Assembly (NCBI GenBank): GCA_030390025.1
Contig: CM059432.1
Location: 55,926,001 to 55,990,000, forward strand
From: Squalus acanthias
Lineage: Eukaryota
Direction: 5' to 3'
Length of the DNA stretch: 64,000 nt
Shown: positions 1 through 64,000 of the stretch, piece after piece
How positions within the stretch are numbered: the first letter of the stretch is position 1
Layout: the number at the start of each line of letters is the position of its first letter
Program-made: the position numbers and the translations under genes
The notes under the pieces: generated by a model
Database searches by the model: none
Seen by the model: only the letters and a program-made list of their open reading frames with translations
Told to the model about the DNA's origin: nothing

Positions 1-199
1 CCACTGTAGCGTTTTCTCACACTCGAGTGAGATAAATGCTGAATGTTACCAGAATAGTTAAAAAGGTGGCAGATTGTGGGAGAGTTACTGGGCCTGAGTA
101 ACTTATTCCACTAGTCTACTTCCCTTTTATATTAAAAGAAATTAAGTATTAACTGGTTTCTTTTTTAATTTCTATCCTTTTCTTCTCCCTGGCTACTTT

Positions 200-893
200 C
201 TTGGGCTGAACCAGACCATTTGCAATCTTGGTGTTCTGTTTAACCCTACGCTGAGCTTTATTCTGCACAAATGGTTTATTTGACCAAGTAATGACACTTA
301 CTTTGACCTGTGCAATATTGTTTCTTCATTACTGAAACCCTTGTATGTGTCTTTGTCATCTCCAGAATTGACTTCCAAAGATCTCTTTGTTGTACTCCCA
401 TCTTCCATAAACTCCAACTTGTCCAAAATTTTGCTGCTCTTATCCTGTCTCGCACTATGTCCTGCTCACCCATCACGCCTTGTCCTCACTGACCTAGACT
501 AGCCCCTATCTCTCAACATATTAAATTTGAAATCCCCAGTCTCATCTATAAATCCCTGCTTGATCTCACCCCACCTTACTTTTGTAATCTCCTCCAGCCC
601 TATATTCACTCCTGAATGCTGTGTTCCTCTGACTCCAACCTATTTTTGCACTCTCTTCCGCCCAGCCTCCCACCGGCCCACCATTGATTGCAGAGCTTTC
701 AGACACTTCGGGCCTACTGTCTGGAACTCCCACCCAAAACGCCTTGACCACTGTTTAAAAACCACCATAAAATTCATCTTTCTGACCCTCCTAATTTCTC
801 CTTTTCTGGTTCAGCATCTGTTTCTTTACATCTGTTTATGAAATGCCTTGGAACATTTCTTTGTTAAAAATGCTATATGAATGCAGGTTGTTA
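200..893 (+). mobile_element. Degraded L2-clade LINE 3' fragment
   Basis: KLQLVQNFAALIL...SPITP motif; tail 'gctatatgaatgcaggttgtt' shared with the L2 copies at 16737 and 42720. Boundaries approximate. Confidence 0.7.
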
Positions 894-1269
894 TTCGTCC
901 TAATTTTAATCGATGCCCTATGGTTTGAAGCCTTGACATAATGAGGAATTTTCTTTTATCAACTATATCAATCCCTTTCATAATTCAAATCTTCAATTGA
1001 GTCACCTTGAAGTTTCTTTGCCAAAGAAAACAGACACATTTTTTGAACATTTCCTTATAATTTGGATTCCTGATAATATAAAATCATCTTCACTGATCAC
1101 TTCTGTACCACTCAAGAAATATTGTCTTTCCTAATGCTCATGAAACTCTCAAAGTTGAATAAGTCAATACTTTTTTGAATCAGCAGTTACCATAAATGAA
1201 AATTGTTACATAGTAACTTCTGTATTTAACGCTGAACAAAAGATGTAAACTTGGTCATAATTGCACTGA

Positions 1270-1560
<291 letters not shown>

Positions 1561-2985
1561 TAGCCCTGCTTCCTGATAGTGTTTTTTTCTCTTGATAAAG
1601 AGGAAGAGAATGCTGAATTTGAGCTGGGAAATTCTTCTTAGCTTGACATACCATGAATAGAGGAGCAGGGTCAAGGTGATGGGAGGTGGGCCACAAGTGG
1701 ACCTGGGCTGTGTTATGAGTATTACTGGTTTGTGCAAACTACATTTCTCACAATTAGCTTTCTCAGCTCATCTCAGAGCGGCATCCTATTTTAATATTAA
1801 TATGCCCTGAACTCTTGACATAAGAATAGTTCATTTTTTTCAGATTTAATGAAGTACAGCACATAACAATCGCACTGTGAAGCTTCATTGTAGTGTATTT
1901 TGTATGATTTCCAAAAGAATGAGTGCATGACTGTACATTTAGCATAATGGCTGCAGTGTAATTTTTTTCAAGTAAACCTCAGCTATTCTGATGTGTTCTT
2001 TCTAATAAGTCGGTTATTTCATAATTTTTTGATCGCATTAAGAAAAGGAATTATATTTTGCCAAACATTTTAAGTTCTTAAGTGATAAAACCATGTCTTT
2101 TCTATACATAAGAACTAGTATTCAGAAAACATGCACCACCTCTATTTATTTCCCTCAACTTTCAACTTTAGCCTGTTCAATGTTTTTCGCAAGGAAAGCA
2201 ACTGAAATAGGGGACTCATCATGTGAAAATTTGAGAGTGCAAGTCTGTGTGCTAGTACTCCATGGAACACCAAGCCAATTAGTTCAACACTGAACTTGCA
2301 TCTCCCAATTGAATGGTTGTGAAATTGATTTAATAGCCAACCAAAGTAACTGACAAAGTTTCTATCCCAATAGGCACATTAAATAGATATAACTATAATA
2401 GTTAATGATCAGTGAGTCTTAAGATTTTTTCCTGCTGTCAAGCAGCAATTTGAGCCATGGGACAAGTTTTGACATTTTGCCAGATCTAATATTGCATTTT
2501 GCCATTTTGTGGGTGCTCAGTTCACAGTTGATATTTTTAGTGGACTTTCAAATTTACTACGTCAAAGTATCTTTCATTGCATAAATTATATTTTTTCCCC
2601 CAATTGCTCTGATGAATTTCAAGATGGTAGTCAACAATATTTACATCAATCATTCCACATTTATCATATTCACCTTCAGGGAATTTGTACAAAAATTAAT
2701 GTCGACTTAATGCTTCATTTTAGATTAATTGGTCAAACACATTGCTCACGGTCCCATAGGGGTATCATAAATACACACCACATCCCACTCAGTGCACTAG
2801 TGTGCTGTTACTTGTGTGCTTTGTGCCATCTGCTCAGGTTATAGCTGACCATTGTATCAATACTCAACAGCAGAGTTAGCTCGAAGACTTGTGGAGGAAG
2901 TGTATGGTTTCTTGAGAGGGAATCGCCCCCGTATCTACCCATTTTGTTTTGGGGATTTCAGTATTAAGAACAAATACAAAATATT

Positions 2986-3712
2986 GGCCCAGATTTTGCG
3001 GTCAGTGGCGAAGTGATGGCGCTCTCCGCTGACCTTGAAGAAAGCTGCCCATAAAGATTTAGCGATTTCTCTGGTGTGGATTTCACCTCTCCTGACGTTC
3101 ATTTCATTCTGGCGCCAAGTCAAGGGGATCACCAGTGTCCAGTAACAGTGATGTCATCAAGCTGGCTAAGCAGCCAAGCACATTGAAGAATTCTCAGATG
3201 GCAAATCAGGAAGTAAAATCCACTGATTTTCCTTCACTTTTTAATCATTTTACAGAGAGCAAAATAAAGATTGGGACATCCACATGGAATTAAGGTAGAA
3301 GCTGAAACATAAACAGATTTTTAAAAAATTATATTAAAAAAAATGGAATTTTTTATCATAAATTTGACATGCCACAAATATAAAATTAGTAATTTCAGGG
3401 CCAGAATGGTTGTTCAGCAGTCAGTATGCAGTTAAAAACCCAGTTGCACCTCTTTCAAACAAGGCTTAACTTTTTCGGGGGTTTTTAACAGCGCTATTCC
3501 AGCGTAAAAGGGGAAGTTTTCATCAGTTCAGTGATTTGAATTGATTGCGGACTCGGGAGAGTTCAACAGCGCAGCCTGTGGAGAAGCGTAGAATCACTGA
3601 CAGTAACTTCTGGATTTCCACGTTTATCTGCACACGTGTGGACTCCAGAAGTTGCTGTTAGTTTCAGAGGTGTGCTGACGGTTTTGCCATCAGTACTACC
3701 GCAAACTGGGCA
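2986..3712 (+). mobile_element. Non-autonomous PIF/Harbinger-like MITE (~730 bp)
   Basis: TIRs GGCCCAGATTTTGCGGT / ACCGCAAACTGGGC with ATT on both sides (3-bp TSD); same family as 18605-19321 in opposite orientation. Confidence 0.75.
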
Positions 3713-3827
3713 ATTATAAACCTTAAAGATGCAATTTCAATAGTTGCCTCCATTGAAATAACACTGATCATTTTTTAGCAGAGAAAAGATTTACTTTAAA
3801 AAATATTTGGTTTTAATTATCTTGGTA

Positions 3828-3975
3828 TGGTGATGAGCCGCAAACGATGGACCATCTGCTCCACTGCCATCTCCTGTCCGAATCCTGTAATGCTATTGAC
3901 CTTGCCATAGACAATAATAATGCCAAGGCATGCTTGCCTTGTGGCAGGGAAGCGTGTGAAGATGCAATGAAAATA
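3828..3975 (+). mobile_element. 3' remnant of an Ingi/Vingi-like (I-group) LINE
   Basis: Translates GDEPQTMDHLLHC..C...DLA, resembling the C-terminal Cys/His knuckle of Ingi/Vingi ORFs. Confidence 0.45.
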
Positions 3976-4479
3976 AAGTTCCTGCAGAGCCTACTTTAAC
4001 ACCTCCACTAGCCTAAAACATCAGCAAGGAAATAATCAGTTTGACTTCACCACATTTTTATACTTTAGTGATATGAATTGTTAGACTTTGATTTGCAGCT
4101 ATGAAAAATATCTGCCCAGATTGCTTTGGTTGGTTAAATGATTGTGGCATCAGGAGGAGATTTTTTACCATAGTCTTAAAAGTTTTACCAAAAAATGCAA
4201 ATCTTTTGCAGGATTTGATTATCAACATAATCTTGGAGCGCTCCATTGCAATTTTTGTAATGTGGAGTAAGTTTGATGGTTTATTTGATCAAGTAATGGG
4301 CAAAAAGCCAGTCATTGGAATAAACCTTTCCTGTCCAAATTAGGAACCCAGAATTGTTCTTATTCTTTTCCCACCTCTCTTTCGCTCTCTCTCAGTGCAG
4401 TTATGCTTACAAAAGGTTTGACTTCAGTACCTATTTTGAGTGATGTTAGGGGACTGCCGTGTCATACTGCCCACTCGTA

Positions 4480-4900
4480 GCAAATACACAGATGCCTTCT
4501 TTGTCTTTCAATGGGTATATATTCCCATTCCTTATTTTTTGGTCCCAAAATGTATAATCTCAAACTTAGCTGTTAAATTAAATTGCATCTGCTTCACTGA
4601 GGTCTGTTGCAATTCTCTTTAGTGGAAATAGTCTTGCCCAAGTCCAAATCATTTATATTTACCGGAAACAGAAGTGGAGCCAGCACTGACCCCTGGAGTT
4701 CACCACTTCCAACCCTTCTCCAATCCAAGCAACACTCATGTACTCTAAGTCTTGGTCCTGCAACTAACTTTCTACCCATGCTGTTACATTTTCTCTTGTT
4801 GAAAAAATCCGGTGTATGGTATTAGACTCCTGAGATACCTTATCAATGCCTTATGGAAATCCATGCATATTACACCTACTGTGTTCCCTTTGTCCATCCC
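4480..4900 (-). mobile_element. Degraded CR1 RT fragment
   Basis: Minus-strand MDFHKA and QGSVLAPLLF..INDLD motifs. Confidence 0.75.
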
Positions 4901-5039
4901 AGTGTTGTCCAGTAGAAATCCCTCGCCACGGGCATGACTACAGCAACACTGTTTAGCCGAATGCACTAATCTTAGTAGAAACTGCCTTACGCACAATACA
5001 GGTAAATGTACTGTGTGTATATTTACTTAACGAATATCT

Positions 5040-5440
5040 GCCACCATCCCTCGTGTCAAAAGTTTGAGTTATGATAAACTGGATCAACATGGGCTTTTTA
5101 ACCTTGACAGGAGGTATTTAAGGGAGGTGATCTTATAGAAGTATATAAGAAAGTAAACAATAAAAAAGCTAAATCCAGAAAATTATTTTCAACTAAATTG
5201 TGAGGCGAGGACAAGGGAATACAGGTTCAAACTAGTAAAAGGCAAATTTAGGACTAATAGCAGAACATTCTTCTTCACATAAAGAGTGATCAATATATAG
5301 AATTGTCTCCCAGATAGAGTAGTGAAGGTAAAAACTCTGGAATGATTTGAGAAACCGTTGGATGCTGCAATGGGAGACTTTATGTTCTTTCTGGATGGAT
5401 GAGCTAAGATGGGCCGAATGGCCATTCTCATCCATAATTA
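5040..5440 (+). mobile_element. Degraded CR1 3' end
   Basis: RGDLIEVYK...RTRE..FKL..FFT-like coding remnant followed by a CR1 tail 'gatgggccgaatggcc'. Confidence 0.7.
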
Positions 5441-6269
5441 GCTTGTGAATATTTCATGCAATTTATCAGTTGTCTTGTAGCACTGTCTGTATCTGGGCAG
5501 TGGTTCAGATAGTTCACTGTCTTGCTTCATCCTCCCCTGAATGCAATTAAGGATGCGGTAATCCTTGCTATTCTTCATATTTTCATCTCTGCTGATTTGA
5601 AATGATCCCTCACTTGCAGCTTTCAGATTTTCCTTGTCCATTCCCACTGTACAAATAAGATCAGACAGTTACCAGGTAAGAATTTGTGTAAATGAATTTA
5701 TGTCCCAACACTCCATGGCATAGCGTATTGAACTCCAGTGTGTTCCAGACAATGCTTTTGTCAGAACTTTTTGAAGAAATACCAATGAAGATTTAAATGG
5801 TGGTATTGTGTGTTTGAATAATAGTGCATGGAGTGGAGAGGCACAAGTTCAATTTACTTCCTCTTTTCTCCCAGCATTTCCTCCACTCTTTCCGAACTCT
5901 GCAGTGCTTTGCAGAGGCACAAACTCACTTGGTCCCCCCCTTAAATTCCAGAGGGCAGAGAGAGGGTAATTACTGGACTGCTGGTGCATACGTCCTAGTG
6001 GCTGACCTTAATAGAGGGCTGGGAGTAGGTCATTTTCCCTTTTGGCTGTAGGGGATGCATGACATAGTTGAGAGGGGAAAAAAAGAGCAAATTTATCTAT
6101 TGGTGTTGGCTATGCTGAGTAGCGTTAAATACCAGCAAAATAAATGTGTATGCATTGCAATGCTCAGGATGGGAAATAAATTAGGGAGATTAGAAGCAAT
6201 TATGTCACAGGAAGATCAGAAACTTAGATGTAAACTGGGCAGAAGTAGGAAATAAACATAATAGATTAT

Positions 6270-6358
6270 AACACAAAATGCTGGAAATACTCAGCAGGTC
6301 AGGCAGCATCTGTAGAGAGAGAAACAGAGTTAACGTTTCAGGTCGATGACCTTTCGTC
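6270..6358 (-). mobile_element. Penelope-like terminal-repeat fragment with partial hammerhead-like core
   Basis: Minus strand GACGAAAGGTCATCGACCTGAAACGTTAACTCTG...GAGTATTTCCAGCATTTT; same family as 9050, 36748 and 58763. Confidence 0.65.
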
Positions 6359-7020
6359 CTGTGTTGTAGCTTCACCAGGTTGGCACCTCATTTTCAGGTA
6401 AATCTGGTGCTGCTCCTGACATGCTCTTCTACACTCCGTATTGAACCAGGGTTGGTCGCCTGGTTTGATGGTAATGGTACAGTGAGGGATATGCCAGGCC
6501 ATGAGGTTACAGATTGTGCTGGAATACAATTCTGCTGCTGCTGATGACCCACAGCGCCTCATGGATACCCTGTTGGAGCTGCTAGATCTGTTCTGAATCT
6601 ATCCCATTTAGCACGGTGGTAGTGCCACACAACACGATGGAGGGTGTCCTCAAGTGTGAAAACAGGATTTCATCTCCACAAGCACTTGTGCGGTGGTCAC
6701 TCCTACCAATACTGTCATGGACAGATGCGTCTGCGACAGGTAGATTGGTGAGGACGAGGTCAAGTAGGTTTGAACCTCGTTTTGGTTCTCTCACCGTAAA
6801 CCCAATCCAGTAGCTATGTCCTTCAGGACTCGGCCAGCTTGGTCAGTAGTGGTGCTACCGAGCCACTCTTGGTGATGGACATTTAAGTCCCCCACCCAGA
6901 GTACATTCTGTGCCCTTGCTAGCCTCGGTGCTTCTTCAAGTGGTGCTCAGCATGGAGGAGTACTGATTACCACCTAATGCCCTTGCAAGCTGATGAATCA
7001 GCAGGAGGTTTCCGTGCCTA
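6359..7020 (-). mobile_element. LINE fragment (CR1/L2-group family B), endonuclease region
   Basis: Closely matches 39470-40100 (REPKRGSNLLDLVLTNLP..SDH). Confidence 0.85.
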
Positions 7021-7691
7021 AATTTATTCAATTTGGTATGAATTATATGTTTCCATTTTTCAGTTATGAATTTTTTATATATGTATGTATATATGTAAAT
7101 GTACATATGTTGGGATGGTTGAGAAAACAACATGCCGCCTAAAGATATTGAAAAAATCTGTCTGAGCAATGAAGTTAGATTTCTACTGGTTGCTGATTCT
7201 CAGCTTTTCTTACCTCTAGCCTGTAAGTGCTGTAACAAATAGTGCTTTATGAATTTGTTTTTTTAATTGATATGGTATTTGAGTCAATCACTGATTTTTG
7301 CTCCATGGGACTCTGAGAAGTGAATAAGATTTGAAGTGTGCAACAGCGACTCCATGTGTGATGGACAGAAGTTAGGTGCAAAACTTTTAATTAATGATTT
7401 ATAAACAGCAACATTCTTTAGTTTCTACAGTATCTAATTTCCGCTACAATGCTTGACATTTTTTAATGTTTTGCAAATCAGTTATTTTTAAATCCTTCAA
7501 TATTTGTAAACAAATTGAGACAGTGAAAAGATAGGTTCCAATGTGTTTCATGAAATTTAAATATTTTAACTACAGAGTGTTACAGCAAAAGTAATTACAT
7601 GTATTCATTTGAAAATTGCCGTGAGGACAAAAAAAGGACAGCATGGTGGATATGTTCATCTGAAGTCAAAGATGTCATTATTTTAACCTAG

Positions 7692-7895
<204 letters not shown>

Positions 7896-8039
7896 TAAAT
7901 GTGTTTTTACTATCATGTATTGAGTAGTTTTGAAAATCTGTTGATAAACTGTGGAGTTGTTGATTCTGGACATCGTTGCATCTAAGTTATTGTAAATTAT
8001 TTTTCAAATTCAAAATTAACTTGTACCCATAAATCTGAG

Positions 8040-8390
8040 AGTTTAGCGATTAATCCAGTGAGTAACTGTACTGTACAGATCAGGAAGGTCCCAGGTTCAA
8101 TCCTGGTCTGTATGCAATTATCTAATCTCAGCTGGAGCAGCAGTAGTGCCATAGGGTAAGGAAGCAAAAATATGTCAAGGTTCTTACTTTTCAGCTTTTA
8201 TTGTGCTGTAAGGCATTGTGCATGGCACCAGGTGAGGGCAACAGGTTTGGCTATGATGTCCCGCAGATGATTAATCTGCTGACGCTGTCGTGGCTTACTG
8301 AGGAATAGTAGCCACTTGGGCAAGATATCAGAGGGAGACTAATGCCTGTAGAACCATACCCAGGAAGCTATCAATGTCTTTAGAAGGGAG
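8040..8390 (+). mobile_element. Old tRNA-derived SINE-like repeat
   Basis: B-box-like GGTTCAATCC in 'aggaaggtcccaggttcaatcctggtctg'; related inverted copies at ~46160-46310 and ~58160-58500. Confidence 0.5.
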
Positions 8391-9049
8391 GAGAGAAAAT
8401 TGGCAAGAGAAACCACCCCCAAAGTTGAAAGTCCCAAATAAAACTATTTTAAAACCAATATCGTGGAGACCACCTTTCTAAATAGAATAGCTTTTACCGT
8501 AATATATTTTACTCAATCCATAATTTTAATTTATATTATCCTGTAAATAAATTTAAGAAATCTGATTTGTATATTCTGTCGTTAATGTACAGGTTTATGG
8601 AGAGCAACAATCGAAGTTGGCTGTTTTTGACTTTTATAACCCCTCTCATCTTGAATGAGAGATCTGTGCACACTGTTGAATAATTTGAATCATATCAGCT
8701 AAAAGGTCCATTGTATTTAAACAGACCTTTCAGCAGATGTTTGAGGCGGGGTGTGAAGAAGGGATGCAGAATAGTGAAGTAAAGAATTTCTTGAAGCCTG
8801 ACGACAATACAAAAATTACCGTTGTATTTACCATTGCAGAATGGTTAATGGTTCACCAGATCACAGTTACTCTTGGGTTAAGTGATTTTTTTTTTTAAAG
8901 TACATGGCTTTTTTAGCAAGAGTTTATGAACTTTTGTATTTGTTAAAGGTAGAGAACATTCTTCAAGATGGTGCCTTTGATGAGGAGTTATTGCCATTTT
9001 GTACAAGAGAACTTTTTTGCTTTTTTTTTAATGCCTTCAGTAGATTGTG

Positions 9050-9372
9050 AACAAAAAGACAACTTTGGTTTCTTTTCTTGTCCTATTACCACTCCCTTTT
9101 GCCTTGCACCACTATCCCTTTTGTCATTTAATCACTCTTGCCTTCCACATATCACAGATCTTCCCTTTTGTTCTTTACTCCCCTCCCCCACCCTTTCCCT
9201 GCCTCTTTACTTGCTTAAAACCTGTTACTTCTCTACTTTTTCCAGTCATGATGAAAGGTCATCGACCCAAAAAGTTAACTCTCTCTCCACCGATGCTGTC
9301 TGACCGGTTGAGCATTTCCAGCATTTTCTGTTTTTATTTCAGATTTACAGCATCTGCAGTATTTTGCTTTTG
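9050..9372 (+). mobile_element. Penelope-like pseudo-LTR fragment
   Basis: Pyrimidine-rich 5' part, then degenerate (C)ATGATGAAAGGTCATCGACC..AAAAGTTAACT and the family tail ...GCATCTGCAGTATTTTGCTTTTG. Confidence 0.65.
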
Positions 9373-9473
9373 ACATAAATGAGTGTTCATTCTTATTTGC
9401 ATAGTATAATGGCAATGTTACTTTTGACAGTTTTGCAGTTATGAATTGATAAATCTGTCATTACTCTCAATAG

Positions 9474-9650
<177 letters not shown>

Positions 9651-9769
9651 TAATTAATTATTCTCAGACAGTTACTCCTGACTGTTGCAAATTAAACTCA
9701 TAATCCAAATTTGATGCAGTTATATTGGGGCTTTAATGATGTTTAAAATATATACACAAATTCACATAA

Positions 9770-9910
9770 ACCGTGTGTATGCGTGCTTGTGTGTGTGGGG
9801 TATGTGTTGCATGTTATGCTGCGCGCGCACCCACTTGTGTGGGTGCGTTGCGCTTGTGCTGTGCGTGTTGTGTTGCGCACATGCATGTTGCGTGTGTGTG
9901 TATGTTATGT
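9770..9910. repeat. Degenerate (TG)n/(TGCG)n microsatellite
   Basis: Alternating purine-pyrimidine tract seen directly. Confidence 0.85.
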
Positions 9911-10309
9911 GTGAGCCATGGCTCAGTGGTAGCACTCTCACCTCTGAGTCAGAAGGTTGCGGGTTCAAGTACCATTCCAAAGACTTGAGCACGAAATCTA
10001 AGCTGATGCTGCAGTGCAGTACTGAGGGAGTGCTGCACTGTCGTAGGTGTCGTCTTTCGGGTGAGACGTTAAACCGAGGCCTCGTCTGCCTGCTCAGGTG
10101 GATGTAAAAGATCCCATGGCACATTCGATGAAGAGTAGGGGCGTTCTCCTTGGTGTCCTGACCAATATTTATCCCTTGACCAACATCACAAACAGATTAG
10201 TTGGTCATTACCACATTTCTGTTTGTGGGACACTTCCAAAGCACTTCATTAACTGTAAAGCGCTTCGGAACACCCTGAGGTTGTGAAATACGCTATATAA
10301 ATGCAAGTT
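9911..10309 (+). mobile_element. tRNA-derived Deu-domain SINE (DeuSINE/SacSINE-like), full length
   Basis: A box TGGCTCAGTGG, B box GGTTCAAGT, central 'gtctttcgggtgagacgttaaaccgagg...gatcccatggcac' Deu-like core, L2-type tail 'cgctatataaatgcaagt'. Confidence 0.8.
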
Positions 10310-10379
10310 CTTTTTTCTTTGTGTGTGTGTTACGTGTGTGCGATGTGTATACATTAAATGTTTACAAGAACTGTGCTGA

Positions 10380-10556
<177 letters not shown>

Positions 10557-13500
10557 TGAATATTTCTCCCTTGGTGTTTCAAGTTTGATGAGTTGTCCCC
10601 ATTTTGTTGTTGTACTGATTTATTTCCTAATCATACTGTTAAATTCCATAACACTGAACCATTTGTCTTGTTTTGTGTACTACAGAATATATTTATTAAT
10701 AAATAGTAATGCTTTGAGAGGTTCAGTTGACATCACACAGCTCTTGAGTTTTGATCAGTTATTCTGAATTCTGAGTAATTTCCAGCTGGCAGGTGCTCCT
10801 GTGACTTCGATAGTGATACGGACTTGTATTTCACGGAATGTTTTGTGGAAATGAGTAACAGTTGTTTCTGGCTAGCTAAGATCTGCATTTTTATAGTCAC
10901 GCTGTTCAACACATACCTCATCCTTTATTTGTTCATCCTCTGCATAGAAATATAAAATTCTTTCATAATGCAAAGGGACGGAACCTAGAACTTAATGTCA
11001 TGCATGTGTTGGTTAAGAGACATTTCCCTACTCCTATTACATATTGTTTGCACCGCTGGTACTTACCCTTCTCTTCACAGATTCTCCCAACAAGATCTGT
11101 ATGCACTACTCCAAATCGGGAAAAGTTTAAATAAGTCTATTGATTTTGTTGTTAATCCATAGTTTTGTAGTGTTTTTTTAAAAATTCCTATTGCAACATT
11201 TTTCTAGTTTTATTGCTTTGTTATAAATATTTTGCAGGGTTTTCTTCTTTTACTAAATTATTGACTATCTTGGTTGCTACTGACCCACTGCAGATCTACT
11301 TTGATTGGTTTAGTCCTAGTCAGTTCCACCTCAGCCTCCATCAATGTCCAGTGCCAGTTTTAAACTCTATATTGAATGGCATGGATCCTTTCCGGTGACT
11401 GATTCAATGCTCATTGTAATATTCTGGAAGTTTTTTGACCATTTTTCCATGGAAAGGATTTGAAAAAAAGTGTTACAAAAACTGATTGTGTTCTAAAGCA
11501 AAGTGTATTCACACAAGTTTTTTTTAAAAGGTACCGAGATGAAAGGTGGTTAAAATGCTAATTATCCCCAAAGAGTGTAAACAATTAGCAATTAATTAGC
11601 TTCTCTGAGTAATTGATAAATGCCTTACATCCATTGTGTTAGGTGATCCCTGGTCCCGGATGCTTGGAGGAGAGTGTCTGGCACAGGTCCTCTTGTGTTG
11701 TGAACACAGTGAGAAAAAAAAAATAGTCAGTCAGGTTTATAAGCAGAAAGTGGCAAGGGCAAACTTTTACCAGACTCTTGAGAATGCAGTTATTTTATGT
11801 CAAACAAAACAACCAGCTAATGGGAGGAAATGTAGTATCTACATTATTTTTGTATTATTATGTGAATACAAATTGTACTGATTGGTTCACTTAATTCAAT
11901 CATAACTCTTCCTCTATAACACTTGTGAAATAAAGCTGCTTAATGATTTGTATCTGGCCCCATCTTACCAGGTGTTTTCTCAGTCCTTCAAAACAAACAG
12001 AAAGGCACATAGGGAATTGTGATAAAGACACAAAAATCTATTTTGGTTCACAAGGAGGTGCCATTGTTACACGCTGGGATATGCTATAGTAAACATAGAT
12101 ATTGGGCAATGTGAGTCAGCTCTGGCACGTAAAGGGCATGAGATCCACTTCCGGGAGTAACTGATGCCACTGAACCCGAGAAGGTATCTACGACAGACCC
12201 AAATTTGTAACATTCATTTTACTTAGTTAATTATTATAAAACTTTACCAAGTGTGAAGTCATCTTGAAATTTAGCACAAGGGCTTGATTCAATTGAAGGC
12301 TCTCCTGGCTGTAAGTGTGAGGAGCATAATTAAACTCCATTATTGTTGTGCCATGCGACTATCAGGATGGCGGAATGCGAACTTGATGGACCTTGGTCTC
12401 TTTTGTCTAGCAGTTCCTATGAGAACTGCAGGTCCAGAGAGATTTTGGGTACCAATTTGGCACCAAAGTTCTCCTCCACTCCAAAGCCAGGAGGTGAATC
12501 AAGTTTTAGCAGAGGATGTTTCCAGAAACAACTGAAAGAAGCTACACTGGCTGAGGCAAGTTGTACTGTGCCTAGTATGCCTAGGTAGAAGACATTCTTA
12601 GCATCTAAGCTCTTGACTGATGCTTTTGATCCATTTTCACTGACACCAGAAGTGAGCAAGAGCTTTTGACCTGATGCGTAATCTTTTTCAACTATTTTGT
12701 GACAGTTTTTAGAAGGCTCACTTCTTAATATAGCCTCTAAAGTATCTCTCAAGAACCTGAGTGTAAACACCAGTACCCACTGAATCACCACACATAGCTA
12801 TAATATTACATTGTTGTGCATGTTAGGTCTTCCATTTGTTTCATTTTCCTTTATTATGCAAATGATATTACATTTTAATAATTAGCATTAGGTAATCTCA
12901 AATAAAATGTCACATGGGTCATGGTTTGTTAGTTAAACTACAACGTGGCCTGATTGTAATACACTGTTGACTTTGCCACTCATGGTCAATTCCATTCATT
13001 TAAATGTGGTACCACACCAAGGCCCATTTGAATTCTTTTATTTTCAGTTTGATGGTAATATTCTTTGTATATTTCTTCCCAACCTACACACCAGCTGTGA
13101 CCAAGAGCATTTACAATGGTTTTTCAGTTCTCTGGAATGCCATTCTGGAATGGCCTCATATTTCCATAAGTGATAGCAGCCTGTGCAAAAATATCTTCCA
13201 ATAGCTTGGCATAATTGGGAACTCAGTTGCATGGGGGATTGAATCTGGATCCTACTCCTACATGATGCTGCCTGCGTTGCTTTTAAATTGGATTTAATTG
13301 TTACAGAAGGAAATAACTTGCATTTTATATCTTTCGTCCTTGGGACGTCCAAAAATGCTTCACAACCAACGATTACTGTTGAAGTGCGGTCATTTTTGTT
13401 CTGTAGCCAATTTGCACATAAATGACCAGTTAATGTATTATTGGTAGTGTTGGTTGAGGGGTTAGTGTTGGCCAGGGCACCAGGTGTATACCTTTTACAT

Positions 13501-13667
13501 CCATCTGAGCAGGCAGATGGGGCCTCATTCAAAAGACAGCATATTCGAGAATGCAGTAGTCTATCATTACTGTACTGAAGGGCTGGATTTTGCCAGTGTG
13601 GGTGGGCTGGGGCGTGTCAGGTGGAAATCGTGTCAGGACCCCGACTCCTAAGTGAAGTGTTGAAAAA

Positions 13668-15212
13668 GTGGGATTTTCCCCTAATTGGGCAATTGATTTC
13701 CTGCGTGTGGGAACCCCTGGCCCATTGAGTCTTTTCATACAGAAAGTCGCCGCCGATGATGTCATAAATGCTGCTGGATTTAAGGCCTGCAAGCAGCCTT
13801 GCTTCTTCTGGAGACTGCAAAGGCTTTGCAAATTGTATGAAGGAGTTGATTTCCCGACAGTGTCCATGATCAAGCAAAAGTGTGCACCTCGGTTTGATGA
13901 GCCCTCCCTCCAAGCTCTGGTGCATGGAGCCAGATGTAATAAGGAGGTGCTGTTCCCTTCCTCGGAGAAAAAAGCCACCCCAGCTGTGTGGCTGCAAGTG
14001 GCCGAGGAGATCAACTCCATTTCAATGAGCCGCAGAACTCCTCGGAGGAAGCTGCAACCTCTGAGGGCGCCGTGTCAGCAGAATTCAGCGCACCCAGCAC
14101 CAGCGCAGATACTCACACCTCGGTGGGACCTTCAAGATAGAGTAGTGTTGGCACCTGGTGTATCACAGATCACAAGTGAGCATCAGCAGATGGTGGAGAC
14201 AGGGACAGCAGTGGAGAGTCCTCGTCGGAGGGCGCAGGACTCTGCCAGCTTGGCTCAGCTGCATGTCGACCCCGTGCCTCCGGGTCCATCCAGAAGGAGA
14301 GCGGTGCTGGAACTCCAGGAACAGGTGCAGGAGTCTCTGGCAGGTTTTGTCTCCAGAGTTGCTGCGAGTGTGGAGCGGATGGAGGAGTCCATTGCGAACA
14401 TGAGCAGAGCCTTTGTGGGGGCATTGGCGCATGAAACCATCACTGCGGAAAGGATGGCTAACTCCGTGGTAAGGCTGGCTACGGTAGAGGAGAGGATGGC
14501 TATGGTAGAGGAGAGGATGGTTACGGCCATGGAGGAGCTTAGTCGCCAGGGTATGGAAAACATGGTAATTGTTCAGACTAGAATGACATCTCTTGAGGAG
14601 CGATGGTCCGCTATTGAGCATACAAATGAGACCTTCATGGAAGTCCTCTGGAGTAGGACTTCCAGTGCAGAAACGGGTCCTCATGGCCCCCCTGAAGTGC
14701 AGCAAGGTGCTGTCAAGCCACTTGCTAGCTCTGAAGTGGGGCTGACGCATGAGAGGGATGTTGGTGGCAGAGAACAAGGAAGTGGGGGCTCCTCTCCAAG
14801 CACTCACTCGACCATGCCACTGCAGAGCCCTCAGTCAGAGCCCCACCAGAGTCCTCATCCAACTGTGATGGGCGTCTCAGCCCCTGCACAGCTGCAGGAG
14901 CAGCAGACTGTTGGCGAGCCCGCACAGGTTCGCCACCCCAGAGGACGGCCGCCAAAGGCGTCGAGACAGGAGCAGCAAGAAAGTGAGCAAGGGGCCTCCA
15001 CATCTGCTGAAGCCACAGGGGAAGCACCACATAGGAGCACGTGTAAGGAAGATAAAGCACAAGTAGTCACAAGGGTTAGTCACTTGGGTGCTGTGATGTT
15101 TTGTATTTGGACCAGCCATCATTGTCATTGTATTATAAACAGATTTGATGGCAAACTGTTGAAGTTGTGGCCTGTGTCATTTCGCAAATGGGACTCTCAC
15201 ATTGAGGGCTAA
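13668..15212 (+). CDS. Harbinger Myb/SANT-like accessory protein ORF (likely ATG 13866; Myb domain truncated, coiled-coil C-terminal part)
   Basis: APRFDEPSLQALV...KEVLFP...AVWLQVAEEINSIS..RRTP resembles the Myb_DNA-bind_5/MSANTD pattern; heptad repeats; PRGRPPK AT-hook-like motif. Confidence 0.6.
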   Translation: MGFSPNWAIDFLRVGTPGPLSLFIQKVAADDVINAAGFKACKQPCFFWRLQRLCKLYEGVDFPTVSMIKQKCAPRFDEPSLQALVHGARCNKEVLFPSSEKKATPAVWLQVAEEINSISMSRRTPRRKLQPLRAPCQQNSAHPAPAQILTPRWDLQDRVVLAPGVSQITSEHQQMVETGTAVESPRRRAQDSASLAQLHVDPVPPGPSRRRAVLELQEQVQESLAGFVSRVAASVERMEESIANMSRAFVGALAHETITAERMANSVVRLATVEERMAMVEERMVTAMEELSRQGMENMVIVQTRMTSLEERWSAIEHTNETFMEVLWSRTSSAETGPHGPPEVQQGAVKPLASSEVGLTHERDVGGREQGSGGSSPSTHSTMPLQSPQSEPHQSPHPTVMGVSAPAQLQEQQTVGEPAQVRHPRGRPPKASRQEQQESEQGASTSAEATGEAPHRSTCKEDKAQVVTRVSHLGAVMFCIWTSHHCHCIINRFDGKLLKLWPVSFRKWDSHIEG

Positions 15213-15325
15213 GGGCACCTTGCAATTGTCAGTCTGGTGGTCCGAGTGATAGGAAACCGCAGGTTCTTGTCCATTGTGGATGCTCTGGTAAGAAGGTGCG
15301 AGACAAAAGTGTTTGATTGTGCAGG

Positions 15326-15552
15326 CTCACCAAATCTGGCCAAGATGAGTGCGTCCCTTGCATCCCGGGCAGCAATGTTGTCGCGCGCTGGCGCCTTCTT
15401 GCCTGTGCAGCTTCAGGTGGTTGACTAGCAGTTTGGCGCTCCTGTTGATGCTCCTGCTGTTGGTGCTGCTGTTGTTCATGGTTCTGCTGCAGCCACGGCT
15501 GGCCTTTGTCCGAATCTGATGTCCAGGAGGAAAGGAATTAAATGGTCGCCAT
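15326..15552 (-). pseudogene. Harbinger transposase relic (N- and C-termini joined, DDE core absent)
   Basis: ATG at 15552, MATI*FLSSWTSDSD..QQQHQQQEHQQERQ..ARRRQR, then in another frame ARDNIAARDARDALILARF, resembling a HARBI1-type C-terminus. Confidence 0.55.
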
Positions 15553-16221
15553 GCTTCTGGTATATGCCTCAGTTGAGGAAGCGCTCAGTCAAGGTGGGGA
15601 GAGGGGTTTCCCAGGAGGTCACACTGGAGATGGGTGTCAGGCTCCAAACTTTCAGAACAATGAGTAGGCCTGCTGAAAGTTCACCCAGACTTGAGACAAC
15701 AAAGTTCTGCCACCTGCAAATGATCATCGGTGAAAACTCCTTTGTAATGGTGAAGCTGCATCTGTTAGTAAGCAATCCAATTGTGAGGCCGCCAGGATTA
15801 CCTGGCGTGTTCCAGAGGAGGCGTGTAAGATGGGGGAAATGTCTAAAAATCGGAAAGGTCTCTCAAAATGGGATAACAGAGACAATTAAGGGGCTGTTAA
15901 GGGCCTTAAGGGCCTATCCCACCTCTTGGAGGTGGGATGGAAAGGGGATCAGAAAACACGCATTTGGGAAAATTGCTCGGAGGCGGGATCGGGCCCGCCC
16001 ACCATTTTTTGCGATTTTACCACCTCGCACGCCTCCAAACCCGCCTCCTCGTGCTTGGCAAAATCGAGCCCGAAGTGTCAGCCCAGATTATGTGCTCAAG
16101 TCCTGGAGATGGGCTTGAACCCAAAACCTTCTGACTTAGGTAAGAGTGCTACTACTGAACGAAAGCTATCACAGGATATTCATCAAATTCTCTGAATAAT
16201 CATTTCAGATTCGATCCTGTA

Positions 16222-17345
16222 CTTTTTTTTATTTATTCACGGGATATGGGTGTCGCTGGCAAGGCCAACAATTATTGCCCATCCCTAATTGCCCTTCAGA
16301 AGGTGGTGCTGAGCCGTCACCTTGAACCGCTGCAGTCCGTGTGGTGAGGGTACTCCCACAGTGCTGTTACGGAGTATGTTCCAGGATTTTGACCCAGCAA
16401 CGATGAAGGAACGACGATATATTTCCAAGTCAGGATGTTGTGTGATTTGGAGGGGAACTTAGAGGTGATGGTGTTCCCATGCATTTGCTGCTCTTGTCCT
16501 TCTAGGTGGAAGAGCTTGCAGGTTTGGGAGATGCTGTTGAAGAAGCCTTGGCAAATTGCTGCAGTGCATCTTGTAGATGGTACACACTGCAGCCACGGTG
16601 TGCCGGTGGTGGATGGAATGAATGTTTAATGTGGTGGATGGGGTGCCAATCAAGCGGGCTGCTTTGTCTTGGATGGTGTTGGGCTTCTTGAGTATTGTTG
16701 GAGCTGCACTCATCCAGGCAAGTGGAGAGTATTCCAACAACAACTTGTATTTTATATAACGCCTTTAACGTAGTAAAACGTCCCAAGGCGCTTCACAGGA
16801 GTATTATAAGCCAAAAGATTTGACACTGAGCCACATAAGGAGAAATTAGGACAGATGACCAAAAGCTGGGTCAAAGAGGTAGGTTCTAAGGAGATTCTTA
16901 AAGGAGGAAAGAGAGGTGGAGAGGTTTAGGCTAGGAATTCCAGAGCTTAGGGCCTAGGCAGCTGAAGGCACAGCCACCAATGGTGGAGCGATTAAAAATC
17001 AGGGATGCTCAAGGGGGCAGAATTAGAGGAGCACAGATATCTTGGAGAGTTGTGGGCTGGAGGAGATTACAGAGATAGGGAAGAGCGAGGCCATGGAGGG
17101 ATTTGAAAACCAGGGTAAGAATTTTAAAATTGAGATGTTGCTTAACCGGGAGCCAATGTAGGTCAACGAGCACAGGGGTGATGGGTGAATGGGACTTGGT
17201 GCGAGTTGGGACACGGGCAGCCGCGTTTTGGATGACCTCAAGTTTACGTAGGTTAGAAGGTTGGGCTTGAGTATTGTTGGAGCTGCACTCATCCAGGCAA
17301 GTGGAGAGTATTCCATCACACTCCTGACTTGTGCCTTGTAGATGG
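16222..17345 (-). mobile_element. Family-B LINE 3' end (16222-16736, 17266-17345) interrupted by an L2 fragment
   Basis: EYSPLAWMSAAPT..IQDKAARLIG matches 38081-38842; 3' tail 'gggcaattagggatgggcaat'. Confidence 0.85.
16737..17265 (-). mobile_element. L2 LINE 3' fragment flanked by a 50-bp duplication
   Basis: KLEVIQNAAARV..HSPITPVLVDLHWLPVKQ..FKIL motif; (TTG)n-type tail at 16737. Confidence 0.85.
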
Positions 17346-17451
17346 TGAATCCTGTACTTGATCATAATATGTTATCAAACTTTTGTAACTCAGTGCAAAG
17401 CAGTGTATTTGTTTAGCATGAGTTAACTAACCATTTTCCTTACTATTATAG

Positions 17452-17601
<150 letters not shown>

Positions 17602-18429
17602 TGATGAAAAGGTGCATTAATAAATGCTAGTCTATTTAAATGTTAATTATGTTGTACAAATTCCAGTTTGAAATTAAAAATCAATGTATACAATTTCATA
17701 CTATTTAATGTGTGGAATTTAGGGAAAAATCAACTTCCCCCATCAAGAATCAGATAAGGAACTGGGAGTCTATAGATGCCTTGTGGCTGCAACAATAAAA
17801 CTTAAGAGTTAACGGTATAACCACCAATGCATGTCGCATTTGGCTAGTTGCTGGCACAAAATCAAAGCTGTCTGAGAGCTTATACTAATTGGCAAAATGA
17901 TCTGACTCCACAAGTATTCCACCCAGCTTGGTGCGCTGTGATCTAGCTTTGCCCTGCAGTAAGTGATTCTCAGCACAGATTTTGCCAAATGTGCAACTCC
18001 GTTCTCGTAGCTCTCGCAACTAAAATAATTTTAAGAGGAAATTCCAGGCCATTGGCTAAACCAAGGCCGGTGAAAATTTGAGTGTGGAATATCTGTTTTG
18101 CATTTTTGAGTATTCTGCAGGCTGGAAACTTTAAAATAAACTCAGCATTAAAATTAGATTAAATCCTTGTTAGGTTAAACATCACATCGCAAACATGACC
18201 CTTTGAGTAACATTGATTTATCCTATCCCAGTACAGTTGGACCATTGGTATTGTGCTTCAACATGCTGAGCTGTCCAATGAGATAGTGTATAACAGAGTA
18301 TTGAAATGAGTTATTGTGATGACTATGATCCAGTGGGTAAATTGAAGTTGTTTGTAATCTGCAGTTCTTGTTTGTCAATGTCCTATTAATATTTACAAAG
18401 CCGAGATTTGAACTGATCTTTAATGGTGA

Positions 18430-19321
<892 letters not shown>

Positions 19322-19978
19322 ATCGAACTGTGAGGAAATGTAGCTCTTTCCAGTGCATTGCTTAAAACACGAAGTAATTGATAAAATAGATCCCATAGAG
19401 GTACAGAACAAATTAGTTCACCTTTTTTCTGGGCTTATCATAACTGGAAGAAACTAATTCAGAGTCTTATTTTAAAATAGTATTGTAGAATGTAAACCGA
19501 GTCCAATCTAATTGTATGAAATCAAATTACAAAAAGGTAGGGTCCTAACCTGAAAGAGGCAAATATTCTTTTCTACCCTCTTTCCGGGTCTCCTACACTG
19601 CTCAAACCTGCAATAGAAAGGAAGTACACAGAGGTTGTGAAACTGTTCTAGAATGTATGAAAGTTTCTCAAAGCATGCAGACTCACATGTAGTCATTTTG
19701 GGAGCCTGTGGATCTCTCAGTTTAACAAAAACATTTACAAAAAAAAGTTTCTGGACAGAAGGACAAAACTCTTCGGAAAATACTGTCATTGGTAGGGATG
19801 AAGAGCACGGTTTTGAAAATTAGCATCATCAGTGGTCTTGGGCCAGCTGTGGCTTGCATTAAAGTTGCAAACAAAGAATTGCTAATGACTTTAATTTAAA
19901 CTGAATTGACTTGAAATGAATATATGATCTGCTTTTATATAAGTGGAGCTGTAGTGCATATACTGTGGTCTTTCCTGA

Positions 19979-20131
<153 letters not shown>

Positions 20132-20520
20132 TAAATGTTATAAAATATGTTATGCTATGTCAATTTTGAAGTTATATTCAAGCCACTGTGTCCTGTTTTT
20201 ATTTTATTTTAGCTGATTCAGAATCTGAATTTGCTTAATTACTGAGGTATAATTACATAGCACAAACTGTTGAATTAGTTCCAAGTAACAGCAGAATTAG
20301 CATTTGGATGTATTCAGAAATACAGTTGGGGATATAATCTTAAATCTTAATTAACCATCAATTTAGTTAAAGCTTGTATTTCAAGGTATAAAGCAAGCTA
20401 TAGGATCCTTTCCACCCATCACATTGTAAATTGTATTCAGTTGCCATCTTAAAAGCACAATCCTTAAAAAAAAAGTAGCTATGAATGAAGAATAATGATG
20501 TGAATGAAGAATAATGATAA

Positions 20521-21055
20521 GGTCATGATTTTAACTTGGAGGTGGGGGGGAGGTGCTGGATTGCGGTTGGGAGAACAGGTTTCCCTCAGGCCTTGCCGAA
20601 TTCAAAGTTTTTTTTCTGTCTTTGCCGGCCCCCCTCCCCCCGGTCCGCAGGCAGCCAGATTGGGAGGCTGGCTGGCTGTCAGGCGGGTAGCCCTGCGGCA
20701 CCATGCTGCAACCGGGGAGCAGAGAGGAGAAATCAGAGGCCGGGATCACGGGTGGGAGGTGTCGGAAGGCCGTTAGTGGGGGTGGGGTGCATGGAAGGCC
20801 GGGATCTGGGGTGGGGGTGGTGGTGGGGGAAAGGGCACAGAAGACCGGGATTAGGGGTGGGGGGAGGGTGCGGAAAGCCTGGGATTTTGGGGTGGGGGGG
20901 CTGAAGGCCGGGATTGGTGGGGGTGATGCGGAAGGCTGGGATTGGCCAGTTGTAGTCGGAAGGCTGGGATCGGGGTGGGGGGCATGGGGTGTTGGACGGC
21001 CGGGTTCGGTGGGGGGCAGGGGCAAGGGATCGGAAGGCTGGAGTGGGGTCCAGGG
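20521..21055 (+). repeat. G-rich degenerate minisatellite, possibly the left part of a truncated MITE
   Basis: About 10 imperfect units of GGAAGGCCGGGAT followed by G-runs; starts TAA|GGTCATGATTTTAAC, loosely TIR-like. Confidence 0.6.
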
Positions 21056-21990
21056 AAATGAAAATAAGGAAATGGCGGCCGTTTTGAATAATTCATTCGT
21101 CAGTATTTACAGTAGAGGAAGAGGTCAGCATGCTGGAACATAAGCAAAATAACAGTAATGAAGAAAATAATGGCACTAAAGAGTGACAAGTCCCCAGGGC
21201 CAGATGGTTTCCATCCCAGGGTTACAAAGGAAGTAGGTGAGAACATTGCAGATGCCCTAATAAAAATCTTCCAAAGTTTTCTCGATTCAGGAGCCGTTCC
21301 TTTAGATGGGAATATTGCGCATGTCACTCCACTATTTAAGAATGGTGAGCGAGGGAAAACCAGGGAATTATAGACTTGGGGATCCAGGTACATTGATCAT
21401 TAAAATGTCATGAACAGGTACAGAAAATAATCAAAAAGGCTAATGGACTGTTGGCCTTTATATCTAGAGGACTAGAATATAAGGGGGTAGAAGACATGCT
21501 TCAGCTATACAAAGCCCTGGTTAGACCACACCTGGAGTACTGTGAGCAGTTCTGGGCACCACACCTTAGGAAGGATATATTGACCTTGGAGGAAGTGCAG
21601 CATAGGTTTACCAGAATGATACCTGGACTCCATGGGTTAAATTACAAGGAGAGATTACACAAACTCGGGTTGTATTCCCTGGAATTTAGATGTTTAAGGG
21701 GTGATTTGATCAAAGTTTTCAAGATATTAAGGGGAACAGATAGGGTAGATAGAAAGAAACTGTTTCTGCTGGTTGGTGAGTCTAGGACTAGGGGGCATAG
21801 TCTAAAAATTAGATTGAAAATCAGGAGTGAAATTAGGAATCACTTCTACACACAAAGGGTGGTAGAAGTTTGGAACTCTCTTCCGCAAACGGCAATTGAT
21901 TCTAGATCAATTGTTAATTTCAAATCAGAGATTGATAGATTTTTGTTAACCAATGGTATTAAGGGATATGGAGCTGATTTGCGACCTAAC
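21055..21990 (+). mobile_element. CR1 LINE fragment with internal deletions
   Basis: KSPGPDGFHPRV..KE and RPHLEYC..FWAP motifs; same subfamily as 48205-50535. Confidence 0.9.
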
Positions 21991-24900
21991 TCCATAGTAA
22001 CTAGCCTAAATATAAACAAAACGGGAGAAGAGAGCATAGGAAAGAATAAAGTAAGGGAGGACATTGATGACAAGGGACTAAATAGAGTTATAGAACAGGA
22101 GTCTAAAAAGATGGTTAAACATAAAGTGAGAGGAAATTCTATTAAAAATGAATTAAATTGTCTGTACAGCAATGCACACAGTGTCCGTAATAAAACAGGG
22201 GAGCTGGAGGCAATCATGCGTTGCGAGGAACCAGACATCGTAGGGATTACTGAGACATGGCTACAGAAAAATCAGGACTGGGAATTAAACATTGCAGGGT
22301 ATAACATATTTAGAAAAGATAGAAAAGGGAAAAAGGGGAGGTGGAGTAGCTGTACTTATTGGGGATAACGTAATGGCAATAGAAAAAAGTGACACAACTA
22401 TCAGCAAGACAAAAATAGAATCCATATGGATAGAGATGAGAGATAATAAAGGATCAATCACACTAATAGGTGTAGTCTACAGACCACCTAATAGTGGAAG
22501 GGAGGTAGAGGAAGAAATGTGCAGACAAATGAGGGAAATGAATAAAAAACATAGAATAATAATCATCGGGGATTTCAACTACGCCGATATTAATTGACCA
22601 GAAGAGGTAGGTAAAAGGGATAAGGGAATGGAGTTCCTACAATGTGTACAGGACTTCTTTCTAACCCAATATGTAAAAAGCCCAACAAGGGAGGATTCGC
22701 TATTGGATCTAGTAATGGGGAATAAGAACATAAGAAATAGGAGCAGGAGTAGGCCACTCGGCACTTCGAGCCTGCTCCGCCATTCAATAAGATCATGGCT
22801 GATCTGATCCTCACCTCAAATCTAAAGAACACAAAAAGTAGGAGCAGGACCCGGCCACTCAGCCCCTGGGCCCGCTACGCCACCCACAGGGCCTCGACTG
22901 ATCCGAACTCCGCCTCCTGTCCAATTTCCTGCCCGCTCCCCGTAACCCCTAATTCCCTTTACTTCCAGGAATGAACCAGAGCAGATAAGAGAAGTAAAAG
23001 TAGGGGAACATCTAGGCAATAGTGACCATAATATAATACGCTTTAAGATGATAATTGAGAAGGACTAAGTATGACAAAAACCAGGGTAATAGATTGGAGA
23101 AAAGCTGATTTTGAAGGGCTGAGAATAGAACTTGGGAAAATAAAATGGGCAACAATATTGGCAAACAACAATGTAGAACAGCAATGGGGAACATTTAAAA
23201 TGGCGTTGAACAGAGTGCAGGAACAATATATTCCACTAAAAGGAAAGAACAAACTAAACACCAATGAGACTCCAGGGATGAATAAAGCCATAAGGGAATA
23301 ATTGAGGGTAAGCAAAGAGGCATACATCAAGTACATAGACAGCAGGGGAGTGCATGATAAGGGACAATACGAAGATATTAGGAGAGAAGTCAAAAAAACA
23401 ATTAGGAAGGCAAAGAGGAACTATGAAATTAAATTATCAAGGAACAAATCAAAATAGTAAAATATTTTACAGGCACATCAATAAAAAAAGGAAGGTTGGG
23501 ATGGGAATATGGCCATTAAGGGTAATACCACAGGTAACGATAGATGGCAGAAATATTAAATAATTATTTTGCTTCAGTATTTACCAGGGCGATAGAACAG
23601 GTGGATATGACATTGGATGATGATTAGAAATCAGATAAGTGCATTTAAAATAAAAAGAGGGGATATATTAAATAAACTAATCAAACTCAAAGAGGATAAA
23701 ACCCCTGGTCCGGATGGATTGCATCCACGCATTTTAAAAGAATCTAGGGAAGAGATAGCTGAGACATTACTACACAAATTTAATCATTCTTTAGAAAAAG
23801 GTGTAGTGCCAGAGGACTGGCAGATAGCTAATGTAATTCTTATATTTAAGAAGGGGGATGGAACATGTTCAGGGAATTACAGACCAGTCAGCTTAACATC
23901 AGTGGTAGGAAAAATAATGGAATCCCTACCTAAAGGAGAAAATAGAAGAACATCTAGAAATCAAAAACATAGTAATGAATAGTCAGCATGGATTTCAAAA
24001 GTGAAAGTCTTACTTGACCAACCTCATTGAATTTTTTGAAGAGGTAGCAGAGAGAGTATACAATGGTAATGCAGTAGATGTAATTGATCTAGATTTTCAA
24101 AAGGCCTTCGATAAGGTACCCCATAATAGACTGATGAACAAGGTCAGAGAATGCGGAGTTGGGGGACAAGTAGCAGAATGGATAGATAGCTGGCTTCAAG
24201 ACAGAAAGCAGAGAGTAGGGGTAAAAGGTAGCTATTCACAGTGGCAGAAGGTGGGCAGTGGTGTTCCACAAGGATCAGTGCTGGGAGCACTGTTGTTCAC
24301 AATTTATATCAATGATTTAAACTTTGGAATCAAAAACACAATTTCTAAATTTGCGAATGACACCAAATTGGGGGTGGGGGGGGCGGATAGTCAGTACTGA
24401 GGAGGACTGCAACAAATTACAGGAGGACATTAATACACTTGCAGAATGGGCATATAATTGGCAAATGAAGTTCAACACAGATAAATGTGAGGTATTACAT
24501 TTTGGTAGGAAGAATAGGGAGGTCACTTAGTACTTGGAGGGTGCAAGTCTAGGTGGGGTAGAGGAACAAAGGGATCTCAGAGTACAAACACACACATCAC
24601 AAAGTTGCAACACAGGTTAGCAAGGCCATAAAAAAAGCAAACCAAGCACTAGGGTTTATTTCTAGAGGTATAGAATTGAAAAGTAGGGAAGTTATACTAA
24701 ACCTATATCGAACCTTGGTTAGACCACACTTTGAGTACTGTGTACAGTTCTGGTCGCCATATTATAAAAAGGATATAGAGGCACTGGAGAGGGTGCAGAG
24801 AAGATTTACAAGGATGATATCAGAAATGCGAGGGTATACATACCAGGAAAGGATGAACAGGCTGGGTCTCTTTTCTCTTGGAAAAAAGAAGGCTGAGGGC

Positions 24901-25265
24901 TGACCTAATAGAGGTCTTTAAAATTATGAAAGGTTTTGATAGAGTGGATACAGAGAGAATGTTTCCACTAGAGGCCATCAATATAAGATGGTCACCAAGC
25001 AATCCAACAGGGAATTCAGAAGAAACTTCTTTACCCAAAGAGTGGTGAGAATGTGGAAGTCACTACCACAGGGAGTGGTTGAAGCGAAAAGTATAGATGC
25101 ATTTAAGGGGAGGCTAGACAAGCATATGAGGGAGAAGGGAATAGAGGGTTTATGCTGATAGCTATAGATGAGGAAAGACAGGAGGAGTCTCGAGTGGAGC
25201 ATAAACACCAGCATGGACTGGTTGGGCCAAATGGCCTGTTTCTGTGCCGTATATCCTATGTAACT
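21991..25265 (+). mobile_element. CR1 LINE with near full-length decayed ORF2 (APE endonuclease + RT) and 3' UTR
   Basis: LNCLYSNAHSVRNK, GITETW, YRPPN, GDFN, PGPDG, YRPVSLTS, DFQKAFDKVPH, GVPQGSVLG, KFANDTK; many stops and frameshifts. Confidence 0.93.
22724..22967 (-). mobile_element. Short CR1 3'-tail insertion with duplicated (dimeric) tail
   Basis: Two tandem 'aagaac..aggagcagga..ggccactc' modules between GGAAT direct repeats inside the host CR1. Confidence 0.75.
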
Positions 25266-25357
25266 ACTGGAAACTGTATGCATCTACATAACCTGTCCCA
25301 TAATTTCATAATTTTAAACACTTTTATCATATTGCCCTGTAATTTGAATTGTTCTAA

Positions 25358-28300
25358 CTAACTACCATGTCAATCCCCTTCAGAATCTTGTATGTTTCAA
25401 TGAGATCACCTTTCATTCTTCTAAACTCCAGAGAGTATAGGCCCATTCTACACAATCTCTCATCATAGGACAGCCCCCTCATCCCAGGAATCAATCTAGT
25501 GAACCTTTGTTGCACCGCCTCCAAGGCAAGTATATCCTTCCTTCGATAAGGAGACCAAAACTGTGCACAGTACTCCAGGTATGGTCTCACCAAGGCCCTG
25601 TACAATTGTAGCAAGACTTCCTTACTCTTATATTCCAACCCCCTTACAATAAAGGCCAACATGCCATTTGCCTTCCTTAGTGCTTGCTGTACCTGCATGC
25701 TAGCTTTCTGTGTTTCTTGCACGAGGACACCTAAATCTCTCTGAACACCAACATTTGAAAGTTTCTTGCCATTTTAAAAAATATTCTGTTTTTCTATTCT
25801 TCCTACCAAAGTGAGTAACCTCACATTTCCCTACATTATACTCCACCTTACTGCCCACTCACTTAGTCTATCTATATCCCTTTGCAGACTCCTTGTGTTC
25901 TCCTCACAGCTTACAGTCCCACCTAACTTTGTATCGTCAGCAAACTTGGATACATTATACTCGGTCCCTTTATCTAGGTCATTAATATAGATTGTAAATA
26001 GCTGAGGCCCCAGCACTGATCCTTGTTACAGCCTGCCAACCTGAAAAAGACCTGTTTATCCCTACTCTCTGTTTTCTGTCCATTAACCAATCCTCTATCC
26101 ATGCTACCCCCAACCCCATGAGCCCTTATCTTGTGTAATAACCATTTATGTGGCACATTATCAAATGCCTTTTGGAAATCTAAATATATTACATCCACTG
26201 GTTCTCCTTTATCTACCCTGCTAGTTACATCCTCAAAAAACTCTAATAAATTTGTCAGACACTATTTCCCTTTCATAAAACCATGTTGACTCTGCCGAAT
26301 GGTGTTATGATTTTCTAAGTACCCTGATACCACTTCCTTAACAATCGATTCCAGCATTTTCCCGATGACTGATGTCAGGCTAACTGACCTGTAGTTTCCG
26401 GTTTTCTCTCACCCTCTTTTGTGAATAGCGGTGTTACATTTGCTACCTTCCAATACACTGGAACCCTTCTAGAATCTGGGGCATTTTGGACGCTCAAAAC
26501 CAATGCATCCACTATCTCTGCAGCCACCTCTTTTAGAACCCTAGGATGTAGGCCATCAGGTCCAGGGGATTTGTCGACTTTTAGTCCCATTAGTTTCTCT
26601 CCTACTTTTTCTCTACTTAATGTAATTAATATAAGTTCCTCACCCTCATTGAACACTTGGTTCCCCACCATTTTTGTTATGCTTTTTGTGTTTTCAACTG
26701 TGAAGACAGATACAAAATATTTGTTTAACGTTTCTGCCATTTTATTATTCCCCATAATAATTTTTCCTGTCTCAGCCTCTAAGGGACCAACGTTTACTTT
26801 TGCTACTCTCTTCCTTTTTACATACTTGTAGAAGCTCTTACAATCTTTATATTTCTTGCTAGTTTTCTATCATTCTATTTTTTCCCTTTTTATCAATTTT
26901 TTGGTCATCCTTTGCTGGTTTTTGAAACTCTCCCAATCCTCAGGCTTACTACTATTCTTCGCAACATTATGAGCTTCTTCTTTCAATCTAATGTTATCCT
27001 TAACTTCTTTAGTTAGCCACGGATGGATCATTTTTCCCGTGGAGTTTTTGTTTCTCAATGGAATGTATTTGTTGAGAATTATGAAAGATTTCTTCAAATG
27101 CTAGCCACTGCTTATCTATTTTTCCAATCTACCTTCGCCAACTCAGCCCTCATACTTATGTAATTGGCTTTATTTAAGTTTAAGACTCTAGTTTCGGACT
27201 TAGAATTTCACATTAAGTTTGAGAGTGACTTGCCTATCATATTATGATCACTCTGCCCCAGAGGATCCTTTACTTTGTGATTGCTAATTAACCCTTTCTC
27301 ATTACACAATACAAGATCTAAAATAGCCTGTTCCCTGGTTGGTTCCATAACGTATTGTTCTAGGAAACTGTCTCGAATGCATTCCATAAACTGGTCCTCC
27401 AGACTGCCTTTGCCAATTTGATTTGTCCAGTCTAACTGAAGATTGAAGTCCCCCACGATTATTGCATTACCTTTGTTACAAGCTCCTACTATTTCTTGAG
27501 TAATATTCTGTCCAACGGTCCAGCTACTGTTATGGGGCCTATATACTACTCCCACCAGTGTTTTCTGCCCCTTGCTATTCCTCATCTCCACCCATACTGA
27601 TTCTACTTCCCGATCTTCCGAGCCGAGATCCTTTCTTTCTACTTTCCTTATGGCATCCTTTATTATCAGGGCTACACCCCTCCTTTTCCATTCTGCCTGT
27701 CTTTTCGAAACGTCAAGTACCCTGGAATATTTAGTTCCCAACCTTGGTCACCTTGCAACCACGTCTCTGTAATGGCTATTAGATCAAACTCATTTATCTC
27801 TATTTGTGCCACTAGTTCGTCTATCTTGTTACGAATGCTTCGTGCATTCAGATAAAGAGCCTTTAATTTAAATTTTTTGCCATTATTCCCTGCTTTGACT
27901 TTATTCTCTGCTGCACTGCTACCGTTAAACTCTCTCTCTTCCTGTCATGCTCTGCTTATTTTTACCGAAATCGCTTATCTGCTCTATTGCCTTGACCTTT
28001 CTCTTTAGATTTCTAAATTTCCCCTCACCTCACCCCCCCCCCCCCCCCCCCCGCCCAACCCCTTTATTTTTTTCGTTTAAAGTCCTATCTACAACCCTAG
28101 TTATTCGATTCACCAGGACGCTGGTCCCAGCCTGGTTTAAGTGGAGCCCGTCCCGACGGAACAGCTTCCTCTTTCCCCAGTACTTGCGACAGTGCCCTAT
28201 GAATTGAAACCCCTTCTTCCCGCACCACTCTTTGAGCCACGCATTTAACACTCTGACCTGCTTGACCCTATGCCAATTTGTGCTTGGCTCAGGTAGTAAT

Positions 28301-28795
28301 CCAGAGATTATTACCTTTTGAGGTTCTTCTTTTTAATTTCGACCCTAGCTCCTCAAATTCCCTCAGCAGAACCTCATTCTTAGTTCTACCTATGTCGTTG
28401 GTTCCTACATGGACCACGACAACTGGATCCTCCCCCTCCCACTTCAAGTTCTTCTCCAGCCGCGAGGAGATATCCTTAACCCTGGCACCGGGCAGACAAC
28501 ACAGCCTTTGGGACTCTCTTTCATGGCTGCAGAGAACAGTATCTATCCCTCTGACTATACTGTCCCCTACCACTACCACATTCTTTCCTTTTCCCCCCAC
28601 TTGGATGGCCCCCTGTACCATGGTGCCGTGGTCAGTTTGTCCATCCTCCCTGCAGTCCTTTTCCTCATCCATACAGGTAGCAAGTACCTCGTACCTGTTG
28701 GACAAGGTCAAGGGCTGAGGCTCCTCCATCACTACATCCTGGGTCCCCAAACCTGCCTGACTCGCAGTCACACCCTCCTGTCCCTGACACAGCAC
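25358..28795 (-). mobile_element. CR1 LINE with ORF1 esterase domain and decayed ORF2
   Basis: ORF1: VVVGDSIVRG...LPGARVKD...HVGTNDIG (SGNH/GDSL esterase known from CR1 ORF1); ORF2 EN/RT motifs in ORFs 27208-27741, 26375-26755, 25974-26198, 25354-25722. Confidence 0.93.
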
Positions 28796-29769
28796 TCTTA
28801 ATTAGGTTTATTAAGGTTTTATATAGGCTCATAGTTGCCTCTTGGCTTTTGTATTCTACACCTTTTGTAATAAAACCTAGAATTCCATTAGCTTTTTTAC
28901 CACATTATCAATGTGAGGTTAGGCAAGGGGAAAATCAGGTGAGGTTTCTACTTCTGATTGCTCTTCAATGACCCATGCTGGAACGTGCTATTCAATGACC
29001 CATGCTGGAAAGTATGTGCAGATGGATTATGGGTAAGGATAAGAGCCAGTAAGAGGCCTGCATGTGACCTCCAGACCACGGAGCTTAGTGGGAACGTTGA
29101 CTGGAGGAGGTTACAGAGATAGGGAGGGGCGAGACCATGGAGGGATTTGGAAACAAGGATTTTAAAATCGAGACGTTGCCAGACCTGGAGCCAATGTAGG
29201 TCAGCGAGCACAGGGGTGATTGGTCAAGCAGCATCTGTAAAGAGAAAACATTTTTAACACTTCAGATGAAGAATCGTCATTGGAACTGGAAACTGAAAGA
29301 GAAATAATCCGCTTAATAGGACTATCCAAAATTGGGGGTGAGAACAATGGGCAGAAGTCAAAAATCAGGAATGCTGACTCCTGTCACAGAAACTATCTCT
29401 GCCCTTTTCTCAGAAGCTGAGATGCATAGTGGGTCTGTTTTCATGGTGGGTGGGAGGGTGGATGCTTTGTTGGGACACACTTAAGACAAGGGGTTGCTGG
29501 GGGTACGGGTTTGCACCTAGGTTTGTTGCCGTATCTTTTCAGGTATTTTTGGGTTCTGGCAGACCTGCATGTATTTTTAACATTTTCTGTTTTCATTTCA
29601 GATTTCCTGCATTTGTAGTTTTTTTTCTTTTTATTTGCTTCTTTATATGTATATCTTTCACATGCCTTTTCTCTTCCATTTTACAGCGTTTACTAAATAG
29701 AAAATATTTTAGAGACAGAAAAGGGCATGCTATGTTAGGTAATCTACTTTGGTTCGCGAAACATAAATT

Positions 29770-30685
<916 letters not shown>

Positions 30686-30799
30686 TGAGTATAGATAAGT
30701 TCAGATACAATCGTCTTGCTTTCAACAAGAAAGCAAATCTCTCTGAAACAGCAACATTTCACCTCATTAATAACGGAACATGAACTTCCTAAAACAGAA

Positions 30800-32330
30800 G
30801 CACAAAGCTCTAAATTAGCAACTTCTCATCCTCACTGACCAACTTCCACTTAAATTCCCTGTGCTCCCACTCCTCTGACTTTTATGCCCCCTTGTCCTCA
30901 CTTAACCTCACCCAACCTCACCCATGACATAATTTCCTGTACCCAAACACCCAGCTACACCTTGACCTGTGGTCTTCGTACCTCTGAAATCTCAATCATT
31001 GACATGGCTCTCAAAGACTACCTCCACCTCCAGAAAAACTTTTTTTCCCACCTGCTCAGCAACTCACTCCTTAACTGCACCTGTCATGACACTACTGCTG
31101 TTAACCTGCTCAGCAGTTGTCTCACTTCTACTTTTACACCCTTGCCTCACCGTCTCTCATCGCCACTTCTCCACAGATACAATTCCCATCTTGGCATCCT
31201 GAAGTCCTGACGGCTGCAGACTTGAGTGCACCTGGTGTGCTTATTTACTGCTGCTCTAGATCAACTATTTCAAGCATTCTCACGCCTTCCTCTTGGCTAA
31301 ATCTTAATGCTCTAGAATCATTTTGGAGAATAAGGGCAACCCACTGTTCTTTATGAAAAATTATCTCCTCAAATCCTCTTTCTCCATGACTTCCATCCTC
31401 ATTTTTAACACCAAGAGCAGAAAGCTTGTGAATTTCTTTGACTTGAACCTGGGCAGATCATCTCAATCTTTCTTAGCCGTCCCGGACCACCCTCCAGCCC
31501 GAATTCATCCTAGCTACGATGGCTACTACTCTACCATCTCCCCACCCCCAGTCCATTTTAATATTACCAAGTCCATGCGACCCAGCTTTGATTTTGTCCC
31601 ACCTGGCCACTGACCACTTAACTATGTTTCCCGTCTCTATACTCACTAACTCTGTTACTTTCTTCCTTTGCTCAGGCACCGTTCCCCTGCCTTTCAAAAT
31701 TGCAGTCATTGTTTTCTTCAAAAAACACATTTAGTCCATCATGTCTCCAGCTTTCAGCTCAGTTCTAGCCTCCCTTTCCTAAGGTCCTTGAACACATTGT
31801 CCCTCCAAGCTATGCACTTAACCTTTCTCAAAACATTCTACTCTTAATTCCTTCAGTCCAATTTCTACCTTGCTCATAGCCACCAAGACCACCCCGGTCA
31901 AAGTCATGAGCGATATTATCTATGGTTATGGATGCGTGCACATTATCCCATCAACATGGTGATTATGCTATCTTCCTCAAGTGCCTCTCCATGATCCAAC
32001 TCTGTAGGACTGCCTTAATGGTTCTACTCCCATTTGTCCCAATGCAGCCAACACATCCCGAGCAATGATTTCTCCTTCTGTCCACATAGTCACAGCCAGT
32101 GTACATCAAGGATTAATTATTGTCCCCTCCTCTTCCTCATTAAGTGTTCCTTGGTGACATTATCTGTGGTGTCCACTTCCAAACTCTTATCTCTCCAACA
32201 CTTTTTTTCAATCCCATGTCCATGTACCTGCTGTCAGACTGATCTTAAATCATGTATGTTAGAATTTCCTCCAATTGAACATCAGGCAGGCCAAAGCTAT
32301 AATTTTTGGCCCCTGCTAAAAATTCTGCTC
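30800..32330 (+). mobile_element. Highly degraded L2-like LINE fragment
   Basis: C-rich composition with remnants HTLDL, SGTVP..FK.A, 'ccaagaccacc..gtcaaagtc'. Confidence 0.5.
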
Positions 32331-32334
32331 CCTT

Positions 32335-33045
32335 GCTACCTGCAGTCTACGGTTTTCTTCCTCACTGTCAACTACACAGCCAATTTTTGTATCATCTGCA
32401 GACTTCTTAATCATGCCTCCTACATTGAAGTCTAAATCATTGATATATACCACAAAAAGCAAGGGACCTAGTACTGAGCCCTGTGGAACCCCACTGGAAA
32501 CAGCCTTCCAGTCACAGAAACACCCATCGACCATTACCCTCTGCTTTTTGCCACTGAGCCAATTTTGGATCCAAGTTGCCATTTTCCCTTGGATCCCATG
32601 GGCTTTTACTTTTTTGACCAACCTGCCATGTGGGACCTTGTCAAAGGCCTTGCTAAAATCCATGGAGACTACATCAAATGCAGTACCCTCATTGACCCTC
32701 CTCAAAAAATTCAATCAAGTTAGTCAGACACAACCTTCCCATGACTGCCCTTGATTAATCTGTGACTTTCTAAATGACGATTTATACTGTTCCTCAGTAT
32801 TTTTTCCAATAATTTTCCCACCAACGAGGTTAGGCTTACTGGCCTGTAATTACTCGGTCTATCCCTTTCTCCCTTTTTAAACAATGGCACAACGTTCGCA
32901 GTCCTCTGGCACCATGCCTGCAGCCAGAAAGGATTGGAAAGTGATAGTCAGAGCCTCTGCTGTTTCCTCCCTTGCCTCTCTTAACAGCCTGGGATACATT
33001 TCATCCAGGCCTGATGATTTATCTACTTTCAAGGATGCTAAACCT
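32335..33045 (-). mobile_element. CR1 RT fragment
   Basis: MDFSKAFDKVPHGRL, SGVPQGSVLGPLLF, ADDTK. Confidence 0.9.
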
Positions 33046-33288
33046 CTTATGCATGAATGCATTCTCTCATTTAGTATGTTATGTCAAAATAAACCAAATT
33101 AAGTGTTATCAGGGAAACTTGGTACGTTCTCGTGGTATCATTAAAATTGTTATAAACTACAGTTTCTTTATTAACAAGATAACCAATTTTAATTCTGATT
33201 TTCAATATTAACTGTTTTACATAACATTTTATTGAGGTGGGTGTGAAATGCTTTCATAAATTCTTCATTGGTTTCATTCTCTTCATAG

Positions 33289-33355
33289 GAATTCATCTGG
33301 TACCTCTAGACGAGTCAGTGACTGTAGAGCTAGTTCCACCATAGACAATAGTCAA
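33289..33355 (+). CDS. ROCK1: ROCK1 exon (~11), divergent Ser-rich linker
   Basis: tcatag|GAATTC...AGTCAA|gtaagg; phase 2 in and phase 0 out as the neighbouring exons require; QNSSGTSRRVSDCRASSTIDNSQ. Confidence 0.85.
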
Positions 33356-34002
33356 GTAAGGATTTTATGTTATTGCTTTCAGGTGATAATATTTGAATAG
33401 TGTAAATATCATAATTGTTCATGCAGCCGTCCTAGTTGCATTTCTCTCTCTGCAATCCAGAAAACAAACTTTTTTTGTAAATGGTTACTAAAACATGAAC
33501 TCCAGTCTCAAACCATTTTGTATGAAATAAATAATTTGTTTTTGGAGAGGAGTGGAGGGAATAAAGTGAGGAGCAACATCTTCTCTATAGCTCATTTCAG
33601 GATTTTCTTTCAGATAGCTTTACAAACTTTTCAAAGCTGGAGTAGAGAGTTGTGATGCAGGCTTATGGTATTTAAAATGAAGGTATCTGATAAAACTAGG
33701 TCTAACAATGTTGAAGAAAATAATGAGGAATGTAGAAAGTGTAGTGGGGATGTGAAAATGGCGATTAGAAGGGTTAAAAGGGAATATAAAAAAGGCTAGC
33801 TTATAATCAAAAACAAAATATTAAGGGCCTTTATAAGAATGAAATATTTAGTGGGGATAGAACCACTCGAGAATGAAGGAGGAAATCTAGTTCTGGAGGG
33901 CGAAGGTACAGAAAGCTGTTTGATGACAGGAAACTAAGTGTTAGTATTAATGGTGTTGCTGAGATTGGAACGAGTTGAAAGTGATGCCAAGATTGGTGGG
34001 AG

Positions 34003-35897
34003 ACCAGAGGATTGGGAAATTTTAAAAAACCAGCAAAGGATGACTAAAAAAAAAATAGAGAGAGAAGATGAATTATGAGAGTAAACTGGCAAGAAACATT
34101 AAAACAGATAGTAAGAGCTTCTACAGGTATATAAAAAGGAAGAGGGTAGCTAAAGTAAATGTTGCTCCCTTAGAGGATGAGACTGGGAAATTAATAATGG
34201 GGAACGGGGAAATGGCAGAGACTCTGAACAAATATTTTGTATCTGTCTTCACGGTAGAAGACACTAACAACATCCCAATAATGGATAATCAAGGGGCCAC
34301 AAGGAGGGGGGAACTAAAGACAATTGCTATCACTAAGGAAATAGTACTTGGTAAAATAATGGGACTAAAAGATGACAAGTCCACTGGACAGATGGCCTGC
34401 ATCCCAGGGTCTTAAAAGAAGTGGCTGCAGAGATAGTGGATGCATTGGTTGCAATATACCAAAATTCCCTGGACTCTGGAGAGGTCCCAGCGGATTGGAA
34501 AACCACAAATGTAACACCCCTATTTAAGAAAGGAGGGAGACAGAAAGCAGGAAACTATAGACCAGTTAGCTTAACATCTGTCGTTGGGAAAATGCTGGAG
34601 TCCTTCATTAAGGAAGCAGTAGCAGGGCATTTGGAAAATCATAATGCAGTCAAGCAGAGTCAGCATGGTTTTATGAAAGGGAAATCATGTTTAACAAACT
34701 TGCTGGAGATCTTTGAGGAGGTAACGAGCAGGGTGGACAAAGGTGAACCAGTGGATGTGGTGTATTTGGATTTCCAGAAGGCATTCGATAAGGTGCCACA
34801 TAAAAGGTTACTGCATAAGATAAGAGCTCACGAAATTGGGGGTAATATAACTAACAAAGCAGAGAGTCGGGATAAGTGGGTCATTTTCTGGTTGGCAAAC
34901 GGTAACTAATGGGGTGCCACAGGGATCGGTGCTGGGGCCTCAACTATTTACAATCTATATTAATGACTTGGATGAAGGGACCGAGTGTAATGTAGCCAAG
35001 TTTGCAGATGATACAAAGATGGGTGGGAAAGCAAGTTGTGCAGAGGACTCAAAGAACCTGCAAAGGGATATTGACAGGCTAAGTGAGTGGGCAAACATTT
35101 GGCAGATAGGAGTATAATGTGGGAAAGTGCAAGGTTATACACTTTGGCAGGAAAAATAAAAAAGCAAATTATTATTTAAATGGAGAGAGATTACAAAATG
35201 TGCATGAAACACAAAAAGTTAGCATGCAGGTACAGCAAGTAATCAAAAAGGCAAATGGAATGTTGGCCTTTATTTCAAAGGGGTTGGAGTATAAAAGCAG
35301 GGAAGTGCTGCTACAACTGTACAGGGCATTGGTGAGACCACACCTTGAGTACTGCGTACAGTTTTGGTCTCCTTATTTAAGGAAGGATATACTTGCATTG
35401 GAGGCAGTTCAGAGACGATTCACTCGGTTAATTCCAGAGATGAGGGGGTTGACTTATGAGGAATGGTTGAGCAGGCTGGGCCTATACTCATTGGAATTTA
35501 GAAGAATGAGAGGTGATCTTATTGAAACATATAAGATACTGAGGGGGCATGACAAGGTAGATGCAGAGAGGATGTTTCCCCTCATGGGGAAATCTAGAAC
35601 GCGGGGGCACAGTCTCAGAATAAAGGGTCGCCCTTTTAGAACTGAGATGAGAAGGAATTTCTTCTCTGAGGGCCGTAAATCTGTGGAATTCTCTGCCCCA
35701 GAGAGCTGTGGAGGCTGGGTCATTAAATACATTTAAGGTGGAGATAGACAAATTTTTGCAAGATAAGTGAGTGAAGGGCAATGGGGAGCGGGCGGGGTAG
35801 TGGCTTTGAGCCCAAGATCAGCCATGATCTTATTGAATGGCGGAGCAGGCTCAAGGGGCCAAGTGGCCTATTCCTGTTCCTATTTCTTATGCTCTTA
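34003..35897 (+). mobile_element. CR1 LINE, 5'-truncated, RT and 3' UTR
   Basis: ORFs 34068-35736 with CR1 RT motifs; tail 'tcctatttcttatgctcttatg'. Confidence 0.93.
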
Positions 35898-36543
35898 TGA
35901 TGTACCCCAGAAGCCAGTGCTGGATCCACTTTTGTTCTTGATACATGATTTGGACTTGGGCATAGGGAGCAACTCTAGCACATTAATGATGAATCATTTA
36001 GGGTAATGTTTCTTGCATGGATGAATGAGAATTTATAAAACTCACTAGTTAGTTTCTCAGGCTAGTGAGTTTTCACAAAATGATCTTTATATATGCAGCA
36101 GCCATAGTCAGTTTAAATAAATGCTTCAGCGAAGGTGTGTCATGATCATTTATTGCATTAATTACAACTAGATTTCTGAAGTGTCAGCTTGGCTCAATTG
36201 GTAGCATTTTCACGTCTGACTGTGGTTGTAAATTCAATCCCCAATCCAAGACTTGACGCATAAAGTAGGCTGATGCTTTAGTGCTCCACTGAGGGTGTAC
36301 TGCATTGTCAAAGGTGGCCTCCTTCAGATGAGATGTTTATATAAATGCAAGTCTTTTTTTCAGATGGAAAGTGTTGCACAATATCTGGATGTTGGTAATT
36401 AATGTAGGATTTACCTACAGCAATGAATTTAAACAAGCCCAGTGATGTCATGTATTTCACTCTTTTTCTACTTGGTATTCAATCTTAGAAATTTGAAGAA
36501 AATAGTTTAATGAGTACTTCACCTTAGCTGTCTTGCTTTTAAG

Positions 36544-36632
36544 GTTGAAAATTTGAAAAAGTCAATTTATGAACTTGAAGAGCAATTACATAATGGAATA
36601 CAATTAAAGGATGAATGGGAACAAAAATTCAG
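36544..36632 (+). CDS. ROCK1: ROCK1 exon (~12), start of coiled coil
   Basis: tttaag|GTTGAA...ATTCAG|gtaagg; VENLKKSIYELEEQLHNGIQLKDEWEQKFR. Confidence 0.94.
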
Positions 36633-36747
36633 GTAAGGCACTGTCTCAAGCTGTCCATTTTTAATGTGTTGGAGAGCCCACCCCTTTCTTTAATTCTGTT
36701 TTTAGATTGCAGCACTAAAATCACATTATGAGCATAAATGCATGTCA

Positions 36748-36941
36748 CAAAATAAAAACAGAAAATGCTGGAAATACTCAGCTGGTCAGGCAGCATCTGT
36801 GGAGAGAGAAAAACTGAGTTAACGTTTCAGGTCTGAAACGTTAACTCTGTTTCTCTCTCCACGGATGCTGCCTGACCTGAGTGTTTCCAGCATTTTCTGT
36901 TTTTATTTCAGATTTCCAGCATCCGCGGTATTCTGCTTTTG
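36748..36941. mobile_element. Penelope-like fold-back element with 13-bp TSD
   Basis: TSD TAAATGCATGTCA at 36735-47 and 36942-54; inverted arms ~36750-36830 and 36833-36908. Confidence 0.8.
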
Positions 36942-37074
36942 TAAATGCATGTCATGTTTGAAACAGTGGTATGACCAAGAATGTTCTGGCGAGGGGTAGT
37001 AGGCAAGAATCTGTGCACACTATATGTTTTCTGTTTATTTTTCTTATGAAAGTGCTCAATGCTTTTTTTTCTAG

Positions 37075-37123
37075 GATGGCAACCACAAAGTTAGAGAAAA
37101 TAACAAAGGAACTGGATGATGAG
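37075..37123 (+). CDS. ROCK1: ROCK1 exon (~13)
   Basis: ttctag|GATGGC...GATGAG|gtgatt; MATTKLEKITKELDDE. Confidence 0.93.
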
Positions 37124-37765
37124 GTGATTTGCTTTGTTTTCAGATTTGTTTATAATTTATTGTACTGTTTCCTACACAAGTGTAAGTCGGTATTTAACAT
37201 TCCAGTTCATAAAATGTTAAAATAGTTCTATTAGTAAATTGAACATTAAAAAAAAATGTATTTGGGTTTTTTCATAAGTAAACTTATTATTTGTAATACC
37301 ATAAATGTGGAGCATGCAGTTAATCTTCATTTAAAGCTGTAGCATCCAAAATGTAAAATTGCTGAGTTTTAGAAATATTTGCTATAGTTTGGATTTGTTT
37401 ACCATTAGCAACAAAATGTGGGTTCTGTTCCTTTTTCACAAAGCATAGTATCCCAAAATGTGGAGATTACTTTAAAATTGTGATATTTTTAAATTCACAT
37501 ACTATAGGACTTTGTATTGTATCTGCATTTTGTTTAATGTAAAAGAAGTTTAAAAAAATCTGTCTTGATCACCAATATCCTTAGAAACTGGTATACAAAT
37601 TTTAAGCTTTTCGATTGAGACATACTCGCATTCAGAAAATGTCGTGCCATATTATTGAGTGTACTATTTTCAATGTTTTTGGATTTATCATTCTGATGGT
37701 TTTTTTTATTTTGTTCACTGAAAATTTTTCCAGTTTAAAATTTTGTGTTTTGGCTTTATCTGTAG

Positions 37766-37901
37766 GGCAATGCAAGAAAAAGTTTAGAGGTTAATGTGTC
37801 TCAGCTTGAGAAGGAAAAAATGATGGTACAGCACAAAATCAACGAATACCAAAGGAAGTTGGAACAAGAGGCTGAAAAGAGGCGCAATTTAGAAAATGAG
37901 G
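37766..37901 (+). CDS. ROCK1: ROCK1 exon (~14), HR1-like coiled coil
   Basis: ctgtag|GGCAAT...ATGAGG|gtgagc; GNARKSLEVNVSQLEKEKMMVQHKINEYQRKLEQEAEKRRNLENE. Confidence 0.95.
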
Positions 37902-38024
37902 GTGAGCTAGTTGGCTACTAACTACAGTGTGATACCCATGTTTGCATGTTTCTAAAATGTTATGACCTTGTTTAGTGCAAACTTGGTCACCAAACTACAC
38001 ACTGAATAATTTTGTGTTTTTTTT

Positions 38025-40720
38025 CAATTCGTTTATGGGATGTGGGTGTCGCTGGCAAAGCCAGCATTTATTGCCCATCCCTAATTGCCCTCGAGAAGGT
38101 GGTGGTGAGTTGCCTTCTTGAACCACTGCAGTCCGTGTGGTGAAGGTACTCCCACAGTGCTGTTAGGTAGGGAGTTCCAGGATTTTGACCCAGCGACGAT
38201 GAAGGATCGGCGATATACTTCTAAGTCAAGATGGTGTATGACTTGGAGGTGGTGGTGTTCCCATGTGTCTGCTGCCCTTGTCCTTCTAGGTGGAAGAGGT
38301 CGCGAGTTTGGGAGGTGCTGCCGAAGAAGCCTTGGCGAGTTGCTGCAGTGCATCTTGTAGATGGTACATACTGCAGCTACGGTACACCGGTGGTGGAGGG
38401 AGTGAATGTTTAAGGTGGTAGATGGGGTGCCAATCAAGCAGGCTGCTTTGTCCTGGATGGTATCGAGCTTCTTGAGTGTTGTTGGAGCTGCACTCATCCA
38501 GGCAAGTGGAGAGTATTCCATCACACTCCTTACTTGTGCCTTGTAGATGGTAGAAAGGCTTTGGGGAGTCAGGAGGTAAGACACTTGCCGCAGAATACCT
38601 AGCCTCTGACCTGCTTTTGTTGCCACAGTATTTATGTGGCTGGTCCAATTAAGTTTCTGGTCAATGGTGACCCCCAGGATGTTGATGGTGGGGGATTCAG
38701 CGATGGTAATGCCATTGAATGTCAAGGGGCGGTGGTTAGACTCTCGCTTGTTGGAGATAGTCACTGCCTGGCACTTCTGTGGCGCGAATGTTACCTGCCA
38801 CTTATCAGCCCAAGCCTGAACATCGTCCAGGTCTTGTTGCATGCGGGCATGGACTGCTTCATTATCTGACGCCTTCCATCACTTTGCTGATGATTGAGAG
38901 TAGACTGATGGGGCGGTAGTTGGCCGGATTGGATTTGTCCTGCTTTTTGTGGACAGGACATACCTGGGCAGTTTTCCACATTGTCGGATAGATGCCAGTG
39001 ATGTAGTTGTACTGGCACAGCTTGGCTAGAGACACAGCTAGTTCTGGAGCACAAGTCTTCAGCACGCTAGCGGGGGGCACGCTAGCTGGGATGTTGTCAG
39101 GGCCCATAGCCTTTGCTGTATCCAGTGCGCTCAGCCATTTCTTGATATCACGTGGAGTGAATTGAATTGGCTGAAGACTGGCTTCTGGGATGGTGGGGAC
39201 CTCAGAAGGAGGCCGATATGGATCATCCACTCGGCACTTCTGGCTGAAGATGGTTGCAAACTCACGTGTTGGGCTCCACCATCATTGAGGATGGGGATAT
39301 TCATGGAGCCTCCTCCTCCCGTTGGTTGTTTAATGGTCCACCACCATTCACGACTGGATGTGGCAGGACTGCAGAGCTTTGATCTGATCCGTTGATTGTG
39401 GGATCGCTTAGCCCTGTTTATAGCATGCTGCTTCCGCTTGTAAGCATGCATTTAGTCCTGTGTTGCACTTTTAGGTACGCGTAGTGCTGCTCCTGGCATG
39501 CTCGTCTACACTCCTTATTAAACCAGGGTTGATCCCCTGGCTTGATGGTAATGGTAGAGTGAGGGATATGCAGGGCCATGAGGTTACAGATTGTGGTGGA
39601 ATATAATTCTGCTGCTACTGATGGCCCACAGCGCCTCATGGATGCCCAGTTTTCAACTGCTAGATCTGTTCTGAATCTATCTCATTTAGCATGGTGGTAG
39701 TGCCACACAACATGATGGAGCGTGTCCTCAATGTGAAGACGGGACATCGTCTCCACAATGACTGTGCGGTGGTCACTGCTACCAATACTGTCATGGACAG
39801 ATGCATCTGTGACAGGTAGATTGGTGAGGATGAGGTCAAGTAGGTTTTCCCCTCGTGTTGGTTCTCTCTCCACCTGTCGCAGGCCCAGACTGGCAGCTAT
39901 GTCCTTCAGGACTCGGCCAGCTTGGTCAGTAGTGGTGCTACCGAGCCACTCTTGGTGATGGACATTGAAGTCCCCCACCCAGAGTACATTCTGTGCCCTT
40001 GCTACTCTGTGCTTCTTCCAAGTGTTGTTCAACATGGCGGAGTACTGATTCATCCGCTGAGGGAGGGCGGTAGGTGGTAATCAGCAGGAGGTTTCCTTGC
40101 CCATGCTTGACCTGAAGCCATGAGACTTCATGGGGTCCGGAGTCAATGTTGAGGACTCCCAGGGCTACTCCTTCCTGACTGTATACCACTGTGCCGCCAC
40201 CCCTGGTGGGTCTGTCCTGTCGGTTCAACAGGACTAACCCAGGGATGGTGATGGAGGAGTTTGGCACATTGGCTGAAAGGTATGATTCTGTGAGTATGAC
40301 TATGTCAGGCTGTTGCTTGACTAGTCTGGGACAGCTCTCCCAATTTTGGCACAAGTCCCCAGATGTTGGTGAGGAGGACTTTGCAGGGTTGACTGGGCTG
40401 GGTGTGCCGTTGCCATGTCCGTAGCTGGTGCCGAGGTCGATGCCAGGTGGTCCGTCTGGTTTCATTTTTATTATTTTGTTTCGTAGCGGTTTGTTTCAAC
40501 TGAGTGGCTTGCTGGGCCATTTCTGAGGGCAGTTAAGAGTCAACCACATTGCTGTGGGTCTGGAGTCACATTTAGGCCAGACCAGGTAAGGACGGCAGAT
40601 TTCCTTCCCTAAAGGACATGAGTGAACCAGATGGGTTTTTACGGCAATCCGATAGTTTCATGGTTACCATTACTGATGCTAGCTTTTTTTTTAATTCCAG
40701 ATTTATTTAATTAACTGAAT
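38025..40720 (-). mobile_element. Near full-length family-B LINE (CR1/L2 group; EN + RT), decayed and internally deleted
   Basis: PDIVILTES, YRPP, GDFN, SDH, KAMGPDNIP, NYRPISLLS, then a jump to MQQDLD..WQVTF (RT core missing at ~38866); 3' tail at 38040-38090. Confidence 0.88.
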
Positions 40721-41244
40721 TAACTGTACTGCCCTGTATGATAGAATACTCTTCTTTGTCTGTGCCTATTTAATTAATTATAATGACAATTTAAGGCAAA
40801 ATTAATCAAATACTGAGTGCTTCCCAAGGGCATTTGAATATAAATAGAAACAAGTTATTCTATGGCCAATTGTGCAATTCAGGGTATCATATCTTCAAAA
40901 GGGTAGTGGAGAAAATCCATGGAAAAGGCAGGATTTAGTGCTAGAAATTAGAAGAAATGTTTCTTTGCCAGTAGTAGTAGTATTAGTACACTCCTAATGC
41001 TGTGATCCCTTTAATGACCTGGTTAACAAAAACCATTATGTTTGTGTTTCTATTTTGCAATTTCAAAATTTGCGGACAACAACAAATTGAGGGTGTGTAT
41101 AATTAATACAGAGGAGCACTGCGACAAAATACAGGAAGGCATTAATAAACTTGCAGAATGGGCATGTAATTTCCAAATTAACTTCAATATAGATAAGTGT
41201 GAGGTCGTACATTTTGGTAGGAAGAATGAGGCCCCGCAGGTGAA

Positions 41245-41662
41245 GGAAGGAGACTTGCATTTATATAGCGCCTTTCACGACCACCGGACGTCCCAAAGTG
41301 CTTCACAGCCAATGAAGTACTTTTTTGAAGTGTAGTCACTGTTATAATGTAGGAAACGCGGCAGCCAATTTGCACACAGCAAGCTCCCACAAACAGCAAT
41401 GTGATATGATCAGATAATCTGTTTTAGTGATGTTGGTTGAGGGATAAATATTGGCCAGGACACCGGGGATAACTCCCCATCTCCTCTTCAAAATCGTGCC
41501 GTGGGATCTTTTACATCCACCCCTGAGAGGGCAGATGGGGCCTCGGTTTAATGTCTCATCTGAAAGACGGCACCTCCGACATTGCAGCTCTCCCTCAGTA
41601 CTGCACTGGAGTGTCAGCCTAGATTTTTGTGCTCAAGTCCTGGAGTGAGACTTGAGCACTTG
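41245..41662 (-). mobile_element. DeuSINE inserted in a CR1 fragment (41055-41830)
   Basis: Reverse complement of 9911-10309; AGGTGAA direct repeat at 41238-44 and 41663-69. Confidence 0.8.
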
Positions 41663-42200
41663 AGGTGAATAAGCAAACAAAGCACTGGGGTTCATTTCCA
41701 GAGGGATAGAATTGAAAAGCAGAGAAGTTATGCTAATCTTGTATAGAACCTTGGTTAGACCACACATGGAGTACTGTGAATAGATCTGGTCTCCATATTA
41801 TAAAAAGGATGTAGCGACATGGGAGAAGAACAATTGTAACTTACATAATCAGCTAGTCATCAATTTTCTGTAACATTATATTTGCTTTTCCTTATAACAA
41901 TATTCAGTTCAGGACTGCTGCGTGCACTGTTCATCTAAGGATGCATTTATACTGCGACTTTAGAATTATAGATAAATGGTTTCCATGCTAGAGTGAAACC
42001 TTCGACGATGATTTCAGCAGAGTTGTGATTTCACCAGAACTTCAGAATCGGGGATACAACAGGAACACTAGAATAAATCAGATCACCATTAATGATGGAC
42101 ACTCAAGCAAATGGCTATCACATTCCTTTGTCAGTATAGCTGCACCCCAAGATTAATTGTATAATTTAAAAAATATATATTTAGTAGTCTTGGGCTAGGA

Positions 42201-42593
42201 CAGTATTGTCCAATATATTAGCCACTAGCCACATGTGGGTAATTGGGAATCTAGATGTGGCTAATTCTGATTAGTAAATTAAAAATGAGATAGGCACTGT
42301 TGTTGGGCATGTGATCTCAGTACTCATATTTGCATGGTGTATGCATGTGTACTTTAACCTTTTTGTACGTTTGTTGATAAAATGCTAAGACAAAAAGCAG
42401 AGTGTAAGTGCTTTACTTCATTGGTTACTGAATGGTGGTAGATGTTTGTAAGTAAATATACATGTGAAGTATATTTACCAGTAATGTATGAGTGTGTGCA
42501 AGGTGTTTGCTACTAAAATTAGTGCATGTAGCTAAAACGGTGATGGTGTAGCCACACCTGTGGCTAGTAAACAATTTCTATTGCACAACAATG
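42201..42593. mobile_element. hAT-Charlie-like (MER3/MER33-type) non-autonomous DNA element
   Basis: Ends CAGTATTGTCCAATA / CTATTGCACAACAATG, internal TAGCCAC/GTGGCTA motifs, left flank GGCTAGGA. Confidence 0.55.
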
Positions 42594-42719
42594 GGCCGTG
42601 GGGGAAAACAATGAAAATGCGATTCCACTCTTAAATGTTATTCAATAACTCCCACTGTAAAGTGCAAATGTGCGGACACCTGGTAAGGACAGGATAAGAT
42701 TCGGTTGTGAAGATTCCCC

Positions 42720-43195
42720 CGAGCTGATCCAAAAATCCGCTGCCCGCATCCTAACTCGCACCAAGTCCTGGTTGCCCATCTTGCCCTGTGCTCACTGACC
42801 TACATTGGCTCCTGGTCCGTCAACGCCTCGATTGTAAAATTCTCATCCTTGTTTTCAAATCCCTCCATGGCCTTGACCCTCCCTATCTCTGTAATCTCCT
42901 CCAGCCCTACAACCTTCTGAGATCTCTGCTCCTCCAATTCTGGCCTCTTGCACATCCTTGATTTTAATCGCTCCACCATTGGCGGCCGTGCCTTAAGCTG
43001 TCTAGGCCCTAAGTTCTGGAATTCCCTCCCTCTACCTCTCTCCTTTTAAGGCGCTCCTTAAAACCTACCTCACGTGTCCTAATATCTCCTTATGTGGTTC
43101 GGTGTTAAATTTTGTTTGATAATGCTCCTGTGAAGTGCCGTGGGACATTTTTACTATGTTAAAGGTGCTATATAAATGCAGGTGGTTGTTGTTGC
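42720..43195 (+). mobile_element. L2 LINE 3' end
   Basis: IQ.SAARILTRTKS..L.DLHWL motif; tail 'gctatataaatgcaggtggttgttgttg'. Confidence 0.85.
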
Positions 43196-43261
43196 ATTTC
43201 TCTCAAATGGTTGAATAGCATACTGACATTCACTGTATGCTAATGTCTGTATGTACTGATG

Positions 43262-43683
43262 GACGGGACACATTGTCCGCATGCCCGATACGAGACTCCC
43301 AAAATAAGCGCTCTACTCGGAACTCCGGCACGGCAAGAGAGCCCCAGGTGGGCAGAGGAAACGCTTCAAGGACACCCTCAAAGCCTCCTTGGAAAAAGTG
43401 CAACATCCCCACCGACACCTGGGAATCCCTGGCCCAAGACTGTACAAAGTGGAGGAGAAGCATCCGGGAAGGCGCCGAACACCTCGAGTCTCTTCGCCGG
43501 GAGCAAGCGGAAGCCAAGCGCAAGGAGCGCACGTCAACCCAAGCACCCCACCCACCCGCCCCTTCAACCACCGTCTGCCCCACCTGAGACTGTAGGTCCC
43601 GCATTGGACTCATCAGTCACCTGCGAACTCATTTTTAATGTGGAAGCAAGTCATCCTCGGTTCCGAGGGACTGCCTAAGAGAG
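43262..43683 (+). mobile_element. RTE-clade LINE 3' end
   Basis: GHIVRMPDTRLPK..LYSELRHGKRAPGGQRKRFKDTLKASL..WESLAQD..KWRR..C...IGLISHLRTH; tail 'gagggactgcctaagaga'. Confidence 0.85.
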
Positions 43684-43908
43684 TACTCGCAGAATAAGAG
43701 TGCCGATTTAGGTGAGGTACCAGTGTCACAATGCAACACTGCCGCTTTTTGCTTTTTCATGTTTGCTGATTAAAATGCGACTTGTTAGATATTTTCTTGA
43801 AATTTGTGCCTATTAGAAATTCTTTTAATAGAAAATCCGTTCCACAATGGTTTACATTTCATTGATAAGGTGGCTGTAACTTTTAACTGCTTACTGTTTT
43901 ATCTGCAG

Positions 43909-44000
43909 TATCTACACTGAAGGAGCAACTTGAGGATTTGAAGAAAATGAACCAGAACTCTCACATATCAAATGAGAAAATAGTGCAGTTACAAAAACAA
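43909..44000 (+). CDS. ROCK1: ROCK1 exon (~15)
   Basis: ctgcag|TATCTA...AAACAA|gtaagc; VSTLKEQLEDLKKMNQNSHISNEKIVQLQKQ. Confidence 0.95.
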
Positions 44001-44087
44001 GTAAGCCCTAAACCCATATGCTGAAGTTTTTCAAAATCAAAAAAGCAAGGTATGCCTGAAAAACTTAATGCTGTTGTTTATTAATAG

Positions 44088-44334
44088 TTAGAAGAAGCTA
44101 ATGCTTTGCTACGATCTGAATCGGACACAGCTGCAAGATTACGGAGGAACCAAACTGAAATCACAAAGAACATGAGCCAGTTAGAGACTGTAAATAGTGA
44201 TCTGCAGGAGAGAAACCGAGCTTTAGAGAATACCAAGCTACAGCTGGAGAAAGATATTATCCAGCAACAATCTGCTTTGGATACTGAGAGAAGAGATCGC
44301 AGCCTTGGCTCAGAAATGATCGGTGATTTACAAG
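44088..44334 (+). CDS. ROCK1: ROCK1 exon (~16), after an 87-nt intron
   Basis: taatag|TTAGAA...TACAAG|gtaaga; LEEANALLRSESDTAARLRRNQTE...RDRSLGSEMIGDLQ. Confidence 0.95.
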
Positions 44335-44623
44335 GTAAGAGGCGTTTGGAAATTGATATGTTGTAATTTGTGATCTTTGGACCATTTCCTTCCTGCAGGC
44401 AAGTGGGAAAACTTGTCTCCAAGTCACACTTGGGCCACAAGATGTGTAAAAACAGCCAGATGATGACTCTCCCTTAGATTTTCCTCCCCTCCCCGGAATG
44501 ATTATTGTCTGATCGGCACCTCCCCATGGTGGCGATGAGGAACTCATTGGAGTGGAGAACTCCACTAATCTGTGGAAACAGGTGTTGGTCCTTTATCGTG
44601 CAATGACGTCCTTTGAAGTAATT

Positions 44624-45396
44624 GGCCCGGATTTTGCTCTCAGTGGCAAAGGAGTTCACCATTCACCTCGCTGACAGCTGCCCACAGACTTTTCATGGGC
44701 GTTTCAGCGGAGATTTCCCCATATCCGGAGTCTGTTTCAGCGCGGCGCCCTCTACCGGGATCTGTGGCATCTGTGAACAATAAAGCAACAGTGAGGCTCT
44801 TCAACTAATCAAATTGAAGAACCCTCACTGAGCCACGCAGAGTCCAAACCAGGAAGTATAAAGCAGGAAAAATAAATTAGATTTAAATCATGTACAGAAA
44901 GTGAAAGAAAGATTGGGAAATGCTGATGGGATTAAGAGAGAGAGAGATAAAAGAGACAGACAGCAAAATAAAAAAAAATGTAAATTTAAAAAAAAAACTC
45001 CAACACTAATTTTCTTCTGAGAAAATGAGACTCCACACTTGTAAAATTAATTTTTCTAGGCCAGAGAGGTTGTTCAGCAGTAATTATCACCTATTACGCT
45101 GTTAAAAACTCACTTACTCCTGAATGCACCAGCCCAAACTTTTTCAGCCATTTTTAGTGCAGAACTATTGGACAAATACTCCAATTTCACGCCGTTGCAG
45201 TCATTTCAATGCCGAGTCCATCGGCGAGGACTGCAACAGTGCACCCTGTGGAGGAGCAGGGTATCTCTCACAGCAACTTCAGGATTTCCCCGTTTAACAG
45301 CAACTTCTGGCTTCTGCACATGTGCAGTCAAATTTCCTTTATTATAACGGTGAGAGCTGTTAGCCTCACAGTTATTCTCATTGCAAATTCCGAGCC
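44624..45396 (+). mobile_element. Harbinger-like MITE related to 2986-3712
   Basis: TIRs GGCCCGGATTTTGC / GCAAATTCCGAGCC with ATT/AGT flanks; shared blocks such as 'ggccagagaggttgttcagcagt'. Confidence 0.7.
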
Positions 45397-47004
45397 AGTG
45401 TATTAATACAGCAAATGATGGTGATTACAGCGAAGTCTCTTTAGGACGATTCAGATGACATAATCAAGAATGAAGATCTAGCAGTTTATTCTCCTCCGTA
45501 TACCAAGATGATATTTTCATTGTAATCTATACCACTCACTTTTTTTATGTAGAAGTGTTATTTTTCACGTTAAAAATGGGCTTGACTATTTACAGTGTGA
45601 AAGGGTGGCACGCCCCCCCACCACACACAAGCCGGAGTTGAGCATCATGGCCAGCATCAACCAGGGCAATCTATTCAGTTGAAACATGATGATATTCTGA
45701 CTGAGATACTGTATTTTTAGCATAATCATAAAGTTTAATTTAATCTGCTGTATATATTTAATTTCTTGAGCTAATACATATTGTCTTTGTTTCGACCTCC
45801 AATTTTAACCACTTCAAGCAAACTGATTACATTAGGTGTACCTGGAATTCCTCATTAAACATTTAGTACTGAAGTACTCTTACAGTGTTCATATTGTTCT
45901 CAGTATAGTGTTCAGTTTTAAAACTTTTGTGTGCATCAAGGTGGCCAAAATTCAATTCATTTCTTTTTATTTAAAATCTGCTACTTTCTCTCCTTTACTT
46001 TCTTTCTTTCCCTCCTATCCTCTACTGAAGATATTGACTCCTTCCTCGTTTTCCCTCCACCCTCCCAGAACCTCACCTACATATGTGTGAGTTTTACCAT
46101 GGAGGCCATTATAACGAGTCCAAATCTATCTGTGTACACATATATTATGAGAGTTGCAAGATAGTGATCAGGAGTGAGAACTCTGTCCATGTTTCCCTAA
46201 CCCAGGTGCACTGAGGTCAATTGTAGCTAACTTCCCACAGACTAGGAATTTACCGTGGAATTTTTCTGGCCTGTATGGCTCAGTTACTCATTGGATAAAC
46301 TGACTGAGCCATCAATGAGTGTTGGCAGGAATCATCTGATGGCTTGGCTTCTTCCTGGATAAACTCAGCCGTCAGCCAAGTTACTTTTTTTCCTTTATTT
46401 TTGCATGCAACCTTTATCTGGTCCACTTCATTCACTTCCTAGTGGACAAAAACCCAGAGCACTAAAGTGCCTTCACATTTGGCACAAACTTCACGACTTC
46501 AGCAAGCATACGCTGAGGGGCTTTGAAGGAGAAATGGAAACGAAAATCACAGTTGTGCAACCGAGTAAGTGGCCAGTATGCTCCCAGGCCTTTGTTAATG
46601 CTGCTTTCTAGCAAAGAGACATGCAACAGCATGTCAATGACAAGACTCCCCAATTTTTCCCTCCATCTCTGTGGACGCAGTTGGTCTCTTATCTGCATCT
46701 CCATACTGCTTGGCTTCAATCTGGAACTCAGTGGAGTGCAGCACTCCATTCTGAGATTATGTGTTGGTAAGTCAACCTTCTGTGGCGTGGCATCATTTTT
46801 TAATTAACAGCTCAGCATGTCTTAAGTTCTGTCAGGATTGTAATAGCATGGTTAGGAACAATTGAAAACCCTCCTAAATTACCAAATCAATATTCTGAAA
46901 CCTTAATCTCTGAAGAGCATCCTTACTCACAAATGAACTTTTCCCCATTCTTCTATCTTTACAAGCCTCTCTGAGTATGCTTGCTGAATTGGTGATTTGT
47001 GCCA

Positions 47005-48204
47005 TATATGAACATACGAAAATGACAGGCAGGATAAGACCAGCTGGCCCATCAAGCCTGCCCCACACTCATAATGACTGGAGCATCATGACCAGATACT
47101 TCCTACCATCCCCCCACCCCGTAGCTATGTAATCTGGGAGAGGCAAAAAAAAGGAAAAACCCTGCACCAATGAGGGGAAAAATACTCTGTAAAATTCCAT
47201 AGAAAACACATGGCCCATCTGAGCCCTGTAATTTTTTTCCCTTCAAGTATTTATCCAATTCTCTTTTGAATGTTACTATTGAATCTGCTTCCACAACCCT
47301 TTCAGGCAGTGCATTCAGATCACAACTCGCTGTGTATAAAAAAAAAAAAAGTTTCCTCTTGTCGTTGCTGGTTCGTTTACCAATCACCTTAAATCTGTGT
47401 CCTTTGGTTACTGACCCTTCTGCCACTGGAAACGGTTTCTCTTTATGTACTCTATCAAAACCGTTCATGATTTTGAACACCTCTATCTAATCTCCTCTTA
47501 ACTTTCTCAACAACCCCAGCTTCTCCGGTCTCTCCACATAACTGAGGTCCCTCATCCTTGGTACCATTCTAGTAAATCTCTTCTGCACAAAGGAGGTTAG
47601 AGCAAAGGAGGTTGAGGGGTGATTTTAAACAGGTGTACAAGATTATGACGGGTTTGGATAGGCTAGACGGGGAAAGGCTGTTCCCACTAGTTGATGGTAC
47701 AAGGACTAGGGGACACAGATTTAAGGTATTGGGCAAGAGATACAAGGGGGGTTTAAGGAAAAACTTTTTTACGCAGCGAGTGGTGATGACCTGGAATTTG
47801 TTGCCGACGGAAGTGGTGGAAGCGGAGACACTCAATGTTTTCAAGGGAAGACTGGATAGGCACTTGAAGGAAATAAGCTTGCAGGGCTACGGGGATAGAG
47901 CGGGGGAATGGGACTGACTGGATTACTCTACAGAGAGCCAGCACGGACTTGATAGGCCGAATGGCCTCCTTCTGTGCCGTTATGATCCTATGACTCTGAG
48001 ATTAGGAAACCTTGTCATCCTTACTAAAGTGTGGTGTCCAGAATTCAACACAATACTCCACCTGAGACCTAACCAGTGTTTATCAAGGTTTAGCATAACT
48101 TCCTTGCTTTTTTACTCTCTTCCTCTTTTAATAAAGCCATGGATCCCATATGCTTTTTTAACAGCCTTCTCAATTTGTCATGCCACCTTCAAAGATTTGT
48201 GTAC
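47005..48204. mobile_element. Nested CR1 3' fragments (minus copy interrupted by a plus copy at ~47590-47995)
   Basis: FKIMNGFDRV..GHRFK (-) and RGDFKQVYKIM..RTRGHRFK (+). Confidence 0.8.
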
Positions 48205-50829
48205 ATAGGAACAGGAGTAGGCCACTCAACCCCTCGAGCTTGTTCTGCCATTCAATGAGATCATGGCTGATCTGCCACCTAACACCATTATACCCTTTGG
48301 CCTTTGGCCCATATCCCTTCATACCTTTGGTTAACAAAAAGCTATCAGTCTCAGATTTAAAATTAACAATTGATCTAGCATCAATTGCTGTCTGCGGAAG
48401 AGAGTTCCAAACTTCTACCACTGTAGAAGTGTTTCCTAATTTCACTCCTGAAAGGTCTGGCTCTAATTTTTAGACTATGCCCTCTAGTTCTAGAATCCCC
48501 AACCAGTGCAAATAGTTTGTGTAGTCACTCCTCATAATGTAACCCTTGAAGTCCGGGTATCATTCTGGTAAACCTACGCTGCACTTCCTCCAAGGCCAAT
48601 ATATCCTTCCTAAGGTTTGGTGCCCAGAACTGCTCACAGTACTCCAGGTGTGGTCTAACCAGGGTTTTGTATAGCTGCAGCATAACTTCTACGCCCTTGT
48701 ATTCTAGTCCTCTAGATATAAAGGCCAGCATTCCATTAGCCTTTTTGATTATTTTCTGTACCTGTTCATGACATTTTAATGATCTATATACCTGGACCCC
48801 CAAGTCTCTTTAGACCACCACTGATTTTAGCTTTTCATCATTTAGAAAGTACCCTGTTCTATCCTTTTTAGGTCCAAAGTGGATGACCTCACATTTGCTT
48901 ACATTGAAATCCATTTGCCACAGTTTTGCCCATTCACTTAATCTATCACTATCTCTTTGCAATTTTATGCTTTCATCTACACTGCCTACAATACCACCTA
49001 TCTTTGTGTCATCGACAAATTTGGATATATGACTTTCTATGCCTTCATCTAAGTCGTTCATAAATTTTGTGAATAGTTGAGGGCCCAACACAGATCCCTG
49101 CAGGACACCACTAGTTACATCCTGCCAATTTGAGTACCTACCCATTATCCCTACTCTCTGTCTCCTGCCGCTCAGCCAATTTCCTAACCAGATCAATAAT
49201 TTACCCTCAATTCCGTGGGCTTCTGCCTTGGATAACAGTCTCTTATGTGGGACTTTATCAAATGCTTTCTGGAAATCCATATAAATAACATCCATAGACA
49301 TTCCCCTGTCCACTACTTTAGTCACCTCTTCAAAAAATTCAATCAGGTTTGTCAGGCATGACCTACCTTTCACAAATCCATGCTGGCTCTCTCTGATCAG
49401 CTGAAAATTTTTGATGTGTTCAGTCACCCTCTCCTTAATTATAGACTCTAGCAATTTCCCGACAACAAATTTCAGGCTAACTGGTCTATAATTCCCTGGT
49501 TTCCCTCTCTCACCACTCTTAAATAGCGGAGTGACATGCACAATTTTCCAATCTAAAGGAACGGTTCTGAATCTAGAGAACTTTCGAAGGTTATAGTTAG
49601 GGCATCTGCCATGTGCTTACCTACTTCCTTTAAAACTCTGTAATGGAAACCATCTGGTCCTGGGGATTTGTCACTCTTTTATTGCCATTATTTTCTTCAT
49701 TACTGTTATTTTATTTACGTTAATTTTATTGAGTTCCTGTCCCCGATTCAATATTAGTTTCTTTGGGATTTCCGGCATGCTATCCTCCTCTTCTGCTGTA
49801 AACACTGACGCAAAATTATTATTCAACATTTCCGCCACTTCCTTATTATCATTGACAATATCACCGCTTTCAGTTTTTAAGGGGCTAACATTGCTCCTAA
49901 CTACCCTCTTTTTCCTAATGTAATTATAAAAATTCTTTATTAATTTTGATATCCCTTGCAAGTTTTTTTTCATACTCCCTTTTTGTAGCTCTTGCTATCT
50001 ATTTTGTGACCCTTTGCTGTTCTTTGTATCTTTCCCATTCGCCAGGATCTGTGCTATTTTTGTATGCTTTTTCTTTTAGTTTTATGCTGTCCCTTACCTC
50101 TTTAGTCATCCATGGCGCTTTTTTTGGCAAGTAGAGCTCTTGCCCCTCGGGTATAAACTGGTTCTGTATCACATTAAATTCTTTTTTAAACATCTCCCAC
50201 TGATCTTCTGTCGTTTCACCCGTTAACAGATTTGCCCAGTTTACTGTGGACAGTCTCTGCCTCATCCCATTGAAGTCAGCCTTACCTAAATCTAGAATCT
50301 TAGTTTCGCATTTCTCCCTTTCAAACGCTATGTTGAACTCGATCATGTTATGATCGCTATTGGATAAATGTTCACGCACAGTTAGGCTGTTAACTAAATC
50401 TGACTCATTACTCATTACTAAATCTAATATGGCTTGCCCCCTTGTTGCCTCTAGGACATATTGTAGAAAACTATCCTGGACACATAAGAAATTCACTACC
50501 TTTCTGACAGGTGCTAGTCTGCTTATCCCAATCTACAGGAAACTCTTTATTAACCGGCACCGGCGTGGTGCCGGTTTATCGAAAGTACCGGATAACGGAG
50601 AGTTATATCTACCGAGGCTATTTTTAACAAAGAAAAATAAATAAATCAAGAAATGTGCAGTATACAGTATTTGGGTACTCACCTACAGAATGTTGTGTTA
50701 AATGGATAGTGGAAGATGCTTGATTAAGTACAGTACTGCCAGTTGAGGGTAATCCATAACTCTTTAATTACTTAACAGTAAAACAAAACTTATAAACGAC
50801 TGTCTACAGTACTGTAGTTGACTGTACAC

Positions 50830-52600
50830 TTATTCCGAGTCATCTGGTTCATCAGAAATATCCGTATCCGTGCCAGCTGGGTCATCAGGATCACGCAGTT
50901 CCACCGATGCCACAGATTCTTCAGGCACTTCCGCTGCTGCGACTCTTTTGGAAGCTTTCTTAAACATGTTGCGGATGTCGGTTTGCTTAGTGGACTCTTG
51001 CCTTTTCTGTAGAAAGGTGGAATGCAGAATATGGAGTTGCATAACTTCTTGTGCAGAGTAGCAATTCTGCCTTTCAGCAAATTTGAGGATTGTAGAAAAT
51101 CCTTCTGCAGCTTTAGCCCAAGAAATCTTCTCTTCTTCAGAAATCTCATCCTTTTCACTTTCCATCTCGCTTTCCTTTTCTTTCTTTGGATTCAAAACAT
51201 TCTCAATTATTTCATCATCACTTAGCATATGCACAACACCAACTTCTCTATCTGCATCAACCCACTGCTCGATATCACTTTCACTGAGGTGACGTAGAGG
51301 GTTTGCTGGGCCTGCATTTTTCACCATTCCAGCCATTTCCATTATTGTACTCTTCTTGGGACGAACATTGAACCCATGAAATTCCTCCTCTGAAGAAGAA
51401 CCTTCAGCAAAAATTACAGAAGGCCACAATTTGCGCCAGGCTTGCCTCAGAGTGTGACCTTTCACCAATTTCCAGGAACATGCAACATTATAGATGGCAT
51501 CTTTAATATTGTATTCCTTCTGCAATTCTTGAATATTGTCATCTTGGCTTATCAGTTTACGTAGGAAGTCTTTCTTGTAATGACACTTCAGATTTTGGAT
51601 AACGCCCTGGTCCATGGGTTGGATGAGAGAAGTTACATTTGGTGGCAAATAAATGGTGAAAATATTTCCCGAAACCAACTGGGATTCATGCGGATGGGCT
51701 CTGCAATTATCAAGCAATAAAATGCATTTGCTATCTTCAGGTTTCCCTATTTTGCGGAAATGTTCCCTCACAGATGGAACAAAAATATGATGGAACCAAT
51801 CGGAGAAGATTTCCTTATCCATCCAAGCATTTTTTTGAGCTTTGTACTCAACAGGTAAGTGCCTCACATTTTTAAATGCACGGGGATTTTTATACTTCCC
51901 GATAACAAGAAGTTTAACCCGGTGTGATCCAGCAGCGTTCGCACATGTTAGCACGGTTACACGATCTTTATTTTTCTTGTAACCTGAAGCATTAGCCTCA
52001 CTAGCCCCAGCAAGTGTTGATTCCGGCAAAAACCTCAAACAAGCCAGTTTCATCGGCATTATATATCTGTGCTGGCGACAAATCATGTTGCTGCACAATC
52101 CGATTGAAATAATCGCAGTATTCTTCTGCGGCGTCATGATCAGCTGATTTCTTCTCCCCGGAAATATCGAGTCGTCGTATCCCGTGCCGTAACTTGAAGC
52201 ACGTTAGCCATCCCTCGGAGAAAGCACACTTGTCAGTGAGCTCCATCCTTTCGTAGAAATCCTTCGCTTTCTCGATTAGCATGGGTCCGGAAATTGGAAC
52301 ACCCTCTGAACGCTTAAGAGAAAACCATTCATAAAGCACGGTATCCAGCTCTTCAAGCTTAGGCTTACGAAGCGTACGCCGTTTCTCTACACTCTTAGAT
52401 GTCTCCGAGCTTGAATAAAACTTGAGCAGCTTATCCTTCTGCGATTTGATGTCGTAGATTGTTGACGAACCGATTTTGAATTCATTCATAATGTTGATAC
52501 GCTTCTCTCCCCTTTCTAGTCGTTGGCATATCTCGATTTTCTGTTTTAAAGTTAAGACCACTCTCTTCCTTTTGCTTGGACCAGCTTTTGGGAATTCCAT
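50830..52600 (-). pseudogene. Tigger/jerky-like transposase (~590 aa), single 2-nt frameshift at ~52037
   Basis: [15 protein letters not shown] (CENP-B N-terminal HTH), WF...G.PISGP...[14 protein letters not shown] (HTH_Tnp_Tc5), [25 protein letters not shown] (32 aa between the last two Asp). Confidence 0.92.
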
Positions 52601-52635
52601 AATGCAAGATGGAGGAGATAATTGCCGATAAAGAT

Positions 52636-52945
52636 GGAGAGACACACAGAACAATGGTGGCTAGGAAGAGACTACCAGCAGCGTGGGAGACACACAGTAA
52701 AATGGTGTATCAGAAGAGACTACAGTACCAGCAGCGTGGGAGACACACAGCAAAATGGTGTATCAGAAGAGACTACAGTACCAGCAGCGTGGGATACACA
52801 CAGCAAAATGGTGTATCAGAAGAGACTACAGTACCAGCAGCGTGGGAGACACACAGCAAAATGGTGGATCAGAAGAGACTACCAGCATCGTGGGAGACAC
52901 ACAGCAAAATGGCCGATCAGAAGAGACTCCAGGCAGCGCGGGAGA
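52636..52945. repeat. Tandem array of six 48/53-bp units in the Tigger 5' leader
   Basis: Unit GGGAGACACACAGCAAAATGGTGTATCAGAAGAGACTA(CAGTA)CCAGCAGCGT. Confidence 0.92.
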
Positions 52946-53058
52946 ATCAACTCCTGCTACTGCAGTGTTTCGGACTTCCGACAGCGCCAGGAGGCCGAGT
53001 AGTGGCACTTTTGAAAACTACCCCTACTGACTAAATCGGCGTTCTCGGACTCGGGATC

Positions 53059-53165
53059 GGCAACATTGCCGGTTATTTGAGAGGAGTTTTCGGAGTACTC
53101 TGCATTCGCGGAGACTCGACTGCGACTTGGCAACATTGCCGGTTATTTGAGAGGAGTTTTCGGAG
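53059..53165. repeat. Perfect 37-bp direct repeat (period 70) in the Tigger subterminal region
   Basis: GGCAACATTGCCGGTTATTTGAGAGGAGTTTTCGGAG at 53059-95 and 53129-65. Confidence 0.92.
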
Positions 53166-53879
53166 GATGATTTTTGCCGGTTAAGTGAGAATTCCGGATA
53201 TTTGGGTGCCGGATAAACAAAAGTTTCCTGTATATGAAAGTTAAAACCCCCCCATTAAAAACACTCTGCCTTTGCTACTCACTGGTCTAATCTCTGCATT
53301 TATACAATCTAGCACTTCACAGCTGCTACCAGGGGGGCTATACACAACTCCCACTACAGTCTTAAATCCTTTCCTGTTTCTTTATTCTACCCATAATGTC
53401 TCCACTGCCTGCTTACCTCTCTTTATATCCTCTCTCATCATTGAAGTGATTTCCATCCCTAATCACTAAGGCTACTCCTCCCCCTCTGCCATTTTCCCTA
53501 TCTTTCCTGTAGACCTTATAACCTGGTATATTTAGTTCTCAGTCCTGACCATCTTGCAGCCATGTCTCAGTAATGGCTACAATGTCATACCCTCCAATTT
53601 GAATTCGCGCCTGCAATTCATTCTGTTTACCCTATACGCCGTGAGTTTGTATAAAGAACACTTGTTTGGGCCACACACCCTAGCCTGTCCTTCAGCTCTA
53701 ATGTTTTACTCACATGTTTCTTATTTCTCCTGGTTTAATCGCTTTACATCTTTTAGTTTTCCCTTTACCTGTAGTGCCTAAAGCACAATTTCTGACTGTT
53801 ACTCTACTCTCTTCCATTTCGTTTGTTTTTGAACTACTATTTGTACTACAATTTCCACCTGAGCCCTGATCTCTCTGTT

Positions 53880-55820
53880 TCTACACCCCCTTTAAAATTG
53901 TACCATTTAGTTCATATTGCCTCTCCTCATTCTTCCTACCAAAATGTGTCACTTCACACTTCTCTGCATTAAATTTCATCTGCCATGTGTCTGCCTATTT
54001 TACCAGTCTGTCTATGTTCGCCTGAAGTTTGTTACTATCCTCATTGTTTACTACATTTATAAGATGTGTGTCATCTGCAAACTTTGAAATTATGCTCTGT
54101 ATACCCAAGTCCAGGTCATTAATATATATTAAAAAGAGCAGTGGTCCTGATACCGACCCCTAGGAGACACCACTGCACACTTCTCTCTAGTCCAAAAAAC
54201 AACCGTTCATCACTACTCTCTTGTTTCTGTCCCTTAACCAATTTTGTATCCATTCTGCCACTGTCCCTTTAATTCCACTAGCTTTAATTTTGCTAACAAG
54301 AATATTATGTGGTACTTTGGCAAACACCTTTTGAAAGTCTATATACACATCAACTACACTACCCTCATCAACCCTCTCCGTTACTTCATCAAAGAACTCA
54401 ATCAAGTTAGTCAAACACAATTTGCCTTTAACAAATCCATACTGACTATTTTACTAGCCCATACTTTTCCAAATGCTAATTACTTTTGCCCTGGATTATT
54501 GTCTGTAAAAGTTTTCCCACCACCGACGTTAGGCTGATTGGTATGTAATTGCTGGGTTTATCCCTCTTTTTTTTTTAAACAGGTATGTAACATTTGCAAT
54601 CCTTCAGTACTCTGGCACAACCCCATATCTAAGGAGGATGGGAAGATTGTGGCCAGAGCCTCTGCAATTTCCATCCTTACTTCCCTCAGTAACCTAGGAT
54701 GCATCCCATCCGGACCAGGTGACTTTTCTACTTTGAGGACTGCCAACCTTTAAGTACCTCCTCTTTATCTATTTTTATCCTTTCCAATATCACTACTGCC
54801 TTCTTTACTACATTGGCAGCATCCTCTTCTCTACTGAAGACAGATGCAAAGTACTCATTTAGTACCTCACCCATGCCTTCTTCCTCCACAAGAATATCTC
54901 CTTTTTGGACCCTAATCGACCCCAGCCTTCCTTTGACTATCCTATTTATGTGCAAGACTTTTGGGTTCCCTTTTATGTTAGCCGCTAATCTGTTCTCCTA
55001 CACTCTCTGCCCCTCTTATTCCGTTTTTTAGATCTCCTCTATACTTTCTATATTCATCTTGGTTTTCTACTGTATTATGAACCTTATGTTTGTCCTAAGA
55101 CTCCTTTTTTCTGTCTCATTTTAACCTCTATCATCCAAGGAGCTCCAGCTTTGGATGCCCTTCCTTTCCCCTTGATGGGAATGTATCTATTCTGTACCCA
55201 AATCATCTCTTCTTTGAAGGCCTCCCATTGTTCAATTACTGTTTTGCCTACCAATTTCTGTTTTGCCTACCAATTTTTGATTCCAATCCACCTAGGCCAG
55301 ATCCCTTTTCAACTCACTGAAGTTAGCCCTCCTCCAGTTAAGTATTTTTAAGCTTGATTGTTCCTTCTCCTTTTCCATAACTATTCTACACCTGATGGTA
55401 TTATGATCACAGTTGCGATATAAATGCAAGTTGTTGTTCACCAAATACTCTCCCACTGAAACATGCTCCACTTGCCCCACTTCATTCCCCAGAACTAGAT
55501 CCAGCACTGCTTCCTTCCTCGTTGGTCTGGAAATACACTGATCAAGAAAGTTCTCTTGTAAATAATTCAGAAGTTCCTTCCCCACTTTGGTCTTTCCACT
55601 AATAGCTCCTCTATTGTTCCTTAATGCTAACTAAATAAGGGTCTTTGACCCCCCTCGACTACATCATCCCTCTCCAGTGCTTTAATAGTTTCCATGGTCA
55701 ATACTGCCACCCCCCCCCCCCTCCTTTTTTTCCCCTCCCTATCTTTCCTGAATATCTTGCAGCCAGGAATATTAAGTTCTCAATCTTCCCCTTCTTTGAG
55801 AGAGATCTGTTTTTGCCACT
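53880..55820 (-). mobile_element. CR1 LINE fragment(s), EN to RT
   Basis: RPTRKEAVLDLVLGNE, KSPGPDGMHPRLL, IDFQK.FAKVPH. Confidence 0.85.
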
Positions 55821-55824
55821 ATAT

Positions 55825-56632
55825 TAAATACAAAGAAAGATTTGAAAAATTGGGTCCTTTTTCGTTAGAACAACGCAGATTGAGTGGTGATATAATAGAA
55901 GTGTTTAAAATTATGAAAGGATGGGGACAGAGTAGATGGAAGCAGACTTTGTCCAGTAGTTGAAGGGTCAACAACAAGGGGCCACAGATAGAGAATTAAA
56001 TGTAACATATTTAGAACAGATACTTTATTTGGTAAGATAACTCCGTTTCGTTGGCATTCAGGAACAATAGAGGAGCTATGATGTTACTGGGTGTATACTT
56101 TAGGCCACCAAATAGTGGGAAGGAGATAGAGGAGCAAATTTGCAGGGAAATTACAGAAAGATGCAAGAATTACAGAGTAGAGATAATGGGGGGGGCTTCA
56201 GTTATCCCAATATAGAATTGGATAGTAAGGAGTGTAAAGGGCAAAGAGGTTGAGGAATTCCTGAAATATGTACGAGAACTTTCTTGATCAGTGTGTTTCC
56301 AGCCCAACGAAGACAGAAGCAGTGCTGGATCTAGTTCTGGAGAATGAAGTGCGGCAAGTGCAGCACGTTTCAATGGGACAGCTTTTGGGGAACAGTGATC
56401 ATAATACTGTAAGATATTTCTTTGCCCAGAGAGTTATGAGACTGTGAATTCATTTGCAGTGTTAGTGGTTGATGCAGAAACAATGTCACCGTTCAAAATT
56501 GGATTGGATAGGTTGATGAAGGAAAAGGGATATGGGAAAATGTGATCAGAACTATTTGCTCGCGTGGAGGGTAAATCTGATAGGACTGGTTGGGCCGAAT
56601 GGCCTGTTTCTGTGTAACGTTTATGTATTTCT
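55825..56632 (+). mobile_element. CR1 3' fragment containing a CR1 endonuclease fragment (~56030-56415)
   Basis: RRLSGDIIEVFKIMKG, YFRPPNSG-like segment and 3' tail 'ggttgggccgaatggcctgtttctgtg'. Confidence 0.75.
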
Positions 56633-56962
56633 ACAACAGTTCTGATCTCAAAATAGCAATAACCTACATTCTCAGTCTCAGAGCAGTTTATAGGACGGTA
56701 GATAGTGATTAGACACCAGGCCGGGGTGGAGAAGGCAGTGGGGGGGAGAAAGGAAGGATGTCAGGGGCGCATAAACAGTCAAAGAGGAGGACCTTAAGAT
56801 TTTTGAAGGCAGGAAGATTGCAAGGTAGAGATGCTGAGGAAGGGAGTTGCCAAGGCAAAATGACTGAACGAGAACATCATCGAACCTAATTATCTTCCTT
56901 GTGTTTTTAAATTGAAAATCATTCTGTTAATGTTAGATATTCATAATTTAAATTAATAAAAA

Positions 56963-57288
56963 AGACTTGCATTTATATAGCGCCTTTCACGACCACAATC
57001 TGTTTTTGTTATGTGGATTGAGGGATAAATATTGGCCAGGACACCGGGGATAACTCTCCTGCTCTTCTTCGAAATAGTGCCTTGGGATCTTTTACGCCCA
57101 CCTGAGAAAGCAGACGGGGCCTCGGTTTAACATCTCATCCGAAAGACGGCACCTCCGACAGTGCAGCACTCCTTCAGCACTGCACTGGAGTGTCATCCTA
57201 GCTTTATGTGCACAAGTCCCTGGAGTGGGACTTGAACCCACAACCTTCTGACTCAGACGAGTGTGCTACCAACTGAGCCACAGCTGAC
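56963..57288 (-). mobile_element. DeuSINE copy (internally deleted)
   Basis: Reverse complement of the tRNA head and Deu core as at 9911-10309. Confidence 0.8.
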
Positions 57289-57599
57289 AGAAATAGGGAA
57301 TAAGTAATGAATACCATGTAACCATACATCTTTACAACACAGAAAGAGGCAGTCTGCCTATTGTCTGTGCCAGCTTTTTGCTGAAGCAATCCAAATGTAA
57401 TTCCACTGCACCACTCTCTCCCCATAGCCTTGTATTTTCCTCTGCTTCAATTTTTTTAAATCAATTTTCCCTTGCAGGATACAATGGTCTGTAACCACTT
57501 CTTGAGGCAAAGCACTCCATGCTCCATCAATCTTCTATGTACAAAAGTTTCCCCTAACCTTTCCTCACTCTTAGTGATAATTTTACAGGCACAAAACAG

Positions 57600-58083
57600 G
57601 GGCCTAAGCTTACAATATGGCGGGCTGGGTGCGTTTGTTCATTACGCACTGGAAGTACACCTGCCGCCATATTGGTGAAGGCAGAAAAAGAGGCGTCCAG
57701 TGCTCGGACCAGAAAGAGGCATTAGTTTCTTTGCATATTTGGGTGCATGAACGTTGTTCTGTCATATACTATTGTTTGTCCTCGATAGCTCCCTCTCCCA
57801 ATTGCTGTTTCCCCCCTCCAATTCTCTATCGTCACCCCCCCACCCCGGGTAGATGCCTTCCTTCCCAACACTTAGAACCTACCTGAGGGCCGTTGCCAGC
57901 AATGCAGCGGCCTGAAATCATCTTCGCTGGTGAGCTGCCTGGGGATGCCCAACAGGTGCCTGCAGCTCACTGGTTTTGTGTAAATGAGGCTTGAGGCCCA
58001 GTGAGGTTTACAGGTTCCAGCACAGGGATTATACCCTGCACCCAGTTCGCCCTGGCAGACTGGTGTGAACCAATTTCTAGGCC
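57600..58083. mobile_element. Probable Harbinger-like MITE
   Basis: Imperfect TIRs GGCCTAAGCTT / AATTTCTAGGCC with a GC-rich interior. Confidence 0.4.
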
Positions 58084-58628
58084 TGTAACACCTATATTTT
58101 TTCCCTCTTCGATTAGTGTCAAATAACCCAGCGACTTACTATATTTTTTCTTCTAGTTTTTACTGTTTCTTGTCTCCGGTCCTGAAGACTCTTGCTGGGA
58201 TGCAGTTCTACAGCTGTTAGCACTCATGCAGTACCTCACCCAAATAGCCATTCTTTTATAAGCTGAGATAATGAGCAGCAGCACGATATCACAGCAAAAT
58301 CTGATTCTGTCCTCACTGAGTACTTTAGAGCAAGGCTTGCTGAATAGCTTTCGTGAGCAGGAACACTGACTGATTTTTCTTCATGGCCCAAGGGGTGCTG
58401 AGGTCAGTGGTATCACTCCAACTGCTGTCCCAATTGAGACCTGCTAACTCAGCACAGACCATCGATCAAACCTGGGATCTATGATCTGTGTAGCTTAATA
58501 TTGCACTGGGTGTTGTCTTTACCTACAAGGCCACTGTTGAACTTGTTGAATTAGGCTTTTGCAGCAACTCTTCCAGAAAATCCCTAAGCACAAATGAACA
58601 ACCAGATATGGCAATTTTTTTTTTCCAG

Positions 58629-58735
58629 TTCGGACCACTTCTTTACAAGAAGAACTGAAAATGATAAAACTTAGCCTTTCAAAAGCAGAGATGGAAAAGA
58701 AACAGGCACAAGACAAGCTTAGCAATCTGGAGAAG
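58629..58735 (+). CDS. ROCK1: ROCK1 exon (~17)
   Basis: ttccag|TTCGGA...GAGAAG|gtaact; VRTTSLQEELKMIKLSLSKAEMEKKQAQDKLSNLEK. Confidence 0.95.
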
Positions 58736-58762
58736 GTAACTAATACAGAACTGGGATAATAT

Positions 58763-60921
58763 CTGATGAAAAGTCATTGACCTTAAACGTTAACTCTGTT
58801 TCTATCTCCACAGATGCTGCCTGACCTGCTGAGTATTTCCAGCATTTTCTGTTTTTATTTCAGATTTCCAGCATCTACATTTATAGAGATATTATAGAAA
58901 TATTTCATAACTCTCAAGAAAGATATATTCCAGTGAGAAAGAAAGACTCTACGAGAAGGATGAACCATCTGTGGCTAACTAAGGAAGTTAAGGATGGTAT
59001 CAATTTGAAAGAAAAGACATACAATGTTGTGAAGATTAGTGTTCAGCCAGAAGATTGGGAAATTTTTAGAAACCAGCAAAGGATGACAAAAAATAATGAG
59101 GGAAAAAATAGATTGAGCGTAAACTAGCAAGAAATATAAAAACAGACAGTAAGAGCTTCTACAAGTATATAAAAAGCAAGAGAGTAGCTAAAGTAAACGT
59201 TGGTTCCTTCGAGGATAAGACTGAGGAATTCATAATGGGAAACAAGGAAATGGCAGAGACTTTGAACAAATATTTTGTATCTGTCTTCACGGTAGAAGAC
59301 ACTAAAAGCATCCCAATAATAGTAGATAATCAAGGGGCAAAAGGGAGGGAGGAACTTAAAACAATCATTATCACCACAGAAAAAGTACTCGGCGGACTAA
59401 AGGCTGGCAAGTCCCCTGGACCTGATGGCCTGCATCCTAGGCTCTTAAAAGAAGTGGCTGCAGAGATAGTGAATGCATTGGTTGTAGTCTTCCAAAATTC
59501 CCTAGATTCTGGAAAGGTCCCAGCATATTGTAAAACTGCAAATGTAACGCCCCCTATTCAAGAAAGTAGGGAGACAGAAAGCAGGAAACTATAGGCCAGT
59601 CAGCCTAACATCTGTCATTGGGAAAATGCTGGAATCAATTATTAAGGAAGTAGTAGCAGGACATTTAGAAAATCGTAATACAATCAGGCAACGTCAACAT
59701 GGTTTTATGGAAGGGAAATCGTGTTTGACAAATTTATTAGAGTTCTTTGAGGATGTAATGAGCAGGGTGGATCAAGGGGAACCAGTAGATGTAGTGTATT
59801 TGGATTTCCAGGCATTCGATAAAAGGTTACTGCACAAGATAAGAGCTCATGGTGTTGGGGGTAATATATTAGCATGGATAGAGGATTGGCTAACTAACAG
59901 AAAACAGAGAGTTGGGATAAATGGGTCATTTTCAGGTTGGCAGACTGTAACTAGTGGGGTGCCACAGGGATCCGTGCTGAGGCCTCAACTATTTACAATC
60001 TATATTAATGACTTGGATGAAGGGACCGAGTGTACTGTAGCCAAATTTGCTGACGATACAAAGATAGGTGGGAAAGCAAGTTGTGAGGAGGACGCAAAGA
60101 GTCTGCAAAGGGATATAGATGGGTTAAGTGAGTGGGCAAAAATTTGGTAGGGAGAATAGAAAAGCAAAATATTATTTAAATGGAGAGAGACTACAGAATG
60201 CTGCAGTACAGAAGGATCTGGGTGTTCTCATACATGAAACACAAAAAGTTAGCATGCAGTTACAGCAAGTAATTCGGAAGGCAAATGGAATGTTGGCCTT
60301 TATTGCAAGGGGGATGGAGTATAAAAGCGGGGAAGTCTTGCTACAACTGTACAGGGTGTTGGTGAGACCACACCTGAAGTACTGCGATAGTTTTGGTCTC
60401 CTTATTTAAGTAGGGATATACTTGCATTGGAGGCAGTTCAGAGAAGGTTCATGAGGTTGATTCCTGAGTTGAAAGGGTTGTCTTATGAGGAAAGGTTGGG
60501 CCTATATTCATTGGCGTTTAGAAGAATGAGAGGTGATCTTATTGAAACATTTAAGATTCTGAGGGGGCTTGACACGGTAGATGCTGAGAGGATGTTTCCC
60601 CTTGTGGGGGAATCTAGAACTAGGGGGCATAGTTTCTGGATAAGGGGTTGCCCATTTAAGACGAAGATGAGAAAGAATTTCTTCTCTCAGAGGGTCGTGA
60701 ATCTTTGGAATTCTCTACCCCAGAACGCTGTGGAGGCTGAGTCGAGATAGACAGATAATTGAGGTACAGGGGAGTCGAGGGTTATGGGGAACAGGCAGGA
60801 AAGTGGAGTTGAGGCCAAGATCAGATCAGCCATGATCTTACTGAATGGTGGAGCAGGCGCGAGGGGCCAAATGGCCTACTCCTGCTCCTATTTCTTGCGT
60901 TCTTGTGCAGTATTTTGCTTT
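58763..60921 (+). mobile_element. Penelope-like element (58763-58876 and 60906-60921) with 14-bp TSD, split by a CR1
   Basis: TSD TGGGATAATATCTG at 58752-65 and 60922-35; 'ccagcatct|gcagtattttgctttt' rejoins across the CR1. Confidence 0.8.
58880..60905 (+). mobile_element. CR1 LINE, 5'-truncated RT and 3' UTR
   Basis: ORFs 59235-60750 with RT motifs (FADDTK); tail 'tcctatttcttgcgttcttgt'. Confidence 0.93.
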
Positions 60922-61312
60922 TGGGATAATATCTGGGAAGGTTATGTGGAAATAATATCATTTGTTTTCCTTCATGCTTCAGCAATTCCATTTTCTTCTA
61001 CCCTTTTCAAAAGTGCAATGGTGTCTGACAATTAAATTCACAGCATAATAGATGGACAGCATACAACTGCCATCTGTATAGAAACTAAGAGGTTAAATAT
61101 TGAGAAGGACAAATATAACTTGTAAAATGAACTTTTCCACATGAGCTTGCTTAAAGAAAATGACATTAGTCAAATTTATATTTATCCCCTTTACCCTTCT
61201 GTATCTTGCATCATTCATTGCTATGAGGGAGTGTAGGTAGCCCTCTGTAACTGCCACAAGGAGGTACATAATAGAACCCATAAATGATTGCATCTACATG
61301 TGAGAAGGCATC

Positions 61313-61635
61313 TAGGAACAGGAGTAGGCCATTTAGCCCCTCGAACCTGTTCTGCCAATCAGTGAGATCATGGCTGATCTGCGACCTAACTCCATATATC
61401 TGCCTTTGGCCCAAATTCCTTTAATACCTGTGGTTAACAATCTATCAATCTCAGATTTAAAATTAACAATTGATCTAGAATCAGTTGTTGTTTGTGGAAG
61501 AGAGTTCCAAACTTCTACCACCCTTTGTGTGTAGAAGTGTTTCCTAATTTCACTCCTGAAAGGTCTGGCTCTAATTTTTAGACTATGCCCCCTAGTCCTA
61601 GACTCCCCAACCAGCGGAAATAGTTTCTATCCTGT
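61313..61635 (-). mobile_element. CR1 3' end
   Basis: Closely matches 48205-48520. Confidence 0.85.
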
Positions 61636-61812
61636 TTGTCTTTACTCGGCACTTCCCACTGCAGTACAGCTGAGATTGGTAATTCCTTGTGGACAATTGT
61701 GGAAACCTTTACTTGTCATCTTCAATTCCACCAAGTAAGATGTGGTATCATTGTTTGCTCGGTCTCTTACGTTCACTGTGTATAGTCATTCTGTGCTTCC
61801 ATTCCACTGTAG

Positions 61813-61963
61813 GAAAAGAATAACCTGGAAATAGACTCGAATTACAAACAGAAAATGTTACAGCAGCGACTGGATCAAGAGATTACGGAGCACAAAGTAA
61901 CTAAAGCACGATTGGTAGATGAGTATGAGTCCATAGAAGAAGCAAGGTCTGTGGCCATGAGCG
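61813..61963 (+). CDS. ROCK1: ROCK1 exon (~18)
   Basis: ctgtag|GAAAAG...TGAGCG|gttagt; EKNNLEIDSNYKQKMLQQRLDQEITEHKVTKARLVDEYESIEEARSVAMS. Confidence 0.95.
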
Positions 61964-62742
61964 GTTAGTATTTGCTAGGATTATTTTTCGTACAAGTGGA
62001 TTCAACGACCTTGGCATAAATTCTGGGGCTAACCTTATGCATATCAGCACATATGCTGAGATTAACATTTCTGTAAATATGTGTGTGCCACATCAGACTT
62101 TTCCTCTTATTAAGGATTAAATGGTTACATGGATGGTGGCTTTGTCTCTGCCCTGACATAGATACAAGTATACTGATGATAAATATACCCATGATGAAAA
62201 CCCATTGTTTAAGAGATATACTGCTAGCCTCATCCAATCTGAGTTTTTTTTTAATGGTAATTTAGAATGATCATTTGAAGTGTCAAAATAGGCCAGTAAA
62301 CATATCCATCAGCAACTTTGCTGGCTGCTGTTCTGAAGGATTCCAGAAAAATGTTTTCCAGTGAATGAATGATGAAGGAACAGGTTAATCATGGTGGATT
62401 TGCATTTTTTTTTAAATGCACACAAGATGTGAAGTTACTGAGGATTCAGTACAAACTGGGAAGTGGGTGAAGAAGATTTGACCCGGTCTGAATAGAACAA
62501 CTGTTTCTAGTTTCAACTGTCTTTTTTATGACTTCCTGTACAACATCTCCGCTATAATGATTTTACTAGCAGTTGAGATTTCCTGAAACTTCATTTGGTT
62601 GTTTTATTGATTAGATGCATGTTCTATATTTGTATTATTTCTGGCATCTTAATATCATTAGTCTATGATTAAAATAGTCAATTTAACATTTGTATTGTCC
62701 TAAAATGTCAATGTATTTTTAAACTCATTTGTTGCTGTTCAG

Positions 62743-62903
62743 AAATGGATAACAAGCTGAGAGAGGAGAGGATGTCCAGACAGAGAGCAGAGAATCAGGT
62801 GATGGAAGTGGAAAAAAAGCGGTCTATGTTGGATGTTGACTTAAAGCAGTTCCAACAAAAAGTGGAGCAGCTCAGTAAGCAGAATGAGCGATTGGAGGAT
62901 GAG
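62743..62903 (+). CDS. ROCK1: ROCK1 exon (~19)
   Basis: gttcag|AAATGG...GATGAG|gtgaga; EMDNKLREERMSRQRAENQVMEVEKKRSMLDVDLKQFQQKVEQLSKQNERLEDE. Confidence 0.95.
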
Positions 62904-63239
62904 GTGAGAGGATGTAAACCAAGGTTTATAACCATTTTTTGATATTTTTAGAGTTTTAATATTTATGTTAACATATGAATCTAACAGTAGATGTAGCAGG
63001 AAAAGCAACATTAAGGTAAATATACATTGAGTACTTTTTATATAACTGCAGAGAGACTCAGTCCTGAGTAAACTATGAAGGTAATTTTCACAAGAGCTTG
63101 TAATATGTTATCAGCTTTGATATACAACATACATATTGTTTGAAATTTGTTTTTAAGCAATCATTTTGTAGCGCTAAACCATTGTTTTATAACTGTTTTA
63201 CCATTTGAAAGGGAGGTGAAAGAGGTGCCTGAGTTTTGA

Positions 63240-63677
63240 AAGTTATAAAGGAGAGTGCAAACTTGAAACCCTCAGTATCACAAGGGAAGGAGTAATAGAA
63301 AGGTTTAGGAAACTAAAGGTAAACAAGGTTCCACGCTCTGAGAATGTCCATCCAAGGCTGCTGGTGGAGTTGGATGAGGAGAGTATAGATGTCTTCACCA
63401 GTATCTTTCAAAGTTCACTGGTATCAGATAACATCCCAATGAATTGGAAAGTAGTCAAAGTGCCTTTTTTTTAAAAAAAGACGACTGTGGGATTTACCTT
63501 CAAATGACATACCTCTTGGTCTTACCTTGATTGTGTGGAAAGTGTTTTAAACTTTGACAGCAAAAGAGATCTGAAGTACAGGATCTGATTCCAGAGAGTC
63601 AGCAGGGGCAGGTTGTGTCCAGTTTACTGGATTTCTACATAGATATGGTGGATAAGAGTGAAGCAGTAAATATCATG
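63240..63677 (+). mobile_element. Old CR1 RT fragment
   Basis: KLKVNKVP..ENVHPRLL.EL and IP.NWKV motifs. Confidence 0.6.
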
Positions 63678-64000
63678 GGGTAGAGTTTCCACTTTGGGCA
63701 CAATTGGCGATCAGGACGCAAATTGTGCCCAAAATTGCGCTAGTTTTGAGAAGTTTTTTTTAAGTTTCCGCTCACTCATTTGCATATCGGCGAAAGCAAA
63801 ATCGGCCATGAACCAGCGCAATTGAGCAGTGGTTTAGAACTTTAAAAAAAAAAATTTGCCTTCAAGATATTCCTTGATATATTTGAGTGGTAACTTGGTG
63901 TAGTTTGATCAATACAGCTGAAAATGGGTTTATCACAAAAAATAAACATTTTAATCAGAGTGTCTAGTCCACCACCTGCGAGTAACCTGATTTTAAATAA
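63678..64000. mobile_element. Start of another MITE-like DNA element running past the window end
   Basis: GGGGTAGAGTTTCC start with internal inverted repeat TTTGGGCACAATT / AATTGTGCCCAAA. Confidence 0.4.

What the first reader, a model, noticed from the sequence alone, without database searches (positions are those of the whole stretch)
50536..53230. Young, almost intact jerky-like Tigger (DD32D) transposon with one small lesion
Seen: both TIRs, a TA TSD and ~1.77 kb of coding sequence with no in-frame stop. The only break is GGC TTG TTT G AGG TTT; adding TG gives DETGLFWR and a single ~590-aa ORF with both HTH domains and an intact D/D/D triad. The 5' half still has many CpGs, and the element interrupts a CR1, so it is younger than that CR1. 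Known: pogo/Tigger transposases gave rise to the domesticated JRK/JRKL/TIGD genes, and pogo elements can move horizontally. Inference: a recently active, possibly undescribed chondrichthyan family that could be reconstructed as an active transposase.
Basis: partly seen in the sequence, partly recalled or inferred. Interest (0 to 1): 0.75.

Follow-up and report, generated by a model that had tools for sequence, protein, structure and literature searches.

The report
Broken shark jumping gene, JRK-related
This is a complete but disabled copy of a cut-and-paste "jumping gene" in a shark-like fish, from the group of transposons that gave mammals the JRK (jerky) gene; it is a well-preserved new member of a known kind, not a new kind of thing.

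Summary
Confirmed. A 2,695-bp pogo/Tigger DNA transposon (minus strand) with 26-bp TIRs, a true TA duplication (removing it restores the frame of the CR1 it interrupts), two HTH domains and a DD32D DDE_1 domain, cut by one 2-bp loss at 52036. Contigs from 4 of 4 runs of other coded organisms carry those two bases; long core contigs differ by about 1.1%. Shared internal-deletion junctions show non-autonomous derivatives, so this is a dispersed family that spread before or across these organisms. Closest named proteins: coelacanth multi-locus families (68-69%), a whale/bamboo-shark jerky-like gene (sister, 100/100), reptile Tiggers whose TIRs share the inner 10 bases, and mammalian JRK (54-60%). 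No close protein (over 75%) was found, and no chondrichthyan Tigger in two surveys has this TIR; Dfam and Repbase could not be searched. 'Young' holds only in divergence: at the measured shark mutation rate 1% is about ten million generations. Current activity, copy number and horizontal transfer are not shown. The scan earlier noted the carpet-shark sister gene on other DNA (e1-7788937). New member of a known kind; interest 0.35.

The parts
50534..50535 (.). TA target-site duplication, left copy
   Evidence: CR1 frame restored with one TA; same-length empty CR1 joint in X1
50536..50561 (+). terminal inverted repeat at the 3' end of the element
50551..50594 (.). three copies of the motif WAWCCGG (one in the TIR, two subterminal and inverted): inferred transposase binding sites
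   Evidence: 3 here and 5 at the other end, 8 of 15 window matches; binding is inferred
50562..50829 (-). 3' untranslated part, AT-rich
50830..52035 (-). transposase, second part (401 aa + stop): DDE_1 domain with second and third Asp (DD32D), acidic C-terminal region
52036..52036 (-). site of the 2-bp loss that shifts the frame five codons after the first catalytic Asp
   Evidence: table 4: two letters put in behind 52036 in 4 of 4 runs
52037..52600 (-). [quoted passage not shown]
   Evidence: 1hlv (CENP-B) E 5.6e-09
52639..52945 (.). tandem array, about 6 units of 48-53 bp, in the 5' untranslated part
53048..53200 (-). subterminal region with a 70-bp-spaced duplication and four more WAWCCGG motifs facing the same way as the TIR
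   Evidence: (D3, D4)
53205..53230 (-). terminal inverted repeat at the 5' end; 18 of 24 bases and the inner 10 match the alligator Tigger Alsi_1 TIR in register
   Evidence: compared by eye
53231..53232 (.). TA target-site duplication, right copy
48550..54730 (-). decayed CR1 retrotransposon whose endonuclease region the element interrupts (limits approximate)
   Evidence: RVT_1 at 48813-49616 E 1.6e-29; matches to other CR1 copies of the window

Best explanation
A once-autonomous copy of a dispersed Tigger (pogo superfamily, DD32D) cut-and-paste transposon of the jerky-like lineage, inserted at a TA inside an older CR1 in a chondrichthyan genome and disabled by a 2-bp loss. In the working family the two HTH domains bind the repeated WAWCCGG sites in and beside the TIRs, the DDD domain cuts the ends and inserts them at TA, and the same enzyme moved shorter internally deleted copies. 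The family spread in several waves (subfamilies) in an ancestor of a group of related species and has been inherited since. This copy can make at most a 200-aa DNA-binding fragment and could move only with enzyme supplied by another copy. Shown: anatomy, TSD, lesion, relatives, shared deletion junctions. Inferred: binding sites, chemistry (from the family), age, vertical inheritance.
For: Anatomy; empty site; 18 of 24 listed runs hold half or more of the sampled words, in organisms A-F and 8 studies; 4 of 4 laid runs carry the two missing bases and lie about 1.1% away in long core contigs, against about 5-9% for the listed CR1 flank pieces; junction 50629>52921 in 4 of 4 runs, 50781>52923 and 50676>53007 in 3 of 4; in X1 some sites show both letters (for example 30% of depth with the window's letter at 51523 and 51527), as subfamilies would; end motif clustered, 8 of 15 matches within about 225 bp; sister to carpet-shark proteins 100/100; TIR core shared with reptile Tiggers whose proteins match P0005 and P0008 by species and length.
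Against: No genome is held, so copy number, intact copies and dispersal were not counted; contig depth is no copy number and long contigs may be a majority path through several copies. The organisms are coded, so their relatedness is inferred only from CR1 flank matches at 90% or more. No raw reads: an assembly error at 52036 is not excluded (the loss equals shortening two adjacent base runs by one each). The grouping with JRK is supported in the quick mixture tree (SH-aLRT 95) but open in the careful tree. The whole-window count of the end motif is not above chance (13 of 100 shuffles reach 15); only its placing is unusual, and the motif was chosen after seeing the ends.
Confidence: 0.82

Rival explanations
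1. The family is still active or very recently so: intact copies exist, insertions are polymorphic, and this copy may itself be whole (assembly error at 52036).
For: Frame is unbroken by gaps over 1.3-1.6 kb in contigs of X6 and X15; CpG kept in the 5' half; none of the 32 listed pieces bridges this copy's flank junctions (33,067 pieces not shown); many differences are transversions split among runs, so part of the 1.1% is subfamily difference, not decay.
Against: The same deletion derivatives are in four organisms; at least two residue changes (positions 208 and 295 of ORF2) are opposed by all listed depth in 4 of 4 runs; no protein over 75% identical among the best 120 of 1086 and 120 of 149 hits; shark mutation rate 7e-10 per generation.
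Confidence: 0.15
2. The family entered this shark lineage by horizontal transfer (from coelacanth, reptile or an invertebrate line).
For: 68-69% identity to coelacanth proteins over about 500-570 residues; inside the bony-vertebrate group the alligator element falls outside coelacanth b + turtles + JRK (99/97), which is not the host tree; Tigger transfers involving chondrichthyans are reported.
Against: Sister group is other sharks (100/100); holding the 13 bony-vertebrate rows together is not rejected (p-AU 0.376); no near-identical protein in any distant taxon; nothing in viral or metagenome contigs. No dS comparison was possible.
Confidence: 0.15
3. A domesticated JRK-like host gene, or a pseudogene of one.
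For: Databases name its relatives 'jerky protein homolog'; JRK 'pseudogenes' were reported in cartilaginous fish; a sister protein is whole in two carpet sharks at 85% identity.
Against: Both TIRs and the TSD are present, it sits inside a CR1, the frame is broken, and deletion derivatives with the same ends exist.
Confidence: 0.02

Closest known systems
Tigger family of the pogo superfamily (Gao et al. 2020, PMC7386202; Diaby et al. 2022, PMC9219625)
   Same: TA TSD, TIR under 40 bp, CENP-B_N + HTH_Tnp_Tc5, DDE_1 with spacing inside DD29-36D, about 2.7 kb
   Different: TIR begins CAGGA and matches none of the five chondrichthyan Tiggers listed in Diaby Table S1 nor the whale-shark one in Gao Table S1; 53-bp array in the 5' part
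Reptile Tiggers Alsi_1, Almi_2 (alligators, 597 aa) and Pesi_2 (Pelodiscus, 586 aa), Diaby 2022 Table S1
   Same: Inner 10 TIR bases identical and in register; P0005 (same species and length as Alsi_1) is 66% identical
   Different: 10, 29 and 4 copies, mostly not intact; P0005 and P0008 have lost the third Asp, the shark copy keeps all three; link between table rows and proteins is by species and length only
Latimeria chalumnae 'jerky protein homolog' clusters (P0003, 15 members on 8 contigs; P0007, 5 members)
   Same: 68-69% identity, DD32D, low divergence between copies (94-98% in the 20 of 45 pairs printed)
   Different: A separate family in a bony fish, with many whole frames; its ends were not seen here; perhaps Lach_3 of Diaby (582 aa), by length only
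Whale shark XP_048474049.1 / bamboo shark GCC36032.1 jerky-like protein
   Same: Sister to the window protein (100/100), 66-68% identical
   Different: Whole frame, long stem branch (0.37), 85% between the two sharks; read by an earlier scan note as a single immobilised, probably domesticated copy (not checked here at DNA level)
Mammalian JRK and its presumed donor Tigger15a (PMC13538051, PMC11601254)
   Same: Same domains and DD32 spacing; 60% to marsupial, 54% to mouse JRK; JRK still binds sites in Tigger15a TIRs
   Different: JRK is a single host gene without TIRs; Tigger15a is a therian fossil; its consensus was not available, so no direct comparison; reptile and coelacanth b elements are closer to JRK than this one is

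Membership tests
Tigger (pogo superfamily) | TA target-site duplication | tested here: met
   definition
Tigger (pogo superfamily) | short TIRs (40 bp or less) | tested here: met
   26 bp
Tigger (pogo superfamily) | CENP-B_N plus HTH_Tnp_Tc5 DNA-binding domains | tested here: met
Tigger (pogo superfamily) | DDE_1 domain with DD29-36D triad | tested here: met
   DD32D
Tigger (pogo superfamily) | falls in the Tigger clade rather than pogoR, Passer or others | tested here: inconclusive
   trees held jerky-like rows only, no pogoR, Passer, JRKL or TIGD2; nearest named kin are classed as Tigger or Tigger-derived
Tigger (pogo superfamily) | dispersed copies and non-autonomous derivatives | tested here: inconclusive
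   deletion junctions in 4 of 4 runs and an empty CR1 site point to it; no genome to count copies; only one copy in the window
Active autonomous Tigger | whole transposase frame in this copy | tested here: not met
   frameshift at 52036
Active autonomous Tigger | excision and integration activity | not testable with these tools
   needs a cell assay
Tigger15a (Dfam) | DNA match to the Tigger15a consensus and JRK motif in the TIR | not testable with these tools
   no Dfam; motif is a figure in PMC13538051
Domesticated JRK-type gene | single copy, TIRs lost, frame kept whole | tested here: not met
   TIRs, TSD, frameshift, derivatives

The most novel reading that the evidence does not exclude
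The family still has whole, working copies in some sharks. It would then be a native, catalytically complete relative of the transposon that became mammalian JRK and the mobile sister of a second, independent JRK-like domestication in carpet sharks, with a TIR binding core kept since the shark-bony fish split. That would allow a direct test of what changes when a transposase becomes a transcription factor (does human JRK bind or even move the shark ends; does the shark enzyme move Tigger15a ends) and give a substrate for a first pogo catalytic-domain structure.
Probability: 0.2. Interest if true: 0.62.

Novelty: new member of a known kind. Interest (0 to 1): 0.35.

Why it matters
Human JRK still binds the ends of the fossil transposon it probably came from, but that donor is dead in mammals. 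Little-decayed relatives with all three catalytic Asp residues and defined ends, such as this shark family and the coelacanth ones, make the ancestral enzyme-end pair open to study. A sequence search of the PDB found no relative of the catalytic half (one match at E 0.069, unrelated), so such a family is also a candidate for structure. It adds a low-divergence Tigger family to a survey that found few in vertebrates. On its own, one broken copy of a known type of transposon is ordinary.

Tried and rejected
No own genome is held: no copy count, no dating from copies. No RNA holder listed; X8 is only guessed to be RNA, so nothing is said on expression. TIR pattern in metagenome contigs: 0 matches; protein in metagenome contigs: 0 of 104 candidate stretches confirmed; in viral contigs: 0 of 8. 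AlphaFold model of the second half from an 11-row alignment: mean pLDDT 45.8, not used, no fold search run. PDB by sequence: nothing for the DDE half. Rfam: 0 matches in the window. Pfam on 91 of 109 other frames of 95 aa or more: only LINE domains, no host gene to name the species. The CR1 search placed the host among chondrichthyans but not in an order. Earlier scan notes by sequence: none. Atlas look-up of the ORF at 13.7 kb: no hit at 0.9. Rejected: domesticated gene; chance inverted repeat; TA pair by chance; 'only one change from the active form'. The claim that the family is not in print rests on paper searches and on supplement look-ups only; Dfam, Repbase, most subscription papers and bioRxiv supplements could not be seen and may name it.
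Full report
Observation. The element runs from 50536 to 53230 on the minus strand. Its ends are 26-base inverted repeats, 22 of 26 alike; a pattern covering both has 2 matches in the window and none in 100 shuffles. TA stands on both sides. Taking out the element and one TA restores a continuous CR1 endonuclease frame across the site, and one contig of run X1 joins the two flanks at exactly that length (joint 50533>53232), so the TA pair is a true target-site duplication and the CR1 is older. The coding region is in two frames: 188 aa from the ATG at 52600 (CENP-B_N, HTH_Tnp_Tc5) and 401 aa to the stop at 50830 (complete DDE_1). The triad is D183, then D109 and D142 of the second part, spacing 32. 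The window is a LINE-rich stretch with no host gene found; its CR1 proteins are closest to chondrichthyan ones (55-66% to named sharks, rays and chimaera, mostly about 45% to birds). No genome is held.

The lesion and the family. Of 24 listed runs, 18 hold half or more of the 284 sampled words (0.56-0.68), from coded organisms A-F, two unlabelled rows and 8 studies; 2 hold 0.12 and 4 none. A share of 0.68 corresponds to about 1.2% difference if every missing word is due to a change (my arithmetic). I laid 4 of the 24 (X1/A, X6/B, X8/C, X15/F), all contigs, at 90% likeness. Long core contigs differ by 16/1303 (X6), 18/1619 (X15), 6/536 and 0/336 (X8); listed pieces on the CR1 flanks differ by about 5-9%. 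Only 40 of 256 difference rows were shown. Of the 11 in ORF2 seen in two or more runs, 7 change a residue; at several sites X1 holds both letters, so there are subfamilies and the private divergence of this copy is below 1.1%; at 51153 and 51412 all listed depth in all four runs opposes the window. Seven of the 15 joints shown (of 106) skip 2.1-2.6 kb between the two ends: internally deleted derivatives of roughly 130-590 bp. One junction is in 4 of 4 runs, two in 3 of 4. Summed depth is higher at the ends than in the core (X6: 315-479 against 41), as such derivatives would give, though depth is not a copy number. None of the 32 listed pieces (33,067 not shown) bridges this copy's own flank junctions, so whether this insertion is shared is open. 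Without raw reads an assembly error at 52036 is not excluded; it is the only gap in 1.77 kb of coding DNA.

Age. The element is several-fold less diverged than the CR1 and keeps CpG (observed/expected 1.19 in ORF1, 0.36 in the window). But the epaulette shark mutation rate is 7e-10 per base per generation, interval 1.4-14.1e-10 (PMC10587355, passages); 0.5-1.1% then means of the order of 10 million generations, and shark generations last years (recalled). Derivatives shared by four organisms point the same way. 'Young' is relative.

Relatives. The second half finds 1086 proteins at E 1e-20 (best 120 listed, 220-702 aa): coelacanth 65%, painted turtle 63%, Chinese alligator 59%, bamboo shark 63%, highest 72% over half the query; the first half finds at most 75% among proteins over 329 aa (shorter ones were not searched). 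The coelacanth cluster has 15 members on 8 contigs, 94-98% alike in the 20 of 45 pairs printed: a parallel low-divergence family annotated as genes. With X at the break the protein is 67.5% identical to the whale shark protein, 68-69% to coelacanth, 66% to turtle and alligator, 60% to possum JRK, 54% to mouse JRK. A quick mixture-model tree of 56 rows puts it sister to the two carpet-shark proteins (SH-aLRT 96) inside a 23-row group (95) with coelacanth, reptile elements, JRK and one long unnamed row. A careful tree of 27 rows chosen from these gives 100/100 for the shark trio and 96/96 for alligator + coelacanth b + turtles + JRK, but leaves the link between the two open, and its outgroup was not one side of a branch; holding the 13 bony-vertebrate rows together is not rejected, p-AU 0.376. 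JRKL, TIGD2 and pogoR were not in either tree.

Ends and mechanism. The motif WAWCCGG occurs 15 times in the window (13 of 100 shuffles reach that), but 8 of the 15 lie in the outer 59 and 162 bases of the element; I chose it after reading the ends. The first half matches the CENP-B DNA-binding structure 1hlv. The likely mechanism is that of the family: HTH pair binds these sites, the DDD domain cuts and joins at TA, derivatives are moved in trans (inferred). This copy would give only a DNA-binding fragment of about 200 aa.

Known and new. Gao et al. 2020 (PMC7386202; abstract, passages, sections 6 and 8, searched supplement rows) define Tigger by TA TSD, short TIRs, CENP-B_N + HTH_Tnp_Tc5 and DD29-36D, give JRK as DD32D/E and call JRK-like sequences of cartilaginous and lobe-finned fish pseudogenes; the present element shows that at least some such sequences are plain transposon copies. 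The Codebook papers (PMC13538051 passages and supplement file 7 part 2, 12 of 13 files searched; PMC11601247 and PMC11601254 passages) report that human JRK binds Tigger15a TIRs and is closest to Tigger15a in Dfam. None of the five chondrichthyan Tiggers in Diaby's table has this TIR; that survey saw low-divergence copies only in a bat and the coelacanth. PMC5753468, PMC9976928 and PMC13320814 (passages) added only that Tigger15a is a Repbase human family and that a native pogo element (Passer) is active in human cells. Dfam, Repbase and bioRxiv supplements could not be seen.

Verdict. A real, well-preserved, disabled copy of a jerky-like Tigger family of sharks; new member of a known kind. 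Best reading 0.82; still active 0.15; horizontal entry 0.15 (not exclusive of the others); host gene 0.02. Interest 0.35, up to 0.62 if whole working copies exist.

Noticed in passing
window 52639-52945: Array of about six 48-53-bp units just upstream of the transposase ATG; unit number may vary between copies and could affect the promoter.
   Followed up: partly
window 13656-15209 (+): 518-codon open frame in a GC-rich stretch whose first 110 residues look by eye (recalled pattern) like a Myb/SANT-type domain of a PIF/Harbinger accessory gene; no Pfam hit, no Atlas hit at 0.9.
   Followed up: partly
window 21100-35900, 48500-54700, 58900-61600: Several decayed CR1 copies 65-80% alike, and other LINE and short repeats; no host exon found among 91 frames scanned.
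   Followed up: partly
proteins P0003, P0123-P0136: Coelacanth 'jerky protein homolog' annotations: 15 near-identical proteins on 8 contigs, most likely a low-divergence Tigger family with whole frames; a better source of a working enzyme than this copy.
   Followed up: partly
proteins P0012, P0164-P0166: Bombina bombina: four 614-aa jerky-like proteins on different chromosomes in one 90% cluster, another candidate recent family.
   Followed up: no
proteins P0151/P0056, P0006: Whale shark and bamboo shark jerky-like proteins, whole frame, 85% alike, sister to this family: candidate domestication separate from mammalian JRK.
   Followed up: partly
proteins P0016, P0219, P0205: Fusions of jerky-like transposase parts: with PF01352 (KRAB, name recalled) in Pelodiscus and Geotrypetes, and the HTH pair in a GTF2I isoform of the boa Candoia aspera.
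   Followed up: no
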